Source: Candidatus Glassbacteria bacterium
Lineage (GTDB): Bacteria > Gemmatimonadota > Glassbacteria > GWA2-58-10
Assembly: GCA_963752515.1 (NCBI GenBank)
Contig: CAVVYO010000004.1
Span: forward strand, 449,225-513,224
Direction of reading: 5' to 3'
Length of the DNA stretch: 64,000 bases
This document shows, piece after piece, positions 1-64,000 of the stretch (positions within the stretch are counted from its first letter, which is position 1; each line of letters begins with the position of its first letter). The position numbers were made by a program, and so were the translations under genes. The notes beneath the pieces were generated by a model. The model was not told the origin of the DNA. It was given only the letters and a program-made list of their open reading frames with translations, and ran no database searches.

Positions 1-597
1 GATGGTGAAGGGCTGGCCGGAGGTGAGGATGTTGGCCCGCACCCCGGAGTCGGCATCGAGGTTATCCTTGAATCCCACGCGCTCGGTGAACTTGGCCGGA
101 GTGGTCAGGCCCAGCGGGACGACGATGTCCTTGATCGGCGAGCCGGAGGGGATGATCCCCTGGGTGTTGGCCAGCCGGCCCTGGACGATGTAGCCGGTGC
201 CGTTCTGCACCAGCCGCCCCTCGCCATCGAACTGGAAGGCCCCGGCGCGGGTGTAGAGCTTGCGCTGGCCCTCGCGCAGGACAAAGAAGCCCTCGCCCTG
301 GATCGCCACGTCGGTGGTGACCCCGGTGGCCTCGGGATTGCCCTGGGTGAAGATGTTGTCGATGCTGGCCACCCCCACCCCGAGCCCGTAGGCGATCGGG
401 TTGATCCCGCCGGTGGCGCCCTCGCGCGGGCGGCGGGCATCGGCGATGGTCTGGACCAGGTTCTCGCTGAAGCTCACGCGGCCGGCCTTGAAGCCGACGG
501 TGTTGACGTTGGCGATGTTGTTGCCGATCACGTTGAGCCGGACGCTGTTGGCCTGCAGGCCGGAAACACCGGTGTACAGACTACTCTGTAATCCCAT
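1..597 (-). CDS. flgE: Flagellar hook protein FlgE, N-terminal part (gene runs off the left edge)
   Basis: Reverse-strand translation from ATG at 597 reads MGLQSSLYTGVSGLQANSVRLNVIGNNIANVNTVGFKAG..., the canonical rod/hook N-terminal motif. It lies directly downstream of flgD. It is absent from the ORF track because it has no stop inside the window. Confidence 0.85.
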   Translation of the reverse strand, partial: MGLQSSLYTGVSGLQANSVRLNVIGNNIANVNTVGFKAGRVSFSENLVQTIADARRPREGATGGINPIAYGLGVGVASIDNIFTQGNPEATGVTTDVAIQGEGFFVLREGQRKLYTRAGAFQFDGEGRLVQNGTGYIVQGRLANTQGIIPSGSPIKDIVVPLGLTTPAKFTERVGFKDNLDADSGVRANILTSGQPFTI

Positions 598-699
598 GGT
601 GCGACCTCCTTGTCCTTCCCTGACGCCGCCGCTTCGTGCCGCGGCCGTTGATATAATGAAGTGCTTCTCTTTACTTGCGGGCTATCGCCTCCGGCCGCC

Positions 700-1392
700 T
701 CAGGCGCCGGGCTCGATCACGTCCAGGACATTCTCCAGGGGCACCTCGCGCTCACCCATCAACAGGCGCGCCGTGCCGTCCAGGTAGCGGATTCCGGTGA
801 TCCGACCGGCCATGAAGCCGACCGTGTCCACCGCCTCGCCCTCGTAGTCCAGCGCCTCCACCTGGTAGCGGTACTGGCCGGCGGGCAACCGCTCGCCCTG
901 GCTGTCCGTGCCATCCCAGACCAGGTCCACTCCGCCCATCGGACGGCCGCCCAGTTCCAGGGTGCGCACCAGGGAGCCGGCCTCGTTGAAGATCCCCACG
1001 CTGGTGTCGACCGAGTTGGCATCGATGTGGAAGCGGATCATCGCCCCATCCTCCTGGCCAAGTTCGAGCCGATCGCCGATCGCGTAGACATCCTTGCCCA
1101 GGTAGGAGGTGGCCAGGCTGTTGGCGATGTTGTCGGCCAACTGGGTGTTGGCGTCCAGGCTCTCCTCCAGCGTGCTGTTCATCTCGGTGAGCTGCTCGAG
1201 CTGGGAGAACTGGGCGAGCTGGGCGGCGAATTCCTGATTGGTGGCCGGGTTCATCGGGTCCTGGTTCTGGAGCTGGGTCACCAGCAGCTTGAGGAAGTCA
1301 TCCTTGGCCATCGAGTTGCGGTCCTGGATCGTGCCGACTCCGGAGCTCTGGGAGGTCCAGGCGGGAGAGGTATTGGAGTTGTCGACTTGCAT
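700..1392 (-). CDS. flgD: Flagellar hook assembly/capping protein FlgD
   Basis: 230-aa ORF containing KDDFLKLLVTQLQNQDPMNP, the signature FlgD N-terminal motif. AGGAG precedes the ATG. It lies between fliK and flgE. Confidence 0.9.
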   Translation of the reverse strand: MQVDNSNTSPAWTSQSSGVGTIQDRNSMAKDDFLKLLVTQLQNQDPMNPATNQEFAAQLAQFSQLEQLTEMNSTLEESLDANTQLADNIANSLATSYLGKDVYAIGDRLELGQEDGAMIRFHIDANSVDTSVGIFNEAGSLVRTLELGGRPMGGVDLVWDGTDSQGERLPAGQYRYQVEALDYEGEAVDTVGFMAGRITGIRYLDGTARLLMGEREVPLENVLDVIEPGA

Positions 1393-1416
1393 GATCGGTT
1401 GCTCCTGGGAAAGTTT

Positions 1417-3429
1417 TCAGGCCACCCATTCCAAGCTGCTGTAACCGTGGAGAGGGTTCCGGGACCGTTCGGCCGCGGGGGAATCTTCCGTGGAGGCGGA
1501 ACCGGCCGCCCCCTCCTGGCCGCCATCCGGCGCACCGCCCGGCTCGCGGTCGCGGGAGCGGTAGCCCCCGTCCCGGCCGCCGGGCTGCGCCTGCTGCTGC
1601 CCGTGCTGGTCGCCATGCTGGTCCTGGCGGACATCCACGCTGAACTTCTCCACCCGCAGCCCCTGTTCGGCCAGGGATTCGCGCAGGCGGTGCAGGCTGT
1701 TCTCGATCAAAGTCCGGGCTTCCTGGGTCTCGACCTGGATCCGGGCCGACAGGCCCTGATGGTCATCGACCGTCAGGCGCACGCGCATCAGGCCGAGGTG
1801 GTCGGGTTCGAGCCTGAGGCTGATCTCGCTGGTGCCGCCCTGCTGGGTGAGCCGCGCCGCCGAGCCGAGCTTCTGCAACACCTCGGCCTCGTTGGCGAGC
1901 CAGGGTCCGCGCGGAAGAAGGTTCGGCTGGGCCGGGATCGACCGGGCCGGGCTCTCCGCCCGGGTTCCGGCGGTGATCCCTTCCGCCCGGCGCGCCGTGT
2001 TGTCGGCGCCGCGTCCGGGTTCGCTGTCCTGGGCTTCCAGCCCGGCCGCCGCAACCAGACGGGCCAGCTCCTCGGCCGGTCCGCCGGAAGAGGAAACCGG
2101 GGCTTCCTGGTTCCGGAAGAGCTGGGCCGGACGGGAGGCATTCTCCCGCGCCGGGGCCTCCCGTTCCGACTGCCGCACATACTCCACCGCGGCCCGTTGC
2201 TGGCGGGAGAGCAGCTCGCCCGGGCGGCGTCCGCCCGCGGCGACCGGCCCCAGTTGCACGGGCAGGGTGATTTTCCTGGTCTCACCGCCCTCGCGCGCGG
2301 CGGTCTCCCGCTCGCGGGCATCCTGGCGGCGCAGAACCTCGCTCACCGGCTCATCGGCCGTCTCGGCCCCATCGAGGACCGCGGCCCGGGATTCGCTCCG
2401 GTCATGGTTCGCGGCTCCAGCCTGGGAAGTCTCTTCCGCGGCGGGAGCGGCCGGAACGACAGCGACCGCGGGTTGGGACTGAGCCGAACCCAACGGGACG
2501 GGCGTTTCGGGCTGGCCGGAAGCGGCGGCCGGGATGGTGGCGGAAGGAATCGTGCCGGCCACGGGCATGGTCCGCTCCGGGACGGGCGCGGCCATCGCAG
2601 GCGCGCCGCTGTCCGGAGCCGCGAGGACCGCGGCCAGCCGCTCCAGCGCGGGCAGGCGCTGCGCCTGATCCCCGGCAGGAGACGGCGCGGAGTCCATCGC
2701 GACCGCGTGATCCTGATCGTTACTCACCGGGGCGACCGCGGCTTCCAGCAGCCCCCGCACCGCGCGCGCGGCCTGCGCCAGCCCGGAGGCCAGGGCGACC
2801 GGCTGTTCCTGCGCCGGGATGCCGTCCGCTGCCGCCGGCTCGACCATCGAGGCGGGCGAACCCTGCTCATGCGCTCCCGCCAGTTGGCGGAGCAGCAGGG
2901 CCAACCGCGCCAGCGGGTCAGGCGTGGCGGAGGCTTCGGGAGAAAGAGTCGGCGCCTGGGCGGTCCCGGCGGTCCGGGACTGGGCCGTGGCCGAGAGCGG
3001 ATCGAGGGTCGGGGCAGCATGATTTTCGACAGTGGGGAGGATCGCCTCCGGCGCGGTGGCCGGGGCCGGGACAGAAGCCTCGGCGGCGGCGGGGGCCGAC
3101 AGCAGGGCTTCCAGCTCCCCGGCGAGCGGTCCCGCCTGGGAAGCCCCGGCGGGGGAATCCAGCCGGGAGAGCCGCTCCAGCAGGCCTATCAGGTGGCCGG
3201 CCTGGACCGGGTCCAGCTCGGTGGCGGCCTGCTCCAGCCGGGGAGCGAAAGCCTGGGTCAGCAGGGACAGCAGCGCGACAGCGGCATCTTCCGGAAGGGA
3301 TTCGGCCGGCGGGTCGACCGCGGCCGGGGCCTCGGACTGTCCGGACTGAACAGCGGATGGCTCGGTCCCGCCATTGATTGGTTGGCCGGAGTCATCCGGG
3401 AGCTCTATCGGCCCATTCAGTTCCGCCAA
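1417..3429 (-). CDS. fliK: Flagellar hook-length control protein FliK
   Basis: 670-aa Ala/Pro/Glu-rich protein. Its C-terminus (LRLEPDHLGLMRVRLTVDDHQGLSARIQVETQEARTLIENSLHRLRESLAEQGLRVEKFSV) matches the Flg_hook/FliK C-terminal domain. Position upstream of flgD-flgE fits. Confidence 0.8.
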   Translation of the reverse strand: MAELNGPIELPDDSGQPINGGTEPSAVQSGQSEAPAAVDPPAESLPEDAAVALLSLLTQAFAPRLEQAATELDPVQAGHLIGLLERLSRLDSPAGASQAGPLAGELEALLSAPAAAEASVPAPATAPEAILPTVENHAAPTLDPLSATAQSRTAGTAQAPTLSPEASATPDPLARLALLLRQLAGAHEQGSPASMVEPAAADGIPAQEQPVALASGLAQAARAVRGLLEAAVAPVSNDQDHAVAMDSAPSPAGDQAQRLPALERLAAVLAAPDSGAPAMAAPVPERTMPVAGTIPSATIPAAASGQPETPVPLGSAQSQPAVAVVPAAPAAEETSQAGAANHDRSESRAAVLDGAETADEPVSEVLRRQDARERETAAREGGETRKITLPVQLGPVAAGGRRPGELLSRQQRAAVEYVRQSEREAPARENASRPAQLFRNQEAPVSSSGGPAEELARLVAAAGLEAQDSEPGRGADNTARRAEGITAGTRAESPARSIPAQPNLLPRGPWLANEAEVLQKLGSAARLTQQGGTSEISLRLEPDHLGLMRVRLTVDDHQGLSARIQVETQEARTLIENSLHRLRESLAEQGLRVEKFSVDVRQDQHGDQHGQQQAQPGGRDGGYRSRDREPGGAPDGGQEGAAGSASTEDSPAAERSRNPLHGYSSLEWVA

Positions 3430-4183
3430 ATTTGCCCAGATCGTGCAGCGCCGCCAGCAGGCGCGCCGCCCTTTGCAGCGACTCCCAGGCCGGGGGCTCG
3501 GCGGGCTGCGCGGCTTCCGGCGCGGACACCGCCGTCGGCAGCTCCAGGGTCAGCAGCAGCTCCGCCCCCTCGGCGGAGGACCGGCCCTGGCTGGAACCCG
3601 TATCCGTGGGCTCCGCCGGCAGGCTCAGCATCGCCCGCTGCAAGGAAAAACCCCGCGCATGGTCGCCCAGCAGGGCGAACACGGGCAGGGTCGAGTTTCC
3701 ATCACTGTCGCCGCCGGCCTGGCCGGAACCGAGCAGCGCCGCGAGCTGCTGGCGGTCGACCAGCAGCACCAATTGCCCGAGCCCGGCCGGCAGCTCCGCG
3801 GCCGCCTCCCCATTTTCCGGGGTCGTGGCGGCGGCGGACAGCTCCACGCTGAGGGGAACCAGCTCCCGCCCGGTCAGGGCCGAGAGCAGCCCGGCCAGCG
3901 CCGAGATCAGGTTGTCCGGCAGCTCGGCCTGGCCCGATGATGCCGCGGCTCCGGCCAGGGGCGCCGCCTGGAGCATCAGGCCGGAAAGGCTGGTAGCCTG
4001 GAAGGGCGCGCCCGCGCCGGAAGCCTGGCCATCGCCGGGGGAAAGAAAATCTCCCAGCAGGCGGCTGAAATCCCCGGCGGATGGAGCGGACCCGGCCAGC
4101 CCGGCGGTCGGCCCGAGGCCGGGCGCAGCCGGGAGATTGAGCTGGAACAGCGGCAGGCTGTCGATCATTGGGCTTTCTTCCAT
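3392..4183 (-). CDS. Hypothetical Ala/Gly/Leu/Pro-rich protein, first gene of the hook operon (start 4183 or 4168)
   Basis: Long ORF in the operon frame, overlapping the fliK start by 38 nt. Internal ATGs at 4183 and 4168 follow the sigma54 promoter. I recognise no family; the position is analogous to ylxF-type genes upstream of fliK. Confidence 0.5.
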   Translation of the reverse strand: MEESPMIDSLPLFQLNLPAAPGLGPTAGLAGSAPSAGDFSRLLGDFLSPGDGQASGAGAPFQATSLSGLMLQAAPLAGAAASSGQAELPDNLISALAGLLSALTGRELVPLSVELSAAATTPENGEAAAELPAGLGQLVLLVDRQQLAALLGSGQAGGDSDGNSTLPVFALLGDHARGFSLQRAMLSLPAEPTDTGSSQGRSSAEGAELLLTLELPTAVSAPEAAQPAEPPAWESLQRAARLLAALHDLGKFGGTEWADRAPG

Positions 4184-4226
4184 GAAAGGTTCCACATCCG
4201 TGTAGAAGATTCCACGCCTCGCAGTG

Positions 4227-4242
4227 GGCAAACCACGTGCCA
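4227..4242 (-). promoter_or_regulatory. Sigma54 (RpoN) -24/-12 promoter for the hook operon
   Basis: The minus strand reads TGGCACGTGGTTTGCC, which fits TGGCAC-N5-TTGCW with GG/GC spacing correct. It sits ~45-60 nt upstream of the candidate starts at 4183/4168. Confidence 0.55.
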
Positions 4243-4542
4243 GCTTCCCGGGCCTCGCCTCCCCCAGCGCCGGGGATGCAATCAAACTCCTGACTGGTAA
4301 CGCCTTGACCGAAACATCCGACTTTCCGCCGGTGGAACTTTTTACGCGGTGCGCTTTATCAATCAAAGCGGCGAGATGCGACAATCTTGCCGACAAGAGA
4401 GTATTTTTTTCCAGACGCGGCCGCTCAAGCCCCATTTCCGGCCGGCGGATCGAGCTGTCCCGCCATGGCTTCCTTGACGGTTATTCTTTGGCCGAGTTAG
4501 ATTTGTCTGGCAGCCCGGGAATCTGACAGATCTGATGCAAAC

Positions 4543-6537
4543 TTGCGGCGTAGCCCGCCGGGACTGGAACCGCCGGACCCCATGAAACCGAATCCTCTGG
4601 AACGCCTGCTCCCGGCCGGGGTCGTGCCGCCCCCACCCGCTCCGCCACCCGTTGCGCGCCATGATGTGCGACTCGCCGCGCGACTCGCTACGCAACTCGC
4701 TACGCTCCTGCTGGCGCTGTGCTGGCTGGCCACCCCCGCCCTGGGACAGTGGCAAGTCGACCGGATCGAGATCGAGGGCAACGCGAGCCTCGAAGACCGG
4801 GAAATCCTCTCCCGGATCACCCTGCAGAAAGGCAAGCCATACGCCGAGTGGGCGCTGGAGGAGGACCAGGCGATCATCCTGACGCTCTACCAGCGGCTCG
4901 GCTTCCTGGAGGCGCAGGTCGAGGACTTCCGGAAGGCGATCGACCTCCAGCGCCAGGTGGTGGAGATCACGATCCGGGTGAACGAGGGGCCGCGCACCAC
5001 CCTCAAGAGCCTGACCATCACCGGCAACACCGTCTTCGCCACCGATCACCTGCTGGACACGGAGCGGATCCTGCTGCGGCCGGGCGAGCCGCTCAACGGG
5101 ACCGCGCTGGCGGCGCTCCGGCGAAGAATCCTGGGGATGTACAACCGCAGCGGCTACCTCTACGCCCGGGTGCGGGACCGCCACTACTTCCCCAACGGGG
5201 ACCACGCGGCCGAGGTCTACCTCGACATCGAGGAGGGCCGCCAGGCGCGGGTGGGCCGCATCGAGATCAAGGGCAACGAGCACATCCAGAGCTACGTGAT
5301 CCGTCGCGCGCTGGAGCTCCGGAGCGGCGAGGTCTACACCGATGAGAAGATGCGCCGCAGCCGGAGCAACCTCTTCCGGCTGGGGATCATCCGCAATGTC
5401 AACCACGAGCTGCGCGGGCTGGAAGAGCAGCGGGACACGATCGATGTCACCATCGAGATCGCCGAGAACGATTTCCGCTCCACCGGCCTGGGCGGCGGCC
5501 TGGGCGATGTGGATGGCCTGCGGGGCTACTTCGAGTGGGGACACTACAATCTGTTCGAACGGGCGCTGAACCTGACCCAGCTCACCCAGGCCACCCTCCA
5601 GCCGTTCGAGAAGAACCCGGCCTACGAGTACTCGTTCTCCAGCTCGCTGACCCTGCGCCAGCACTACTTCATGGACACCCGGCTGGAGGCCAGCACCACC
5701 GCGCTGTTCGGCCGGATCTCCTACGCCCACCACCAGGAGGACAAGCTCGGGATCAACGTCCTGGTGCGGAACATGATCACCGAGCGCCGCGAGCTGAGCC
5801 TGCTGCTGGAGCTCAACACCTGGAACATTTTCGATGTCGACACCGCCGAGGCCGACCAGAGCGTGCTCGACAACACCGGCCGCAACCTGACCAACCTGGT
5901 CAACCCGACCATCATGATCGACCGGCGGGACGACCGCTTCAATCCCGAGGGCGGCTACCTGTACCTGGTGCGGGGCTCGCTGGCCGGCGGACCATTGCTG
6001 GGCTCGATCAACTTCTATCGTTTCAGCGTGGAGAGCAGCTATCTCCAGCCGCTGTGGCGGCGGCGCGACCGGCAGCCCCTGCTGCTGGCCGGCCGGGTCA
6101 AGCTCGGGGTGGTCCGGGAGTTCGGCGGGACACTGTCGGTGCCGCCGGCCGAGGCTTTCAACCTGGGCGGGGCCCGAAGCCTGCGGGGCTACAGCGAGCT
6201 GTCCCTCGGGCCGATCAACGACCGCGACATGCCGGGCAACGTGATGGTGCTGGGCAACCTCGAGCTGCGCTACCCGATCTGGAACAGCCTGGGAGGCGTG
6301 CTGTTCCTCGATGCCGGCAACCTGTTCGAGGAGCTGCATCTCGATCAGCGCTTTCGCCTGCTGACCACCGGCGGAGCGGGCCTGCGCTACCGCACCCCGG
6401 TCGGCCCGATCCGCTTCGATGTCGCCTTCCAGCTCAATGAGCTGGCGCCCCGGCTGCTGGAAGCGGGCGGGGACAACCTGCGGGCGGAACGCAACAGCTG
6501 GGGCGGGATCCATTTCGGCATCGGCCAGGTGTTCTAA
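4543..6537 (+). CDS. tamA: Omp85-family outer-membrane protein with POTRA repeats (TamA-like)
   Basis: 664 aa. POTRA-like segments (VDRIEIEGNASL..., LKSLTITGNTVF..., VGRIEIKGNEHI...) are followed by a beta-barrel ending ...IHFGIGQVF. A TamB-like gene follows immediately. The exact start is uncertain (4543 or 4582). Confidence 0.8.
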   Translation: MRRSPPGLEPPDPMKPNPLERLLPAGVVPPPPAPPPVARHDVRLAARLATQLATLLLALCWLATPALGQWQVDRIEIEGNASLEDREILSRITLQKGKPYAEWALEEDQAIILTLYQRLGFLEAQVEDFRKAIDLQRQVVEITIRVNEGPRTTLKSLTITGNTVFATDHLLDTERILLRPGEPLNGTALAALRRRILGMYNRSGYLYARVRDRHYFPNGDHAAEVYLDIEEGRQARVGRIEIKGNEHIQSYVIRRALELRSGEVYTDEKMRRSRSNLFRLGIIRNVNHELRGLEEQRDTIDVTIEIAENDFRSTGLGGGLGDVDGLRGYFEWGHYNLFERALNLTQLTQATLQPFEKNPAYEYSFSSSLTLRQHYFMDTRLEASTTALFGRISYAHHQEDKLGINVLVRNMITERRELSLLLELNTWNIFDVDTAEADQSVLDNTGRNLTNLVNPTIMIDRRDDRFNPEGGYLYLVRGSLAGGPLLGSINFYRFSVESSYLQPLWRRRDRQPLLLAGRVKLGVVREFGGTLSVPPAEAFNLGGARSLRGYSELSLGPINDRDMPGNVMVLGNLELRYPIWNSLGGVLFLDAGNLFEELHLDQRFRLLTTGGAGLRYRTPVGPIRFDVAFQLNELAPRLLEAGGDNLRAERNSWGGIHFGIGQVF

Positions 6538-6700
6538 GCCGGATTATTCGTAGCAGCAGCAGCTGGATGGGCGCACCTGCGGGCGCCAAGTGGGGCCGCG
6601 CTCCTGCAATGCCGCTGATTTCGGCAGGGGAGGGTTTGAAACCATCTGTTGCGACAAAATCAGCCGGGAGCGGTGTACCGGTACGAGGGTTTTCTTAAGT

Positions 6701-6874
6701 CGTAGGGGCCGGCCCCCGTGCCGGCCCGGAAAAACACAACCCCCTGTTTCCCCCTTTGTTAAGCAGGGGGATCAACAGCCTGCCGCCCAAAGCGGTTGCG
6801 CCCTGGCCGGGGCGAAGCGGGAACAGTCCCCCCTCGAGGGGGGTGGCCCCGCGGTCAGCGGGGCCGGGGGGTGT
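6701..6874. repeat. Composite GC-rich palindromic intergenic repeats (modules D-B-C)
   Basis: Module D is GTAGGGGCCGGCCCCCGTGCCGGCCCG. Module B is CACAACCCCCTGTTTCCCCCTTTGTTAAGCAGGGGGA. Module C is GGGGCGAAGCGGGAACAGTCCCCCCTCGAGGGGGGTGGCCCC...GGGGCCGGGGGGTGT. Each module recurs elsewhere in the window. Confidence 0.8.
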
Positions 6875-6950
6875 GATGCCGAGAACCCTCTTCAGGCGGA
6901 TCATGAAGTAAGATCTGCTTGACATAACAATAGCAAGGAAAGGGCATTCC

Positions 6951-9900
6951 GTGGAAGAGCGGCAGGACAGCGACCGGGAAACCGGGCAGCTTCCGACAGC
7001 GGAACCCCCGCGGCCGGAACGACCGGGAAGGCTGGCCGTTTTCGCGCGGCGGTGGCGCTGCCACCCGGCGCTGGCGGCCCTGCGCCTGCTCGCTCTGCTG
7101 CTGGTCCTGCTGGCGGTGGTGGGCGCGGCGGCCCTGTTCCTGGCCTTCCAGCGCTATCGCCCCGAGCTGGAGAGCTGGCTCGGCCGGGTGGTCGATGACC
7201 AGAGCCGCCGCCTGTTCGCGGTCGAGGCCACTTTCTCCCGGATGGAAATCTCCGCCCTGGGCAACTTCACGTTCCACGATTTCCGCCTCGCCGACCCCCA
7301 CGACTCCACCGGCTGGTTCCTGACCAGCGACCGGATCGAGGTCCGCTTCGACCCGCTCTACCTGCTCTGGCGCGGGATCACCCTCACCGAGCTGGAAATT
7401 TACGGCGGAGACATCTACATCCACCGCGACCGGCTGGCCCACAGCACCAACATCAACCGCCTGTTCCGGTCCCGCCGGGGGGGCGGAGGCGGCGGCGGGA
7501 TGGGCTCGCGGGTGCGCCTGCGCAAGTTCGTGCTCGATGACTGCCGGGTGCGGCTGGTGAACATCGATGACCAGGAGATCGACAACCGGGTCCATCGCCT
7601 GGAGGGCTCGTTCACCCGCATCGCCGGTGAGCTGGCGATCGAGGTCGGCGAGTCCTCGGTCAATACCAATTATTGGAAGCTCGGCGAGGTGGCGGTCTCC
7701 GGGATTTTCGTGATCCGCAGGGACTGGCTGGGCTTCCGCGGCACCCGGGCGGTCAAGGGCGCCACCGACCTGACCGGCAATGGCTTTGTCGACTTCGACA
7801 AGGAAAGCTACGAGTATGCCCTGAAGCCCGGCACTGTCGACCTGGAGCACCTGCCGGAGTCGATCCGTTTCGACAACAGCCTGCACGGGGTGGCGCGAGT
7901 CTCCGGCAGCTTCGGCGGCAGCTTCGACTCCTCCCGGGTGGACCTGGCGCTGGCGGCGCCCCAGGGAGAGTTCTTCGGCTACCCGGTCCGGGACTTTTCC
8001 AGCCGGCTGGTCTACGATTCCGGCCGCCTGGCGTTCGAGGGCATGGACCTCGGAATCCTGGATGGGCGGGCCCGGGCCGAGCTGGAGTTCCGTTTCGGCC
8101 GGGCCGGCGCGGGCTACACGGTCCGGCTCGAGGCCGACCGGGTCCGTCCCGGGCAATTGCAGTTTCCTCGCCTGCGGGGGATCGAGGGCGTGCTGAGCGG
8201 CAGCTTGCAACTGGAGGGCTCCGGCTATGATGCCGCCGGGCTGACCCTCTCCGGCCGCGCCCGCGGCTTGCGGGGACAGTTGTTCGGAGTGCCGATCGAC
8301 TCGGCCGGGGCCGCGTTCTCCTACCGCCGCTCCCAGGTGACAATCGACGATCTGGCGGTTTACTCCCGCGGGGCGCTGGCCACCGCCCTCGGGGATGTGC
8401 GCCGCGGCGAGCTGTTCCTGTTCGTGCTGGTCGAGGACCTGCCGCTCTCCCGGGTCCGCCGCTTCCTGCCCGCGGAGACCGCCGGGTTGAATGCCCGGGC
8501 GGAGTTCTCCGGCAGCCTGACCGGCAGCCTGGAAGACCCGGCTGTCAAAGGGACTTTCGGCCTGGATTCCCTCTCCTGGCGGGAGTTCCGCGCCGCCCGC
8601 GCGGTCGGCGATGCCGATCTGGAGCACCTGTTTACGGGCGCCCCGCGCGGCCAGGTGGAGCTGTCGCTGGAGAGGGTGGGCTACCGGGAGCTGGCGCTGG
8701 AATCGGTCCAGGCCCAGGCCGAGGTGCTGGAGGATGGGCGGATCAGCTTCCATCCGCTGGTGGCGGTGCTGGACTCGGCCAGCCGGCTGCAGGCGGAGGG
8801 AATCCTCAGCCTGGGGCCCGGCTCCGGGAAGGCCCGGGTGTTGCTGGATTCCCTGCAGGCCAGCTACCGCGGGGTGGAATTCCGTTCCGGCGGGAGCACG
8901 CTGGTGGAGATCACCCCGGACTCGGTGCGCGTGCCCTCGCTGCGGGCCTCGGCCCTGGAGGGTGAGCTGCAGGGCACGCTGGGGTTTTACGGCGAGGGGG
9001 GGCTGCATGCCGACCTGAGCTTCGATGAAATCAACCTGTCGCACCTGGCGCGGCTGGCCGGCACCCCGGCCCGGATCGAGGGGATGCTGGGCGGCCACCT
9101 GCGGGCCGGGGGCACCCGCGCCGCCCCGCGGGTGGAGCTCGAGATCGGGGTGCGCGATCCTTTCCTGGCCGTGCTCTCCGGCCGACGCCTGGAGGCGGAG
9201 GCGGTGCTGGCCGACAATGAGCTGCGCATCTCGCGCCTGGAGCTTTCCGACTCGACCGCCGCGCTGACCGCCTCGGGAGTGATCCCGGTCGACTTCCCGG
9301 CCGGAGAGGCCGGCGTTTTCCCGCTGGAGGAGAAGCGGCAGATTTCGCTCACCGCCCGCCTGCAGGATTATCCGATCTCCCGGGTGGTGACCGAGACCCT
9401 CCCCCTGTCGGCGGGAGTACTGGCCGGCGATCTGAGGATCGGCGGCACCCTGGCCGACCCGGACCTCGAGGGCGAGCTGACCCTGCGCGAGGGCCGCGGG
9501 CTGATCGCCCCGATCAACATGCGCCTGGACCGGATGAACGGCCGGATCGTCTTCGAGCCCGATGCGATCCGCATCGAGGAGTTCAGCTCCTCCAGCCCGG
9601 AAGGCCGGCTGATGATCTCCGGCCGGATTCCGCTCAAGGGGCTGCGCCCGGACAGCCTGGACCTGAAAGTTTTCGGCCGGGAGATGGTCTTCCAGCAGTT
9701 CCGCTATGTCACCACCCTGCGGATGAACGCCGACCTGACCGCCACCGGCCCGATCGGCGACCCCTTGCTGGCGGGCCAGGTCCAGGTGATCGGCGGCGAG
9801 GTCAACCCGCTGATCGGCCAGGGGATGCAGATGAGCGAGGAGCAGCGCGCGGAGCTGGCCCGCGAGGCCGAGCCGATCCGCCTGCCGGCCAGCCCGATCG

Positions 9901-10754
9901 ACTATGACCTGCAGATCAGGGCCACGGATGATTTCTGGCTGCGCAACCGCAATGCCAACATCAAGCTCGAGGCCGACATCCACGCGGTCCAGCGCGACAG
10001 CCTGCCGGTGATCAACGGCGAGATCAGGACTGTCGCCGGCTTCTATAACCTCTATGGCCGTCGCTTCCGCATCCGTCAGGGCTACATCCGCTTCCGCGGC
10101 CAGGCGGACATCAACCCGCTGCTTTACATCAATGCCGAGCGCTCGGTTCGCGGCAAGGTCCTGCGCAGCGATTTCTTCGGCTCCTCGGCCGGCTACCGCA
10201 GCATCCTCGGGACCACGATCCCCGGCGAGCAGTACGAGATCGACCTCAACACCTTCGAGCTGCGGATCGCCGGGACCCTCAGTTCCCCGCAGTTCGAGAT
10301 CGCGGTGCTGGACCGGGACAACCGGGCGATCGAGTTGCCGATCACCCAGGAAACCGCCCGGATGCTGGTGATCTTCGACCAGACCTTCCAGGAGTTCCAG
10401 CAGCAGGCCGGGCTCTCCCAGAGCAAGCTGCTGGACCAGGCGGCCAACCTGGCGCTCAACCAGGCCAACCCCTACCTGCAGGAGTTCACCGGGCTGGACG
10501 AGCTGAGCTTCGAAAGCCAGCTCTTCGACCAGGCCCTCGGCTCGCAGGACCCGCAGGACCGGGCCAGCGCCAAGATCATCCTCGGCGAGTTCCTCTCCGA
10601 GTCGATCTTCTTCAGCTTCTCCCAGGACCTGATCGATCCCGCGGCGCGCAGCGCCCAGATCGAGTACATCCTGGGCCGCACCAGCTCGCTGGTCACCCAG
10701 ACCGATTCGCGGGGGCATTTCAGCCTGGACTACCGTTTCCGGCTCAGGTACTGA
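6951..10754 (+). CDS. tamB: Translocation and assembly module protein TamB (DUF490 family)
   Basis: 1267-aa ORF with a GTG start and an N-terminal membrane anchor (LRLLALLLVLLAVVGAAALFLAF). The body is a long beta-rich repeat region and the C-terminal region is TamB-like (...ELRIAGTLSSPQFEI...). It is paired with the Omp85 gene upstream. Confidence 0.8.
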   Translation: MEERQDSDRETGQLPTAEPPRPERPGRLAVFARRWRCHPALAALRLLALLLVLLAVVGAAALFLAFQRYRPELESWLGRVVDDQSRRLFAVEATFSRMEISALGNFTFHDFRLADPHDSTGWFLTSDRIEVRFDPLYLLWRGITLTELEIYGGDIYIHRDRLAHSTNINRLFRSRRGGGGGGGMGSRVRLRKFVLDDCRVRLVNIDDQEIDNRVHRLEGSFTRIAGELAIEVGESSVNTNYWKLGEVAVSGIFVIRRDWLGFRGTRAVKGATDLTGNGFVDFDKESYEYALKPGTVDLEHLPESIRFDNSLHGVARVSGSFGGSFDSSRVDLALAAPQGEFFGYPVRDFSSRLVYDSGRLAFEGMDLGILDGRARAELEFRFGRAGAGYTVRLEADRVRPGQLQFPRLRGIEGVLSGSLQLEGSGYDAAGLTLSGRARGLRGQLFGVPIDSAGAAFSYRRSQVTIDDLAVYSRGALATALGDVRRGELFLFVLVEDLPLSRVRRFLPAETAGLNARAEFSGSLTGSLEDPAVKGTFGLDSLSWREFRAARAVGDADLEHLFTGAPRGQVELSLERVGYRELALESVQAQAEVLEDGRISFHPLVAVLDSASRLQAEGILSLGPGSGKARVLLDSLQASYRGVEFRSGGSTLVEITPDSVRVPSLRASALEGELQGTLGFYGEGGLHADLSFDEINLSHLARLAGTPARIEGMLGGHLRAGGTRAAPRVELEIGVRDPFLAVLSGRRLEAEAVLADNELRISRLELSDSTAALTASGVIPVDFPAGEAGVFPLEEKRQISLTARLQDYPISRVVTETLPLSAGVLAGDLRIGGTLADPDLEGELTLREGRGLIAPINMRLDRMNGRIVFEPDAIRIEEFSSSSPEGRLMISGRIPLKGLRPDSLDLKVFGREMVFQQFRYVTTLRMNADLTATGPIGDPLLAGQVQVIGGEVNPLIGQGMQMSEEQRAELAREAEPIRLPASPIDYDLQIRATDDFWLRNRNANIKLEADIHAVQRDSLPVINGEIRTVAGFYNLYGRRFRIRQGYIRFRGQADINPLLYINAERSVRGKVLRSDFFGSSAGYRSILGTTIPGEQYEIDLNTFELRIAGTLSSPQFEIAVLDRDNRAIELPITQETARMLVIFDQTFQEFQQQAGLSQSKLLDQAANLALNQANPYLQEFTGLDELSFESQLFDQALGSQDPQDRASAKIILGEFLSESIFFSFSQDLIDPAARSAQIEYILGRTSSLVTQTDSRGHFSLDYRFRLRY

Positions 10755-10794
10755 ACCAAAAAGCGGTGCAGGGGTAAAATGGCTACCCAAATCG

Positions 10795-10823
10795 TTGACA
10801 GATTGTCGACCGGACTATATTAT
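10795..10823 (+). promoter_or_regulatory. Candidate sigma70 promoter (TTGACA-N17-TATTAT)
   Basis: TTGACA at 10795-10800, a 17-nt spacer, then TATTAT at 10818-10823. It is upstream of the TPR gene at 11010. Confidence 0.4.
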
Positions 10824-11009
10824 TTCCGAATCGGCAGATCCGCCGGTCGGGAAACTGCAACTCAAGGCATTGCACATCAAGAGCTTGGGGCAGACTTGAT
10901 CCGGTGGTGAATAACCCCGCCCGGGGCGCCGTCCAAACTGTCGGATCTGAACGGATTTCACATCAGAATCAACTGAAACCGAAGCCTCAAGCTTCTGGAG
11001 AACCAAGCG

Positions 11010-12707
11010 ATGAGCGGAAAGATGGCCAAACTGACCCTGCTGGCGGGAGCGTTCAGCTTGCTTGTGGCCCAGGCCATGATGACCGGGGCGTTCGCCCAGG
11101 GTTCCGGCCGGCCGACAGTGCTGGTGCTGCCGCCGCAGTCGGAACTGGACCGCAAAGTGGTCACCAGCTTCCAGTGGGACCTGGCCAAGACCCTGGACAA
11201 GTCCGGCAGCTTCGATATCGTCAAGCAGAGCGATTTCGAGAAATTCCTGAAGGAAAACAAGCTCGAGAGCGAGCGGAATTTCTCCGACTCGGCCGTGGTC
11301 AACCGGATGATGGAGAGCCTGGGCGCCAACATCTACACCGTCGGCTCGCTCAAGCAGGCCGGCGGCCCGGGCACCCAGTTCTCGGCCGATGTGGACTTTC
11401 TGTTCGCCGGCCAGGAGTTCCGGATCGATGGCCAGGAAGTGGCGGTCGGCAACGAAAAGCAGACCGAGGACCTGGCCAAGCAGGTGGCCGAGCCGCTGCT
11501 CAAAGCCTCGGAACTGATCAGCCGCCAGTCGATCGCCCGCTCCTACTTCAACAGCGCGATCTACGACAAGGCGATCGAGAACTACAAGAAGGTGCTGGAA
11601 CTCAAGCCCGGCGATGTGGAGGTCTTCTACATGATCGCCACCAGCCACCTCAAGATGAACGAAACCGAAGTCGCGCTCCAGGAGTACGAGCAGATCCTGG
11701 CCCAGCAAGATCCGAAGCATGAGGCGACCCGCCGGATCCTGGCCCAGACCTATTTCTCCCAGGAGAAGTTCGACCAGGCCCTGACCCACTACCAGACCCT
11801 GGCCGAGCAGCACCCCGATGACTACGGCTACACCCAGTACTGGGCCTACACCCTGGTCAAGCTCAACCGCAACGAGGAGGCCCTGGAGGTCTTCCGCAAG
11901 CTGACCGGGATCAAGGACGAGGACCCCGGCATCCGGATGCAGATGGGCTACATGCAGTACACGATGATGGACGCCAAGGACAAGGCCGGCGAGGCCGAAG
12001 CCGCCAAGCCGCTCTCCGCCGCGGCGGTGGCGGACTTCCAGCGGGCGTCCGAGCTGTTCCAGCAGCAGGAAACTCCCTCGCCCGAGGATCAGAAGCGGCA
12101 TCTCGACTGCATGAACCTCAAGGCCCTCTGCCTGAACAAGGCCGGCCAGAAGCAGGCGGCGCTGCAGGCCTACCAGGCCATTGTCGAGAAACAGCCCGAC
12201 TACCCGAATGTCTACTACTTCATGGGCCAGCTCTCCAGCGACCTGGGCCGCGACCTCGAGGCCGCCAAGTACTACAAGGAAGCGGTCAAGACCATGCCCG
12301 AGAGCTCCCAGTGGGGCATCTACCACAACATCGGCTCGATCTACCGCAAGGCCAATGACCTCGGCCAGGCGATCGAATTCTTCGGCAAGGCCCTGCCGAT
12401 CGCTCCCGCCGACCGCAAGGAGACAGTCTACCTGATGCGCGGCCTGAGCTACTACGATCGCGGCAACGAGCTGGACTATGCCACGCAGGAGGATGCCGAC
12501 CTGGACGCCCTGATCGAGGGCGGGCAGATGACCAAGGCCAAGGCCGACCAGGCCCTCCAGATGTACGCCAGCGCCGAGCAGGACCTGACGAGGGTCAACG
12601 GCAAGTACGCCAAGACCGCCCAGCAGCACATCCAGAACATCGTGATCCTGCGGGAACGGCTGGACAAGATCAAGAAGCAGATCGACTACTACGAGAAGAC
12701 CAAGTAA
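11010..12707 (+). CDS. Secreted tetratricopeptide-repeat (TPR) protein
   Basis: 565 aa with a signal peptide (MAKLTLLAGAFSLLVAQAMMTGAFAQ) and multiple TPR-like units (...AIENYKKVLELKPGD..., ...ALTHYQTLAEQHPDD..., ...AIEFFGKALPIAP...). Confidence 0.8.
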   Translation: MSGKMAKLTLLAGAFSLLVAQAMMTGAFAQGSGRPTVLVLPPQSELDRKVVTSFQWDLAKTLDKSGSFDIVKQSDFEKFLKENKLESERNFSDSAVVNRMMESLGANIYTVGSLKQAGGPGTQFSADVDFLFAGQEFRIDGQEVAVGNEKQTEDLAKQVAEPLLKASELISRQSIARSYFNSAIYDKAIENYKKVLELKPGDVEVFYMIATSHLKMNETEVALQEYEQILAQQDPKHEATRRILAQTYFSQEKFDQALTHYQTLAEQHPDDYGYTQYWAYTLVKLNRNEEALEVFRKLTGIKDEDPGIRMQMGYMQYTMMDAKDKAGEAEAAKPLSAAAVADFQRASELFQQQETPSPEDQKRHLDCMNLKALCLNKAGQKQAALQAYQAIVEKQPDYPNVYYFMGQLSSDLGRDLEAAKYYKEAVKTMPESSQWGIYHNIGSIYRKANDLGQAIEFFGKALPIAPADRKETVYLMRGLSYYDRGNELDYATQEDADLDALIEGGQMTKAKADQALQMYASAEQDLTRVNGKYAKTAQQHIQNIVILRERLDKIKKQIDYYEKTK

Positions 12708-12739
12708 GCCACTCGGGGCAGTCGCTGCACAAGCTCAAG

Positions 12740-12775
12740 GGGGCCGCCTCCGGTGACAGGAGCGGCCCCTTTTGC
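12740..12775 (+). terminator. Possible intrinsic terminator/attenuating hairpin after the TPR gene
   Basis: GGGGCCGC-14 nt loop-GCGGCCCC followed by TTTTG. Confidence 0.4.
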
Positions 12776-12799
12776 TCAAGCGAGCGGGAGGTTCCACCG

Positions 12800-13651
12800 A
12801 TGCCGTCTTTCCATCCTTCCCCGCGCCGGTCGCTGATGGCGGCCCTGGGGCTACTGTTCGCCGCGCTGCTGGCCGCCGCGCCGCCCTTGTCCGCCCAGCG
12901 CCAGGCCCGGACCCCGACCGAGCGCCAGGGGGCCGAGAGCTACAACCAGGCGGCGAAAGCTTTCGGCTCCGGCAACTACCAGGCCAGCATCCCGCTGTTC
13001 CTGGCGGCGGACAGCCTGATCGGGACCACCGGCCTGGTGGACCGGACCAAGCTGCGCTACGCCCTGGGGGTGGCCTACCAGAAGACCAACCAGCCCGCCA
13101 GGGCCCTGGCGCAGTTCGAATGGGTGGCCGGACAGCGGCCGGATTACCCGCTGATCCAGTTCCAGGCCGCCGAAAGCGCCCGCGAGGCCAAACAGCGCGC
13201 CAAGGCCCTCCAGTATTACCGCCAGGCCCTCCCGACTGTCTCCGGCGAGCAGCAGGCGCTGCTGCACTCCCGGATCGGCGAGCTGCAGTCCGAGCTGGGG
13301 CAGTTGGAGCAGGCCCTGGCCAGCTATGACCGGGCGATCGCGATCACCCCCGCCGCGGGCTACCGCCTGCTGCGCGGCCGGCTCTACGACCGGCAGGCCG
13401 AGCGGCTCGACCATGCCCAGGATGAGAACTACGATTTCGAGGGGGCGATCCGCAGCGGCGAGCTGACCGAGGAGGCCATCAATCGGGCGGGTGAGCTGCG
13501 CCGCAAGGCGCTGGAGGATTACCAGGCGGCCGCCGCCGGCCCGCAGTACGCCGCCGCGGCCGGCAAGCTGCTCGAGCGCTCGCGGGCGATCCTCGACAAC
13601 AACCGCTCGGTGATGGCGGAAATCCGCTATTACAAGGAAAACAACGAGTAA
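12800..13651 (+). CDS. Secreted TPR-repeat protein
   Basis: 283 aa with a signal-like N-terminus (LMAALGLLFAALLAAAPPLSAQ) and TPR-like helices (NYQASIPLFLAA..., ALQYYRQALP..., ALASYDRAIAITP). Confidence 0.7.
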   Translation: MPSFHPSPRRSLMAALGLLFAALLAAAPPLSAQRQARTPTERQGAESYNQAAKAFGSGNYQASIPLFLAADSLIGTTGLVDRTKLRYALGVAYQKTNQPARALAQFEWVAGQRPDYPLIQFQAAESAREAKQRAKALQYYRQALPTVSGEQQALLHSRIGELQSELGQLEQALASYDRAIAITPAAGYRLLRGRLYDRQAERLDHAQDENYDFEGAIRSGELTEEAINRAGELRRKALEDYQAAAAGPQYAAAAGKLLERSRAILDNNRSVMAEIRYYKENNE

Positions 13652-13687
13652 AGGCTGAATCGCTGTCCAATGCATCGCATTGAACAC

Positions 13688-13772
13688 GCGAAAAAGTTTT
13701 GGAAGGTGAGAGGGGGCCCGGGGGAGGGCGGAAACCTTTTTCAAAAGGTTTCCGCCCTCCCCCGGGAAAAGC
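13688..13772 (+). repeat. Family-A intergenic hairpin element, copy 1
   Basis: CGAAAAAGTTTTGGAAGGTGAGAGGGGG arm followed by a ~20-bp perfect hairpin, GGGGGAGGGCGGAAACCTTTT/AAAAGGTTTCCGCCCTCCCCC. It lies between convergent genes. Confidence 0.85.
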
Positions 13773-13794
13773 AAGTCATCTTATTAAATTGGGA

Positions 13795-15582
13795 TCATCC
13801 CCCCAGCGCCGCCAGGCTCTCCTCCACCTGCTGCATGAAACCCTCCTCCAGCGCTTTCAGCCGCTCCCCGGCGGCCTGTTTTTCCGCCTGTACATCCGCC
13901 TCCGGATTGGGCGGGCGCCGCACCCCGAAATAGAACTTGACCTTGGGCTCAGTGCCGCTCGGCCGCATGGTGACCCGGCTGCCATCCTCCAGGAAAAACT
14001 GCAGCACGTTGGAGCTGGGCAGGGCGGTGCGCTCCACCCGGCCGGCGGCAAGGTCCCGCCGCTCGCCGCTCTGCAGGTCCCAGACCCCGGTCACCCGCGC
14101 CCCGGCGATCCGCTCCGGGCTCCGGCGACGGAAGCTCGCCATCAGGGCCCCGATTTCCTCGCCGCCCCGCTGGCCTTTGCGGGTCAACGAGCGCAGCGAC
14201 TCCAGGTACACCCCGTAGCGGGCGAACAGCCGGTCCAGGTAGTCGCCCAGGGTCTGGCCCTGGCTGCCGCACCAGGCCGCCACCTCGGCGATCAGTTGGC
14301 TGCTGACCACGGCATCCTTGTCGCGGGCGTGGGTCCCGACCAGGTAGCCGTAGCTCTCCTCCCCGCCGAACACGAACCGGCGGCCATCCTGCCGCTCCTC
14401 CATCAGCCGGATCTGCTCGCCGATGTACTTGAACCCGGTCAGAGTGTCGATCACCTCGGCGCCGTAGCTCTCGGCGATCGCCCGCTGCAGCTCGGTGGTG
14501 ACGATGGTCTTGACGATCACCGGCCGCGCGGGCATGGTTCCGCGTTGCGAAAGCCGCTCCAGCAGATAATGGCACATCATCGAGCCGATCTGGTTGCCGT
14601 TGGGCAGGATGAACCGGCCATCGCGGGCGCGGTAGGCGATCCCGACCCGGTCGCAGTCGGGATCGGTGGCCAGCACCAGCTCGGCCCCGCTCGCCTGCGC
14701 CCGCTCGATCGCCAACGAGAGCGCCTCGCGCTCCTCGGGGTTGGGCACCCGCACCGTGCTGAACTCGGGATCGGGCTGTCCCTGGCTCTCCAGCACCTCC
14801 ACCCGCTTGAGCCCCATCCGCTCCAGGGCCGGCGGGACCATGGTCACCCCGGTCCCGTGCAGCGGAGTGTAGACCACGCCCAGCCGGTCCCCCTCCTGAC
14901 GGACCAGCTCGGGGTCCACCACCTGGCGGCCCACCGCCTCCAGGAATGCGTGGTCCACCCGCTGGTTCAGCCATTCCAGCAAGCCCTGCCGCTCGGCCTG
15001 CTCGCGATCGAGGCGGCGGACCTCACGGACCGACTTGACCTGACGCACCTCCCGGATGATCCCCTGGTCGTGGGGCGGGACCACCTGGCCGCCATCCTCC
15101 CAGTAGACCTTGTAGCCGTTGTACTCGGGCGGGTTGTGGCTGGCGGTGATCACCACGCCCGCCGAGGCGCCGAGGTGCCGCACCGCGAACGAGAGCTCCG
15201 GGGTCGGCCGCAGTTCCGGGAACAGGTACGCCTTGATCCCATTGCCGGCCAGCACCAGGGCGGTCTCCAGGGCGAACCGGTCGCTCTGGCGGCGGCTGTC
15301 ATGGGCGATCACCGCCGCGGGATGATCGAACCCCTGGGACAGGATGTAGTTGGCCAGCCCCTGGGTGCTCATCCGCACGATGTAGACATTCATCCGGTTG
15401 GTGCCGGGGCCGATCACGCCACGCATCCCGCCGGTCCCGAATTCCAGCTCGGTATAGAAGCGGTCGGTCAGTTCCTCCCAGGCCCGGCGCTCGAACAGGG
15501 CCCGGATCTCCTCCCGGGTTTCGGGATCGAACTCCGGACCCAGCCACTGTTTCGCCTGCTCTTCGATCTTGGAGTCCAGCAT
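13795..15582 (-). CDS. Phosphoglucomutase/phosphomannomutase-family phosphohexomutase
   Basis: Contains GTGGMRG, the active-site loop TASHNPPEYNGYK, and colinear alpha-D-phosphohexomutase domains. The likely start is MLDSKIEEQAKQWL at 15582; the ORF-track start at 15756 is probably an upstream extension. Confidence 0.85.
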   Translation of the reverse strand: MLDSKIEEQAKQWLGPEFDPETREEIRALFERRAWEELTDRFYTELEFGTGGMRGVIGPGTNRMNVYIVRMSTQGLANYILSQGFDHPAAVIAHDSRRQSDRFALETALVLAGNGIKAYLFPELRPTPELSFAVRHLGASAGVVITASHNPPEYNGYKVYWEDGGQVVPPHDQGIIREVRQVKSVREVRRLDREQAERQGLLEWLNQRVDHAFLEAVGRQVVDPELVRQEGDRLGVVYTPLHGTGVTMVPPALERMGLKRVEVLESQGQPDPEFSTVRVPNPEEREALSLAIERAQASGAELVLATDPDCDRVGIAYRARDGRFILPNGNQIGSMMCHYLLERLSQRGTMPARPVIVKTIVTTELQRAIAESYGAEVIDTLTGFKYIGEQIRLMEERQDGRRFVFGGEESYGYLVGTHARDKDAVVSSQLIAEVAAWCGSQGQTLGDYLDRLFARYGVYLESLRSLTRKGQRGGEEIGALMASFRRRSPERIAGARVTGVWDLQSGERRDLAAGRVERTALPSSNVLQFFLEDGSRVTMRPSGTEPKVKFYFGVRRPPNPEADVQAEKQAAGERLKALEEGFMQQVEESLAALGG

Positions 15583-15904
15583 CGGGAAACTTTTCCTTTG
15601 GGTGCGAGGGTGGAAAGTGATCTGCCGCCGGGGCCCGGAACCGCCCGCTCTCGATCGGACCGCACCTGACCTTCCCTCCCCGGCGCGGGACTCCCGGGGG
15701 CTGTGCCCGGAACATCCCGCTATCTCCAGCTTAATGGCTGGGAGGGCGCGAATCAAGGGTTTTGGCCCTGTCCCGGCCTCCCGCGGCTCTGGTCCCGGCG
15801 GCCGGCGACCCGCTCCCCCGGCTCAGTCCCTGATTTCGAAGTTGCGCAACCGGGCCAGCACGCTTATATTTATCATTCGTGCCAGACCCCAAGATGAGTG
15901 CCAC

Positions 15905-15991
15905 GCCGGCGTGGTGGAATTGGTAGACACACGGGACTCAAAATCCCGCGGGTGTGAGCCTGTGTCGGTTCGACTCCGACCGCCGGCACCA
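15905..15991 (+). tRNA. tRNA-Leu (anticodon CAA), CCA encoded
   Basis: GCCGGCG acceptor stem pairs with CGCCGGC. The anticodon loop is CTCAAAA. It has a long variable arm (CGGGTGTGAGCCTGTG), a T-arm GGTTCGACTCC, and a 3-prime ACCA. Confidence 0.9.
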
Positions 15992-15996
15992 ATATC

Positions 15997-16036
15997 AGCG
16001 CATTGTCTCCGGAAGGAGACAATGCGCTTTTCTTTT
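15997..16036 (+). terminator. Rho-independent terminator after tRNA-Leu
   Basis: AGCGCATTGTCTCC-GGAA-GGAGACAATGCGCT followed by TTTCTTTT. Confidence 0.7.
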
Positions 16037-16270
16037 CCCGGCGCTCCTGAACGCCGCGCAGGGCGATGAGCTGTTTGAAGCTCATGGCTGAGACACAACA
16101 TGGTTTGTCGCTCACCAAAGGGCCATTCATGAGCGACAAACCAGGTTGATGCTAATCAATGTGTCACAAACCCAATCATAAGATGGTGCCGATCGCCGGT
16201 CATTCTCCTTCGGCCCCCTGCTTTTCCAATCTTTTCTCCAGCTCAGGGCCGGATGCCGCCCCCCAAATCC

Positions 16271-16308
16271 AAACCCCCGCGCTCCCATCGATGGGAACGC
16301 GGGGGTTT
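16271..16308 (-). terminator. Hairpin downstream of cspA (possible terminator)
   Basis: AAACCCCCGCGxTCCCATC/GATGGGAxCGCGGGGGTTT palindrome just 3-prime of the csp stop. The trailing U-tract is weak. Confidence 0.4.
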
Positions 16309-16335
16309 CATGGCCACGGATGATGCCGCCCGGCC

Positions 16336-16542
16336 TCAGTGCACAGGCTTGACATTCGCGGACTGCAGCCCCTTGGGCCCCTGCACCACCTCGAATTCCA
16401 CTTCCTGATTCTCTGCCAGCGTCTTGAACCCCTCGGACTGGATCGCGGAATAGTGGACGAACACATCCGTCCCATCTTCCCGCTCAATGAAGCCGTACCC
16501 CTTGGATTCATTGAACCACTTGACTTTGCCCCGCGCCATCAA
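16336..16542 (-). CDS. cspA: Cold-shock protein (CspA family)
   Basis: [67 protein letters not shown]1 (KGYGFI) and RNP2 (VFVHY) motifs are present. Confidence 0.92.
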
Positions 16543-16782
16543 CAGGCTCCTTCCACAAAATGACCATCCATCGGCCGCGGATGGGCGAACCCGGCGCCGC
16601 GGACGAGTACTCGGAAAAGGACCGGGACCGCAGTACCGGCCTATTTCAAATTTAGCGCAAAAAGAAACCGGGGCAAGAAAAAATCATCATCTCCGGAGCG
16701 GATCGCCATCGGGAAGATTCCCCGCGGCCACGCGCCTTCCCCTTTGCATTCCAACCGATGCCTGCCACATAGTTGAAACAAT

Positions 16783-16885
16783 GAAAAAGTTTTGGAAAGT
16801 GGAAGGGGGGGTAGGGGGGAAGGCATCCCTGGGGGGAGGGAGCAAATCCCGACCAACGGGATTTGCTCCCTCCCCCCGGAAAAGC
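16783..16885 (+). repeat. Family-A intergenic hairpin element, copy 2
   Basis: Same GAAAAAGTTTTGGAAAGTGGAAGGGGG arm. The hairpin is GGGGGGAGGGAGCAAATCCCG-ACCAA-CGGGATTTGCTCCCTCCCCCC, whose apical stem sequence differs from copy 1 but remains fully paired. Confidence 0.85.
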
Positions 16886-16908
16886 TTGAATTTCTGGTCA
16901 CGTCAGGG

Positions 16909-18419
16909 TCAGCTCTCCCGCGGCGAGGGCTTTCGCAGGCCCGCCGCGGCGGCCGCCCCGGCGATCCTCTCCCCGGCGAACGGCGGAGCCTCGAACATCA
17001 GGCGCACCAGCTCCGGGTAACCCTCCTCCAGCGCGGCCAGGGCCTGCCGCCACTCCTGTGGCCGGGCGGCGGCCAGTTCCTCGCGATGGTCCAGGCAGAG
17101 CGCCAGGTAGGCGGCGCGGGCCCGGTCGCGAGGCTCGGAGGAACCCAGCCCCTGCTCGATCAGCGGAGCGCACAGCTCCTGGAGCTCGGGTCCGCGGTCC
17201 GGCGGGACAGGCAGAGGCTCGACATTGGCCGGACGCTGGACCCTGATCCGGTAGATCCGCCGCCCATCGACCGTGTCGATCTCGCCGCCCGCCCTGGAGG
17301 ATCACCTGCTCGGCCACCGCCAGCAGCCGGTCGCCATAGCGGGTGATCGTCTCATCCTCCGGCATCCCATCGCGGCTGGTGTTGCGGTAGCGGTCGAGCA
17401 CCGGCCAGCCCTGCGCTTCCATCCAGCTCCCGGCCCTGGATCACCCCGAGGATGGTCGCGGCGGTGGCGGCGTTGTTGTCGCAGTCCCAGCCCAGGTTGA
17501 ACGCGATCTGCAGGGTCTCGGCCAGGAATCCATCGCCGTAGAGCAGGGCGGCGATGGTGCAGGCGGTGTTGAGCTCGTAGCCGTTGCCATCGCGGGATGG
17601 CTCCCCGCCGTGGCGCGCCCAGCTCTGGCGGATCAGCTCGCGGGCCTGTCGCCAGTCCTGGGGGTACTGCTCATGCCAGGCGCGGACCTGATCGACAATC
17701 CCCCGCAACTCGCTGGCCGGGTCCAGCGCCTCCAGCCCGGCCGCGATGATCCGGTCCAGCCGGCTGTCGAGGTAGGCCTCGGCGATCATCGCGGTGAAGA
17801 GCTGGGTGGCCTGGGCCGGCTCCCCATCGATCGTGACATGGGTGTAGTTGAGCCCCAGCCGGGCCGCGCTCTGGGGCATCGCCGGGGCCACCAGGCCGAA
17901 CGACTCGCAGATAAACTGGCCGGAGATGTTGAACGAGGACCAGGGATTGAGGGCGCTCCGCCCGGTGAGCGGAGGCTCGAGCCCCAGCTCCATCAACTGG
18001 CGGGCATAGGCATTGGCGCACCAGATCCCGCGGTTGATGTGCGCGCGCCACAGCCCGGCGATCTCCGAAGGCGACAGGAACGCCTCGCCGGCCTGCTGCA
18101 TCCGCCAGATGTAGACCCACTCCAGGTCGGTGTCATCATCGGTATGGGCGCCCTCGGCCAGGTCCGGCGTGTACGTTTCCAGTTGCCCCGGCTCCTGGAT
18201 GTATTTGAACTCGTGCGGCAGCCCGTTGAGGTTGCCGAAAAGCTGGGCCAGCAGCCCGCCGCGCAGCTTGTCCTCCAGCACCTCGGCCGTCAGCTCGACT
18301 GTCGCCGGCCGTTTCTCCCCCAGGGGCGGCAGGTTTTCCCGGCTGTCGCGCTCCCCGCGGGAGCAGGCGATCAAGAGCAGCGACAGCAGCCAGGCCGGCA
18401 GCGCCGATGGCGTTTTCAT
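16909..18419 (-). pseudogene. ADP-ribosylglycohydrolase-family lipoprotein, interrupted by two frameshifts
   Basis: Lipobox (LLLIACS). The ARH-like body (...WRAHINRGIWCANAYARQ..., ...NLGWDCDNNAATAATILGVIQG) continues in a second frame as WMEAQGWPVLDRYRNTSRDGMPEDETITRYGDRLLAVAEQVILQ. It then continues in a third frame to a stop at 16909. Frame changes are near 17420 and 17290. Confidence 0.65.
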
Positions 18420-18721
18420 GGTTCTTCCCCCCGAGGAGTGAGCGCGGATGCGGCCAGGCGGTACCGTCGATGGCCCCGCAATGGAGCAGTCGGCATCAAG
18501 ATACAACGATCCGGCCGGCCGGGCAACCTCTCTGTCCGGCGAGCGAGCTTACGGGCGCACCCCTCACATTTTATCTCCACCCGGACCGGAAAACATCGCC
18601 AAAAGCTTGTAAATATTTCGATCAGGCTGTATCCTATTAGCCTTGTCACCGCAACCTTGAACAAGGCCGTCACTTCGGGCCGGGTCTGTATTTTAGTATT
18701 TTAGCAAGCAATAAAATATTA

Positions 18722-18750
18722 TTGACGAAGCTCTGGCCCTTTGATAAATT
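18722..18750 (+). promoter_or_regulatory. Candidate sigma70 promoter of the cytochrome operon (TTGACG-N17-TAAATT)
   Basis: Located in an AT-richer island 40 nt upstream of the octaheme cytochrome start. Confidence 0.4.
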
Positions 18751-18789
18751 GACCTCGATCCGCCACCACCGGACCGAGGAGGTACCCCC

Positions 18790-20274
18790 ATGACCAGCCA
18801 ACGTCTCACTGTCGCCGCCGGAGCCTTGATCCTGATGCTCGCCGCCCTGTCGCTGGCGGTGTTCCAGGCGCGGGCCGGGGAACCGGCCGAGCGCCGCGAC
18901 CCCCGGGAGCGGTTGCCGAAACCGCTGCCGCATCTCGACCACTCGGCGTTCTTCCAGCAGCCGTTCGCGGATGGCCCCGCGGTGACCCGGGCCTGCCTGG
19001 AGTGCCACCAGTCGGCGGCCCGCGAGGTAATGGCCACCTCCCACTGGACCTGGCTCGGGCCTGAGACCGTCCTGCCCGGGCGCACGGAGCCGGTGCGGAT
19101 CGGCAAGCGGAACTCGATCAACAACTACTGCATCGGGATCCAGTCCAACTGGCCGGCCTGCACCTCCTGCCACGCCGGCTATGGCTGGCGGGATGCCGGC
19201 TTCGATTTCAGCGACCAGCACCAGGTCGACTGCCTGATCTGCCACGACCGGACCGGCAGCTACCGCAAGCAGCCCGGCGGCGCCGGGCTGACGGCCCCGG
19301 AAGTGGACCTGCTGACTGTCGCCCGCCAGGTGGGACGTCCCGGCCGCCAGAACTGCGGCTACTGCCATTTCGCCGGCGGCGGCGGGGATGCGGTCAAGCA
19401 TGGCGACCTGGATGGCTCGATGTACCATCCCACCGCCCGGATCGACTTCCACATGGGCGACCACATGAACGCCCCGGATTTCGCCTGCCAGGACTGCCAC
19501 CGTACCCGCCGCCACGCGATCGCCGGCGCCTCGATGACTTTCGGCAGCGCGGCCGAGGAGCGGATCGGCTGCGGCGACTGCCATGGGGAGGCCCCCCATC
19601 ACAGCGACCGCCTCAACGCCCATACCGCGCGGGTGGCCTGCCAGAGCTGCCATATCCCCCGGATGGCGGTCGATACCCCGACCAAGCTCGCCTGGGACTG
19701 GTCCGAGGCCGGCCAGGACCGCCCGGAGGACCCGCACCACTACCTGAAGATCAAGGGCGCGTTCACTTACGGCCGGAACGTGATCCCCGAGTACTACTGG
19801 TTCAACGGCCAGGGGGACCACTACCTGCCGGGCGACCCGATCGACCCGCAGGAGGTGACCGCGCTCAACCGCCCGTTGGGCGAACGGGAAGATTCGAGTG
19901 CGAAGCTCTACCCGTTCAAGGTCCATCGCGGCAAACAGCTCTACGACTCTCAACACCGCTACCTGCTGGTGCCCAAGACCTACGGCGAGGGCGGCTACTG
20001 GACCGAGTTCGACTGGGACCGGGCCGCGCGCCTGGGGGCCGAGGCTACCGGGCTGGCCTACAGCGGCCAGTACGGGTTCGCCGATACCGAAATGTACTGG
20101 GTGCTCACCCACATGGTGGCCCCCCGCGATAAATCCCTGCAGTGCCTGGACTGTCACGGGAAGCAGGGGCGGCTGGACTGGGAGCGGCTGGGCTACGCGG
20201 GCGATCCGGCCTGGCGCAGCCCCGCATTCCTGGCCCGCCTCTATCCCGGCAAAACCGCGGAGGAGCAGGAATGA
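18790..20274 (+). CDS. Octaheme c-type cytochrome, tetrathionate-reductase (Otr) family
   Basis: Signal peptide plus eight CXXCH motifs (CLECH, CTSCH, CLICH, CGYCH, CQDCH, CGDCH, CQSCH, CLDCH). Size (~490 aa) and motif spacing are as in Otr-type octahemes. Confidence 0.8.
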   Translation: MTSQRLTVAAGALILMLAALSLAVFQARAGEPAERRDPRERLPKPLPHLDHSAFFQQPFADGPAVTRACLECHQSAAREVMATSHWTWLGPETVLPGRTEPVRIGKRNSINNYCIGIQSNWPACTSCHAGYGWRDAGFDFSDQHQVDCLICHDRTGSYRKQPGGAGLTAPEVDLLTVARQVGRPGRQNCGYCHFAGGGGDAVKHGDLDGSMYHPTARIDFHMGDHMNAPDFACQDCHRTRRHAIAGASMTFGSAAEERIGCGDCHGEAPHHSDRLNAHTARVACQSCHIPRMAVDTPTKLAWDWSEAGQDRPEDPHHYLKIKGAFTYGRNVIPEYYWFNGQGDHYLPGDPIDPQEVTALNRPLGEREDSSAKLYPFKVHRGKQLYDSQHRYLLVPKTYGEGGYWTEFDWDRAARLGAEATGLAYSGQYGFADTEMYWVLTHMVAPRDKSLQCLDCHGKQGRLDWERLGYAGDPAWRSPAFLARLYPGKTAEEQE

Positions 20275-22298
20275 TCGGTCGTGCCCTGGCCCTGGGCCTG
20301 GGGATCCTGGCGCTGTCCGGCCCGCCGCCGCTGCGCTGCCAGCATCCCCCGCTCTACCTGCTGGATGCCGATGGCGAAAGCGTGCTGGCCTCCGGCGGGC
20401 CGGTCTCCCCGGCCCAGACCTGCGGGATGTGCCACGATGTGGAGTTCATCGCCGGGCACAGCTACCATGCCGCCCTCGGTTTCGATGAGCAGTTCGAGCC
20501 CGGGGAACGCCCCGGCTACCATCCCTGGGACTTCAGCCCCGGGCCGTTCGGCCGCTGGGACCCGCTCACCTACCGATGGCTGACCCCGGCCGGGGATGAA
20601 GCGCGTTTCGACCTGGGGGTCGCCGACTGGGTCCGCACCTATGGCCGCCGTCACGTGGGCGGCGGGCCGGCGCTCTATACCCGGGAGGGCGGACTGCTCT
20701 CCGAGCTGCTGCCCGGGGAGGGGCTGCCGGTGGAAAGCATGGTGCTGGACTCCGCCAGCGGCGAGCCGGGGCCCTGGGACTGGCGGGCCTCGGGCGGCGT
20801 GGAGCTCAACTGCCTGCTCTGCCACCTGACAGAGGCCGACAATGCCGCCCGGGTGCGGGAGCTGGAGGCCGGGCGTTTCCGCTGGGCCGCCACCGCCACC
20901 CTCGCCGCGGCCACCGGCCTGGCCGCCCCGGCCGACAGCGGCTGGAGCTGGAACCCGCAGGCCTTCCTGGATGAGGACGGGATGGTCGAGCTGGCCCTGG
21001 GCCAGCCGGAGGATGCCAACTGCGCGGTCTGCCATACCCGGGTCCATCTCGGGGAGGAGCCCCTGAGCTTCCGGCCCGACCTGGATCGCCGCGAGACCGC
21101 CACCTGGGGCAGGATCACCTCGCCGCGCCGCATCTCCGAGTCGGCGCTCAACCTGGCCGGGCGGGACAGCCTGGACCGGCCCTGGTCGATCCACACCGAG
21201 CGCCTGCTGAGCTGTGTCAACTGCCACTTCGCCCCCAACAACCCCGATTTCGCCGCGCCCGGCGATTCCCTGGCCCCGGATCGCGATGAGTTCATCCAGA
21301 CCCCGGATCACAATTTCGCCAAGGGCTGGAGCGCCGCCTCCCACCTGGCCGACAGCCTGGATGGCTCGATGCGCCGTTGCGAGGCCTGCCACCCGGCGCA
21401 GGAAATCGCGGGGAAACACTTCTACTTCGCGCGCCACTCCCGCGCCCTCTCCTGCGAGGCCTGCCACATCCCGCGGGTCTACTACCCGCCGCTGATGATG
21501 GTCGACTGGACCGTGCCAGACTCTTCCGGCGGGCCCGGCCTGATCTACCGCGGAGTGCGGGGCGACCCGCGCCAGAGCACGGCGCTGATCGAGGGCTACC
21601 GGCCCTTGCTGGCGGGACGGAAGCTGGAGCCGGAAACCCGGGAGGGCCCGGTGCGGCTGTTCCCCCACAACCTGGTCGCGAGCTGGTACTGGGTGGGGGG
21701 CGACCCGCCCCGGCCGGTGCGGCGGCATGACCTGCGGCGGGCGCTGTTCCCGGAGGATGGCTCGGGCGGCTACCGCCCGGAGCTGATCCGGGCCCTGGAC
21801 CGCGATGGTGACAGTCGCCTGGACCAGGCCGAGCTGCGGCTGGACACCCCGGAGCGGGTGGCGGCGGTGCGCGATCTGCTGGAGCGCTCCGGAGTGGAAA
21901 CGCCCCGGATCGCGGCCGAAATGCAGCCCTACAGCATCCATCACGATGAGGCCGGCCACCCCTGGGCGGTCCGCAACTGCCGGGAGTGCCACCACCGCGA
22001 CTCCCGTCTCGGGACCCCATTGCTGGTGGCCCCCTACCTGCCGGGCGGGGAGCTGCCGAAACCGGCCACTCCCACCAATGCCGTGCTGCCCGAGAGCTTC
22101 GAGCGAGATGCGGATGGCGCCCTGTACTACCGGCCCCGTACCGCCGCCGCCAACATCTATGTCCTGGGCCACAACCGCCTGTTCTGGATCGACGGGATCG
22201 GGATCGCGCTGGTGCTGGCCACGCTGGCCGCGGTGGCGGCGCATGCCTCTCTGCGCTACATCTCTTACCGCCGGCGCAAAGCGCGGGAGGGCGAATGA
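20271..22298 (+). CDS. Membrane-anchored heptaheme c-type cytochrome
   Basis: The start ATG overlaps the upstream stop (ATGA). It has a signal peptide and seven CXXCH motifs (CGMCH, CLLCH, CAVCH, CVNCH, CEACH x2, CRECH). It also has an EF-hand-like loop DRDGDSRLDQAE and a C-terminal TM helix (IGIALVLATLAAVAAHASL). Confidence 0.8.
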   Translation: MIGRALALGLGILALSGPPPLRCQHPPLYLLDADGESVLASGGPVSPAQTCGMCHDVEFIAGHSYHAALGFDEQFEPGERPGYHPWDFSPGPFGRWDPLTYRWLTPAGDEARFDLGVADWVRTYGRRHVGGGPALYTREGGLLSELLPGEGLPVESMVLDSASGEPGPWDWRASGGVELNCLLCHLTEADNAARVRELEAGRFRWAATATLAAATGLAAPADSGWSWNPQAFLDEDGMVELALGQPEDANCAVCHTRVHLGEEPLSFRPDLDRRETATWGRITSPRRISESALNLAGRDSLDRPWSIHTERLLSCVNCHFAPNNPDFAAPGDSLAPDRDEFIQTPDHNFAKGWSAASHLADSLDGSMRRCEACHPAQEIAGKHFYFARHSRALSCEACHIPRVYYPPLMMVDWTVPDSSGGPGLIYRGVRGDPRQSTALIEGYRPLLAGRKLEPETREGPVRLFPHNLVASWYWVGGDPPRPVRRHDLRRALFPEDGSGGYRPELIRALDRDGDSRLDQAELRLDTPERVAAVRDLLERSGVETPRIAAEMQPYSIHHDEAGHPWAVRNCRECHHRDSRLGTPLLVAPYLPGGELPKPATPTNAVLPESFERDADGALYYRPRTAAANIYVLGHNRLFWIDGIGIALVLATLAAVAAHASLRYISYRRRKAREGE

Positions 22299-22909
22299 AC
22301 GAAAAAGTCTACCTGTTCAGCCTCTACGAGCGCATCTGGCACTGGCTGCAGGCGATGGTGATGGTGCTGCTGGTGCTCTCCGGCCTGGCGATCCATCTGC
22401 CGGAGTTCCTCGGCCGGCTGCCTTACCTGCAACTGGTGCGCCTGCACAACCTGCTGGCGGTGGTGCTGGTGGCCAATGCCCTGTTCGCCCTGATCTACCA
22501 CCTGGCGACCGGCAAGATCAGGCAGTTCCTCCCCCGCGAGGAAAACTACCTGGGCCTGGTGGTGATGGTCGCGATCTACTACCTGCGCGGGATCTTCCGG
22601 GGCGAGCGCGCTCCCTATACCCGCGACCCGGAGCACAAGCTCAACCCCCTGCAGCGGCTGGCCTACCTGGGAGTGCTCAATTTCCTGCTGCCGTTCCAGG
22701 TGGCGACCGGCTTCCTGCTCTGGGCCGCCCAGCGCTGGCCGGCGGCGGTCGACAGCCTGCTGCCGCTCTCCCTGCTGGGGATGGCTCACACCCTGGGCTC
22801 CTGGCTGTTCATCACTTTCCTGATCGCCCATGTCTACATGACCACCACCGGGCCGACGCCCACCTCCTACCTCCGGACGATGATCACCGGCTGGGAGGAG
22901 CGGCACTGA
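22295..22909 (+). CDS. Di-heme cytochrome b membrane subunit (PhsC/FdnI/HybB-like, cytochrome b561 family)
   Basis: ATGA overlap with the upstream gene. ~204 aa with four predicted TM helices and conserved His residues (ERIWHWLQ, RLHNLL, AHTLGSW, IAHVYM), typical of quinol-interacting b-type subunits. Confidence 0.7.
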   Translation: MNEKVYLFSLYERIWHWLQAMVMVLLVLSGLAIHLPEFLGRLPYLQLVRLHNLLAVVLVANALFALIYHLATGKIRQFLPREENYLGLVVMVAIYYLRGIFRGERAPYTRDPEHKLNPLQRLAYLGVLNFLLPFQVATGFLLWAAQRWPAAVDSLLPLSLLGMAHTLGSWLFITFLIAHVYMTTTGPTPTSYLRTMITGWEERH

Positions 22910-22936
22910 GCGCCCGGCTGTCGCGGAGCATCGAAG

Positions 22937-23461
22937 ATGGAACAGGCAACCAAGAAAAAGACTTACATGAATCCCTACCTGGCCGGGGTGCTGCTGGGCC
23001 TGGTGCTGCTGGCCTCGTTCGTGGTCACCGGGCATGGCGTGGGAGCCTCGGGCGGGCTGGCGCGGCTCCTGGCCGGCGGGCTGGACCTGGTGGCTTCCTC
23101 CCATGTCGACCGGACCGCCGACTGGGCCGAGCTGGCCGGCGGCGCCCGCAACCCTTACAATCACTGGCTGGTCTGGGGCATCCTGGGGACCATCGCCGGG
23201 GGGTTTGTCTCCGGGCTGCTCGGCGGCCGGATCAAGCTGGAAACCTACCGCGGCCCGCGCCTGTCCTCCGGCCGCCGCTGGCTGATGGCGTTCCTGGGCG
23301 GCATCCTGGTGGGTTTCGGGGCCCGGCTGGCCCGCGGCTGCACCTCGGGACAGGCCCTGAGCGGCGGCGCGGTGCTCTCGGTCGGGAGCTGGGCGTTCAT
23401 GCTGGCGGTGTTCGCCGGGGGTTACCTGCTGGCGATCCCGGTCCGCAAACTCTGGAACTGA
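22937..23461 (+). CDS. YeeE/YedE-family sulfur-compound transporter half
   Basis: 174-aa polytopic membrane protein with the characteristic ARLARGCTSGQALSG motif. Confidence 0.8.
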   Translation: MEQATKKKTYMNPYLAGVLLGLVLLASFVVTGHGVGASGGLARLLAGGLDLVASSHVDRTADWAELAGGARNPYNHWLVWGILGTIAGGFVSGLLGGRIKLETYRGPRLSSGRRWLMAFLGGILVGFGARLARGCTSGQALSGGAVLSVGSWAFMLAVFAGGYLLAIPVRKLWN

Positions 23462-23479
23462 AAGCGGGAGGATCGACCC

Positions 23480-24730
23480 ATGCTGCCACTGGCCCCTGAG
23501 CTCACCGGCGCCCTGGGAGCGATCGCGATCAGCCTGGCGATCGGCTTCCTGTTCGGCTTCTCCCTGGAGCGGGCCGGTTTCGGCGATTCCCGCAAGCTGG
23601 CCGCCCAGTTCTACCTGCACGACATGACCGTCTTCAAGGTAATGTTCACCGCGATTGTCACCGCGATGGTGCTGCTGTTCACCCTGGGCGGGCTCGGGCT
23701 GGTGGACCTGGCCCGGATCTGGGTCAACCCGACCTACCTCTGGCCGGGAATCCTCGGCGGGCTGGTGCTGGGGATGGGCTTCATCATCGGCGGCTACTGC
23801 CCGGGGACCGCGGTGGTGTCGCTGGCGACCCTCAAGCTGGATGGGCTGTTCTTCATCCTCGGAGTGCTGGCCGGGATTTTCGCGTTCGCCGAAACCCTCC
23901 CATTGTTCCAGGGCTTCTACCACCACGCCGGCAACTTCGGGACCATCACCCTGCCCGATCTGCTGGGGCTGACAGCCGGACCGGTGGCGGCCGCGGTGGC
24001 GGTGATGGCCCTGATAGCTTTCATCGGCGCGGAAAAGGTCGAGCGCCTGGCGTTGGCCCGCCGCGAGGCCGGACTGCCCGGGCCCATCCCGGCCGCCGCC
24101 CTGCGGCTGCTCCCCCGGCGGGGGCTGTCGCTGGCCCTGGTCGGGATGGCGGCCCTGGTGCTGTTTGTCGGCCGGGCCACCCCGCAGGACCGCCTGGCCC
24201 GGCTCGAGCCCGCCCTGGACCGGGAACTGGCCGGCCGCGCCGCGCAGCTCCATCCCGGCGAGCTGCTGGGCCTGATGCACAACAACCGCCTGCGCCTGTT
24301 GCTGGTGGATGTGCGCCCCGAGGCCGACTACAACCTGTTCCACCTGCGGGATGCGCAGCGGGTGCCATTGGCGGCGATGACCCCGACCTGGGTGCGCGCG
24401 GTCCCGCCCGAGGCGGTGGTGGTGCTGGTCTCCAATGGCGAGCCCCGGGCGGAAGCGGCCTGGAAGTGGCTGCGCTCCCAGGGGCTGGCCAATGTCTACC
24501 TGCTGGAGGGCGGGCTCAACCGCTGGCTGGAAATCTTCGGAGCGGGGACGGCCACTCCCTTGCACCCAGTGCCCGGGGATGCGGAAGCCCTGCGTTTCAC
24601 CCTCCCGCTGGCCGCGGGCGACCACAGCGGGCCTGCCGCTCCTCCGGCGGATTTTCCCGGGGTGGGCGGGTTCACCGCCAAGGTCAAAGCGCTCCAGGCG
24701 GTCCCGGTGGCCGGCGGCGGCTGCGGGTAA
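23480..24730 (+). CDS. YeeE/YedE-family transporter half fused to a C-terminal rhodanese-like domain
   Basis: The N-terminal half has a GGYCPGTA motif and TM helices. The C-terminus (LLLVDVRPEADYNLFHLRDAQRVP...VVVLVSNGEPRAEAAWKWLRSQGLANVYLLEGGLNRW) has a rhodanese fold with Ser at the catalytic Cys position. Confidence 0.8.
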   Translation: MLPLAPELTGALGAIAISLAIGFLFGFSLERAGFGDSRKLAAQFYLHDMTVFKVMFTAIVTAMVLLFTLGGLGLVDLARIWVNPTYLWPGILGGLVLGMGFIIGGYCPGTAVVSLATLKLDGLFFILGVLAGIFAFAETLPLFQGFYHHAGNFGTITLPDLLGLTAGPVAAAVAVMALIAFIGAEKVERLALARREAGLPGPIPAAALRLLPRRGLSLALVGMAALVLFVGRATPQDRLARLEPALDRELAGRAAQLHPGELLGLMHNNRLRLLLVDVRPEADYNLFHLRDAQRVPLAAMTPTWVRAVPPEAVVVLVSNGEPRAEAAWKWLRSQGLANVYLLEGGLNRWLEIFGAGTATPLHPVPGDAEALRFTLPLAAGDHSGPAAPPADFPGVGGFTAKVKALQAVPVAGGGCG

Positions 24731-24781
24731 TCCCGGCGCTCATGCCAATTCGACAACTGCACTGTCAAGACCAGAGCTGTT

Positions 24782-24863
24782 CCGGGGGGAGGGCGGAAAC
24801 CTTTTGAAAAAGGTTTCCGCCCTCCCCCCGGACCCCCTTCCCACCTTCCCAAACTTTTTCGAT
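24782..24863 (-). repeat. Family-A intergenic hairpin element, copy 3 (inverted)
   Basis: GGGGGGAGGGCGGAAACCTTTT/AAAAGGTTTCCGCCCTCCCCCC hairpin followed by CCCTTCCCACCTTCCCAAACTTTTTCGAT. Confidence 0.85.
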
Positions 24864-25015
24864 ATTCAAGGCTGCATCTCGGACCGTAATCCGGAGTGAG
24901 TGCATCACGCCCTCCCGGTCCGCCCTGCCCGTTGACCCCGTTCCCTCCGCCGATTATCTTCTTCCCAGCCTTCCGACCGCCGGTTTCCCACATCTTACTT
25001 GCCCGAGGAGCCTCC

Positions 25016-26218
25016 ATGCCGAAGCCATTCGTGATCCCGCTCCTGTCGCTGCTGGTCATCGCGGCCGGCATCCTCCACGCCCAGGGCCCGCTCGACCTGA
25101 CATCGCTGGCCGAGATCAAGCCCCAGGTCCGCAGCCTGCGGACCTCGAGCTACGACACCACCGGCGGCAACGCCGACTACCTGGGCATCCCGGCCGGGGC
25201 CACCCGCGAAATCTTCCGCGCGGAAGGAGCGGGCCAGATCACCCACCTCTGGGTGACAATCAACCACGATGACCCGCTCTCCCGTCGCAACCTGATCCTG
25301 CGGATGTACTGGGATGGCGAGCGCGAGCCCAGTGTCCAGGCTCCGATCGGCGATTTCTTCGGCCAGGGCTGGGGCGAGTTCTACGAGTACGCCACGCCCT
25401 GGCTCTCCAGCGGCCCCGGCCTCGGAAGGGCGATGGTCTGCTACCTGCCGATGCCGTTCGCCAGAGGGGCCCGGATCACGGTGGAGAACGACTCCGAGAG
25501 CGAGGTGCATGCTTTCTACTACTATGTCGACTACGAGGCCCACGACCGCATCCCCGAGAACCTCGGCCGCTTCCACGCCTGGTGGAACCACGAGCTGACC
25601 GAGGCCGCCCCCGGGGGCGAGAACGAGTGGGGCGTCCTCGGCGAGCCCGGCAAGAACACCACCGGCCGGGACAACTACCTGTTCATGCAGACCACCGGGG
25701 CCGGCCAGTTCATCGGGGTCAACTACTATGTCAACTGCCCGAGCCCGATGTGGTACGGCGAGGGCGACGACATGTTCTTCATCGATGGCGGCCAGTGGCC
25801 GACCCCGCTGCACGGCACCGGCAGCGAGGACTACTTCAACATGAGCTGGTGCCCGAGCACCTTCTACCAGCACCCGTTCTACGGGCTGGTGCGGCCCGGC
25901 GGCCAGACCGGCTGGCTCGGACGCACCCACTGCTACCGGTTCCACGTGCCGGACCCGGTGCGGTTCTCCAAGTCGCTGCGGGCGACCATCGAGCATGGGC
26001 ATGACAACAACCTGACCCTGGAGATCGCCTCGGTGGCCTACTGGTACCAGAGCGAGCCGCACCAACCATTCCCGGCGATCCAGCCGCGCGCGCAGCGACA
26101 GCCCTTGCCGGTGATCGGCAGCACCGACCTCCACCTCTGGCGCGATGCCTGGCGCAGGCAGCAGGGCGGCGGCCGCACCCTGTGGGGCAACGAGCCGCTC
26201 CAGCCCAAGCAGCCCTGA
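25016..26218 (+). CDS. DUF2961 / glycoside hydrolase family 172-like secreted protein
   Basis: GAGGAG SD before the ATG at 25016, and a signal peptide. Motifs ITHLWVT, LRMYWDGE, IGDFFG, FYYYVDY and GTGSEDYFN are typical of DUF2961. Confidence 0.7.
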   Translation: MPKPFVIPLLSLLVIAAGILHAQGPLDLTSLAEIKPQVRSLRTSSYDTTGGNADYLGIPAGATREIFRAEGAGQITHLWVTINHDDPLSRRNLILRMYWDGEREPSVQAPIGDFFGQGWGEFYEYATPWLSSGPGLGRAMVCYLPMPFARGARITVENDSESEVHAFYYYVDYEAHDRIPENLGRFHAWWNHELTEAAPGGENEWGVLGEPGKNTTGRDNYLFMQTTGAGQFIGVNYYVNCPSPMWYGEGDDMFFIDGGQWPTPLHGTGSEDYFNMSWCPSTFYQHPFYGLVRPGGQTGWLGRTHCYRFHVPDPVRFSKSLRATIEHGHDNNLTLEIASVAYWYQSEPHQPFPAIQPRAQRQPLPVIGSTDLHLWRDAWRRQQGGGRTLWGNEPLQPKQP

Positions 26219-26264
26219 TCGAAGATTCGCCGAGCGACCACCATCAATCAGCATGGGAGGGGAC

Positions 26265-28037
26265 ATGGTCAACTGGGAGCAGTCGCTGTTCACGGCCCCG
26301 GATCAGCTCCGGCTCGATCCGGATCAGATCGTGCTGGTGGCCAGCGGGGACCGCCGCACCACCGCCAACCTGGCCGGCCAGGCCGCCCAGCTCGAGTGCG
26401 AGCGCCAGTTGCGCCAGGCGTTCGCCGGCCTGGGCAAGCGCCTGGTGCGGGCCCATCCCGAGCTCGACCCGCGGCTCGGTCATGGCTTCATCCAGACCCA
26501 GGCCCAGGGCCGGGACATTTTCGCCCGGATTCCCCGGTCGGCCCCGCTGGTGGTGGCCGAGGCGGTCTGGCAGTATTCCAACCACGTGGTCTACAACCTC
26601 TGGGAGCACCAGGGCCCGATCCTGGTCGCCTCCAATTTCGATGGCGCCTGGCCCGGGCTGGTGGGGGCGCTCGGGCTGGAGGCCTGCCTGACCCGCCACC
26701 GTTTCGCGGACCGCCAGGCCGGGCATTCCATCGTGTGGAGCAGCGAGCGGTTCCAGGACCGGGAGGCGCTGGGCAAGCTCGGCCAGTGGCTCGACAGCGG
26801 CAGGGTGCGCCACGACCTGTCGCACGCGCGGAGGTTCGATCCGCGCGACCATGCCGCGTACGCCGCGGCGCTGGAGTTCGGGGCCCGGGCGGCGGAGCAG
26901 TTTCGTTCCCGGCCGCGGCTGATGGGCCTCTACGATCCGCTGTGCATGGGGATGGTCAACGCCGCGTTCGATGAGCGCGACCTGGCGGGGACCGGGGTGC
27001 AACTGGTGCGCCTCAACCAGTCCGAGCTCTGGGCGCGGATGCAGGAGGTCCCGCCCCGCGAGGCGCTGGGCTACATCAAGTGGCTGATCGACCGCGGCTT
27101 CCGGCTCAAGGTCGGGGCCGACCCATTCCGGGAGATCACCGAGAAGGCGGTGCTGCACTCCGGCCAGATGTACGGGGCGATGGTCCGGCATGTCGCCGAG
27201 GAGGGGCTGGACAATGTGGGGATCGCCTACCAGCTCGGGTTGGCGCGGCTGTGCGCGGCCTCGGACCTGGTGGAGGCGATGCTCAACTCCTCGGAGCGCC
27301 CGCCGGTGGAGTACCGCGGGGAGATCGTCCGCGGCGGGGAGGCGATCCCCTGCGCCAACGAGGCCGACATGGGCTGCGCCCTGGACCAGGCCCTGACCGC
27401 GTTCCTCTGCCGGGGAGCCGGCCTGGCCCCGGTCTGGCGCGAGACCACCCAGCACGATGTGCGCTGGGGCGACCGCTACACCGGGCGGGCCACTTTCCGC
27501 GGGACCGCGCTGGAGGTGGATGCTTTCATCTGGGCGTTCGAGCTGTCCGGCAACACCCCGGCCGGTCACATGGAGCGCGGCTGGGCGGACTTCGAGGGCG
27601 TGCGCCAGGCCTATGAGTATTTTGTCGAGAACGGGATCGCCACCAAGGGCCTGACCCGCTCGGGAGAGCTGGTCTGGAGCCGGGTTTACCTCGATGGCGG
27701 CCGCCTGTGCCTGGACCTGGGGCGCGGCGCGGCGCTGGAGCTGCCCGAGCAGGAGAGCCTGCGCCGCTGGAAAGCCACCACCGAGGAGTGGCCGCTGATG
27801 CACGCCCTGCTCTATGGGGTCTCGCGCGACCAGTTGATGGCCAAGCACAAGTCGAACCACATCACGGTGCACTATGCCCCGGATGCGGCCACCGCCGAGG
27901 AGCTGGTCATGGCCAAGGCGGCGATGGCCCAGACCCTGGGGTTCGAGGTGAACCTCTGCGGGAGCCTCGCCCGCGAGGCCAGCCTGGAGCACAAGTGCGC
28001 CCATGGCCAGGCGGTCGAGGGTCCCTTCGAGCGCTGA
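26265..28037 (+). CDS. Putative sugar isomerase (L-fucose/L-arabinose isomerase-like fold); family assignment tentative
   Basis: Clean 590-aa ORF with a GGGAGGGG SD. The N-terminal Rossmann-like part (IVLVASGDRR..., ILVASNFDGAWPGLVG) and the overall size resemble FucI-like isomerases. This is recognised from memory only, not searched. Confidence 0.5.
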   Translation: MVNWEQSLFTAPDQLRLDPDQIVLVASGDRRTTANLAGQAAQLECERQLRQAFAGLGKRLVRAHPELDPRLGHGFIQTQAQGRDIFARIPRSAPLVVAEAVWQYSNHVVYNLWEHQGPILVASNFDGAWPGLVGALGLEACLTRHRFADRQAGHSIVWSSERFQDREALGKLGQWLDSGRVRHDLSHARRFDPRDHAAYAAALEFGARAAEQFRSRPRLMGLYDPLCMGMVNAAFDERDLAGTGVQLVRLNQSELWARMQEVPPREALGYIKWLIDRGFRLKVGADPFREITEKAVLHSGQMYGAMVRHVAEEGLDNVGIAYQLGLARLCAASDLVEAMLNSSERPPVEYRGEIVRGGEAIPCANEADMGCALDQALTAFLCRGAGLAPVWRETTQHDVRWGDRYTGRATFRGTALEVDAFIWAFELSGNTPAGHMERGWADFEGVRQAYEYFVENGIATKGLTRSGELVWSRVYLDGGRLCLDLGRGAALELPEQESLRRWKATTEEWPLMHALLYGVSRDQLMAKHKSNHITVHYAPDAATAEELVMAKAAMAQTLGFEVNLCGSLAREASLEHKCAHGQAVEGPFER

Positions 28038-28055
28038 ATCCGCCGCGATAATACA

Positions 28056-28131
28056 CGGGGGAGGGAGGAAATCCCGACCAACGGGATTTCCTCCCTCCCC
28101 GTGCCCCCGCTCTCTTTCCCAAACTTTTTGC
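28056..28131 (-). repeat. Family-A intergenic hairpin element, copy 4 (inverted)
   Basis: CGGGGGAGGGAGGAAATCCCG-ACCAA-CGGGATTTCCTCCCTCCCCG hairpin followed by ...TTTCCCAAACTTTTTGCGG. It lies between convergent genes. Confidence 0.8.
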
Positions 28132-28179
28132 GGATCTGGCTGGTGTGTTGATCCCGAGTCCGGGGAGCAAAGTCCCGGC

Positions 28180-30126
28180 TCAGTTGGCGGCGGCCGCTTT
28201 TTCCGCGATCATCCGGCCGATCTCCAGCCGGGCCTGGTCCCAGTCCTCGGGGTTGTGGTTCCAGACCTCGAACCGGCCGACACTCTGCTCGCCGAACGGC
28301 CGCTCGACAATCCGCTCCACCACCCGGTCGACCCGCTCCGGGCCGCCATCCAGCTCGGTTAGCAGCCGGAAGTACTCGTACTCCTCGACCCCATCCCGCA
28401 GGCTTTTGAGCCGCAACGAGGGACAGGGCACATCGACATTGGGCACGATCCCCGGCGAGTAGACCAGCAGCGCGTTGCCGTTGAACGCTCTGCCCCGCAC
28501 CGGCTCGCCCGCGCGGCGGGTGGCCAGCTTCCAGGTTTCGGGGTTGTACCAGGCGCTCTGCCACTGGCTGCCGATCCCCCAACTGCACCAGGTGAGCGCC
28601 CGGTATTTCCAGCAGGCCCAACTGATCACCCGGTCGCCCAGCGGCTCCAGGTCGATGAAAGTCGAGCTGCCGACCCCGCTGTTCTCCTTGCGCTCATAGA
28701 GCACCGGCCCGTAGATCCAGTCGGTGACCCCCAGCTGGCGGTACTGCTCGACAGTCTCGAAATTGTAGCCGATGGTGTGGCAGCACCAGTAGTCGATCGC
28801 CTCGTGGATCACCGCCATCGCCTCGGGGCTGTAGCCGCCATCGACCCGGTATTTCGCCTCCGGGAAATGCTGCTTGAACAGCTTGCCGTAGAACGCCATC
28901 CGTTCCCAGGCGACAGAGTCGTAGGACTCATCCAGCCCGCCCTGGAACACCACCAGGCGGGTTTTGGCCGGATCGGCCAGGGCCAGCATGTGCTCGCGCA
29001 CCCGGCGGATCGCCTCGACATAGCGCGCCTGGTTCTCCGGCCGGCGTTCCTCCGCTTGCGTCCCCACGTCCGGCCAGCCGGGACGGGTCCCGCCGTGGCG
29101 GTCGCTGGGGCAGTCGAACGGCAGCACGTACAGCTCCAGCGGTTCGCCATAGCCGGGGCCATCGCGGTAGCCGTACTTGTCCGTGAACGCCTCGCCGGAG
29201 AAATATTTTCCCAGGCGCTGATCGAACGCCTGCCAGTCGAGGCGGACCTGGCCATCCTCCAGCGCGATCCCCGGGGTGTAGGTCGGGTCGACCGGCACCA
29301 CCCGGTTGCGCTTGAACAGCTGATAGAGTTCCAGCTCCAGCCGCGGGTCCAGCCTTCGCAGGAAGCCCTCGTGCTGCAGGTTCCCGGCCAGGCTGTTGGC
29401 GTTGGGGAGGGCGAAATCCCACACCTCCAGCACCACCGGCAGGGATTTTTCCTCGCCCCCGGCCCGCACGGTGACTGTCGCGCGGTACTCGCCGGGCGGG
29501 GCCGCCTCCCGGGCGGAGGGGAGGAACTGGTCGACCCAGATCAGTTGCCAGCGCTGGCCGGGGATGCGGTTGCGGAAGTCCGGCAGGCGCAGGGGGTACC
29601 ACAGCCGGCCCTCGCGCGCGGGATCGGTTTCCAGGCAGGCGAGCGGGATCAGGGCATCGGGGTACCAGCCCGGACCGTAGGAGCTGCGCTCATAGCCGAA
29701 CGATTTCTCCTTCACCTCCACCGCCCATTCCAGGAACGGCTCGGGAGCTGTCGCCAGCTCGCCGGCGGGACCGCGGAACGGCTCCATGCGTACCTGGATG
29801 TCATCCAGGGGATCGGACCCCGTCACCTCGATCGCCAACTGGAAAGAGACATACTCGCCCCGGGCGGCGGCCAGCCTGACAGTCCGGCCATCGTAGACCC
29901 AGTTCCGCTCCAGCAGGTCGCCCAGGGGCCGCAGCTGGTAAAGGTCGGTCCGGTCCTCGATCACCCGGCCGCGCACCGGGTCCAGGCGCACCGAGGAGGG
30001 CAGGGCGGCGATCCGCCAGTCGCGGCTGACCACCTCCGCCGCCGGCGGCTGTTCCTCCGTTTTCCCGCAGCCGCCCGCAGACAGGACAGCCAGCAGGATG
30101 GTCCATGTTGCCAAAGTGTTGCGCAT
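28180..30126 (-). CDS. DUF4091-domain lipoprotein (glycoside-hydrolase-like)
   Basis: Start MRNTLATWTILLAVLSAGGC (lipobox). It has a long conserved body with the pattern WDFALP...VVFQGGLDESYD...IDYWCCH typical of DUF4091 proteins. Confidence 0.7.
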   Translation of the reverse strand: MRNTLATWTILLAVLSAGGCGKTEEQPPAAEVVSRDWRIAALPSSVRLDPVRGRVIEDRTDLYQLRPLGDLLERNWVYDGRTVRLAAARGEYVSFQLAIEVTGSDPLDDIQVRMEPFRGPAGELATAPEPFLEWAVEVKEKSFGYERSSYGPGWYPDALIPLACLETDPAREGRLWYPLRLPDFRNRIPGQRWQLIWVDQFLPSAREAAPPGEYRATVTVRAGGEEKSLPVVLEVWDFALPNANSLAGNLQHEGFLRRLDPRLELELYQLFKRNRVVPVDPTYTPGIALEDGQVRLDWQAFDQRLGKYFSGEAFTDKYGYRDGPGYGEPLELYVLPFDCPSDRHGGTRPGWPDVGTQAEERRPENQARYVEAIRRVREHMLALADPAKTRLVVFQGGLDESYDSVAWERMAFYGKLFKQHFPEAKYRVDGGYSPEAMAVIHEAIDYWCCHTIGYNFETVEQYRQLGVTDWIYGPVLYERKENSGVGSSTFIDLEPLGDRVISWACWKYRALTWCSWGIGSQWQSAWYNPETWKLATRRAGEPVRGRAFNGNALLVYSPGIVPNVDVPCPSLRLKSLRDGVEEYEYFRLLTELDGGPERVDRVVERIVERPFGEQSVGRFEVWNHNPEDWDQARLEIGRMIAEKAAAAN

Positions 30127-30228
30127 CTGTCCTCCCCTGTCGTGGTTCGACACCGGGACTGCCGGGGGCAATTGTTTCGGCGCTAGGGCGTGTGATGAAC
30201 TCAGCGCGGACCGGCTCGGGAATCAGGA

Positions 30229-30355
30229 AAATACACAACCCCCTGTGTCCCCCTTTGCTAAGGGGGATCGTTCCCGCTTCGCCCTGGTCAACGATGCAAA
30301 TAGTAATCAGGCTCTTGGTAGTGGCGGGTTTTAAACCCGCCGCTACGACGGTAGG
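30229..30355. repeat. Composite GC-rich palindromic repeats (module B, inverted fragment of C, GGCGGGTTTTAAACCCGCC palindrome)
   Basis: CACAACCCCCTGTGTCCCCCTTTGCTAAGGGGGA, then GTTCCCGCTTCGCCC (reverse complement of the GGGCGAAGCGGGAAC core), then GGCGGGTTTTAAACCCGCCGCTACGACGGTAGG. Confidence 0.75.
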
Positions 30356-30464
30356 CGCTATCCACTGGCTGATGTCCCTGCTCCCGGCGAAGCACCGCCG
30401 GGGGGTGTGGCCTCTTTGCAGCAGCCACTACCCAGACCTCAGCCTTCGCCGTGCAGCACACGCG

Positions 30465-31436
30465 CTATGGTTCGATCCACTGCCCGCCCTGCTCGATGTT
30501 GTCGGCGGTGAAAACCCGAGAGGGCAGGGTGATCTCGCGGGGGACACTCTGGCCGCCGAGGATCGCCAGGGCGGTCGCGATCGCCTCGCGGCCGCCGGTG
30601 GGATACTCGAAACTGGCCGAGAGCAGGCCCTGCTTGACATAGACCTGGCCCTCCTGCGGCAGCCCATCGATCCCCACCAGCAGCAAATGCTTTTCGCGGC
30701 CGGCGGCTTTGGCGGCCAGATAGGCCCCGTGCGCCGCCGGATCGTTGTGGGCATAGACCAGGTCGATCCGGTCATAGCGGGCCAGGGCCGATTCCATCTC
30801 CCGGCGGGCATTGGGCTCGAGCCACTTCATGTCGGCCTCGAAGATCACCTCGATCCCGCTGCCGGCGATCGCCTCGCGGAAGCCGGAGTGACGGTCCTGG
30901 CCGGGAGTGGAGGTCATCAGCCCCTTGAGCTCCACCACCCGGCCCTGGCCGCCCAGGCGCTCGACAATCCAGCGGCCGGCGGCCCGCCCGATCTGGCGGT
31001 TGTCGGCCCCGATGAAGCAGGTGTAGTCCTCGCCCAGCACCCGGCGGTCGAGCACGATCACCGGGATCCCTGCCTGGAAAGCGGCGGCGACCGGCGGAGT
31101 CAGCGGCGCGGCCTCCTTGGGGGAGATGATCAGCAGGTCCACCCCCATCCGCACGAACTCCTCGACATGGGAGCGCTGGCGCAGGTTGTCGTTCTGGGCA
31201 TCCTTGAACACCAGCTCCAGCTCGGGATGCCCGGCCGCCGCTTTCTTTAGGTCGGCGTTCATCTGCACCCGCCAGGGCTCGCCCAGGTTGCACTGGCTGA
31301 TCCCGATCACCCACTGGTCTCCTTCCGCCTCGGCCTGGTCCCCGGAGGAGCTCCGCTCTGCGCCGGAGCAGGCGGCGATCAGCGGCAGGATCAGCACCGG
31401 GAGCACGAGGAACTTCATCAGCTTGAGCAGCGGCAT
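30465..31436 (-). CDS. Sugar ABC transporter periplasmic substrate-binding lipoprotein (RbsB/LacI-type fold)
   Basis: Lipobox (LPLIAACS). Motifs IGISQCNLGEPWRV, VDLLIISP, IPVIVLDR, FIGADNRQIG and VYAHNDPAA are typical of the monosaccharide SBP family. This reading frame is intact. Confidence 0.85.
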   Translation of the reverse strand: MPLLKLMKFLVLPVLILPLIAACSGAERSSSGDQAEAEGDQWVIGISQCNLGEPWRVQMNADLKKAAAGHPELELVFKDAQNDNLRQRSHVEEFVRMGVDLLIISPKEAAPLTPPVAAAFQAGIPVIVLDRRVLGEDYTCFIGADNRQIGRAAGRWIVERLGGQGRVVELKGLMTSTPGQDRHSGFREAIAGSGIEVIFEADMKWLEPNARREMESALARYDRIDLVYAHNDPAAHGAYLAAKAAGREKHLLLVGIDGLPQEGQVYVKQGLLSASFEYPTGGREAIATALAILGGQSVPREITLPSRVFTADNIEQGGQWIEP

Positions 31437-31451
31437 GGGCATCTCCTGTGT

Positions 31452-32490
31452 CAGCGCTTGCGTTTCTGGAACAGCACGGCGACAATGATGATCAGCGCCG
31501 GTGAGCATCAGCCGGCTGGCTTCGCCCACCGCGTTGATGCTCAGGATCTTTTCCAGGTAGCCGATGGTCAGGTCCCGAGCAGGGTCAGCCAGATCCCGCC
31601 GCGCCCGCCCTGCAGGCTGGTGCCGCCGATCACCACGATCGCGATCGCGGTCAGCTCGTAGCTGATCCCCGCCTCGGGGTCGCCCTGCAGCTCCTGGGCG
31701 GCCTGGCAGATCCCGGCCAGGGCGCAGAACAGCCCGCTCAAGGCGTAGGCCAGCAGCTTGACCCGGCCCACCGGCACGCCCGAAAGGCGCGCGGCCTCCT
31801 CGTTGCCGCCGATCGCATACAGGTAGCGGCCCCAGCGCAGGCGGCTCAGCACCACCCAGCAGGCCAGCACGCAGGCCAGCAGGATCAGGGTCACCACAGT
31901 CAGATTGTCACCCAGGACCGCGGAGTTCAGCAACTCGAACACCGCGGGACGTCGCGACATACTGATAGCTGCCGTCAGGCTGCTGGACGGCGGTGGAGAT
32001 TTTCTGCCCGCCCGAAACCAGCTTGGCCAGCCCCCGGGCGAACACCATCATGGCCAGGGTGGCGATGAACGGCTGGATCGCGAACCGGGCGATCAGGCCC
32101 CCCGAAGACCGCCCCCAGCAGCGCCCGCCAGCCACGCAGACAGGCCGGGATCGCCGCCAGGGCGACCAGCCCAGGTGGATGGTCAACAGCGAGAACACCA
32201 CCGCCACCAGCGCCAGCAGGCTCCCCACCGAAAGGTCGATCCCGCCGGTGATGATCACCAGGGTCATCCCGCAGGCCAGAATCCCGAACACCGAGACCTG
32301 GCGCAGCATGTCGCGGTGGGTGCCCCACTTGAAAAACGCCCCATCGGCATTGAAAGCCATCCCCAGGGCGAACACCACCAGCAGCGACAGCAGCGCCCGC
32401 GCGGTCGGGGAACGCAGCAGCCCCCGCAGGGCCTCGCCCGAGCGACAGGGCGGTCGCGGGCCGGACCTGCGGCTCGACAGCCTGTTTCAC
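31452..32490 (-). pseudogene. Sugar ABC transporter permease (RbsC-type), at least four frameshifts
   Basis: Recognisable permease segments lie in different frames: FGILACGMTLVIITGGIDLSVGSLLAL; IQPFIATLAMMVFARGLA; RWGRYLYAIGGNEEAARLSGVPVGRVKLLAYALSGLFCALAG; ALIIIVAVLFQKRKR-stop. The GTG start overlaps the ATPase stop (GTGA). Confidence 0.75.
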
Positions 32491-34087
32491 GTTTCCTCCC
32501 CCAGCGCGGCGGCCAGGATTTTTTCCTGGGTGGCCTCGGCCCGCGGCAGAACTCGGCCGTGCACCGCCTTCCCCGGGACATCACCATGATCCGGTCGCTC
32601 AGCGCCAGCAGCTCCGGCATCTCGGAGGTGATCAGCAGGATCGCTCGGCCCTCGGCGGTCAGGCGGTCCATCAGCTGGTAGATTTCCTGCTTGACCGCCA
32701 CATCCACCCCGCGGGTAGGCTCATCCAGCAGCAGCACCCGCGGCGAGGTCTCCAGCCAACGGGCCAGCACCACTTTCTGCTGGTTGCCGCCGGAGAGGGT
32801 GCCCACCGGCTGCTCCAGGCCGGCGGCGCGCAGGTCCAGCTCCCGGGCGCGGGAGGCGGCGGCCCGGCGCTCGCCGCCGGCATCCAGCCAGCCCGCCCGG
32901 CTGAATTTTCCCAGCGCGGCCAGGCTGATGTTCTCGCGGATGCTCAGCTCCGGGATGATCCCCTCCGCTTTACGATCATTGGTGAGCAGGGCCAGCCCGC
33001 GGGCGATCGAGCCGGCCGGCGAGCGCACCGGCAATGGCGCTCCCGCCAGGGTAACCCGCCCCGCAGCTGGCGCCCCGTAGCGCCCGAACAGCCCGCCCAG
33101 CAGCTCGCTGTGGCCCGAGCCCTGCAAACCCGCCACCCCGACCATCTCCCCGGCGCGCAGGGCGAAAGAGACCCGGTCCACTGCCAATGGCCCTTTGGTT
33201 CCCCGGGCGCGCAGGGAAAAATCCTCCACCCGCAGCAGCTCCGGCCCGGGATGGGCTCCGCGGGAGGGAAACTGCTCGGTGACCGCGCGGCCGACCATCC
33301 AGCGGATCAGCTCGGGCCGCGGCAGGTCGGCGGCGGCGGCGGTGCCCACCTTGCGGCCATCGCGCAGCACCGTGATCCGGTCGGCCAGGCGGTAGATTTC
33401 CTCCAGCTTGTGGGAAATGTAGATGATCCCGCAGCCGCGCGCCTTGAGCCGCCCGATCAGCGCGAACAGGCGCTCGGCCTCGGGGGCGGTCAGGCTGCTG
33501 GTGGGCTCGTCCATCACGATCACCCGGCTGTCCAGCGACAGGGCGCGGGCGATCTCCACCAGTTGCCGCACCGGGAGCGGGCAGTCCCCCACCGGGCGCT
33601 CGAGGTCCAGCTCCAGGCCAAGGGCGCCCAGCAGCCGGCGCGCCTCGCTCCGCTGGCGGGGGCGGTCCAGCAGCAAGCCGCCCCGGGTGCGCTCCCGTCC
33701 GAGGAACAGGTTGTCGAGCCACGCTGAGCGCCGGGATCAGGGAGATTTCCTGGTAGATCACCGCCAGGCCCTGGCGGTAAGCCTGCTGGGGAGAGTCGAA
33801 CCGCACCGGCCGCAAGGGAGGCCCAGCCGCACCCGGCCCTGATACTCGGAGTGGACCCCGGCCAGGATTTTGATCAGGGTGCTCTTGCCCGCGCCGTTCT
33901 CGCCGGCGAGCACGTGCACCTCGCCCGGACGCAGCTCGAAATCCACCCCCTCCAGCACGCGCACCCCGGCGAACCGCTTGCCGATCCCCTCCATCATCAG
34001 CAGGGGCTGATCCGGTCCGGGAACAGGAACGACTTGCGCGGCGGAAGCAGGCGGCATGGGGCTGTCGTGGGAAAAGGGAACGGTCAT
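32487..34087 (-). pseudogene. Sugar ABC transporter ATP-binding protein (RbsA-type, duplicated ATPase), at least three frameshifts
   Basis: Walker [10 protein letters not shown] in frame 1. [27 protein letters not shown] in frame 2. Frame 3 holds signature/Walker B of domain 1 and all of domain 2 (LSGGNQQKVVLARWL, LLLDEPTRGVD). The C-terminal tail is shifted again near 32575. Frame changes are near 33815, 33718 and 32575. Confidence 0.8.
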
Positions 34088-34176
34088 GGCCGCGGCGACA
34101 CTTCGGGAGTCGCCAGAGGATCAATAATAAGCCCGGCGCGGCCGGCGGGCAATGCTCGACAGAAGCCAAGCGCGGC

Positions 34177-34206
34177 TTGGACCGGCCGGGGCCCCGGTGC
34201 TATAAT
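34177..34206 (+). promoter_or_regulatory. Candidate sigma70 promoter (TTGGAC-N18-TATAAT)
   Basis: Perfect -10 TATAAT at 34201-34206, 18 nt before the ATG of the small ORF at 34224. This implies a very short leader. Confidence 0.45.
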
Positions 34207-34223
34207 GAAAGGGAACCCCACAC

Positions 34224-34523
34224 ATGGCACGCAGCGATTCACTCGCCATCAGGCCCGGGAGCGCGACCTTGACCAAAAAGCAGAAATTCGTCATCACCAT
34301 CGAGTTCAACATCTTAGGCGAGCACTACGACAACGTGGTCACCTCCTGCCCCGAGCTCAACATCCACACCGTGGACAACTCGCTGCAGGGGGCGACCCTC
34401 AAGCTGGCGGAGGCGATCAGGTTCTTCTTCGATACCGCCGACTCCCGCCAGGAACTGGAGGAGGTGGTGGAAGAGCTGGCAAAAAGCGGCCGGGTCAAGC
34501 CGCCCTGGACCGGAGTCGGCTGA
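34224..34523 (+). CDS. Small hypothetical protein, HicB/UPF0150-like fold (tentative)
   Basis: 99 aa. KFVITIEFNILGEHYDNVVTSCPELNIHTVDNSLQGATLKLAEAIRFFF resembles the HicB-type antitoxin N-terminal fold. No HicA-like partner is seen. Confidence 0.45.
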   Translation: MARSDSLAIRPGSATLTKKQKFVITIEFNILGEHYDNVVTSCPELNIHTVDNSLQGATLKLAEAIRFFFDTADSRQELEEVVEELAKSGRVKPPWTGVG

Positions 34524-34539
34524 CCGCGATGGAAGAGCC

Positions 34540-35691
34540 TCAGCGAACCCCTCGCAGGCACTCCAGGAACCGGTCGATCTGCTCCGCGCTGTGGCTGCTG
34601 CTCACCGCGGCGCGGATCATTCCGCCGGCGGGAGTGCCGGGGTAGTTGAGCAGCGGGGCCAGGATCCCCTCCTCCAGCAGGCGCGCGTACAGCCGCTCCA
34701 GCTTGCGCGGGTCCTCCAGCACGATCGGGGCGATCGGCACCTGCGAGGGGCCATCCGGGCTCAGGCCCAACGCCCGCAGGCCGTCTTTCAGCCGGGCCGC
34801 GTTCTCCCGCAGCCGGGACAGCAGCGCGGGCTCCCGCTCCAGGCACTCGAACGCCGCCAGGGCCGCGCCCAGCACCGGGGCCGGCGGCGGGGTGGAGCCG
34901 ATGTAGGAGAGCGCCCGAGCGCGCAGACCGGCGGCCAGCTCCCGGGAAAGGGGCGCCACTCCGCCGAAAGCGCCGAGGGCCTTGCTGAGGGTGGCGCAGG
35001 AGAGCACCCGCGGGTCCCCCAGCCGCCCGTGATGCTCGGCGGTGCCGCGTCCGCGCCCGCCCAGCACCCCCAGGGCATGGGCATCATCCAGCAGCACCAG
35101 GAACTCGCGGCCATCCAGCCGGGCGAGGATTTCCTCCAGCGGGAAAATCGTCCCGTAGAGCGGAGCGACTCCCTCCGCCATCAGCAGCACCCGCCGCCGT
35201 TCCGGCAAGCCCGTTAGCGCCAGCTCCAGCCCTTGCGGCGAGCAGTCGAAACCGCGGCACTCCAGGCCGCTGACACGCGCGGCATCGACCAGGCTGGGGT
35301 GGCCGCCGCGCTGGACCAGCACCAGATCGTCTCCCCGCGCCACCGCCGATAGCAGGGCCGACATCGCCAGGTAGCCGGAGGGCAGCACCACCGCCTCCCC
35401 GCACTCGAAAAAGCGGCCGGCCACCCGCTCCAGTTGCAGGTGCAGTTGGTTGGTGCCGCTCGAGGTCCGCGACCCGGCGCTGCTCATCCCGTACTGCCCG
35501 AGCGCCGCCCGGGCGCCCTCCAGCACCTCCGCCCGTCCCGCCATCCCCAGGTAGTCGGTGCCGCCGAAAAACAGAAACTTCCGTCCCCAGACTGTCACTT
35601 CCGGCCCCACCGGGCCTTCCAGCACGATCTCGCGCAACCGTTTCCGCCTTTCCGCCTGATCCGTTCCGAAGATGCAATAATATTGGTTCAT
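34540..35691 (-). CDS. PLP-dependent alpha-oxoamine synthase family enzyme (BioF/Kbl-like)
   Basis: Start MNQYYCIFG at 35691. Motifs FGGTDYLGM, VLLDDAHALGVLG and the lysine motif ATLSKALG are typical of 8-amino-7-oxononanoate synthase / 2-amino-3-ketobutyrate ligase relatives. Confidence 0.8.
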   Translation of the reverse strand: MNQYYCIFGTDQAERRKRLREIVLEGPVGPEVTVWGRKFLFFGGTDYLGMAGRAEVLEGARAALGQYGMSSAGSRTSSGTNQLHLQLERVAGRFFECGEAVVLPSGYLAMSALLSAVARGDDLVLVQRGGHPSLVDAARVSGLECRGFDCSPQGLELALTGLPERRRVLLMAEGVAPLYGTIFPLEEILARLDGREFLVLLDDAHALGVLGGRGRGTAEHHGRLGDPRVLSCATLSKALGAFGGVAPLSRELAAGLRARALSYIGSTPPPAPVLGAALAAFECLEREPALLSRLRENAARLKDGLRALGLSPDGPSQVPIAPIVLEDPRKLERLYARLLEEGILAPLLNYPGTPAGGMIRAAVSSSHSAEQIDRFLECLRGVR

Positions 35692-35744
35692 CCGTCTATT
35701 CCGGGGAAAGCTCCAGCCCGCTGCTAATCCCGTAAATCCTGCGG

Positions 35745-36314
35745 ATTTTTCTACTTCTGTGACCAGAAGTAGCAAGAGTCTTGTGAAGCCAAGGCCGCGA
35801 AGCTGAAAGACCATCGCGGTCTTTAACAGCCGCCGAGGGTACGAGGGAAAAAAGTCGCTCCCACACGCGGTCGCCGCGTTTCGCGCCGCATGATACCCTG
35901 GCGCTGCAACGCATGGCCTGCCGACCTCTCTCGCTTCGTAGCAGTAGCCACGATGGAAATCGGGAAAATCTACCGCCGCTGCCTCTGGCCTCCAGCCGCG
36001 GCCCGCAAGGCCCCCCCTCCCAAGAACAAGATGCCCTGGCCCTTGTCTTGTCTTTCATCCCCCAGCGCCCGTTCCGGGCGCTCCGCGGCAGCAACTGTAT
36101 GAGCCAAGCCGGAGCAGCGGTTACAGAGCTCATGATCCCATGAACAGATGAAGCAGAGGCCAGAATTGACCGGCAGATGCGCGTCAGCGCTGCCCACCCT
36201 CACGGGTAGCGTAAAGAACCCACGATTACAAGTGGCCAATTGAAGACCATCAATGGTATGCGAGTTTTGCGCCGCACAGACTCTTGCTTCTTCTGGTCAC
36301 AGAAGAAGAAAAAT
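35745..36314. repeat. 570-bp non-coding element bounded by ~40-bp imperfect inverted repeats (MITE-like or large structured RNA)
   Basis: The left arm is ATTTTTCTACTTCTGTGACCAGAAGTAGCAAGAGTCTTGTG (35745-35785). The right arm (36275-36314), reverse-complemented, reads ATTTTTCTTCTTCTGTGACCAGAAGAAGCAAGAGTCT-GTG. Each arm also holds a local hairpin, CTTCTG-TGAC-CAGAAG. There is no credible ORF inside. Confidence 0.6.
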
Positions 36315-36719
36315 AATGACCATCAAAGAGCTAGTTGCACCGCCGGGAATTTGTGTCCCGAAGCCCGGGAAGGGTCTATTCCGGCTCCCCCGCCGGCAGA
36401 AGCTCTCACCCCGGAATTCCCGGATGAACCATAATATTGCCCCATATTTTATCAACAGTTACCATGGGAAGCAACCTTTTCCGGCCACCGGTCTCGCCCG
36501 CGCCCCACCAGGCCGGCACCCGCTCAGGGCGATCAAAGCGGGAGGCGGCGGCATGGCGCGGCATCCCCGTTCCAGGATGGAATAGCCACTGGTCCCGGGC
36601 CGACCCGCCCGGCGCCGGCGGCATTTTCCTTGATAACCGGCCGCAAAGGCCATTTATTAATGGTGCAGATGGTTTCGGCGGTTGTCCACACAATTTTTCA
36701 CCCCGATCAAGAGGTCGCC

Positions 36720-38108
36720 ATGAGCAGCCATCACTGGCCCGACCGGGCCGGTTTCCTGCGCCGGCTGTCCGGGGCGTTGCTGTCCCTGCTGTCGCTGCCG
36801 CTGCCGCATCCGGCCTCCGCCTCGGGCGATGAGGAACGGTCGCAGCCGGACCAGGGGAAAAAATTCCGGCTGCTGGATCACCCGCAGGTCAGGCGCAACT
36901 GGGTCGACCGGCGCAGCCGGCGGGTGGTGTTCCTGGCCCATTGCGTGGTCAACCAGAACGCCCGGATGCACGACTGCGCCAATCATGCGGCGGCGGTGCA
37001 GCCGATAGTCGACTGGTGCCTGGACCGCGGGCTGGGGATCGTGCAACTGCCCTGCCCGGAGCTGCTGGTGGTGGGCCTGGGCCGCGACCGGGATGATCCG
37101 CCCCAGGAATACCTGGAAGCGGTGCTGCGCAAGCCGCAGTGCCGGGAGCCGATCCGCAAGCTGGCCGAGACGGTGGTCTACCAGGTGAAAGAGTACCGGT
37201 TCCAGGGCTTTGAGGTCCTGGCAGTGGTGGGCAGCGATGGCAGCCCGAGCTGCGGGGTGGACCGTACCGCTTTCCCGGATGCGGAGAACCGCTTCGGCCC
37301 CGGCCAGGGAGTGTTCATCGCGGAGTTGCGGGAGCTGCTGCGACAGGAGGGCCTGGAGCTGCCGTTCAAGGGGATGGATGACTTGCATCCGGAGGAGACG
37401 GTCGCCTGGCTCGAGCGGCTCTGCCAGCTTCCGCCAACGGGAAAATCACCGACAGAAAGGGGAAAGATGATCGAGTTCCGTCACATCTACGACATCAGCC
37501 TGGTGCTCGGGCAGGAGAATCCGGTCTACCCGGGCGATACGCCCTTCCAGCGGGAGGAGACGGTTTCGTTCGCCCGGGGCGGCGACTACCAGTACTCGAG
37601 GCTCGCGCTGGGGGCGCACTCCGGCACCCACCTCGACCTGCCGCGGCACTTCATCCCGGAGGCCCGGACCATGGAGCAGTACCCGGCCGAACGCTTCATC
37701 ATGCCGGCCCAGGTGGTGGAGATCCCGGACAGCCGGTGGGTGGAGCGCTCCCACCTGGAGCAGAAAGTCCTGCCCCGGGGCGAGGCCCTGCTGTTCAAGA
37801 CCCGCAACAGCCGCAGCGGGATTTCCAATTCGCCGGTGTTCCACGAGGACTTCGCCTGCCTGTCACTCGAGGCCGCGCAGTACTGCCTGGAAAAGCAGGC
37901 TCCGCTGGTGGGGATCGACTATCTCTCGGTGGACGGCTTCGGCAAAAAAGTGTACCCGGTGCACGAGCTGCTGATGAAGCAGGAGGTGCTGATCCTGGAG
38001 GGCCTGAACCTGAAAGAGGTCCCGGAAGGGGCCTACACTCTGCTCTGCCTGCCCTTGCGGATCGCGGGCGCCGAGGCCTCCCCGGTGCGCGCGGTGCTGC
38101 TGCGCTGA
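36720..38108 (+). CDS. Fusion protein: Cys-rich domain of unknown function + cyclase-family (kynurenine formamidase-like) domain
   Basis: N-terminal signal/Tat-like segment (RAGFLRRLSGALLSLLSL). A Cys-rich domain follows (AHCVVNQNARMHDC...QLPCPEL...GSDGSPSCG). The C-terminal ~210 aa carry the cyclase motif HSGTHLDLPRHF. No stop codon separates the two parts. Confidence 0.65.
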   Translation: MSSHHWPDRAGFLRRLSGALLSLLSLPLPHPASASGDEERSQPDQGKKFRLLDHPQVRRNWVDRRSRRVVFLAHCVVNQNARMHDCANHAAAVQPIVDWCLDRGLGIVQLPCPELLVVGLGRDRDDPPQEYLEAVLRKPQCREPIRKLAETVVYQVKEYRFQGFEVLAVVGSDGSPSCGVDRTAFPDAENRFGPGQGVFIAELRELLRQEGLELPFKGMDDLHPEETVAWLERLCQLPPTGKSPTERGKMIEFRHIYDISLVLGQENPVYPGDTPFQREETVSFARGGDYQYSRLALGAHSGTHLDLPRHFIPEARTMEQYPAERFIMPAQVVEIPDSRWVERSHLEQKVLPRGEALLFKTRNSRSGISNSPVFHEDFACLSLEAAQYCLEKQAPLVGIDYLSVDGFGKKVYPVHELLMKQEVLILEGLNLKEVPEGAYTLLCLPLRIAGAEASPVRAVLLR

Positions 38109-38260
38109 GCCCCGAGTGAGCATCCCCGAACCCGCTGAACTGTCCCCGGGAGAGGGCGAAAATCCCGTAATCCCTTGTAGGGCAGGGGCATGCCCATCTG
38201 TTCCAACAAAATCGACGACAAGTGGGATTGGCTCGACAGGGGGGTTGGGTCAGCACCTAC

Positions 38261-38326
38261 CGTAGCGGCCGGCCCCCGTGCCGGCCCGCTCGTCTCCCAC
38301 GGGCGCGGCAGGCCGCGCCCCTACGA
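38261..38326. repeat. GC-rich palindromic repeat modules (D and an inverted D variant)
   Basis: CGTAGCGGCCGGCCCCCGTGCCGGCCCG followed by CCCACGGGCGCGGCAGGCCGCGCCCCTACG. Confidence 0.7.
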
Positions 38327-38437
38327 TTGGCTCCGGGCCAGGTGTTGATGCCACCGGTCGGGCGGCAGTGCCTTTGATCCCCCGTTAAGAAAACGGCAGC
38401 CAAAGCCCCGACACCCCCGCTGAACCCGGATTTTTCC

Positions 38438-38465
38438 TAAAGCCCCCCCGCCGGCCGGTCGATAA
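38438..38465 (+). promoter_or_regulatory. Sigma28 (FliA)-type promoter for flagellin 1
   Basis: TAAA-N16-GTCGATAA, against the consensus TAAA-N15-GCCGATAA. It lies 215 nt upstream of the ATG. Confidence 0.5.
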
Positions 38466-38637
38466 AATCTACAGCGGACCTGAGTTTCCACGGCAAGCCC
38501 ACGGCGCCCCGTCAGCGGATTGGTGTGTCCGCAAGGGCGACTGAAACCGGGAAGAGTTCCCGCCCGGGAACCAGGCGCGCGACAACAACAGCACAGATCG
38601 GGGTCTGCCGGCCCATCCCCGCGACAGAAGACCGGCT

Positions 38638-38679
38638 ATTAAGCAAGGATGCTTAATATACCATCAAGGAGGATGAAGC
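38638..38679 (+). promoter_or_regulatory. Putative CsrA-type dual GGA sites in the flagellin-1 leader
   Basis: Hairpin ATTAAGC-AAGGAT-GCTTAAT presents GGA in the loop. A second GGA lies in the SD context ATCAAGGAGGATGA. The arrangement resembles hag-type CsrA binding sites BS1/BS2. Confidence 0.35.
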
Positions 38680-40338
38680 ATGCCGCTGTCGCTCAACACC
38701 AACATCTCCGCGATTACCGCGCGGCGCAACCTGCTGCGTGTCAACGGCCAGCTCAAGACCAGCATGGAACGGCTCTCCAGCGGCCTGCGGATCAACCGCA
38801 GCGCGGACGATGCCGCCGGGCTGACCATCGCCGAGAACCTGCACGCCCAGGTGGTCGGCCTCAACCGGGCGGTCACCAACGCCACGGATGGGATCTCGCT
38901 GATCCAGACCGGCGAGGGCGCGATGCAGGAGGGCAGCGCCATCCTGCATCGCATCCGCGAGCTGTCGGTGCAGGCCGCCAATGGCACCCTCACCAGCCGC
39001 GACCGCCAGGCCATCCAGAACGAGGTCTCGCTGCTGATCGACGAGATCAACCGCATCGCCTCCACCACCACGTTCAACAGCATCAACCTGCTCAACGGCA
39101 ATTCCTCGGCCCTGATCTCCACCAGCAACCCGGCCGATGTCAACGGGATCGTGGTCGGCGATGTGGGCCAGGGCGGAATCTACTCGGTGACAATCCAGGT
39201 GAGCGAGTCGGCGGATGGCGGACGGCTGTTCGGCGCCAGCCAGGTGATCGGCACCGAGATCCTGACCCGCACCGGCGAGAACGGCCGGGTCTACGATGCC
39301 GCCCCGGAAACCACCCTGCAATCGCTCAGCCAGTTCCGGAACTTCAATGTGTTCGATGGCGGGATCCGCAGCATCACCCTGAACCTGAGCTCGGACGGCG
39401 ACAACAAGATCGCCGACATCGAGCTCTTCGCCACCGACACCCTGGAGATCGCCCGCGCCCGGATTTCCCTGGCGATCAACGACCCCGACCAGACCACCGA
39501 CCTCGGGCTCGGCGGGGGGATCTCCTACGGGGCGCCGCTGGTGAAGATTGCCTCGGTGGGCCAGGCCCCGGGCGGGGGCAGGCCCGGCGGGACCGTGCTG
39601 CTGATCGCCAATCCCGAGCCCGGCCGTCGCCTGGTCTGGGGCGGCGATGACAACACCCTCTCGGCCCTGGGCTTCACCACGATCCAGGAGTCCCAGCCGC
39701 CGGTGTTCTCGGTGACCGTCAACAATCTCTCCAGCCCGTTCCAGCAGCTGATTCCCCGCACCCTCAAGGTCTTCGGCGACCGGGCCTCGGGCCTGATCGA
39801 CGGCGTGGATGTCAACTTCCGCACCACGCTCAACATCAGCCTCTCCGGGGCCACCAGTACCCGGGTCGGCTCGTTCGAGGTCCCCGAGCTGGTGGTCAGC
39901 CGCCACAGCGACAACTCCAGCTTCCTGCTCGAAGTCACCCCCCGGCCGCTGGTGTTCCAGATCGGCGCCAACCAGGGGGATGTGCTCTCCACCAGGATCA
40001 GCGATATCAGCGCCGCCAGCCTGGGGATCAAGGGGATCAACATCGTCGACCGCACCCTGGCCGGGGAGTCGATCCGCACGGTCGACCTGGCCCTCAAGCG
40101 GCTCAATGCCGAGCGGGCCAACCTCGGCGCGGTCCAGAACCGCCTCGAGAGCACGATCCGCTCGCTGCGGGTCGCCTCGGAGAACCTCACCGGCAGCGAG
40201 AGCCAGATCCGCGACCTGGATTTCTCGGACGAGATCGTCAACTTCACCTCGCTCCAGGTGCTGTCCCAGTCGGCCACCACCTTCCTGGCCCAGGCCAACG
40301 CCCTGAGCGGATCGGTGCTGACCCTGCTCGGCGGATGA
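38680..40338 (+). CDS. fliC: Flagellin (paralogue 1, 552 aa)
   Basis: N-terminal MPLSLNTNISAITARRNLLRVNGQLKTSMERLSSGLRINRSADDAAGLTIAENL and C-terminal ...GAVQNRLESTIRSLRVASENLTGSESQIRDLDFSDEIVNFTSLQVLSQSATTFLAQANAL are canonical D0/D1 flagellin segments. Confidence 0.95.
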   Translation: MPLSLNTNISAITARRNLLRVNGQLKTSMERLSSGLRINRSADDAAGLTIAENLHAQVVGLNRAVTNATDGISLIQTGEGAMQEGSAILHRIRELSVQAANGTLTSRDRQAIQNEVSLLIDEINRIASTTTFNSINLLNGNSSALISTSNPADVNGIVVGDVGQGGIYSVTIQVSESADGGRLFGASQVIGTEILTRTGENGRVYDAAPETTLQSLSQFRNFNVFDGGIRSITLNLSSDGDNKIADIELFATDTLEIARARISLAINDPDQTTDLGLGGGISYGAPLVKIASVGQAPGGGRPGGTVLLIANPEPGRRLVWGGDDNTLSALGFTTIQESQPPVFSVTVNNLSSPFQQLIPRTLKVFGDRASGLIDGVDVNFRTTLNISLSGATSTRVGSFEVPELVVSRHSDNSSFLLEVTPRPLVFQIGANQGDVLSTRISDISAASLGIKGINIVDRTLAGESIRTVDLALKRLNAERANLGAVQNRLESTIRSLRVASENLTGSESQIRDLDFSDEIVNFTSLQVLSQSATTFLAQANALSGSVLTLLGG

Positions 40339-41019
40339 CCAGCCCGGCAGCCATGAAATGCAGACCCGCAACGACCGGATTCGAGCCTATATAATGTAGC
40401 ACCCCTGCCCCGCGCGCCCGGCCTGGCTCGCGGATGCAGGCGGCGATCCGCCGGCGGGACGGGCCGTGAACGCGCGGTCCTCCGGCTTTTGTCCCTGGCT
40501 CGCCCCGCAAGCGGCCGGATCGCATCTCGAGCCGCAGCTTGCCTTTCACCCTGAGGGTCATGGATGACCCCTGCCGGACAAGGAGGTCCACCCTATGCCA
40601 GCCGGTTAGCCAACCATCACAGCCACGCCGCGTGATCTTTCGCGGCAGGATGGCAGGCGTTCGCGCCCGCTCCGGCGAGGGGGGATGTTCTCCCGCGCCA
40701 CGGCCCAGCCTCAAGGGCTGTCAGCGCCGCCCGCGCCCCCGCCCATCCTGCCCCCCGGGGAGCGCCGTGCCCAAGCGGCCGGTGCTCCGGGAAACGGCGA
40801 AGCCTTGCCTGTCGCGGATCCGGTGGACCAAACCACCCCGGAAGCCGCGGCGCAAGCGGAAGCGCCACGCCCCAAAAGGACGCGAGCACGCCCGGGCGGC
40901 CCCCCGGAGCCGCGACCGGTTTCGCGCCGGAAGCGGGCCGGAGGCGGTCCGCCCGACACCCGAATCACCCCGCGGGCGGGGATGGAACCTCGCCCCTCAC
41001 GCATCAAGGAGGATGAATC

Positions 41020-42651
41020 ATGGCCGGACTAACCCTGAATACCAACATCGCCTCGATCAACACCCGCCGCAACCTGCTGCTGCAGAACAAGCGGGTCACC
41101 AAGAGCATGGAGCGCCTCTCCTCGGGCCTGCGGATCAACCGCGCCGCGGACGATGCCGCCGGGCTGACCATCGCCGAAAACCTGCGGGCGCAGGTGATCG
41201 GCCTGAGCCGGGCGGTGGCCAACTCCCAGGATGCGATCTCGCTGATCCAGACCGCGGAAGGCGCGCTGGGCGAGGCCCATAACGTGCTGCAGCGGATGCG
41301 GGTGCTGGCGATCCAGTCCGCCAACGGCACCCTGACCAGCCGTGACCGCAAGGCCCTGCAGGACGAGGTGTTCCAGTTGATCGACGAGGTCGACCGGATC
41401 GCGATGACCACCTCGTTCAACTCGATCAACCTGCTCAACGGCAATGTCGGGGCGCTGGTCTCGACCGATGATCCCAACAACATCACCGGGATCGTGGTCT
41501 CCGATGTCGGCGAGGGCGGTACTTTCTCGGTGGCGATCAATGCGATCGATGTCGGCAAGATGCAGGTGCAGAACAGCCAGACTTTCGTGCGGGTCAACGA
41601 GGCGGGCGAACCGCTGGATGCCAACCTCAACACCCAGCTGCAGTCGATCAGCCGCTTCCAGGACTATGGGGTGTTCACCGGCGGCCAGGATTCGGTGACC
41701 CTGACCATGAGCTCGGATGTCGACAACAAGATCACCACCGTGCAGGTCTTCGCCACCGACACCCTGGGCCAGTTGATGGGCAAGATCTCGCTGGCGATCA
41801 ACGACCCCGACCAGACCACCGACCTCGGGCTGGCCCCGGGCGTGTCCGACGGCGCCAAGCTGGTGTCGATCTCCAGTGTCGGCCTGGCCCCCGCCGGCGG
41901 CGCTGTCGGTGCGACCAGCCTGGTGATCACCACCCCCGAGCCGGGCCGCAAGATGGTCTTCGGCGGCGAGTCCTCGCTGCTGACCGCCCTGGGCTGCAAC
42001 GAGATCCAGAGCGCGGTTCTGCCGGTGTTCTCGCTGACTGTCAAGGACGTGGGCGAGGGAACCATCGCCACCAAGAGCACCCGGGTCTATGGCAACCGGG
42101 CCAGCAACCTGATCCGCGGCGTGGACATCTCCTTCCGCACCACGCTCGACATCTCGCTCAGCTCGACCCAGACCGATCCGGTCGGGGCTTATCGCGTCTC
42201 CAAGCTGGTCCAGAACCAGCGCCCCGGCCCGGATGGATTCATCATCCAGGTTTCCCCGCGGCCGCTCAGCTTCCAGATCGGCCCGAACCACGGCAACTTC
42301 ATCAACACCCAGATCGGCGACATGACCGCCCGCTCGCTGGGGATCCAGGGCCTGAACATCTCCGACCAGTTCCTGGCCCAGGAGACGATCAAGCCGATCG
42401 ACAAGGCGATCGACCTGGTCAGCGCCCAGCGCTCCACTCTCGGCGCGGTCCAGAATCGACTGGAGAGCACGATCGCCAACCTCAGCGTGGCGTACGAGAA
42501 CCTGAGCGCCTCCGAGAGCCAGATCCGCGACCTGGACTTCTCCCACGAGGTGATCGAGTTCACCTCGGCGCAGATCCTGACCTCCTCGGGGACCAGCTTC
42601 CTGGCCCAGGCCAACGCGCTGAGCAACAACATCCTGACCCTGCTGCAGTAA
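41020..42651 (+). CDS. fliC: Flagellin (paralogue 2, 543 aa)
   Basis: Canonical flagellin N- and C-terminal domains. The central domain is colinear with the other three paralogues (ISRFQDYGVFTGG, FATDTLGQ, TTPEPGRKMVFGG). Confidence 0.95.
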   Translation: MAGLTLNTNIASINTRRNLLLQNKRVTKSMERLSSGLRINRAADDAAGLTIAENLRAQVIGLSRAVANSQDAISLIQTAEGALGEAHNVLQRMRVLAIQSANGTLTSRDRKALQDEVFQLIDEVDRIAMTTSFNSINLLNGNVGALVSTDDPNNITGIVVSDVGEGGTFSVAINAIDVGKMQVQNSQTFVRVNEAGEPLDANLNTQLQSISRFQDYGVFTGGQDSVTLTMSSDVDNKITTVQVFATDTLGQLMGKISLAINDPDQTTDLGLAPGVSDGAKLVSISSVGLAPAGGAVGATSLVITTPEPGRKMVFGGESSLLTALGCNEIQSAVLPVFSLTVKDVGEGTIATKSTRVYGNRASNLIRGVDISFRTTLDISLSSTQTDPVGAYRVSKLVQNQRPGPDGFIIQVSPRPLSFQIGPNHGNFINTQIGDMTARSLGIQGLNISDQFLAQETIKPIDKAIDLVSAQRSTLGAVQNRLESTIANLSVAYENLSASESQIRDLDFSHEVIEFTSAQILTSSGTSFLAQANALSNNILTLLQ

Positions 42652-42810
42652 AAAAAGTCGCAAGTGGTCCGCGGCACCCCCTGGCCTCGGCCGGCCCCCT
42701 CCGGCCGGGGCCGGGAGCCGCGTCCCGCCTCCGGCCTCCCCGGCCCGCGAGAAAACTCTTCCCCCAGGATGACAGCTTTCCGCCTCCGCCGGTTTTTTCT
42801 CCAAAAATTC

Positions 42811-42837
42811 TAAACTTTCCCCCCCTGGTGCCGATAT
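42811..42837 (+). promoter_or_regulatory. Sigma28-type promoter (TAAA-N15-GCCGATAT), ~715 nt upstream of flagellin 3
   Basis: TAAA at 42811-42814, an exact 15-nt spacer, then GCCGATAT at 42830-42837. Confidence 0.6.
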
Positions 42838-42987
42838 ACCAGAATAGTTGGCAATATCACCGGGCAAATTCGTTAACTGCGGCGACCAGATAACTCGAAT
42901 TGTGCCTCCGGCCGGGAAGCTGCACCCTTCCCAGGGACGTAGTCCGCCCGCCGGAAGCACGCCGGATCATCACACTCAATCGAAGGC

Positions 42988-43026
42988 AATAAAAAAAGGC
43001 TTTTGGAGCCCCCCTCCAAAAGCCTT
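42988..43026 (-). terminator. Minus-strand rho-independent terminator inside the fla2-fla3 spacer
   Basis: 13-bp stem AAGGCTTTTGGAG/CTCCAAAAGCCTT. On the minus strand it is followed by TTTTTTTATT. On the plus strand no U-tract follows. Confidence 0.55.
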
Positions 43027-43551
43027 AGGCAGCACAACAACATCGGTCGGAAAAAGGTCTCTTCGCAAGTGGCCCTTTCAGTGATGTGTATTGTGCCGTA
43101 TTGCGCTTGCCATTACTGCAATACACATGCCACTTCGCGAACAGCCCTCCCGGATCTTAGGATCCTCCCCGACCGAATAATTGCCCAGGCCGCGCCATGG
43201 CGTCAACAGCGGACTTCCGCAGGGATTGCGGCTGTCCGGCGCCGGCGCCTGAAAAAACCGCCCGTTGCCGCCGACGCCATTTGTCGCCGCCGGCGGCGGA
43301 AAAAATCACCGGCATCGGGAAAAAAGCAGCTGGCCCTGTGACCATACACCATAAATGGAGAAAAGCCAAACAGACGCTCATCCGTTCACTGACGAACCAA
43401 CCCCAGGAGGAACTGCATGAACCTAAAACGCTAGCCTGGTACGGGAAAAACTTCAAGGTTGCCGCCGAAACTCAGGTTCAACTTGAACTTTCTCATGGGC
43501 AAACGTTCTGTTGGGTAAGGATACCTTAACAGACGATCAAGGAGGATAACG

Positions 43552-45183
43552 ATGGGTTTAACCCTTAATACAAATGTTGCGGCGATCAATGCAAAACGGA
43601 ACCTGCTGATCAACAACCGCGCCGTGGGCAAGTCCCTCGAAAAGCTGTCTTCCGGTTTGCGGATCAACCGCGCCGCCGATGACGCCGCCGGCCTGAGCAT
43701 TGCCGAGAACCTGAGAGCCCAGGTGGTCGGTCTCGGTCGGGCGGTGGCCAACTCCCAGGATGCGATCTCGCTGATCCAGACCGCCGAGGGCGGCCTGAAC
43801 GAGACCCACAACATCCTGCAGCGCATCCGCTTCCTGACCGTGCAGTCGGCCAACGGCACCTACACCAGCCGCGACCGCCTGGCGATCCAGGACGAGGTCG
43901 GGCAGTTGCTGGACGAGGTGAACCGGATCGCCTCGACCACCACCTTCAACAGCATCAACCTGCTCAACGGCAATGTCGGCGCGCTGGTCAGCACCGATGA
44001 CCCGGTCAACAGCATCCAGGGCCTGGTGGTCGGCGATGTCGGCGATGGCGGCACCTTCTCGGTCGCGGTCAGCGCGATCTCGGTCGGCAAGCTGCAGGTC
44101 CAGAACTCCGAGCTGTTCGTCACCATCAAGGAGAACGGCGACCCGATCGATGCCAACGCCAACACCCAGTTGCAGTCGATCAGCCGCTTCATGGACTTCG
44201 GCGTGTTCACCGGCGGCATCGACTCGGTGACCCTGACCATGAGCCAGAACGGCAGCAACGATGTGACCGAGATCCAGATCTTCGCCACCGACACCCTGGG
44301 CGAGCTGGCCCGCAAAGTCTCCCTCGGGATCAACGATCCCACCCGGGTGAGCGACCTGGGCATGGCGGCGACGATCTCCGACGGCGCCACTCTGGTCTCG
44401 ATCGGCCGGATCGGTCTGGCCCCCGCCGGCGGCGGCGCGGGCACCACCTCGATCGTGATCACCACCCCGGAGCCTGGCCGCAGCATCGCTTTCGGCGGCG
44501 AGTCCTCGATCCTCTCGGCTCTCGGCTTCAACGAGATCCAGAAGGCAGTGGCCCCGGTGTTCTCGATCACGGTCAAGGACATCGGCCAGGGCGAGATTCC
44601 GGACCGGGTGGCCAAGGTCTACGGCGACCGGGCCAGCGGCCTGGTCCAGGGCGTGGACCTGCGCTTCCGCACCACGCTGGACATCTCGCTCAGCGCCACC
44701 GCCAAGACCACGATCAACGCCTACAATGTCTCCAAGGTGGTCAACAACTCCCTGGCCGGCCCGGACGGATTCGTGGTCCAGGTCTCCCCGCGGCCGCTCA
44801 GCTTCCAGATCGGCCCGAACCACGGCAACTTCCTCAACACCCAGATCGGCGACATGTCCGCCCGCTCGCTGGGGATCGACGGCCTGAACCTGTCGGATCA
44901 GTTCATCGCCCAGGAGTCGATCAAGTCGGTGGACCAGGCGATCAGTCAGGTCTCCACCCAGCGCGCCGCGCTCGGTGCGGTCCAGAACCGCCTGGAGAGC
45001 ACCATCGCCAACCTGAACGTGGCGCACGAGAACCTGAGCGCTTCCGAGAGCCAGATCCGCGACCTGGACTTCTCGGATGAGGTGATCAACTTCACCTCGC
45101 GCCAGGTGCTGGTCAGCTCGGCCACCTCGTTCCTGGCCCAGGCCAACTCGCTGAGCAACAACATCATGTCGCTGATCCGCTAA
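43552..45183 (+). CDS. fliC: Flagellin (paralogue 3, 543 aa)
   Basis: Canonical flagellin termini, same length as paralogue 2 and colinear with it throughout. Confidence 0.95.
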   Translation: MGLTLNTNVAAINAKRNLLINNRAVGKSLEKLSSGLRINRAADDAAGLSIAENLRAQVVGLGRAVANSQDAISLIQTAEGGLNETHNILQRIRFLTVQSANGTYTSRDRLAIQDEVGQLLDEVNRIASTTTFNSINLLNGNVGALVSTDDPVNSIQGLVVGDVGDGGTFSVAVSAISVGKLQVQNSELFVTIKENGDPIDANANTQLQSISRFMDFGVFTGGIDSVTLTMSQNGSNDVTEIQIFATDTLGELARKVSLGINDPTRVSDLGMAATISDGATLVSIGRIGLAPAGGGAGTTSIVITTPEPGRSIAFGGESSILSALGFNEIQKAVAPVFSITVKDIGQGEIPDRVAKVYGDRASGLVQGVDLRFRTTLDISLSATAKTTINAYNVSKVVNNSLAGPDGFVVQVSPRPLSFQIGPNHGNFLNTQIGDMSARSLGIDGLNLSDQFIAQESIKSVDQAISQVSTQRAALGAVQNRLESTIANLNVAHENLSASESQIRDLDFSDEVINFTSRQVLVSSATSFLAQANSLSNNIMSLIR

Positions 45184-45260
45184 GCAGGTCGATCCAGGGA
45201 ATGACGGTCTTGGCAGCCAGGGGTAAGACATGAACGGACAGTCGTTCTTGGCACCGCTCT

Positions 45261-45308
45261 AAAAAAAAGCCGGCTCCGGGTTCTGGCTACCCGGAGTCCG
45301 GCTTTTTT
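45261..45308. terminator. Bidirectional rho-independent terminator after flagellin 3
   Basis: AAAAAAAA-GCCGGCTCCGGGT-loop-ACCCGGAGTCCGGC-TTTTTT. Confidence 0.7.
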
Positions 45309-45310
45309 CT

Positions 45311-45350
45311 GGCAAAAAGCGGGCTTATGAAGCTGCAACTTCATAAGCCC
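45311..45350 (-). terminator. 12-bp hairpin with CTGCAA loop; reads as a minus-strand terminator
   Basis: GGGCTTATGAAG-CTGCAA-CTTCATAAGCCC. On the minus strand it is followed by GCTTTTTGCC. Confidence 0.45.
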
Positions 45351-45692
45351 TGCACCCTGGACTTCCGCGAAGAAGCTCCCGGGGTCGTGGGGACTCCGGG
45401 AAAGAGGTGCAGCCGACGTTTGTGCAAGTTGCGTACCAGAAGCCACTCCAAGCCGGACCGGGGTGGCTTCCGGTTTTTCCGGCCGGCACTCCTCCGCGTT
45501 GCAACAGTTTGCATGTCAAGCTGTTGCAACAACCGAACGCCATGAACCCGGCCGAGCTCAGCCCCTCCCGGCCCGACCTTCTCCGGCAAATCCTTCCGCT
45601 TTCCCGCGCCCGGCCGCCGCTGCACTTTTTGCCCCGGGCCGGCTGCAACATTTTCCCCGCCGGGGCTGTCCCGCGGTCTCCCAAAAAAGTAC

Positions 45693-45719
45693 TAAAGCTT
45701 ACCTTTGGGCTGCCGATAA
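45693..45719 (+). promoter_or_regulatory. Consensus sigma28 promoter (TAAA-N15-GCCGATAA), ~790 nt upstream of flagellin 4
   Basis: TAAA at 45693-45696, an exact 15-nt spacer, then GCCGATAA at 45712-45719. Confidence 0.7.
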
Positions 45720-46511
45720 AGGAAGCAGGGCGATAGTATCCGGTTTTCCGAACGCTCCGCGCCACGGGACGAAGCTGCAACTTCTCCGCGGCGCTCGACT
45801 GAAACGATCCGCGAAGAAGCTCGAAGGACAACGGGGTGCCGTTCCAGGAGAAGTGGTTTGTGCATTTGTATCGCACGCCCGCTCCTGCCGCTTTAGCTTC
45901 GCCTTCCCGTCTTTCTTCCGAGCCGCATTCCTCCGCGGACAATCAATCGACCGTAACACAGGCAGCACCCGGCGACAGCCTTCCACCCGTGTGGTAAACG
46001 CTGACCGCCGGCCCAGCCGGTGCATTGCCCGGGCGTGAACCGCAAGCTGCAACTTGCCGCGCCCGGTGGGGAACATCCGCGAAGAAGCAGCTTGGGGGTA
46101 AGTTCCGCCAGAGCGGCGGGATCGCGCCGGGTCCGGATTCCGGCTTGTCCGCGGTCCCGCCGCCGCCATCGCCCCACCTCCTCCTTTGCCGATCCCTTCC
46201 CACGCTCCCGGCTCCAGCACACGACAAACAGCCGCAACTGTTTGTAGAGGGTTGAACCAGTTGTTGTTGGACCAGCTTCCTCCCGGTTTCCCGCCAAATG
46301 TTGTCTGGTCGCCGCCGATTGACATTTGCCCGCCGGTGACAGGGAGGAAGGATCAGCCCGGGAAGCTCCCCTCGGGTCGGCCCGCCGCGGCTCTGCGGCA
46401 AGCGCCGGCCCGGGGCCTCCCGGCGCCGGGACCGAGTTGTGCCATGCGAATCGGGAACATGGAGCAGCAGCGAAGGGAGCACCACATCTACCCGGAATCA
46501 AGGAGGATCTG

Positions 46512-48122
46512 ATGCCTGGACTGTCGATCAACACCAACATCCCGGCGATCCTGGCCCGGAGGCAGCTCAAGATCGCCACCGGCCGGATGACCACTTCTCT
46601 GGAAAGCCTGGCCTCGGGCCTGCGGATCAACCGCGCCGCGGACGATGCCGCCGGGCTGACCATCGCCGAGAACCTGCGCGCCCAGGTGGTGGGACTCGAC
46701 CGGGCCATCTCCAACGCCCAGGACGGGATCTCGCTGATCCAGACCGCGGAAGGGGCCCTCGCCGAGAACACCAGCATCCTGCAGCGCATCCGCGAGCTGT
46801 CGGTGCAGTCGGCCAACGGCACCCTGACCAGCCGGGACCGCCTGGCGATCCAGAACGAGGTCAACCAGTTGATCGACGAGGTGGACCGCATCGCCGAGAC
46901 CACCGAGTTCAACTCGATCAAGCTGCTCAACGGCAATGTCGGCGCTCTGGTCAGCACCTCCGACCCGGAGAGCATCGATGGGATCGTGGTGGGCAATGTC
47001 GGCACGGGCGGGGTCTACTCGATCACGGTCAGCGCCCAGGACCTGGGCCGCCTCCAGGTGCAGACCTCCGAGGTCTTCGTCACCATCGACTCCAACGGCA
47101 ATGTCTCCAATGCCGCGGACTCGACCCAGCTCCAGTCGATCAGCCGCTTCCAGGACTTCGGGGTTTTCGGCTCCGGCGTCGACAGCGTCACGATCAAGCT
47201 CGGCACCGATGCCTCGACCAACCTGGCCGATGTGACGATGTTCCGCACCGACACTTTGCAGGATGTCGCGGCGCGCATCTCGCTGGCGGTCAACGACACC
47301 ACCAGCAGCAAGGACCTGGGGCTGGGCGGGGCCGCCGCGGTGGGCGACCAGCTGGTCGGGATCGCCACCAATGTCGGCAGCGAGGATGTCACCCAGATGT
47401 TCGTCCTCACCCCCGAGCCCGGGCGCCGGATCACTTTCGGCGGCGATGCCTCGGCCCTCTCCGCCTTCGGCTTCTCCGAGATCCAGGGGGCCAAGAGCCC
47501 GATCTTCTCCCTGACTGTCACCGACATCGGGGCCAACGGCGGGGCCACCACCACCAAGAGCCTAAAGGTCAGCGGCAACCGGGCCAGCGGGCTGATCAAC
47601 GGCGTGGACCTCAGCTTCCGCACCAACCTGGACATCTCGATCGGCGGCAGCTCCACCCTGGCCGGGTTCAGCGTGGTCCGGCCGCTCTCGATCACCGGCA
47701 GCGCCAATTTCGTGCTGCAGGTGTCCCCGCGCCCGCTGACCTTCCACATCGGCTCCGGCGCCGGGCAGACCCTGTCGACCCAGATCAATACCATGAGCGC
47801 GAGGGCCCTCCAGGTGGACAAGATCAACCTGACCGACCAGAACCTGGCCAACCAGGCCGTGCGGGTGGTGGACAACGCGCTCAATGTGGTCTCGGCCCAG
47901 CGCTCCACCCTCGGCGCGGTGTCCAACCGCCTCCAGAGCACGATCTCCAACCTGGAAGTGGCCAACCAGAACCTCCAGGCCAGCGAGAGCCAGATCCGCG
48001 ACCTGGACTACTCGGACGAGATCATCGAGTTCGTCACCGCCCAGATCCTCAACACCTCGGCCACCAGCTTCCTGCGCCAGGCCAACGCGGTGTCGAACAA
48101 CGTACTGCAGCTGCTCTCCTGA
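46512..48122 (+). CDS. fliC: Flagellin (paralogue 4, 536 aa)
   Basis: AGGAGGA SD 4 nt before the ATG at 46512. MPGLSINTNIPAILARRQLKIATGRMTTSLESLASGLRINRAADDAAGLTIAENL plus a canonical C-terminus. The ORF-track start at 46326 is an upstream extension. Confidence 0.93.
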   Translation: MPGLSINTNIPAILARRQLKIATGRMTTSLESLASGLRINRAADDAAGLTIAENLRAQVVGLDRAISNAQDGISLIQTAEGALAENTSILQRIRELSVQSANGTLTSRDRLAIQNEVNQLIDEVDRIAETTEFNSIKLLNGNVGALVSTSDPESIDGIVVGNVGTGGVYSITVSAQDLGRLQVQTSEVFVTIDSNGNVSNAADSTQLQSISRFQDFGVFGSGVDSVTIKLGTDASTNLADVTMFRTDTLQDVAARISLAVNDTTSSKDLGLGGAAAVGDQLVGIATNVGSEDVTQMFVLTPEPGRRITFGGDASALSAFGFSEIQGAKSPIFSLTVTDIGANGGATTTKSLKVSGNRASGLINGVDLSFRTNLDISIGGSSTLAGFSVVRPLSITGSANFVLQVSPRPLTFHIGSGAGQTLSTQINTMSARALQVDKINLTDQNLANQAVRVVDNALNVVSAQRSTLGAVSNRLQSTISNLEVANQNLQASESQIRDLDYSDEIIEFVTAQILNTSATSFLRQANAVSNNVLQLLS

Positions 48123-48232
48123 AGATGGAGCAGGTGAGCGGCGGCACTGACAGCGGCAGTCCCCGCCCGCGGCGCGACGGCTGACCCGGCGCGCCGCGGG
48201 TCCGTCACCAGCCAGTGCCAGCGGAGGTGCCC

Positions 48233-48625
48233 ATGTCCGACCGGATCATGGCCCAGGAAGCGGCGGTGCGGCAGGCGCTCCTGTCGGCCCTCCCCAAATC
48301 CGCCGGCGGCCGCGCCGCCCCGAAATCCGAACCGGCCGACCCGCCGGCCGAGGCGCAGCGCTCCGCGGCCGCCGCGCGGCTCGCCGAGGAGCAGGCCCTG
48401 ACTCAGGAGCAGTCGGCCCGGCTGATCGCGGGCCTCAACGACCTGTTCCGCATTTTCGGAGTCGAGGCCCGCTACTTTATCGATCCGCAGACCGAGACCC
48501 TGGTGGTCCAGCTCCGCGACAACGAGACCCGTAAACTGATCCGCCAGATCCCGGACGAGGAGTTCATCTCGCGCATCGCCCACACCCGCGAGCTGATCGG
48601 CCTGCTGATCGACCAGCGGGCGTGA
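48233..48625 (+). CDS. flaG: Flagellar protein FlaG
   Basis: The C-terminal segment FGVEARYFIDPQTETLVVQLRDNETRKLIRQIPDEEF matches the FlaG family. It follows the flagellin array. A GGAGG SD precedes the ATG at 48233; the alternative GTG is at 48215. Confidence 0.8.
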   Translation: MSDRIMAQEAAVRQALLSALPKSAGGRAAPKSEPADPPAEAQRSAAAARLAEEQALTQEQSARLIAGLNDLFRIFGVEARYFIDPQTETLVVQLRDNETRKLIRQIPDEEFISRIAHTRELIGLLIDQRA

Positions 48626-48670
48626 AGCAGCACCCAACGGCAGGCGCCGGCGCGGCACCTCAGATTGACA

Positions 48671-48814
48671 CCCCCCGGCCCCGCTGTAAGCGGGGCCACC
48701 CCTCCAGGGGGGAGTTAACAGCATGCCGCCCAACCGGTTTTGCCGATGCCGGGGCGAAGCGGGAACACTCCCCCCTGGAGGGGGGTGGCCCGATGCCATC
48801 GGGCCGGGGGGTGT
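48671..48814. repeat. Two inverted copies of GC-rich repeat module C
   Basis: CCCCCCGGCCCCGCTGTAAGCGGGGCCACCCCTCCAGGGGGG, then GGGGCGAAGCGGGAACACTCCCCCCTGGAGGGGGGTGGCCCGATGCCATCGGGCCGGGGGGTGT. The same module occurs at 6808-6874. Confidence 0.75.
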
Positions 48815-48911
48815 AAGGATAGTCCCGGCCTAGCGGACAAACAACAAAAGAGCCACCGCCCCTATCCGGGCGATGGCTCTCGTCATTTCCGCTGCACTTG
48901 CTCCCGCGGCC

Positions 48912-50667
48912 TCAGGAACGCTTCCGGCCCCGGCCGGACCCGCCCCGGCCCTTGCCCGGCGCCACGCTCCCGCCCCCGGCCACCGCCGCCGCCGGCTGCT
49001 TGGCCGGGAGCGCGGGACCGTGGTACTTGCGGTTGATGTAGAGCTGCTGGGCCATCTGGAACAGGTTGAAGAAGGTGTAGTACAGCACCAGCCCGGACGG
49101 GAAATTCAGGAAGATGAAGGTCATGAAGAACGGCATGATGTAGAGCATCGGCTTCATCTTCGGGTCGGTCTGGGTCGGCGTGAGCTTCTGCGAGATGAAA
49201 GTGGTCGCGCCCATCACCACCGGCAGGATGTAGAACGGGTCGGGCTGGCTCAGGTCGTTGATCCAGCCGAACGCCGCGGCGCCGCGGAACTCGATGGTGC
49301 GCTGGAAGACATAGAACAGCGCGATGAACACCGGCATCTGGATCAGCAGCGGCAGGCAGCCGCCCAGCGGATTGACCTTCTGCTCGCGGTACAGTCGCAG
49401 GGTCTCGGCCTGCATCTTCTGCGGGTCATCCTTTAGCCTCCTTCATCTCGGCCATCATCGGCTGGATCTGCTGCATCCTGATCTGGCTCTTGGTGCTCTT
49501 GATGGTCAGGGGATAGAACACCACCTTGATCAGCAGGGCGAAGATCACCAGGATCAGCGCGTAGTTGGCGATGTAGCGGTGGAGCCAGAGCATGATCTCG
49601 AGCGAGATCTTGGTGAAGGGCTGGACGATCACCCAGCCGTACTCGAGGATCTTCGGCAGCCCGAAGTTGAGCGCCTTGACCTGCTGGTAGGACTGCGGCC
49701 CGACATACACCGAGTACGCGACCGGCTCGACACCTTCCGGCACCGGGAAGAAACCGCTGAAAGCCAGCTCGCGGGTCTCGGCGCTCCCGGCGGCGGACAG
49801 CCCGGTCATCGGCCGGTCGGGGACAAAGAACGTGGCCAGGAAGTACATGCTCTTAAGGCCGCCCCAGAGCACCGGCTCGTCCAGGGTCGGGGTCCAGCCG
49901 CCCTCGCCCAGGTCTTTCAGGTCCTTGGAAACCACCTCGCCATCGACATAGTAGGCGACCCCGTAGTCTTTGAAATCGGTCTTGGGGTCCTTCTCGTTGG
50001 AGACCAGGGTCGGGCCGAGCATCACCTCGAGGCGGTTGTCCCGGGCCCCGTGGAGCACGGGCGGCAGGTGCAGCTCGGCCTCGATCAGGTAGGAGTCGTG
50101 GCGGAAGCCGTAGACCAGCCGCAGCGTTTCGCCCCCCGGCAGGCGGTGGACCAGCTCCAGCGTCCCCTGCGGGTTGTTCGGCCCCAGTTCCAGCCGGCGG
50201 GTGCTGGGCTCGAACAGGCGCTCGCCCAGCTCGACCGGCTGGCTCGAGCCTTGCAGGTGCAGGCGGGCCTGGAGGAACTGGCTGCCGGTGAGCGGGACCA
50301 GTTGGACCGGCAGCCGCCGGTTGTCATCCTCCTGCTGCCCGGCGAACGACTGGTACTGCTTGAGCCAGGCCCGGGTCATCACCCCGCCGCGGGTGATGAA
50401 GTGGTACTCGTAGAGCTCGGAGCTGACCACCACCGTATCGGCGGCAACGGCTTCCATCGCGGCGGAGGGCTGCTCCCCCAGTTCCAGGGCGGGCGCGCCG
50501 GGCGTGGTCGCGGGCGCCGATGACCGCTGAACCGGCGCGGCGGTGTCCGCCTGCTGCTGCCCGGCCGTGGGCGGCATCCCCGGTTTCGGCTTGGGCGCCA
50601 GGAACACCAGGTAGCCCATCCAGACCGCGAACACCAGCAGCATGGCCAGGGCCGATCTCTTTTCCAT
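48912..50667 (-). CDS. yidC: Membrane protein insertase YidC (single 1-nt frameshift near 49425-49432)
   Basis: The N-terminal fragment runs [19 protein letters not shown]...[18 protein letters not shown]-stop. The C-terminal fragment [34 protein letters not shown]... follows in an adjacent frame. Removing one G in GCTAAAGGATGACCCG restores ...[12 protein letters not shown]... Confidence 0.85.
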
Positions 50668-50744
50668 GTTTTTTCCCTTATGGTTGCGGCAATCCGGTTG
50701 AACCGGCCGGAGGACCCTCGGCCGCCCGAACGGTAGCGACTGGT

Positions 50745-50972
50745 TCAGGGCAGATCGACTCCGCCCGGGTGGAAGGGGTGGCACTTGAGCAGCCGTTTCG
50801 CCGACCGCCAGGAACCTCGCAACGGCCCGTACTTGATCAGGCTCTGTCTGGCGTATTCCGAGCAGGAGGGGTAGAAGCGGCAGGCAGGCGGCAGCAGCGG
50901 TCCGATCGCCGCCTGGTAGACCTTCACCAGGGCCAGGAGCACCGCCCCCAGCGCTTTCTCGATGAGCTTCAT
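50745..50972 (-). CDS. yidD: Membrane protein insertion efficiency factor YidD
   Basis: [71 protein letters not shown] is the diagnostic YidD sequence. Confidence 0.9.
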
Positions 50973-51340
50973 TTCCGGTCCTCCCCCCCGCCCGCTTCCG
51001 GGGCGCGCGGCGGGACCCGGCCCTCCAGCCGGGAGAAACGCTCCCGCAGCCCCGCGAAATCCAGCTCGTAGGCCCAGGGCTTGACCCGGACCACCACTTC
51101 CCAGCCGCGGGCCAGGGGCGCCGAAGTCCGCAACAGCTCCTGGAGCCGGCGCTTGAGACGGTTGCGGAGCACGGCGGTGCGGCCGAATTTCGGGACCACC
51201 ACCGCCGCCCGGCTGCGCCCGCCATCCGGCAGGGCCAGCAGGTGCAGCCGCAGGGAGTCTTGCGCCAGGCGCTGTCCCTCGGCCATCACCCGCTTGATCT
51301 CGCTGCCGCGGCGGATGGAGATTTTTCGCGCCAGTCCCAT
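50969..51340 (-). CDS. rnpA: Ribonuclease P protein component
   Basis: 123-aa basic protein ([24 protein letters not shown]) between rpmH and yidD. Confidence 0.88.
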
Positions 51341-51469
51341 GCTCTCCCCTGCCGCATCGCCGGGTGGGTCCCCAAGACAGACAAGCGGCCCACTCCGCGC
51401 GCCGGGCCGGAAGCACCGCCTCCCGCCCAGCCGTCAAGTGGACCGCCCCAATGGCCAGCCGCCTCGATC

Positions 51470-51607
51470 TCAGGACACGGTCAGGCGCTTGCGGCCGTGC
51501 CTGCGACGGTTATTGAGCACCTTCCGCCCACCCTTGGTGGCCATGCGGGCGCGGAATCCGTGCTTGTTGACTTTCTTGCGGTTGCTGGGCTGAAAGGTTC
51601 TCTTCAT
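51470..51607 (-). CDS. rpmH: 50S ribosomal protein L34
   Basis: [45 protein letters not shown]. Confidence 0.95.
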
Positions 51608-51885
51608 GGTCCGGTCTCCGAATATGTTTTTGCAGCGGCGGATTTTCGCAACGCAAAGCCAGTAATATACTGCCCGGGCCAAAGCGATGTCAAGCCTTTC
51701 GCTACCGGACCGGCCGCCCGCGAGCCGCAGCTGACACTGCGGTCGTAAAATAACCGCCCCCGGCGCTCCGGGCCAGGAAAAACGCACGCGGCCCGCGCGC
51801 GAAGAGATTGACAAACCGGCACATCAATCGCTATTCTTGTTGTTTTTAGAGAGCGGTCGGTCCGACCCGTACCGGGCCGCGCCGG

Positions 51886-53593
51886 GTGACCTTTTCGGAA
51901 GGGATCGCGCCCGCGATGGAAGAGATGCTCAGAACCGCCGTGGACCAGGCTCTGCGGAAAATGGGAATCGAGAGCCCCCCGGACTACGTGGTGGAGAAAC
52001 CCAAGGACCCGCGCCACGGCGACCTGGCGGCCAATGTCGCCTTCCTGCTGGCCCGCAGCCTGCATCGCAAGCCCCAGGAGATCGGCCTGGAGCTGGTCGA
52101 GAAGCTGGAGCTGGACAGCCCCTACCTGCAAAAGATCGAGGTGGCGCCCAACGGCTTCATCAATTTCTTCATCGACCCCCGCTGGTGCATCGACCGGCTG
52201 GCCGAGGTCCAGCGCGAGGGCGAGCGCTACGGGCTGGGCCAGGCCCTGGCCGGGCGCAAGGTAATGGTCGAGTTCGTCAGCTCCAACCCCACCGGCCCGC
52301 TGACCATCGGCCATGGCCGCCAGGCGGTGCTGGGCGACTGCCTCAGCTCGGTGCTGGAGGCGCAGGGGGCGGCGGTCTGCCGGGAGTACTACTACAACGA
52401 TGCCGGCAACCAGATGAACATTCTCGGCCGGAGCCTGCGCGCCCGCTACGCCCAGCTCTTCGACCCGGCTTTCCCTTTCCCGGAGAACGGCTACAAGGGC
52501 GACTACATGCTGGAGATCGGCCCGCAGTTCGCCGCCATCCACGGCGAGCGCTACCGTCCCGCCGGCCCGGATGACCCGGAGCCCGACCCGGCAGACCCTC
52601 GGAACTGTTCCGCGGTTTCGCCGCCGAACGCATCCGCCGGTGATCGATCAGGACCTCAAGGAGTTCCGCATACGGTTCGATGTCTGGAGCCTGGAGAGCG
52701 GGCTTTACACCGAGGGCAAGATCGACAGCGCTGCTGGCGCTGCTGAAGGAGCGGGGCCTGAGCTATGAGCACGAGGGCGCGGTCTGGCTGCGCACCGCCG
52801 AGTTCGGCGACAGCGAGGACCGGGTGATTGTCAAGAGCACCGGCGAGCCGACCTATTTCCTGCCCGACCTGGCCTACCACATGGACAAGCACGAGCGCGG
52901 CTTCGATGAAGTAATCAATATCCACGGGGCGGACCACCACGGCTACGCGCCCCGGATGCTGGCCGGGATGAAAGCCCTGGGCTACCCCGAGGGCTGGCTG
53001 CGTTACGTGATCCACCAGATGGTCAGTTTCAAGGAGGGCGGGAGGCGGTGAAGATGTCCACCCGCGCCGGCCAGCTTTATCATGCTCAAGGACCTGTGGA
53101 CCAGGTCGGGGTGGATGTGGCCCGCTATTTCTTCGTGATGCGCAAGGCCGACAGCCATCTGGTTTTCGACCTGGACCTGGCCCGCAAGCAGTCCAATGAG
53201 AACCCGGTCTATTACTGCCAGTACGTCCATGCGCGGATCTGCAGCCTGACCCCCACCGCCCGCGAGGCCGGGCTGTGGAACGGGGACCGTCGAAATGTGG
53301 AAGGTTACAGCCCTCGCGCCTCGAACACCCCGAGGAGCTGGAGCTGATCAGCCACCTGACTCGATTTCCCGGCCCTGGTGCGCCGTGCCGCCCTGGCGCT
53401 GGAGCCGCACCACATGCCCTATTTCCTGGAGGAGCTGGCCCGCCGTTTCCACGCCTGGTACCAGCGCCACCGCATTGTCGACCGCGAGCAGCCGGAGCTT
53501 TCGCGCGACCGTCTTTACCTGGCCGACTGCGTGCGGTCCGCGATGGCCAACGGGCTGCGGCTGCTGGGAATCACCGCCCCGGAAAAGATGTGA
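51886..53593 (+). pseudogene. argS: Arginine--tRNA ligase, reading frame broken many times (probably assembly indels)
   Basis: ArgRS segments occur in successive different frames: PKDPRHGDLAANVAF...SSNPTGPLTIGHGR (HIGH-type motif); IDQDLKEFRIRFDVW; LLKERGLSYEHEGAVWL...GEPTYFLPDLAYH...HGADHHGY; KMSTRAG; [14 protein letters not shown]...[13 protein letters not shown]; EPHHMPYFLEELARRFHAWY...GITAPEKM-stop. The likely true start is the ATG at 51916. Confidence 0.85.
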
Positions 53594-53602
53594 GAGGAGA
53601 GA

Positions 53603-54517
53603 ATGCGCGATGACGCAACAGCCGAATGTAAGCCGGTGGCCGTCGGGAACAATCGGGCTGGACACGATCATCACCCCCTTCGGCAAAGCCGAGGGAGTGC
53701 TCGGCGGAAGCGGGATGTATATTTCAGTGTGGCGGCCGCGTGCTGGCCCCGGTGCTGCCTGGTGGCAGTGGCCGGCGAGGATATCGACCGATGAGCATGG
53801 AAGAGCTTCGCCGGCCAAACCTGGAGCTTGGCGGCGTGGCGGTGCTCGCCCGGGAAAACGTTCAGTTGGGGCGGCAAATACCACAGTGACGTCAACCGCC
53901 GCGACACTCTGTTCACCGAGCTGGGCGTGCTGGCGGGATTTGACCCTGAAGTGCCGGCCGACCGCGGCGACGGCCGGCACGGTATTCCTGGCCAATATCG
54001 ATCCCGGCTCGCAGTTGCGCGTACTGGAACAGATGGAAAAGCCCGAATTCGTGGTCACGGACACGATGAACTATTGGATCTCCAGCGACCTGGACCGCCT
54101 GCGCGAGGTGATCCGCCGCTCGGATTGCTGATCCTCAACGAGGACGAGGCCCGTCAGCTCACCGGTAAACTGAACCTGACCGCAGCGCTGAAGAGGTCCG
54201 GAAGATGGGGCCGCGAGACGTGGTATTGAAAAAAGGCGAGCATGGGGCGATCATGGCCGCGGGAGGATGACTGTTCGCCGCTCCGGGCTATCCCCTGGCC
54301 ACGGTGGTGGATCCCACCGGCGCGGGCGATACTTTCGCCGGAGGGTTTGTCGGTTATCTGCAGAACCGAGGGCGACGGAACACTGAGGCCTTGCGCCGGC
54401 GGTGATCTACGGCTCGGCGCTGGCGTCTTTCTGCTGCGAGGATTTCAGCATAAACCGACTCGCCGCCTTGAAATCAGAGGAACTGGAGGGACGGGTCCAG
54501 GCTTTCCGAACCTGGTG
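53603..54517 (+). pseudogene. PfkB-family carbohydrate kinase, multiple frameshifts
   Basis: Fragments KPVAVG/TIGLDTIITPFGKAEGVLGGSGMY, GTVFLANIDPGSQLRVLEQM...VVTDTMNYWI, LILNEDEARQLTG and VDPTGAGDTFAGGFVGYL (PfkB signature 2) lie in different frames. Confidence 0.65.
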
Positions 54518-54540
54518 AAATTTCTGTAAAAAGCTCGAAA

Positions 54541-54575
54541 CAAATCCCCTGTGTCCCCCTTTTAAGGGGCATTTA
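54541..54575 (+). repeat. Degenerate copy of GC-rich repeat module B
   Basis: CAAATCCCCTGTGTCCCCCTTTTAAGGGGCATTTAAG. Confidence 0.6.
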
Positions 54576-54663
54576 AGCCCGCACTGACAACCTAGGCGAG
54601 GTAGCTCGCGGATTGGGAACTGAGGTCGCTTTAACAATAAGCATACCTCAAATTGGGACAATT

Positions 54664-55715
54664 ATGAGTGTTAAAAAAAACAGAGCAGTTACGCCCGGGC
54701 GGGGTGGATATCGATGCCGCGAGCCGCGCAGTCGGAGGGCGTTCAAATCGAAAAGTAGCCGAGACTTTCACCTCCGGCGTGCTGAGCCAGGTGGGTAATT
54801 TCGGCGGGATGTTCTCGCTGGGGGGAGCGGCCTGGAGGAGCCCGTACTGGTGTGCAGCACGGACGGGGTCGGCACCAAGCTCATGGTGGCCCGCATGGCC
54901 GGCCGTCACGACACGGTCGGCCGAGGACCTGGTCAACCACTGCGTCAACGACATCATGGTCCAGGGGGCGCGAGCCGCTGTTCTTCATGGACTACATCAG
55001 CGTCGGCCGCTCTGCGCGAGGAGCACATCGCCGCGGTGATGGACGGGTTCGTCGCCGGCTGCAAGGAGAACGGCATCGCCCTGCTGGGCGGCGAGACCGC
55101 CGAGATGCCGGACCTCTACAGCGAGGACGACTACGACCTGGCCGGTTTCATCGTCGGCGTGGTGGACGCAAGAAGCTGATCACCGGCGAAAGAGTCGCGG
55201 CCGGGGACACGTGCTGATCGGGCTGCCCAGCACCGGGCTGCACACCAACGGCTACTCACTGGCCCGGCGGATAATTTTCGACCAGGGCGGCCATGCCGTG
55301 GCTCCGATCCGCTGCCCGGGGCGCGGGGCCAATTTCGGCGAGGCGCTGCTGGCGGTGCACAGCAGCTACCGGCCGCAACTGGAGGCGCTGTTCGAGCGCG
55401 GACTGGTGCGATGCCGCTGGCGCACATCACCGGCGGAGGCCTGACCGATAACCTCCCGCGGGTGTTTCCCGTCGACCTGGAGGCCGCATCCAACTCGGCG
55501 ACTGGCCGGTGCCGCGGATATTCGCTTACCTCCGGAGGCGGGACCGGTCGACCGAAGCGGAGATGCTGCGGGTGTTCAACATGGGGATCGGGATGGTGCT
55601 GGTGGTGCCGCGGGAGCGCGGGGATGAGGCGCGGAGTTTGCTGGAAGAGTTGGATGAACAATGTTTTGTGATTGGGGAGATGGCGCCCGGCCCGGGCCGG
55701 GTGGTCTATCTTTGA
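54664..55715 (+). pseudogene. purM: Phosphoribosylformylglycinamidine cyclo-ligase (AIR synthetase), multiple frameshifts
   Basis: PurM segments occur in changing frames: GVDIDAASRAV; VLSQVGNFGGMFSL; CSTDGVGTKLMVA; DLVNHCVNDIMVQGA; IALLGGETAEMPDLYSEDDYDLAGFIVGVVD; LIGLPSTGLHTNGYSLARR; AHITGGGLTDNLPRV; EMLRVFNMGIGMVLVV...VIGEM. An A8 run at 54675-54682 lies next to the start. Confidence 0.8.
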
Positions 55716-55755
55716 TCCCGATTTGACCGCGACCGTGTGAAGAATGCCGGCTGCT

Positions 55756-55836
55756 CCGGGGGAGGGAGGAACACCTTTTGGAAAAGGTGTTCCTCCCTCC
55801 CCCGGTCCCCCTCCCGCTTTTCCAAAACTTTTTCGA
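55756..55836 (-). repeat. Family-A intergenic hairpin element, copy 5 (inverted)
   Basis: CCGGGGGAGGGAGGAACACCTTTT/AAAAGGTGTTCCTCCCTCCCCCGG hairpin followed by ...CGCTTTTCCAAAACTTTTTCGAT. Confidence 0.85.
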
Positions 55837-55896
55837 TAGTTCAAGCTTGGCTATCGAACGACACCAAGTCAGCAAAAAAACAACAAAGGAATACCG

Positions 55897-56658
55897 ATGC
55901 TTCGCAGACTGCCAATCCTGTCCCTCCTGCTGCTGCTCGCCGCCGCGGCAACCCTGCCCGCCCAGGACCTCTCCCTGGAAGCCGACCAGGGGACCTGGCT
56001 CGGAGCGACCCTCACCGGGGGCAACCTCTCCGCCTCCAGCGCCAACACCCTGGGCGGCTGGGGCCATCTCTCGCTGGGGGTCGAGGCCCGGGCGGCCAAC
56101 CCGCGCCTGAGCTCCACCTCGGTGACCTCCACCCTCTACGCCGCCACCGCGCGCCTCGGGCTGTTCGATGGCTTCCGGCTGGCCCCCTGGGTCCATGGGC
56201 TGGGCTCGGTGGACCTGTTCGCCAAGGGCGGGCGGCTGCAGGTGCGCGACCATGCCGCGGAGACGAGCGCGATCTGGGGACTGGGCGCCCGGTTGGGCAT
56301 CCTGCGCAACTCGATCATCACCCCGGCGGTCTCGCTCAGCTACTCCCACTACTCGCTCGACGAGCTGTCGCTGCGCAGGGTGATCCTGCCCATCGGCCAG
56401 CCGGAGCGGGTGGAGTTCTGCACCAACGCCTTGCGGCTGGATGTCAGCAAGAACCTGTTCTGGATCACTCCGATCGCCGGGATCGGCATCAACCGCAACC
56501 GGGTCGAGTCGCTCGATGATGGCCGCGCGGTGCTGCGCACCGAGGAAGTGTTCTACGGCGGAGTGGAGTGGAACCTGCTGCTCCTGCACCTGGGGGCGGA
56601 AGTCGGCCGCTCGGGCGGCGACAATTTCGGCTCGGTGGTGCTGCGGCTGGAGCTTTAG
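55897..56658 (+). CDS. Hypothetical secreted protein, probable small outer-membrane beta-barrel
   Basis: Signal peptide MLRRLPILSLLLLLAAAATLPAQ. The body has an alternating-hydrophobic beta-strand pattern and a C-terminal ...GSVVLRLEL. Confidence 0.55.
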   Translation: MLRRLPILSLLLLLAAAATLPAQDLSLEADQGTWLGATLTGGNLSASSANTLGGWGHLSLGVEARAANPRLSSTSVTSTLYAATARLGLFDGFRLAPWVHGLGSVDLFAKGGRLQVRDHAAETSAIWGLGARLGILRNSIITPAVSLSYSHYSLDELSLRRVILPIGQPERVEFCTNALRLDVSKNLFWITPIAGIGINRNRVESLDDGRAVLRTEEVFYGGVEWNLLLLHLGAEVGRSGGDNFGSVVLRLEL

Positions 56659-57284
56659 GCCCGGGCCTCCCGCTGGCGGGCCTCGTGCAGTTCCTCCATC
56701 CGGTCGAACACCTCCAGGGCGCTCCGTCGCAGGTATTCCTGGTCGCGGCGGTTGTCGATCACGAAATCGGCCTTGGCCCGCAGCTCCGCGGCTGGGAGCT
56801 GGTAGCTCATCAGGCGCTCGATGGTCTCCCGGCTCATCTTGCGGCGGGCCAGCGCCCGCTCGATCCGCACCTCGCGCGGGGCATCGACCACCACCACAAA
56901 GTCCAGGTGGCTCTGGAAGCCGAACTCGAGGATCAGCGCGGCATCGACCACCACCGCCCGGGCCTGGCTGCGCCGGGCCTCCGCCATCCGCTCCCGGACC
57001 AGCCGGATGATCTCCGGGTGGACAATCGCGTTGAGCGCCGATAGGTGCTCGCGCTCGGCGAAAGCGATCTCGCCCATCCGGCGACGGTCCAGCTCGCCCG
57101 CGGGAGTGAGGATTTCCATCCCGAAACGCCGGACCAGCGCCTCCAGCGCCAGGCTCCCCGGGTGCACCGCCTCCCGTCCCAGGCTGTCGGCATCGATCAC
57201 CACCGCCTCGCGCTCCCGGCTCCAGATTTCCGCCACCAGGCTCTTGCCCGCCCCCAGGTTACCAGTCAACCCGATCGCAACCAT
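56655..57284 (-). CDS. coaE: Dephospho-CoA kinase
   Basis: P-loop IGLTGNLGAGKS plus VIDADSLGREA... and a VVVDAP segment. An SD GAGAGGGGG precedes the ATG at 57284; the ORF-track start is 57311. Confidence 0.85.
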   Translation of the reverse strand: MVAIGLTGNLGAGKSLVAEIWSREREAVVIDADSLGREAVHPGSLALEALVRRFGMEILTPAGELDRRRMGEIAFAEREHLSALNAIVHPEIIRLVRERMAEARRSQARAVVVDAALILEFGFQSHLDFVVVVDAPREVRIERALARRKMSRETIERLMSYQLPAAELRAKADFVIDNRRDQEYLRRSALEVFDRMEELHEARQREARA

Positions 57285-57340
57285 CGCCAACCCCCTCTCT
57301 CTGACTATCATCCCAATTTAAAAACAAATGCCATCTTTTT

Positions 57341-57422
57341 CCGGGGGGAGGGCGGAAACCTTTTGGAAAAGGTTTCCGCCCTCCCTCCGGGCCCCCCTTC
57401 CACTTTCCAAAACTTTTTCGAT
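57341..57422 (-). repeat. Family-A intergenic hairpin element, copy 6 (inverted)
   Basis: CCGGGGGGAGGGCGGAAACCTTTT/AAAAGGTTTCCGCCCTCCCTCCGG followed by GCCCCCCTTCCACTTTCCAAAACTTTTTCGAT. Confidence 0.85.
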
Positions 57423-57435
57423 CGTTCCAGCGGCT

Positions 57436-60152
57436 CTACTTGCACTCCAGCCAGTTGGGCCCCGTGCCCGTATCGACCCGGATCGGCACTTCCAGCCGCA
57501 CCGCGTGCTCCATCAGCGGCGTCACCAGCTCCCGCACCGCCTCCAGCTCCTCCCGCGGGACATCGAACACCAGCTCATCGTGCACCTGCAGGATCATCCA
57601 GGCCCGCGGCAGGCGCTCGGCCAGCGCCCGGTCCACCGCGAGCATCGCCACCTTGATCAGGTCCGCGGCCGAGCCCTGGATCGGGGTGTTGAGCGCCATC
57701 CGCTCGGAGTTCTCCCGCGCCACCCGGTTGTCGCTGCCGATCTCGGGCAGCGGCCGCCGCCGGCCGAGGATGGTCGTGACCCAGCCCTGGCGGCGGGCCT
57801 GGTCGATCTGGCGGTCGATGTAGTCGCGGATCCTCGGGAAACGGGCGAAATAGTCCTCGATGAACTGCCTGGCCTCGCCGAACGGGATACCCAGCTCCCG
57901 CGACAAGCCGGTGCGCGCCCATCCCGTAGAGCACCCCGAAATTGATGGTCTTGGCCCGGCTGCGCTGCCAGGGCTGGACCTTCTCCGGCGGGACCCCGAT
58001 CAGACCGGCTGGCGGTCTCGGTGTGGATGTCCATCCCTTTGGAAAAAGCCTCGATCATCTGCTGGTCCCCGGCCAGGTGGGCCAGGATCCGCAGCTCGAT
58101 CTGGCTGTAGTCGGCGCAGAACAGCACCCGCTCCGGGCCCGCGGGGATGAAGGCCCGGCGGATCGCCCGGCCCTCCTCGGTGCGGATCGGGATGTTCTGC
58201 AGGTTGGGGTCGCTGCTGGAGAGCCGCCCGGTGGCGGTCACCACCTGGTTGAACGAGGTGTGGATCCGCCCGGTGCGCGGGTTGACCTGGCGCGGCAGGG
58301 CATCGACATAGGTGGACTTGAGCTTGGCCACCTCCCGCAGCTCCAGCATCAGCCGCGGCAGCTCGTGCTCGACCGCCAGCGCCTCCAGCACCGAGCTGTC
58401 GGTGGAGAAGCCGGTCTTGGTCTTCTTGCCGGGCTTGATCCCCAGCTCCTCGAACAGCACCTGGGAGAGCTGGATCGGCGAGTTGACATTGAACTCATGG
58501 CCGGCCAGCTTCCAGACTTCCTCCTCCAGCAGCCGCAGGGTGCCTTCCATCTTGCGGCTGAGCACGGCCAGGTAAGGCGCGTCGATCGCCACTCCGACCG
58601 TTTCCATCCGGGCCAGCACCGGGATCAGCGGCAGTTCCACCTCGCGGTAGAGCTGCACCAGCTCCGGCACCGCCTCCAGCCGCTCGCGCAGGCGCTCCTC
58701 CAGCAGCAGCGCCAGGTCGGCATCCTCGCCGGAATACTCGACCGCCCGCGCCAGCGGGACCCGGGCGAACGGGATCATCTGCCGTCCCTTGCCCGCCACT
58801 TCCTCGTAGGTGATGGTCTTGTGGCCCAGCACCGCCAGGGCCAGGGCATCCAGCCCGTGGGAGCGCTCGCCCGGGTCCAGCAGGTAGGAGGCGACCATCG
58901 GGTCGCCCACCACCCCGCGCACCGGCATCCCGGCCCGCTCGAGCACGATCATGTCGTACTTGATGTTCTGGCCCACGCAGCCGACCGCCGGGTCGGCCAG
59001 CAAGGGGCCCAGCACCCGCCGCACCTGGTCGAGCGGCAGGTTCGGGGCCTCCTCGTGCGCCAGGGGGATGTACCAGCCCTCGTGCGGGCGCCAGCTCAGG
59101 GAAATCCCGACCGGGTCGGCGGCCACCGCATCCAGGCCGGTGGTCTCCACATCCACCGCGAACCGTCCCGCCCGGCGGATTTCCTCCGCCAGCCGCTCCA
59201 GCTCCTCCACCGACTCCACCGCCCGGTAGCTTTTCTCCGGGGGCGGGGGCTCGCGGCCCTCCAGCCCGGCGATATGGCCCTCCAGCCCGAAACGGCCGTA
59301 CATGCTGCGGAACTCGAAGCGGTGGAACAGCTCGGCCAGCCGTTGGCGGTCGGGCTGGCAACGGCGCAGCCGCTCCGGCTCGAACGGGATCGGCAGCTCG
59401 GTGTGGATGGTGACCAGCTCGCGGGAGAGGAACGCCGCCTCACGGCTCGCCTCCAGCTTGCCGCGCAGGCTCCAGGAGTCGATCTCATCCAGCCGGGCGT
59501 AGATCGCATCCAGTGAGCCGAACTGCTTGAGCAGCTTGAGCGCCCCGACCTTGCCGATCCCCCGCACCCCGGGCACATTGTCGGAGCTGTCGCCGGTCAG
59601 GGCCAGGAAGTCCACCACCTGCGCGGGCGGCACCCCGAACTTCTCCACCGCGTTGGAGGGGTCCACCCACTCCGACTCCTCGCCCCTCGGGCGCTGGTTA
59701 TAGATGTGGATGCCCTCGCTCACCAGTTGGTAAAAATCCTTGTCCCCGGAGACAATCACCGCCTGGTAGCCGGCCTCGGCCGCCCGGCGGGAGATCGCGC
59801 CGATCACATCATCCGCCTCGAACCCTTCCAGCTCCAGGATCGGGATGCACAGGCCCTCGCTCACCAGCTCGCGGGCCCAGGCCACCTGGCTGCGCAGGTC
59901 ATCCGGCATCTTCTCGCGGGTGGCCTTGTAGTCCGGGTAGAGCAGGTGGCGGAAAGTCGGCCTGGAGGTGTCCAGCACCATCGCCAGGTGGCCGGGCTGG
60001 TTCTCCTCGATCAGCCGGGAGAGCTGGAGCATCAGCCCGAACAGGGCGCTGGTCGGCTCGCCCCGGGTGGTGAACATCGGGTTGTGGATGAAGGCGAAAT
60101 GGGCCCGGTAGAGCAGGGCGTAGCCATCGAGCAGAAAGATCCGGTTCGGCAA
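57436..60152 (-). CDS. polA: DNA polymerase I (two closely spaced frameshifts near 58005 and 57910)
   Basis: The 5-prime nuclease domain (IFLLDGYALLYRAHFA), the 3-prime-5-prime exonuclease domain and the polymerase domain are present. After ...MDIHTETASR the sequence continues as LIGVPPEKVQPWQRSRAKTINFGVLYGMGAHRL in another frame. It then returns to SRELGIPFGEARQFIEDYF...ILQVHDELVFDV in the terminal fragment. Confidence 0.9.
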
Positions 60153-60438
60153 GGTCAGAGGCTCCTTCAGTCGTAATCGTTTTCAATGAGGGCCCATTCC
60201 CGGGGCCGGGTTGAATGATTGGTCAAGCCACGCCCTTAAGTCAAGTTTTTTCGTCCGCCCCCGCGCGGGAGGGCTGTCCCCCCCAGTCTTGACAGTGACC
60301 GGCCGGGAATGTAGCTTTGTTTTTTGTAACTTTAAGGCCCTGGCAGGACATTAGATGTAGACCGGCAAGCGGCGTGCGCCGCGCGAACAAACGGCTGGCC
60401 GGGGGGGTATCACACAGGGATTTCGCGGGGCCTGCGCC

Positions 60439-61416
60439 ATGGTTCGGCCCCGACGGCCAGGGTCTTTTCGGGAGCGCTTGAGCGTGCGTGACGATGTCAG
60501 CCTGAAAAAGATGTTCGTGCTCTCGATCCTGCTGCACCTGCTGCTGCTGCTGATCCCGCTGAAAATGTTCATCGAGGATGCACGGGAAGCACAGGCCCAG
60601 GAGCTGGAGAAGGAACGGGACAACCAGCGGGAGATGAGCTTCATCTTTGTCGAGACCCCGGAGACCGCCACCGAGAGCGAGCACCAGGACCCGACCCCCT
60701 TTGTCTCCGACAAGACCCTGGCCGCCGCCAACCCGGAAGCCCCGGCGGACCTGCCCGCGGGGCAGCCTTACCAGCAGGGCCGCCAGTCGGAGATTGCGGT
60801 GATGAGCCCCGAGCAGCCGCAGCCACCCGGGGCGACACCGCGCCCGCCGCAGCGCGAGCAGTCCCGCCGGCAGCAGCCGGAGGAGGGCGCGGAGCAGCAG
60901 GAGCAGCCGGGCGAGCAGGGCTCGTTCGATGGGTTGCGGGAGCTGGAGGCGCTGAGCCGGCTGGCCCCTCGCCGCCAGGAGCAGCCCCTGCCCTCCCAGC
61001 CCGACCTTCAGCAGCCGCCGGGAGCCCCGGGCAGCTCCGAGGCCCCACGCTTCGACAACCGGCGCACCCGCGCCCCGATGGGCGCCGACTTCCAGCTCAG
61101 CACCTACAACTGGAACTGGGCGCCGTATCTCAAGGAGCTCAAGAAACGGATCGAGAGCAACATCTACCCGCCCCCGGCTTTCTTCATGGGGATGGCCCGG
61201 GGCAGAACCTTCCTGCGCTTCACCATCCAGAAGGATGGAACGATCACCAATTTCGAGATGATCACCTACACCGGGCACGAGTCGCTGATGAAGACCAGTG
61301 TCAACGCCATCGAGGCCTCGGTGCCGTTCCTGCCGCTGCCCAGTGATTTCCCGGAAAACGAGCTGGGAATCACCTGCGGCTTCTACTACAACGAGTTCAT
61401 GCAAGAGAGACCATGA
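60439..61416 (+). CDS. TonB-family energy transducer (C-terminal TonB-like domain)
   Basis: TM anchor MFVLSILLHLLLLLIPL, a long Pro/Gln/Glu-rich linker, and a C-terminal ~90 aa domain (YPPPAFFMGMARGRTFLRFTIQKDGTITNFEMI...). It lies immediately upstream of exbB/exbD homologues. The start is uncertain. Confidence 0.6.
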   Translation: MVRPRRPGSFRERLSVRDDVSLKKMFVLSILLHLLLLLIPLKMFIEDAREAQAQELEKERDNQREMSFIFVETPETATESEHQDPTPFVSDKTLAAANPEAPADLPAGQPYQQGRQSEIAVMSPEQPQPPGATPRPPQREQSRRQQPEEGAEQQEQPGEQGSFDGLRELEALSRLAPRRQEQPLPSQPDLQQPPGAPGSSEAPRFDNRRTRAPMGADFQLSTYNWNWAPYLKELKKRIESNIYPPPAFFMGMARGRTFLRFTIQKDGTITNFEMITYTGHESLMKTSVNAIEASVPFLPLPSDFPENELGITCGFYYNEFMQERP

Positions 61417-61432
61417 GCGAGGCGACCGACCG

Positions 61433-62089
61433 ATGATAGAACTCTTCCGGCAGGGCGGCATCCTGATGTACCCGCTGGCGCTGTGCTCCATCGCCGCGGT
61501 GGCGATCATCCTGGAGCGCGCCCTGAACCTCCGGCGCCGCAAGATCATCCGGCCGGAGATCATCAACGTGATCGACAACATCAAGGGCTCGGAAGACCTG
61601 GGGCTGGCCTACTCGATCTGCGAGAAGAACCCCGGCCCGTTCTCCCGCGTGGTGCTCACCGCCCTGGAGCACAAGGACCTGCCCAAGGAGGAGATCAAGG
61701 AGGCGATTCTCGATACCGGCCGCCAGCAGACCCGCCAGCTGGAGCGCGGACTGCCGGTGCTGGAGACCATCGCCGCGGTCTCGCCGCTGCTGGGGATCCT
61801 CGGCACGGTCCTGGGGATGATCCAGATCTTCCAGGTCATCACCGACTACGGGGTCGGCCAGGCCAGCGCCCTGGCCGGCGGGATCCAGGTGGCCCTGATC
61901 ACCACCGCCGCCGGGCTGTTTGTCGGCATCCCGGCCCTGGTGGCCTTCAACTACTTCACCAACAAGGTCGATGGCTTCGTGCTCGAACTCGAGTACTGGG
62001 CCGGAGTGCTGCTCAACAAGCTCCAGGGCTTCCAGCACCCGGGCCGGCCGGTACGCGGGTCCGCCTCGCTCAAAAGGGTGGCCGACTGA
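61433..62089 (+). CDS. exbB: MotA/TolQ/ExbB proton-channel family protein
   Basis: Three TM segments and the family motif LETIAAVSPLLGILGTVLGMI...ALITTAAGLFVGIPALVAFNYF. Confidence 0.85.
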   Translation: MIELFRQGGILMYPLALCSIAAVAIILERALNLRRRKIIRPEIINVIDNIKGSEDLGLAYSICEKNPGPFSRVVLTALEHKDLPKEEIKEAILDTGRQQTRQLERGLPVLETIAAVSPLLGILGTVLGMIQIFQVITDYGVGQASALAGGIQVALITTAAGLFVGIPALVAFNYFTNKVDGFVLELEYWAGVLLNKLQGFQHPGRPVRGSASLKRVAD

Positions 62090-62505
62090 TGCAATTCCAG
62101 AGCCGACAGCGCCGCCGGACCTTCATCAATATCGTCTCGCTGGTGGACGTGGTGTTCCTGCTGCTGATCTTCTTCTCGGTCAGCACCTCCTTCATGGACC
62201 AGCCCGCCCTGAAGATCGACCTGCCCGAGGCCAGCGCCGAGCCGCCCAGCTCAGAGCAGCAGCGGCCGATGACAGTCTACCTCACCAGCGGCGGCCAGCT
62301 CTATTTCGGCGATACGCCGGTGCGGCTGGACGATCTGCCGGAGCTGATCCGCGAGGGGCTGCGCTCCGGTCAGCCGGCCCGGATGTCGATCAAGGCCGAC
62401 AAGGATGTCACCCACGGCGAGGTGATCCGGGTGATGGACCTGGCCCGTCAGAACGGGATCGAGCTGGTGACTGTCGCCACCCAGAAGAAGGCCGAGGGCC
62501 GGTAG
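62089..62505 (+). CDS. exbD: ExbD/TolR biopolymer transport protein
   Basis: ATGA overlap with exbB. INIVSLVDVVFLLLIFF TM segment followed by a periplasmic domain (...MSIKADKDVTHGEVIRVMDLARQNGI). Confidence 0.85.
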   Translation: MQFQSRQRRRTFINIVSLVDVVFLLLIFFSVSTSFMDQPALKIDLPEASAEPPSSEQQRPMTVYLTSGGQLYFGDTPVRLDDLPELIREGLRSGQPARMSIKADKDVTHGEVIRVMDLARQNGIELVTVATQKKAEGR

Positions 62506-62598
62506 GGCGGACGCGCTTCCCGCCCGGCGGCTCTGAGGAACAGCGGCACACCCCGTCGGCTGCGCCGCTACTTCTGCCAGGCACAGCAACCCGTTTCC

Positions 62599-62730
62599 GG
62601 TAGGGACAGGCCCCTGTGCCTGCCCTTAAAAAACACAACCCCCTGTTTCCCCCTTTATTAAGGGGGACTTAAAACAATGCTACCCAACCAGTTGCAGCAA
62701 CTCTACGGGCGAAGCAGGAGGGTGTCAAGC
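62599..62730. repeat. Composite GC-rich palindromic repeats (modules D-B plus a degenerate C-like tail)
   Basis: GGTAGGGACAGGCCCCTGTGCCTGCCC, then CACAACCCCCTGTTTCCCCCTTTATTAAGGGGGA, then ...CTACGGGCGAAGCAGGAGGGTGT. Confidence 0.75.
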
Positions 62731-62899
62731 TGCTGTGACTTGCTTCAACCGGTGGATGGAGCGGGCCGAACCTGGCGGCTGATCCAAAGCTGAACCGAAC
62801 AAAACGGGGCATGGCCCATCGGCCACGCCCCGTGATCTTTTTCCCGACTGCTTTCCTGCCAGGGCTTCCCCGCGCCGCCGAATGCGGCCAAGCTCAACC

Positions 62900-63325
62900 C
62901 TACGCCTGGCGTCCTTCCGCCACCGGAGCCGGCGCCTCATCGTGGAGCTCGTGCCGCCTGGCATCGGTCCAGAGGCGCTCCAACTGGTAGAACTGCCTGG
63001 TTTCGGGCTGGAAGACATGCATCACGAAATCCACGTAGTCGAGCAGCACCCAGCTGCCGTTCTCCATCCCCTCCACATGCCAGGGCGAAAGGCCATACTC
63101 CTCCTTGAGCTTGTCCCTGACATTGTCCGCGATCGCCCGGACATGGATATCGGTGTATCCCTCGCAGATCACGAAGAAATCGGTCATATCCGAGACTTTT
63201 TTCAGGTCCAGCACCACGACATCCTCGGCCTTGCGCTCCAGACAAACCTCCCCGGCCCGGAGGACAATTTTCCTGAGCTCCTCCAGCGACCGGTCCTTCT
63301 TGATCGAGTATTTCTTTCTGGGCAT
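62900..63325 (-). CDS. rsfS: Ribosomal silencing factor RsfS (Iojap family)
   Basis: AEDVVVLDLKKVSDMTDFFVICEGYTDIHVRAIADNV...WVLLDYVDFVMHVFQPETRQFYQLERLW. Start MPRKKY at 63325. Confidence 0.85.
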   Translation of the reverse strand: MPRKKYSIKKDRSLEELRKIVLRAGEVCLERKAEDVVVLDLKKVSDMTDFFVICEGYTDIHVRAIADNVRDKLKEEYGLSPWHVEGMENGSWVLLDYVDFVMHVFQPETRQFYQLERLWTDARRHELHDEAPAPVAEGRQA

Positions 63326-63421
63326 GCAGCATCCTTCCTGATTGCTGATTGGGTTCGGATTGCCAATTACGGGTGCTGACAGCGAGCCGCCCGCGCGAGC
63401 GCGGCCCCTGATCGCCATGGG

Positions 63422-63814
63422 TTACCGTCCCTCCCGGGACAGCTCCGGGAGGAGTTCCAGGACCGCCTCGCGCAGGAAATCCCGCCGAAAGAAGTCCTGA
63501 TCCACCACCTTCTCGTTCCACACCACCAGGTCCAGGTCCAGGGTGCGCGGCCCCCCGGGGTCGTGCCCCGCGGGACGCCCGGCCAGGCGCTCGATCCGCT
63601 TGAGCTCCCGGACGAACTCCTTGCGCCCCAGCCCTGTCGCCACCAGGAACGCCCCATTGCGGAAATCCGGCTGGTCCGAGCCGCCGATCGGCCGGGTGTC
63701 GATGAAGCGTGACTCGGCCAGCAGACCGTGTCCGCGCGCGAGCTGCTCCCGGGCCAGCGCGATGTGCCGCCCCGGGTCAATGTTCGAGCCGACCGCCACC
63801 ACCGCGCTATTCAT
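63422..63814 (-). CDS. folK: 2-amino-4-hydroxy-6-hydroxymethyldihydropteridine diphosphokinase (HPPK)
   Basis: VAVGSNIDP...SRFIDTRPIGGSDQPDFRNGAFLV...LKRIERLAGR...GPRTLDLDLVVW, the typical FolK pattern. Confidence 0.85.
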   Translation of the reverse strand: MNSAVVAVGSNIDPGRHIALAREQLARGHGLLAESRFIDTRPIGGSDQPDFRNGAFLVATGLGRKEFVRELKRIERLAGRPAGHDPGGPRTLDLDLVVWNEKVVDQDFFRRDFLREAVLELLPELSREGR

Positions 63815-64000
63815 CGCCGCCTCCTCGCGGTGACACTGGCCGAAACCGAGCGGGCGTACCGCAACGAGTGGGGCTTGTCCACCTCGACACTGGCCTCCTC
63901 GATCCGCTCGCTGGTCTCCAGCACCACCTCCAGCACCCTGGCCGCCAGCGCCTCCAGCAGGTGGAACTGTGCGCCCTCGACCGCGGCGATCACCCTCTTG
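63811..64000 (-). CDS. folB: Dihydroneopterin aldolase, C-terminal part (gene continues beyond the right edge)
   Basis: FHLLEALAARVLEVVLETSERIEEASVEVDKPHS resembles the FolB C-terminus. Its stop overlaps the folK start (ATGA-type overlap). Confidence 0.55.
   Translation of the reverse strand, partial: KRVIAAVEGAQFHLLEALAARVLEVVLETSERIEEASVEVDKPHSLRYARSVSASVTARRRR

Follow-up and report, generated by a model that had tools for sequence, protein, structure and literature searches.

Regulatory RNAs and leader elements are known from several flagellar systems. In E. coli, FliX, MotR, FlgO and UhpU are sigma-28-dependent small RNAs derived from untranslated regions, short processed fragments with distant targets. 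The two-site layout of CsrA consists of one GGA in a hairpin loop and a second GGA within the Shine-Dalgarno (SD) sequence. UhpU of E. coli also appears in PMC12704781, and a partner switch of CsrA, FliW and flagellin has been described for hag of B. subtilis and flaA of C. jejuni (PMC4894983). Campylobacter jejuni further possesses the small RNAs FlmE (CJnc230, RpoN-dependent), a processing product of the flgE mRNA with flgM and Cj1387c as its targets, and FlmR (CJnc170, FliA-dependent) (PMC11187230). Lastly, mixed sigma-54/sigma-28 flagellin paralogues occur in Campylobacter and Helicobacter (flaB versus flaA) and in Vibrio (reviewed in PMC3930126).

The window, by which we mean the whole 64,000-nt stretch analysed here, holds four flagellin genes and then flaG (Table 1), as the preliminary description had stated and as Pfam confirms; fla4 ends at 48122, the open reading frame that reaches 48184 lying in a different frame. 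The spacers measure exactly 681, 900 and 1328 nt, the very lengths given earlier, and the judgement that this architecture is unusual is upheld. About 20 Glassbacteria-like loci from about 12 distinct assemblies, with flagellins about 80-86% identical to those of the window, share the fla1-4 gene order as well as the long spacers; there spacer 2 ranges from 780 to 930 nt and spacer 3 from 1350 to 1600 nt. Parts of every spacer vary in sequence and length among these relatives, and other parts form syntenic islands of 80-98% identity across about 12 independent assemblies. The earlier statement that the spacers contain no convincing open reading frame also stands: among the stop-to-stop frames of at least 50 aa, none shows protein-level conservation over its full length in the relatives, every spacer frame lacks the coding GC3/GC2 signature of the window's real genes, and gene callers made no consistent call in the relatives' spacers. 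A search for flagellin or FlaG remnants in the spacers, advised at the outset, yielded none at the protein level (best E-value, 0.07), and the comparison with known RNA families proposed alongside it matched no Rfam family. On balance, the best explanation of the whole, towards which we lean with modest confidence, is that the spacers constitute a conserved non-coding control region of the four-flagellin array in this Glassbacteria-type (Gemmatimonadota) genome.

Table 1. Positions in the window of the flagellin genes and of the elements discussed in the text
Feature	Position	Strand	Remarks
sigma-28-type promoter candidate of fla1, TAAA-N16-GTCGATAA	38438..38465	+	read from sequence; ends 214 nt before fla1 ATG
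fla1 leader hairpin TTAAGC-AAGGA-TGCTTAA	38639..38673	+	GGA loop, then SD AAGGAGGA; nearly invariant, 11 loci
fla1 flagellin	38680..40338	+	552 aa; Pfam Flagellin_N, Flagellin_C
spacer 1, two GGA-loop hairpins and 4-codon mini-ORF	40555..40609	+	alignment of relatives; hairpins GGGTC-ATGGAT-GACCC (stem covaries) and GGAC-AAGGAG-GTCC (invariant); invariant ATG at 40595, stop codon ends at 40609
fla2 flagellin	41020..42651	+	543 aa; Pfam Flagellin_N, Flagellin_C
conserved GC hairpin after fla2	42680..42715	+	terminator-like; T-run variable
sigma-28-type promoter TAAA-N15-GCCGATAT	42811..42837	+	-10 ends 715 nt before fla3 ATG
antibox ACTGCGGCGACCAGATAACTC	42876..42896	+	near 5' end of predicted sigma-28 transcript; one per locus, same position
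predicted sRNA-2 unit	42990..43132	-	model R2, one 102-132-bit match per relative; sigma-54-type promoter TGGCATGTGTATTGCA at 43132->43117; predicted RNA about 115 nt; terminator hairpin 43026->42996 and T7
fla3 leader mini-ORF	43405..43434	+	SD AGGAGG, ATG 43417, MNLKR, stop; SD and ATG invariant
fla3 proximal leader	43457..43546	+	95% identical in relatives; weak box GGTTGCCGCCG, GGA-loop hairpin 43510-43530, SD AAGGAGGA 43539-43546
fla3 flagellin	43552..45183	+	543 aa; Pfam Flagellin_N, Flagellin_C
fla3 intrinsic terminator	45262..45308	undefined	A-run, hairpin, T-run
predicted sRNA-A unit	45314..45438	-	model R1, one 87-115-bit match per relative; sigma-54-type promoter TGGTACGCAACTTGCA at 45438->45423; predicted RNA about 100 nt; terminator hairpin 45350->45321 and T-run; includes repeat copy A (box 45364-45376, + strand coordinates)
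covarying hairpin with A-run and T-run flanks	45440..45478	undefined	bidirectional terminator-like; conserved; directly upstream of sRNA-A promoter
sigma-28-type promoter, perfect TAAA-N15-GCCGATAA	45693..45719	+	-10 ends 792 nt before fla4 ATG
repeat copy B, fla4 leader	45759..45820	+	CTGCAA-loop hairpin 45759-45794; box TCCGCGAAGAAGC 45808-45820
repeat copy C, fla4 leader	46028..46088	+	nested hairpin, CTGCAA loop; box TCCGCGAAGAAGC 46076-46088
box GTTGTCTGGTCGCCGCCGA, fla4 leader	46298..46318	+	complementary to spacer-2 antibox
fla4 SD AAGGAGGA	46500..46507	+	alignment of relatives
fla4 flagellin	46512..48122	+	536 aa; Pfam Flagellin_N, Flagellin_C
flaG	48215..48625	+	Pfam FlaG

The sigma-28 sites that had been placed about 715 and 790 nt upstream of fla3 and fla4 proved to lie at just these distances, and they are the sole matches to TAAA-N14-16-NCCGATA in the 64 kb (expected, 0.00). 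Across relatives TAAA and GCCGATA are conserved around a variable N15: the fla3 site is kept in all 17 loci covering the region, 540-745 nt upstream of the gene, and the fla4 site in nearly all such relatives, at 765-975 nt, L002 being the one locus in which it was not detected. A promoter of the form TAAAGTTT-N11-TGTCGATA precedes fla1 by about 250 nt in the relatives; the leader would be about 215-235 nt. Spacer 1 holds no sigma-28 match in any locus, and a terminator-like hairpin is missing downstream of fla1 in 13 of 15 loci; since fla2 thus lacks its own promoter and fla1, in most cases, a terminator, the two probably form one operon with spacer 1 as an intercistronic region. The earlier reading had missed both the promoterless fla2 and the terminator-less fla1. 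No conserved + strand terminator was found between the distal sites and fla3 or fla4, nor any terminator between fla4 and flaG (12 of 12 loci). We would accordingly draw three putative units, each beginning at a sigma-28 promoter: fla1, spacer 1 and fla2; a leader of about 710 nt and fla3; and a leader of about 790 nt, fla4 and flaG. The suggestion of exceptionally long, structured flagellin leaders is therefore borne out in part, by the conserved distal sites and the lack of a conserved terminator behind them. Multiple paralogues with a predicted involvement of both tiers recall the flaB/flaA systems; there, however, the tiers are split by different promoters on the genes, whereas all detectable flagellin promoters here are sigma-28-type, and the sigma-54-type promoters point the opposite way, with terminators about 100 nt downstream.

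These sigma-54-type promoters lie on the minus strand of spacers 2 and 3, one conserved in each, and every locus has an intrinsic terminator (a strong hairpin and T5-9) 100-150 nt downstream on the same strand. Because each spacer carries such a pair, two small RNAs, sRNA-2 and sRNA-A, are predicted. All distinct units (13/13 in spacer 2, 16/16 in spacer 3) have the TGG and TTGC elements unchanged, while the N5 between them takes 12 and 10 versions, respectively; two loci outside the strict pattern retain GG-N10-GC. TGGYAY-N5-TTGC occurs four times in the window against 0.23 expected, and a looser pattern, in the window alone, does not exceed chance (4 matches versus 3.65). A third copy of the motif, TGGCACGTGGTTTGC, precedes the fliK/flgD hook operon by about 45 nt; the sigma-54 class appears to drive this operon. 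With covariance models R1 and R2, every Glassbacteria locus gives a single strong minus-strand match to each (87-132 bits), and 18 unrelated flagellin loci give none; the models match each other's units weakly (24-38 bits), and the two RNAs are therefore likely paralogous. The sRNA-A unit is an insulated cassette right behind fla3. Pairing holds in 97.8% of the cells of its structure and drops to 36-60% on sliding; the minus strand gives the more stable fold in 16/16 cases, and the invariant G-U pairs would become A-C mismatches on the + strand. Compensatory cells are as numerous in 17 of 500 shuffles. The strong conservation of the elements weakens the covariation statistics, and it is positional conservation that argues for a regulatory role. 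The proposal that the distal sigma-28 promoters drive unannotated RNAs is partly supported. A + strand reading had overlooked the minus-strand units and, as further content of the extra length, the three repeat copies, the box and antibox segments and the mini-ORFs described below. Like FlmE and FlmR, the predicted RNAs are linked with the middle (sigma-54) and late (sigma-28) flagellar tiers, adjoin flagellar structural genes and would fine-tune late (flagellin) output post-transcriptionally; the two sets share no sequence or structure, and unlike FlmE those predicted here have their own promoter and terminator, lie on the opposite strand between flagellin paralogues and have their complementary sequences in the flagellin leaders themselves.

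Predicted sRNA-2 is antisense to the predicted sigma-28 leader of fla3 and, being encoded within it, would be its perfect cis-antisense partner. The hairpin-and-box repeat occurs in three copies (A, B and C) in spacer 3 and nowhere else in the 64 kb, and every spacer 3 has exactly three boxes CCGCGAAGAA, all of them on the + strand and at syntenic positions. Stems beside the CTGCAA loop differ in sequence between copies but retain pairing (in L002 the loop is CTGTAA in both A and B); for B and C the pair types fit either strand. sRNA-A is complementary to B and C through the invariant 13-nt box and through its loop UUGCAG against CUGCAA, and these give its best duplexes outside itself (C, -72 kcal/mol; B, -69; background, -42 +/- 10). 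The 21-nt antibox of the fla3 leader is complementary at 17-19 of 21 positions, in every genome, to one or two boxes of the fla4 leader, with 84% of cells paired in register versus 29-58% when slid; three cells are compensatory, a number reached in 23-47 of 500 shuffles, such changes occurring in L087 and L090. This candidate resembles the E. coli RNAs in coming from an untranslated region of a sigma-28-dependent flagellar transcript, but it would form the 5' portion of a very long leader and is complementary to that of a neighbouring flagellin.

Close to the genes, every flagellin start has a GGA-loop hairpin and a GGA-containing SD, the two-site layout of CsrA-FliW systems, whose leaders nevertheless span tens of nucleotides where those here would span 700-800; additional GGA hairpins also precede the mini-ORF in spacer 1. 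This mini-ORF encodes 3-4 aa of variable sequence in relatives. The one in the fla3 leader has 5-6 codons, lies at -106 to -138 in 18 of the 20 loci covering the region (it was not detected in L086 and L091) and likewise varies in peptide. Both tiny frames look translated.

What the comparison shows is that the elements exist and are conserved in position, orientation and complementarity; every transcript, its sigma-factor dependence and the direction of regulation we infer from sequence. The best reading, which we judge somewhat probable, is that small RNAs of the sigma-54 class control long sigma-28 leaders. The extra leader length would be filled by two opposite-strand genes for paralogous small RNAs, each with its own -24/-12 promoter and intrinsic terminator, and by the sequences with which their products pair. 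sRNA-2 would pair in cis with the fla3 leader, sRNA-A with repeats B and C of the fla4 leader, and the 5' segment of the fla3 leader with the fla4-leader boxes; pairing may alter leader stability, processing or translation.

It is unlikely, though less so than the other alternatives, that the distal promoters instead make separate sigma-28-dependent small RNAs, for example an antibox-bearing RNA of about 150-250 nt antisense to sRNA-2, with fla3 and fla4 expressed from unrecognised proximal promoters with ordinary leaders. The fla1 leader is indeed short, conservation on the spacer-2 + strand peaks in the first ~90 nt after the promoter, and fla3 is preceded, at about 170-215 nt, by a conserved block, AGAAATTTTTACC...GGAGAAAATT, that might act as a promoter of unknown type. 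Some relatives also show, about 245-285 nt beyond the spacer-2 promoter, weak sites of hairpin and T-run, so that its transcript might end early in some lineages; such sites, however, are non-homologous between loci and missing from the window and many loci. Moreover, the vicinity of fla3 and fla4 is free of sigma-28, sigma-54 and good sigma-70 matches in all loci, and, 200-700 nt beyond the spacer-3 site, B, C and the boxes would have no other promoter to transcribe them.

Less probable still is that the islands act mainly as DNA, with box, antibox, CTGCAA hairpins and GAAA..TTCC blocks bound by transcription factors or nucleoid proteins controlling the sigma-28 promoters, and with incidental sigma-54-like motifs. 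An invariant 13-nt box and a 19-nt inverted box/antibox would equally be expected of a protein recognising double-stranded DNA, near-palindromic blocks lie upstream of the sigma-28 sites, and weak covariation fits as well. Yet the stems beside conserved loops vary with pairing kept, the G-U pairs are strand-specific, the box and antibox change in compensation, terminators follow the -24/-12 motifs at the correct distance and strand in every locus, and the hook operon of the window has a consensus sigma-54 promoter in front of it. Finally, the earlier option that the spacers are decayed genes or unconserved junk, together with mobile repeats or assembly artefact, has next to no probability: high GC does produce many long spurious frames, each spacer is partly variable and frameshifted genes occur elsewhere in the window, but coding signal and remnants are absent, syntenic islands recur in independent assemblies and the repeats are confined to spacer 3, which refutes it.

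The preferred reading, of long sigma-28 leaders under sigma-54-class small RNAs, suggests that RNAs tune which flagellin is produced at which time. If it is true, the timing or level of expression would differ among the paralogues despite their common sigma-28 promoter type.

The four colinear flagellin genes, which flaG follows, had been placed at the correct starts in the preliminary description, and the expected Pfam domains were found in all four; fla4 ends at 48122, the ORF ending at 48184 belonging to another frame. The lengths given there for spacers 1, 2 and 3, the gaps between successive flagellin genes, were borne out as well (681, 900 and 1328 nt), as was the judgement that this architecture is unusual. 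The nearest proteins carry the labels Candidatus Glassbacteria, Gemmatimonadota or Gemmatimonadales, Glassbacteria being taken as a class within the Gemmatimonadota (PMC11596202). Relatives were retrieved by homology (~20 loci from ~12 distinct assemblies), and all of them retain the order fla1-4(-flaG) and the long spacers, with spacer 2 measuring 780-930 nt, spacer 3 1350-1600 nt and spacer 1 ~950-1570 nt, vs 681 nt in the window. Each paralogue is 80-86% identical to its orthologues in other assemblies and paralogues inside a genome are just 56-73% identical to each other; the array is therefore older than these lineages.

Features of the flagellin array and its spacers (window positions)
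Feature	Position	Strand	Description
fla1	38680-40338		552 aa; Pfam Flagellin_N + Flagellin_C
fla2	41020-42651		543 aa; Pfam Flagellin_N + Flagellin_C
fla3	43552-45183		543 aa; Pfam Flagellin_N + Flagellin_C
fla4	46512-48122		536 aa; Pfam Flagellin_N + Flagellin_C
flaG	48215-48625		
sigma-28-type promoter, fla1	38438-38465		TAAA-N16-GTCGATAA; 214 nt upstream of fla1
sigma-28-type promoter, fla3	42811-42837		fits consensus; 715 nt upstream of fla3
sigma-28-type promoter, fla4	45693-45719		fits consensus; 792 nt upstream of fla4
sigma-54-type -24/-12 motif, spacer 2	43132->43117	minus	TGGCATGTGTATTGCA
sigma-54-type -24/-12 motif, spacer 3	45438->45423	minus	TGGTACGCAACTTGCA
sRNA-2 (predicted)	about 43105->42990	minus	downstream of spacer-2 sigma-28 promoter
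sRNA-A (predicted)	about 45412->45314	minus	bracketed by fla3 terminator and 45440-45478 element
antibox	42876-42896		21 nt; ~35-55 nt into spacer-2 sigma-28 transcript, once per locus

Several irregularities were seen along the way. Two related loci (L048, at 2875-3465, and L088) carry a 134-nt unit in 4.4 copies at 94% identity, which begins within the 3' end of fla1, the last flagellin codons being copied repeatedly into spacer 1; this repetition accounts for the longer spacer 1 (1571 nt) of their lineage. Another locus, L090 (4535-8619), has both fla2 and fla3 split or frameshifted (two gene calls or two tblastn pieces), with the predicted sRNAs and promoters intact despite this. Within the window, several housekeeping genes are seemingly broken (48912-51225, minus; 51886-52746, plus; 57657-60152, minus; 31568-34087, minus): YidC appears as two adjacent ORFs, ArgRS and the PolA DNA_pol_A domain are truncated, and ABC transporter pieces are fragmented, which suggests assembly frameshift errors or real pseudogenes; unlike these, the flagellin genes are intact. 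The stretch 3' of flaG (48648-48881) is palindromic over a long, GC-rich part and holds a terminator-like hairpin on the minus strand (48881->48848), at which the convergent yidC probably terminates; a weak, sub-threshold match to che1 RNA in this stretch is likely due to chance.

Sigma-28 (FliA) promoters were defined by a -35 TAAA, a spacer of 15 +/- 1 nt and a -10 GCCGATAA, the FliA start site being expected 7-8 nt past the -10 element. The distal matches proposed earlier for fla3 and fla4 were confirmed; TAAA-N14-16-NCCGATA occurs only at these two sites in the 64 kb, where none is expected. Except that the fla4 site was not detected in locus L002, the sigma-28 sites are among the conserved blocks and stand at homologous positions in all relatives covering the region, ~250 nt before fla1, 540-745 before fla3 and 765-975 before fla4. 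TAAA and GCCGATA are kept and the intervening 15 nt vary between genomes (alignments A1, A2 and A6 of the spacer and leader regions), fixed elements with a drifting spacer being the pattern expected for a working bipartite promoter. We treat the sites as predicted promoters and infer their dependence on FliA. A sigma-28 site before fla2 was found in no locus. In most loci fla3 is followed by a terminator-like hairpin, and 3' of fla2 there is a conserved GC hairpin; none was found 3' of fla1 in 13 of 15 loci, or between fla4 and flaG. The distribution of promoters and terminators thus points to three units, fla1-fla2, fla3 and fla4-flaG. Additionally, the sigma-28 promoters are preceded by blocks of conserved sequence, GAGAAATCTCTTCCC and GAAAAATTTTCC (window 42751-42765; in relatives ~55 nt upstream of the spacer-2 -35, and in spacer 3 ~90 nt upstream of its -35), which, together with a similar AGAAATTTTTACC block ~200 nt upstream of fla3, may be sites for a DNA-binding regulator.

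The most economical reading of this arrangement gives both fla3 and fla4 a very long sigma-28 leader. In its main rival, sRNAs of their own are made from the distal sigma-28 sites, and fla3 and fla4 use unrecognised proximal promoters; between the sigma-28 sites and these two genes, weak and non-homologous plus-strand terminator matches occur in some loci, and no conserved one was found.

The preliminary description missed two predicted sRNA units on the minus strand, sRNA-2 in spacer 2 and sRNA-A in spacer 3. Both spacers contain a sigma-54-type motif, defined as GG-N10-GC inside TGGCAC-N5-TTGCW. TGG and TTGC are invariant in 13 of 13 distinct spacer-2 and 16 of 16 distinct spacer-3 sequences, and the 5 nt between them come in 12 versions in spacer 2 and 10 in spacer 3; two loci failing the strict pattern retain GG-N10-GC, and GG and GC are kept in all loci. 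Taking the window alone, a loose sigma-54 pattern is not above chance, and the strict TGGYAY-N5-TTGC is observed 4 times vs 0.23 expected. A third copy, TGGCACGTGGTTTGCC (4242->4228, minus; window 4227-4242), is a perfect TGGCAC-N5-TTGC and lies ~45 nt upstream of an ATG at 4183, whose ORF leads into fliK (Flg_hook) and flgD; the minus-strand genes at 700-1392 and 1417-3429 belong to this fliK/flgD locus, and the hook genes are 35 kb from the flagellin array. The position of this copy suggests a use of sigma-54 for hook genes in the lineage. No conserved activator (EBP) site was recognised upstream of the sigma-54 motifs. Two palindromic octamers, GTTGCAAC-N17-GTTGCAAC, stand at 45498-45535, 60-100 bp upstream of the sigma-54-type promoter of sRNA-A; the pair could be an activator site, but it lacks conservation in relatives.

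Each of the two spacer motifs is followed on the same strand, 100-150 nt downstream, by a strong hairpin and a T5-9 run, and both predicted sRNAs have the layout of an sRNA gene: their own promoter, a length of 50-300 nt and a same-strand Rho-independent terminator, without an ORF. They are single copy per genome and occupy a syntenic place. The covariance models of sRNA-A (R1) and sRNA-2 (R2) each gave exactly one strong minus-strand match per Glassbacteria locus (87-115 and 102-132 bits, respectively), and neither 18 unrelated flagellin loci nor the rest of the 64-kb window contained a match; weak cross-matches between the two (24-38 bits) indicate paralogy. In sRNA-A, standard pairs make up 97.8% of the pair cells, vs 36-60% with the partners slid; only 7 compensatory cells were counted, a number that 17 of 500 shuffles reach, so that its covariation is a weak argument. 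Several of its invariant G-U pairs become A-C mismatches on the plus strand, and its hairpin region is more stable folded as the minus strand in 16 of 16 sequences. The 45440-45478 element beside it is a second conserved A-run/hairpin/T-run, and sRNA-A is clear of the spacer-3 sigma-28 promoter, which is 255 nt further on. sRNA-2 is situated past the spacer-2 sigma-28 promoter and would therefore be perfectly antisense to any plus-strand transcript from 42845 continuing towards fla3.

Read on the plus strand, spacer 3 contains three copies (A, B and C) of a hairpin with the loop CTGCAA followed by a box, TCCGCGAAGAAGC; there are exactly three such units per locus, all facing the same way and syntenic in position. 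Copy A corresponds to the sRNA-A gene; B and C, 90 and 360 nt past the spacer-3 sigma-28 promoter, fall within the putative fla4 leader. sRNA-A is complementary to both via the invariant 13-nt box and the loop, and the off-self duplexes that rank best for it across the 10-kb region are those with C (-72 kcal/mol) and B (-69 kcal/mol), vs a background of -42 +/- 10. The loop-adjacent stems vary among the copies (GAAG/CTTC, GAAA/TTTC, GCAG/CTGC, GCGG/CCGC) with pairing kept, and in L002 copies A and B share the loop variant CTGTAA; in copy C, the variable outer stems were misaligned by MAFFT and RNAalifold. The strand on which B and C would act is suggested by promoter orientation, as neither fold energies nor G-U vs A-C pairs are discriminating. 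A sigma-54 promoter on each of the three copies was considered and rejected, since A alone has one; copy B shows TTGCAC in some loci, without GG at -24 (alignment A2).

A further pairing would join the two leaders. The antibox, a segment early in the putative fla3 leader, has its reverse complement in one or two GTTATCTGGTCGCCGCCGT-like boxes 140-340 nt upstream of fla4; a site ~95 nt upstream of fla3 matches it to a lesser degree. Pairing extends over 17-19 of 21 positions in every genome, with 84% of antibox/box cells paired in register vs 29-58% slid. Three compensatory cells were seen (L087, L090 and L042), a number reached by 23-47 of 500 shuffles, so that the argument for this pairing is one of conservation and not of covariation. 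Among the duplex partners of the spacer-2 5' segment, the fla4 box ranks first.

The starts of fla1, fla2 and fla3 show a short GGA-loop hairpin and then an SD, AAGGAGGA; all three leaders thus combine a GGA loop with a GGA overlapping the SD, as expected of a CsrA-regulated flagellin leader, and fla4 has the SD site alone clear. Such a two-site layout is bound by CsrA on the hag and flaA mRNAs (PMC4894983); csrA and fliW are absent from the window and the fetched flanks. Spacer 1 has two further GGA-loop hairpins and then a 3-4-codon ORF with its ATG at 40595 (40595-40609; element 40555-40609), and the fla3 leader a 5-6-codon ORF with its ATG at 43417 (43417-43434; element 43405-43434). Where found, these mini-ORFs have a strong SD, an invariant ATG and a conserved length, their peptide sequences not being conserved; in the fla3 leader the SD is invariant as well. 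Of the features of leader-peptide attenuation, the short ORF and its SD are present and conserved, the peptides are variable, and regulatory codons, alternative terminator/antiterminator hairpins or a plus-strand terminator after the mini-ORFs were not found.

By blastn and MAFFT, the spacers consist of blocks 72-98% identical with variable, indel-rich stretches between them. That such conserved islands are protein-binding sites acting at the DNA level is a less likely reading, and it accounts poorly for the G-U pairs, for stems that differ in sequence yet stay paired, and for the strand specificity of the terminators. REP-like or mobile repeats were rejected, the repeats being confined to syntenic places in spacer 3. 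The earlier suggestion of decayed genes is refuted: among the spacers' stop-to-stop frames of 50 aa or more, none shows protein-level conservation over its full length (tblastn, relatives), the matches being short pieces that coincide with nucleotide islands or the flanking flagellin genes, no flagellin or FlaG remnant was found in the spacers (best E-value 0.07), no spacer ORF has the GC3-high/GC2-low signature of the window's real genes, and gene callers gave for the relatives' spacers nothing or inconsistent small hypothetical ORFs without a Pfam match. Rfam 15, riboswitches and flagellar RNA motifs included, gave at gathering threshold nothing in the window but a tRNA (gene at 15905-15988, plus), at E <= 5 chance-level matches at most in the flagellin region, and in 9 relatives no match at gathering or permissive thresholds. 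A conserved, RNA-rich control region with two new candidate sRNA families is the description that suits this DNA best.

Taking fla3 and fla4 to have very long sigma-28 leaders, we propose that the extra length houses, or is targeted by, sigma-54-class sRNAs, alongside the CsrA-type sites and mini-ORFs; all transcripts, sigma-factor dependence and the sign of regulation are what we infer here. It is conceivable, if on the doubtful side, that the array carries a self-contained RNA circuit, its parts having arisen through duplication of a flagellin gene along with the sRNA downstream of it. In this circuit, the sigma-54-class sRNAs would pair cis-antisense with the fla3 leader and in trans with the fla4 leader, where sequence copied from the sRNA would have been kept and transcribed in the opposite sense, and the fla3 leader would pair with the fla4 leader. 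Pairing, not promoter class, would set the order and ratio in which the four sigma-28-dependent flagellins are made. In Campylobacter jejuni, the FlmE/FlmR sRNA pair joins the RpoN and FliA tiers post-transcriptionally (PMC11187230). The likeness is one of functional analogy only, there being no homology to the sRNAs predicted here, which have no Rfam match to any known sRNA family and differ in having their own promoters and terminators, the opposite strand and flagellin leaders as targets.

Two new candidate RNA families, for which covariance models (R1 and R2) are ready, and a defined set of predicted pairings open to compensatory mutation come out of the analysis, and the case illustrates what a single-strand reading of intergenic DNA misses. 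The filaments of many bacteria contain several flagellins, and the ordering of the paralogues is understood only in part, the known solutions being different promoter classes, CsrA/FliW, or FlbT/FlaF. If the proposed circuit is true, a barely studied uncultured lineage would have found a different solution, in which sigma-54-tier small RNAs would land on very long sigma-28 leaders and the targets of these sRNAs would have arisen through duplication of the sRNA sequence itself.

Follow-up and report, generated by a model that had tools for sequence, protein, structure and literature searches.

In Vibrio cholerae, the small RNA (sRNA) FlaX is RpoN-dependent (class III) and encoded beside a flagellin gene; its several pairing sites, two of which resemble each other, lie in the 5'UTR of another flagellin mRNA, flaB, and the authors of that study proposed that FlaX strengthens the sequence in which class III genes precede class IV genes (PMC11879080). 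The locus described here, the spacer between the flagellin-3 and flagellin-4 genes in a 64-kb stretch of Candidatus Glassbacteria DNA (the window, analyzed over its whole length), resembles FlaX in that a proposed sRNA of the sigma-54 tier, sRNA-2, would address repeated sites in a flagellin leader, and is known here from sequence alone. Unlike FlaX, sRNA-2 would be read from the opposite strand and has a sigma-54-type promoter and a terminator of its own; the two share no sequence similarity, and the targets here are more than 400 nt from the ribosome-binding site. In Campylobacter jejuni, CJnc230/FlmE and CJnc170/FlmR are RpoN/FliA-tier sRNAs that adjust late flagellin output, of which CJnc230 is processed from flgE mRNA and targets flgM and Cj1387c (PMC11187230). 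CJnc230 has no flagellin-leader target and is not homologous to sRNA-2. The E. coli RNAs FliX, MotR, FlgO and UhpU are sigma-28-dependent, UTR-derived sRNAs within flagellar units; they are sense-strand and Hfq-associated, and their targets include the coding sequences of ribosomal protein mRNAs (PMC10578931). Both they and sRNA-2 are embedded in flagellar loci, whereas only the E. coli sRNAs are sense and sigma-28-dependent. FliX originates from the 3'UTR region of a flagellin gene (fliC). Antisense docking by loop-loop kissing is the mode of action of CopA/CopT (plasmid R1) and RNA I/RNA II (ColE1), and as in these systems the loops of the proposed regulator are complementary to loops of its target, in a colinear antisense arrangement. 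However, CopA/CopT and RNA I/RNA II are encoded in cis, overlapping their targets, whereas sRNA-2 would arise from a displaced paralogous copy and act in trans; of the two sRNAs predicted here, only the second, sRNA-1, overlaps its target.

The three repeats on which this comparison is based are real and conserved. Each unit consists of a hairpin with a CUGCAA loop (box 1) followed by CCGCGAAGAAGC (box 2), and exactly three (units A, B and C) occur in the 64-kb window, all within the flagellin-3/flagellin-4 spacer. As claimed in an earlier sequence-only reading, the three share both boxes: AAGCTGCAACTT (at 45330, 45772 and 46044) and CCGCGAAGAAGC (at 45365, 45809 and 46077) are each present in exactly three exact copies in the whole window. 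With mismatches allowed, box 2 is found 13 times in the window compared to 12.2 expected, which is the chance rate, and thus only exact matches carry weight. Covariance model R1, built on the unit and applied to both strands of the 64 kb, finds these three only, at 60, 54 and 41 bits (53.6 bits for unit C and 41.5 bits for unit B), the best non-unit score being 7.8 bits. The A-B-C layout, with exactly these three units, is kept in every orthologous locus found (~17 in all, Glassbacteria/Gemmatimonadota genomes and metagenome contigs taken together). The 12-mer of box 2 and the loop are identical in A, B and C in nearly all genomes, on the same strand, and the units are identical even between genomes whose intergenic flanks cannot be aligned. 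The CUGCAA loop is lost from unit B in two loci (L005 and L051) and from unit C in one (L048); unit A is lost in no lineage sampled, a pattern expected if the targets in B and C are redundant. A scan with the terminator stem (any loop) and a scan for flagellin-4 orthologues return the same ~10 Glassbacteria-type genomes only, the remaining stem matches being unrelated chance terminators, and the related flagellin loci of Hydrogenedentota and other groups are without the units.

The box-1 hairpin covaries as an RNA does. Across 40 distinct instances, pairing extends to 95.5% of cells and each of the 5 pairs varies on both sides (with stems such as GAAG/CUUC, GAAA/UUUC, GCAG/CUGC and GCGG/CCGC around an invariant central loop); the values observed were attained in none of 500 shuffles, in agreement with the compensatory stems and fixed loop reported earlier. 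The spacing between box 1 and box 2 ranges from 23 to 40 nt across loci. A non-coding origin, as then proposed, is consistent with the finding that no spacer ORF passes the GC3 test, and the idea of an RNA-level flagellin element is upheld by its absence elsewhere in the window and its retention at orthologous flagellin loci. The Rfam 15 scan of the window at gathering thresholds finds tRNA only, and a scan of 45150-46550 with E-values up to 10 gives only sub-threshold chance matches. Other elements named in the sequence-only reading did not hold up. Two supposed hairpins of the same loop type score no better than chance, at 7.0 bits (at 42914; E about 1) and 5.4 bits (at 35904), and a third, at 46226, is not detected by R1 and loses its stem in orthologues; the GTTGCAAC double palindrome (45498-45530) is specific to the window; and TGCAAC, of which that reading counted six in the spacer, is found 22 times window-wide compared to 21.7 expected, with no enrichment, its 8 spacer copies coming from three unrelated features. 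A pseudoknot of the CUGCAA loop with downstream sequence in unit A was also considered, and was rejected as present in the window only and, by inspection, unconserved.

The present analysis also departs from the earlier assumption that the three units are equivalent: unit A alone has a minus-strand sigma-54-type promoter and terminator, together with a paralogue of the same anatomy. It is for these reasons better read as a gene for an antisense sRNA, and the units are probably not three equal binding sites. The features in and around unit A are the following:

45423..45438, minus strand: putative sigma-54-type promoter of sRNA-2, TGGTAC-GCAAC-TTGCA (GG-N10-GC)
45314..45411, minus strand: predicted sRNA-2, ~98 nt, corresponding to unit A on the opposite strand
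45442..45478, plus strand: T2, terminator-like hairpin abutting the sigma-54-type promoter
45262..45308, plus strand: T1, intrinsic terminator of flagellin-3 (inverted repeat I2; terminator scan)

A promoter was classed as sigma-54-type if GG at -24 and GC at -12 were exactly 10 nt apart within TGGCAC-N5-TTGCW. The minus-strand motif (T/G)GG(A/T)A(C/T)-N5-TTGC is present in 18/18 distinct unit-A homologues at a fixed distance from GCACC, 11-12 nt before conservation begins. In the alignment of the promoter region (A2) the invariant columns are exactly GG, A and TTGC, with free variation in N5 and at positions -11 to -1. The motif agrees with the consensus at 10/11 positions in the window's own copy as in most homologues, and its spacing never varies; its -24 element carries A or T in place of the consensus C, and reads GGGTAC in two genomes and TGGTAT in one. 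Matches of at least 10/11 number 4 in the window compared to 0.8 expected, two of them being the promoters of sRNA-2 and sRNA-1, and in 17 related loci such matches occur only at these two orthologous positions, invariably on the strand opposite the flagellins. Upstream of flagellin-2, in the fla1-fla2 spacer, there is no sigma-54-type or sigma-28-type consensus match in the window, and there are no sigma-54-type and only weak sigma-28-like matches in five related loci. No conserved upstream activator site was seen at either sigma-54-type promoter; such a site is dispensable for some flagellar activators. The products of the flanking genes are a cyclase, FlaG, YidC, ArgRS, transporters and cytochromes, and none of csrA, fliW, flbT, rpoN and activator genes is within the window.

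Downstream of this promoter lies ~100 nt of conserved RNA, with a start predicted near 45411. Read from 5' to 3', predicted sRNA-2 contains UGCACC (P2'), the P3' hairpin, a hairpin bearing anti-box 2 (GCUUCUUCGCGGAAG), GGUGCA (P2'), a terminator hairpin of 13 bp whose loop is UUGCAG, and a U-run; anti-box 2 is thus predicted to lie within a hairpin and not in a free single strand. A covariance model of sRNA-2 (R2) scores 97-118 bits in all loci. An intrinsic terminator was taken as a stem containing G+C with a U-run immediately behind it on the transcribed strand. The terminator scan calls a 13-pair minus-strand hairpin of this kind at 45350-45321 with a U-run to 45314, and this U-run is kept in all homologues; on the plus strand the same hairpin is preceded by an A-run and lacks a U-run behind it. 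The summed energy of P3, which lies inside unit A, is -225 kcal/mol for the minus strand vs -200 for the plus strand, and its G-U pairs are 16 vs 5; the exception is the window's own P3, which is more stable on the plus strand. When unit A of the window is folded by itself, the strands are indistinguishable (z = -5.95 and -5.98). Taken together, these features indicate that unit A is probably a minus-strand gene for an antisense sRNA of ~100 nt that is complementary to units B and C.

A second predicted sRNA has the same anatomy:

42989..43132, minus strand: predicted sRNA-1, antisense inside the flagellin-3 leader, paralogue of sRNA-2
43132-43117, minus strand: putative sigma-54-type promoter of sRNA-1, TGGCAT-GTGTA-TTGCA

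Predicted sRNA-1 is about 118 nt long and ends in a terminator hairpin of 13 pairs with a loop of G residues (43026-42996) and a U-run (U7, 42995-42989), called as a minus-strand terminator by the same independent scan as that of sRNA-2. It is present in 9/9 orthologues with the promoter TGGCA(C/T)-N5-TTGC(T/A), which at 10-11/11 positions is nearer to consensus than that of sRNA-2, and with a terminator stem near-identical to that of sRNA-2, again with U7 behind it. Against model R2 it scores 22-37 bits, and the energy of its core is -228 kcal/mol for the minus strand vs -203 for the plus strand. From these promoters and terminators we infer that both sRNA-1 and sRNA-2 are transcribed, and that they use sigma-54.

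Units B and C lie downstream of the flagellin-4 promoter, in the leader of that gene:

45693..45719, plus strand: sigma-28-type promoter of flagellin-4, TAAA-N15-GCCGATAA, read from sequence
45771..45839, plus strand: unit B, target module 1, with hairpin GAAG[CUGCAA]CUUC at 45771-45784
45913..45938, plus strand: putative internal partner of unit B box 2 (UUCUUCCGAG..AUUCCUCCGCGG), forming a long-range helix
46029..46099, plus strand: unit C, target module 2, with hairpin GCAAG[CUGCAA]CUUGC at 46042-46057

The sigma-28-type promoter is kept in all loci, ~50 nt upstream of unit B. The leader is ~785 nt long, from about 45727 to 46511, and units B and C are 45-360 nt downstream of the transcription start. 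Unit B has box 2 at 45809-45820 and GGGGUGC at 45833-45839; unit C has an outer helix (46029-46035 with 46060-66), box 2 at 46077-46088 and GGGGGU at 46094-46099. Box 2 of unit B and its flank form a duplex with the internal partner with z = -2.2 to -4.2 in 12/16 sequences, and the flanks of the two change in step (CUUGAA/UUCAAG vs CUCGAAG/CUUCCGAG), which suggests that in the flagellin-4 leader this box would be held in a long-range helix. Box 2 of unit C has no significant partner within the leader and is just as conserved. RNAalifold recovered local hairpins only from MAFFT alignments of B and C.

Units B and C each contain three conserved islands to which predicted sRNA-2 shows colinear complementarity: the CUGCAA loops pair with its terminator loop UUGCAG over 6 nt (extendable to 7-10 bp), box 2 with its GCUUCUUCGCGG(AAG) over 12-15 nt, and GGGG(U)G with its 5' GCACCC. 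Contiguous complementarity between sRNA-2 and the leader is present at two sites in every locus. In one locus (L010) A and B share the loop CUGUAA (C-to-U), with stems that still differ and with unit C unchanged; because this change converts G-C to A-U in the proposed duplex, pairing would be preserved. This is the one gene-target compensatory event, box 2 of unit A being without variants among the sampled loci. The RNAduplex energies of sRNA-2 against the leader, which is long and GC-rich, are no better than those of shuffled sRNAs and thus do not discriminate; exact complementarity was relied on instead. The ribosome-binding site lies over 400 nt beyond the target sites, which therefore offer no direct route to a block of translation. 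Pairing of sRNA-2 with units B and C, and any resulting effect on flagellin-4, are proposed on the basis of this complementarity.

The explanation favored here, with moderate confidence, is that an antisense sRNA driven by sigma-54 pairs with two repeated modules in the leader of a sigma-28 flagellin. Transcribed from the sigma-54 (RpoN)-type promoter at 45438-45423 and ending at the box-1 hairpin and U-run, sRNA-2 would pair, probably loop-to-loop first, and occupy box 2 in both B and C; since box 2 of unit B is otherwise in the long-range leader helix, such pairing would restructure the leader. In this way a late (sigma-28) flagellin would have its output coupled to the sigma-54 tier of the flagellar program, and sRNA-1, antisense inside the flagellin-3 leader, may play an equivalent role in cis. 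As to the direction of regulation, we lean, by analogy with FlaX, toward repression or delay of flagellin-4.

The plus strand around unit A bears on how far this model might be extended. T1 is in all loci, shows some covariation, and has G-U pairs favoring the plus strand (36 vs 23); with an A-run before it and a U-run after, it could work in both directions. T2 has 15 G-U pairs on the plus strand vs 4 on the minus strand. As T2 is a plus-strand terminator, read-through from flagellin-3 probably yields a plus-strand RNA of unit A as well, a point against the model. A wider scheme, to be taken as tentative, would make of these elements an RNA-only step between the middle and late tiers, with two sigma-54-driven antisense sRNAs derived from a duplicated flagellin leader and three RNAs linked in a circuit among tandem flagellin genes. 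A piece of the leader would have been duplicated and would then have gained an opposite-strand promoter; sRNA-1 would act in cis on flagellin-3 and sRNA-2 in trans on flagellin-4, docking by two kissing loops on redundant modules and displacing the internal leader helix; and the plus-strand read-through RNA of flagellin-3 (T1 to T2) would sponge sRNA-2. Target duplication is a proposed origin route for plant microRNA genes, and the circuit, if true, would be a bacterial counterpart of it.

Among other explanations, the least improbable is that a shared plus-strand factor, protein or RNA, binds all three units, B and C being regulatory sites and unit A, on a flagellin-3 read-through transcript that passes T1 and ends at T2, a decoy or sponge. 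This reading, which we consider unlikely, is close to the RNA-protein idea of the sequence-only reading. It accommodates the identity of loop and box 2 in A, B and C on the same strand, the position of T2 just after unit A, and the equal folding of both strands of unit A in the window, but it leaves unexplained the invariant GG-N10-GC, the A-run that precedes the hairpin (and reads as a U-run on the minus strand), and a paralogue with the same promoter and terminator. T1, which the transcript would have to pass, looks like a strong terminator; in most loci the stretch separating T1 from the hairpin has neither the space nor the motif that a plus-strand promoter would need; and the strand preference of P3 is for minus. 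The joint change of A and B in L010 would fit co-evolution with a common reader, yet unit C is unchanged there, and a shared reader would need to accept both loops. Nor do the units contain a known protein-binding motif. CsrA/FliW control flagellin leaders post-transcriptionally through leader hairpins in B. subtilis hag and C. jejuni flaA, and RNA bound by CsrA/Rsm carries GGA (ANGGA) in hairpin loops, usually several. The present hairpins are likewise in a flagellin 5' leader, whose Shine-Dalgarno region (CAAGGAGGA) would suit CsrA; unlike those systems, GGA is found in 0/40 unit hairpin loops (CUGCAA on the plus strand or UUGCAG on the minus), and the window has no csrA or fliW. The ANTAR-target dual hairpin consists of two adjacent hexaloop hairpins with A at position 1 and G at position 4, whereas CUGCAA has C at both positions. 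Thus, of the earlier idea of a protein-binding RNA hairpin, the RNA level stands, and the protein finds no counterpart in GGA, in an ANTAR fit or in an Rfam match. The shared factor is nevertheless compatible with the sRNA model, as the plus strand of unit A could then serve as a sponge for sRNA-2.

It is less probable still that the units are relics of tandem duplication of flagellin leaders, with local structural roles and no cross-talk, in which case the sRNA, if made, would act only in cis against flagellin-3 read-through. The extra common homology of A and B (GGGUG and GUUUGUGC), the paralogy of the unit A hairpin to a hairpin in the flagellin-3 leader, and the internal pairing partner of unit B box 2 are as expected for such relics. 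However, their boxes should drift like the flanks, whereas 12-mer and loop remain identical in nearly all genomes; the sole loop change is common to A and B; and box 2 of unit C is equally conserved with no internal partner. An array of double-stranded DNA operators for a transcription factor of the flagellar system, raised in the sequence-only reading and suggested by the palindromic box 1, the flanking of the sigma-28 promoter by the array and the extra GTTGCAAC palindromes of the window, is highly improbable, since the arms change compensatorily around an invariant unpaired loop (the reverse of what half-site conservation would give), box 2 is no palindrome, the distance between boxes varies, B and C are downstream of the transcription start, and the extra palindromes are not conserved.

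If the antisense sRNA model is correct, the locus adds two sRNA genes that annotation lacks, with the modules they target, in Glassbacteria (Gemmatimonadota), an uncultured class in which flagellar regulation has been unstudied so far. The origin of sRNA-2 would be unusually easy to read, as a displaced paralogue of its own target transcribed backwards. The proposed base pairs (CUGCAA with UUGCAG, and box 2 with anti-box 2) are directly testable, and L010 provides a natural compensatory variant. For annotation, the 700-800-nt flagellin leaders of this clade would stand out as densely conserved regulatory RNAs, and together with both sRNAs they would be candidates for new Rfam families. The same logic, in which an sRNA of the sigma-54 tier restrains or times a sigma-28 flagellin via repeated leader sites, would then have evolved independently in Glassbacteria and in Vibrio (FlaX).

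The window is a bacterial segment (65% G+C) in which four tandem flagellin genes and FlaG are flanked by unrelated housekeeping genes:

38680-40338, plus strand, flagellin-1 (Flagellin_N and Flagellin_C domains)
41020-42651, plus strand, flagellin-2 (Flagellin_N and Flagellin_C domains)
43552-45183, plus strand, flagellin-3 (Flagellin_N and Flagellin_C domains)
46512-48122, plus strand, flagellin-4 (Flagellin_N and Flagellin_C domains)
48215-48625, FlaG, next after the tandem flagellins

Housekeeping genes, including YidC, arginyl-tRNA synthetase, a branched-chain permease and an ABC ATPase, lie as adjacent fragments at 48912-51225, 51886-53593, 31568-32378 and 33758-34087, which suggests assembly frameshift errors or pseudogenes. 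The spacer before flagellin-2 (40339-41019) is unusually high in G+C (up to 0.77); neither a sigma-28-type nor a sigma-54-type promoter is recognisable in it, and its orthologues give no sigma-54-type and only weak sigma-28-like matches.

The three two-box units A (45321-45376), B (45771-45839) and C (46029-46099), each a box 1 hairpin followed by box 2, all lie in the 1.33-kb flagellin-3/flagellin-4 spacer. Exact matching found three copies each of box 1 (AAGCTGCAACTT) and box 2 (CCGCGAAGAAGC) in 64 kb, all within this spacer and at the positions reported by the sequence-only reading; with mismatches permitted, box 2 occurs in the window at the chance rate, so that only its exact copies are meaningful. 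The accumulation of TGCAAC noted earlier holds for the spacer (8 of 22 copies) and not as a window-wide enrichment. R1, a covariance model made from 40 instances of the unit, scores 60, 54 and 41 bits on the three units and finds no other match above 7.8 bits on either strand of the window. This ceiling places the further hairpins of the same loop type, previously counted with the family, at chance level (42914, 7 bits; 35904, 5.4 bits; 46226, undetected by R1). The stem at 46226 is not kept by relatives, nor do they have the GTTGCAAC double palindrome (45498-45530) noted earlier.

Searching one genome per species for box 1 with box 2 at 18-32 nt after it gave 8 loci, all from MAGs and all labelled Gemmatimonadales or Candidatus Glassbacteria except one 'archaeon', and a metagenome scan added ~9 distinct sequences. 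The 'archaeon' contig (L004, DATKXY010000086.1) carries a bacterial flagellin locus with three units and both of the sRNA genes predicted below, and is almost certainly misbinned. The locus match is unit A every time, directly past a flagellin-3 orthologue (80-85% amino-acid identity) and ~1.2 kb before a flagellin-4 orthologue. The plan of the spacer is kept: a terminator hairpin (T1; 45262-45308, plus strand), unit A, a second terminator hairpin (T2; 45442-45478, plus strand), ~200 variable nt, an A-tract with a sigma-28-type promoter (TAAAG-N15-GCCGATA), unit B ~50 nt past this promoter, unit C ~270 nt on, more conserved helices, the Shine-Dalgarno CAAGGAGGA (~46499-46507 in the window) and the flagellin-4 start codon. 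R1 detects exactly three units in each orthologous locus and none in other flagellin leaders or more distant flagellin loci, and no Rfam family matches them. A further conserved element (45619-45660; GCTGCACTTTTTGCCCC..GCTGCAACATTTTCCCC in the window, a GTGGAAAAATTTTCCAC-like near-palindrome in relatives) precedes the -35 element of the sigma-28 promoter (45693-45696) by 35-75 nt, and may be a transcription-factor site or UP-like element.

The repeats are genuine and strongly selected. Over 40 distinct units the five-pair stem of box 1 is 95.5% paired, with double changes at every pair (GAAG/CUUC, GAAA/UUUC, GCAG/CUGC, GCGG/CCGC, GCAAG/CUUGC), and neither the loop CUGCAA nor box 2 varies. Such covariation around a fixed loop establishes an RNA hairpin under selection. 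A coding origin is thereby excluded, in agreement with the earlier view and with the spacer ORFs, none of which has the GC3 signature of this genome's real genes; the DNA operator also suggested falls on the same evidence, as covarying arms rule out half-sites. The earlier expectation of RNA-level action in flagellar regulation is borne out by the covarying hairpin and by the layout kept at orthologous flagellin loci, while its specific protein-binding site finds no support: CsrA-type and ANTAR-type readings, like the operator, each fail a defining feature.

The best-supported model, held with moderate confidence and drawn from comparative sequence, is that unit A is an antisense sRNA gene and that units B and C, inside the flagellin-4 leader, are its two target modules. 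Two minus-strand RNAs are predicted:

~45411 to 45314, minus strand, predicted sRNA-2 from unit A, with a sigma-54-type promoter (45438-45423) and an intrinsic terminator
~43106 to 42989, minus strand, predicted sRNA-1, antisense inside the flagellin-3 leader, promoter 43132-43117

Unit A belongs to a ~160-nt block that is near-identical between genomes with unalignable flanks. In plus-strand order, an A-run and the 12-bp box-1 hairpin are followed by GCACC and box 2; a variable hairpin, P3, then precedes GGUGC, the pairing partner of GCACC, and beyond a further variable stretch come the invariant positions GCAA-N6-T-N-CC and T2. The minus strand carries (T/G)GG(A/T)A(C/T)-N5-TTGC in 18/18 homologues, which has GG-N10-GC spacing and matches the sigma-54 consensus TGGCAC-N5-TTGCW over most of its length; the N5 and the following 11 nt vary, and conservation restarts at GCACC, the expected sigma-54 transcript start. 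About 100 nt past this motif the box-1 hairpin is followed on the minus strand by a U-run (the plus-strand A-run) and was scored by an independent scan as a minus-strand intrinsic terminator; on the plus strand the hairpin has no U-run. A model of the minus strand (R2) gives 97-118 bits on every unit A. The predicted fold of sRNA-2 is consistent in all homologues: a 5' helix (P2') encloses P3' and a short hairpin containing anti-box 2 (GCUUCUUCGCGGAAG), and the terminator hairpin with loop UUGCAG comes next. The window-specific inverted repeat GTTGCAACAGTTTG-N5-CAAGCTGTTGCAAC (45498-45530), which relatives do not conserve, precedes the predicted sigma-54 promoter of sRNA-2 by 60-107 bp and might bind an activator in this genome.

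Across genomes, P3 folds better on the minus strand (summed energy -225 vs -200 kcal/mol; 16 vs 5 G-U pairs; minus better in most lineages), as does the sRNA-1 core (-228 vs -203 kcal/mol), whereas T1 and T2 are better on the plus strand (36 vs 23 and 15 vs 4 G-U pairs). In the window by itself, folding does not tell the strands apart (z about -6 for each) and P3 is better on the plus strand, so the strand argument rests on the cross-genome comparison. Unit A is probably also transcribed to some extent on the plus strand, presumably by T1 read-through from flagellin-3, since T2 is a terminator of that strand.

At a threshold of at least 10 of 11 positions, four sigma-54-like sites were found in the window (0.8 expected), two of them the minus-strand sites of unit A and the flagellin-3 leader; in 17 related loci, matches at this threshold occur only at the sRNA-1 and sRNA-2 promoter positions, both antisense to flagellins in every locus. 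Some 120 nt downstream of the 43132-43117 site is a hairpin (GGCUUUUGGAG...CUCCAAAAGCC, then U7 on the minus strand) with a stem almost the same as that of unit A and likewise called by the terminator scan. All nine flagellin-3 leader orthologues have TGGCA(C/T)-N5-TTGC(T/A), RNA body and terminator, and R2 scores sRNA-1 at 22-37 bits. The same leader contains a mini-ORF (43405-43434; AGGAGG, ATG 6 nt on, four more codons and a stop, MNLKR*), of which all orthologues keep a strong Shine-Dalgarno and 5-6 codons with variable peptide sequence, which suggests a leader peptide or an element for ribosome loading. In addition, CUGCGGCGACCAG, close to the 5' end of the flagellin-3 leader, has complements in GGUUGCCGCC, close to the 3' end of that leader, and in the conserved CUGGUCGCCGCCG of the flagellin-4 leader (42879-42891, 43458-43470, 46308-46320), and could pair over a long range inside one leader or bring the two leaders into contact.

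Units B and C share three islands to which predicted sRNA-2 is colinearly complementary. The first is the CUGCAA loop; box 2 follows, with a match of 12-15 nt, and GGGG(U)G lies 12-25 nt beyond. Such complementarity is expected if unit A is a direct duplicate of the leader module now read backwards. Three comparative findings connect A with B and C. The boxes are identical in all three units and all surrounding sequence has diverged. In one locus (L010) A and B alike carry a CUGUAA loop, a shared change that would keep the sRNA-2:B loop pair and is the one compensatory event in total; the stems still differ, which argues against gene conversion. Unit A is never lost in any lineage examined, and the losses of the B loop (L005, L051) or of the C loop and box 2 (L048) are single, as expected of two redundant targets. 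Box 2 of unit B and its 3' flank have a significantly complementary partner ~100-130 nt downstream (z -2.2 to -4.2 in 12/16 sequences), with helix flanks that change in step; the same test found no significant internal partner for box 2 of unit C.

The action proposed on these grounds is that sRNA-2 would dock on the accessible loops and on unit C and would next compete against unit B's internal helix, remodelling the flagellin-4 leader. The flagellin-4 ribosome-binding site is >400 nt from the target sites; it might be reached through a change in the hairpin at 46276-46350, and duplex cleavage or Rho access to the long leader are other possible routes to flagellin-4 output. That hairpin is a conserved covarying helix (46276-46294 with 46332-46350) of a CU-rich anti-SD-like arm (CUUCCUCCC) and a pseudo-SD (GGGAGGAAG), ~160 nt before the real Shine-Dalgarno, and may be a translational switch.

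The closest precedent in logic is Vibrio cholerae FlaX, an RpoN-dependent class III sRNA adjoining flaA. FlaX pairs with the flaB 5'UTR at three sites, of which two are alike, and has been proposed to strengthen the ordering of class III before class IV (PMC11879080); C. jejuni CJnc230/FlmE (PMC11187230) and E. coli FliX and MotR (PMC10578931) are looser parallels. Unlike these, predicted sRNA-2 lies on the opposite strand with its own predicted sigma-54-type promoter and terminator, has a cis-antisense paralogue (sRNA-1), and has as targets hairpin-plus-box modules distant from the ribosome-binding site; it has no sequence in common with the described families. Under the best-supported model, predicted sRNA-2 is a new sRNA family of a mechanistic kind already known.
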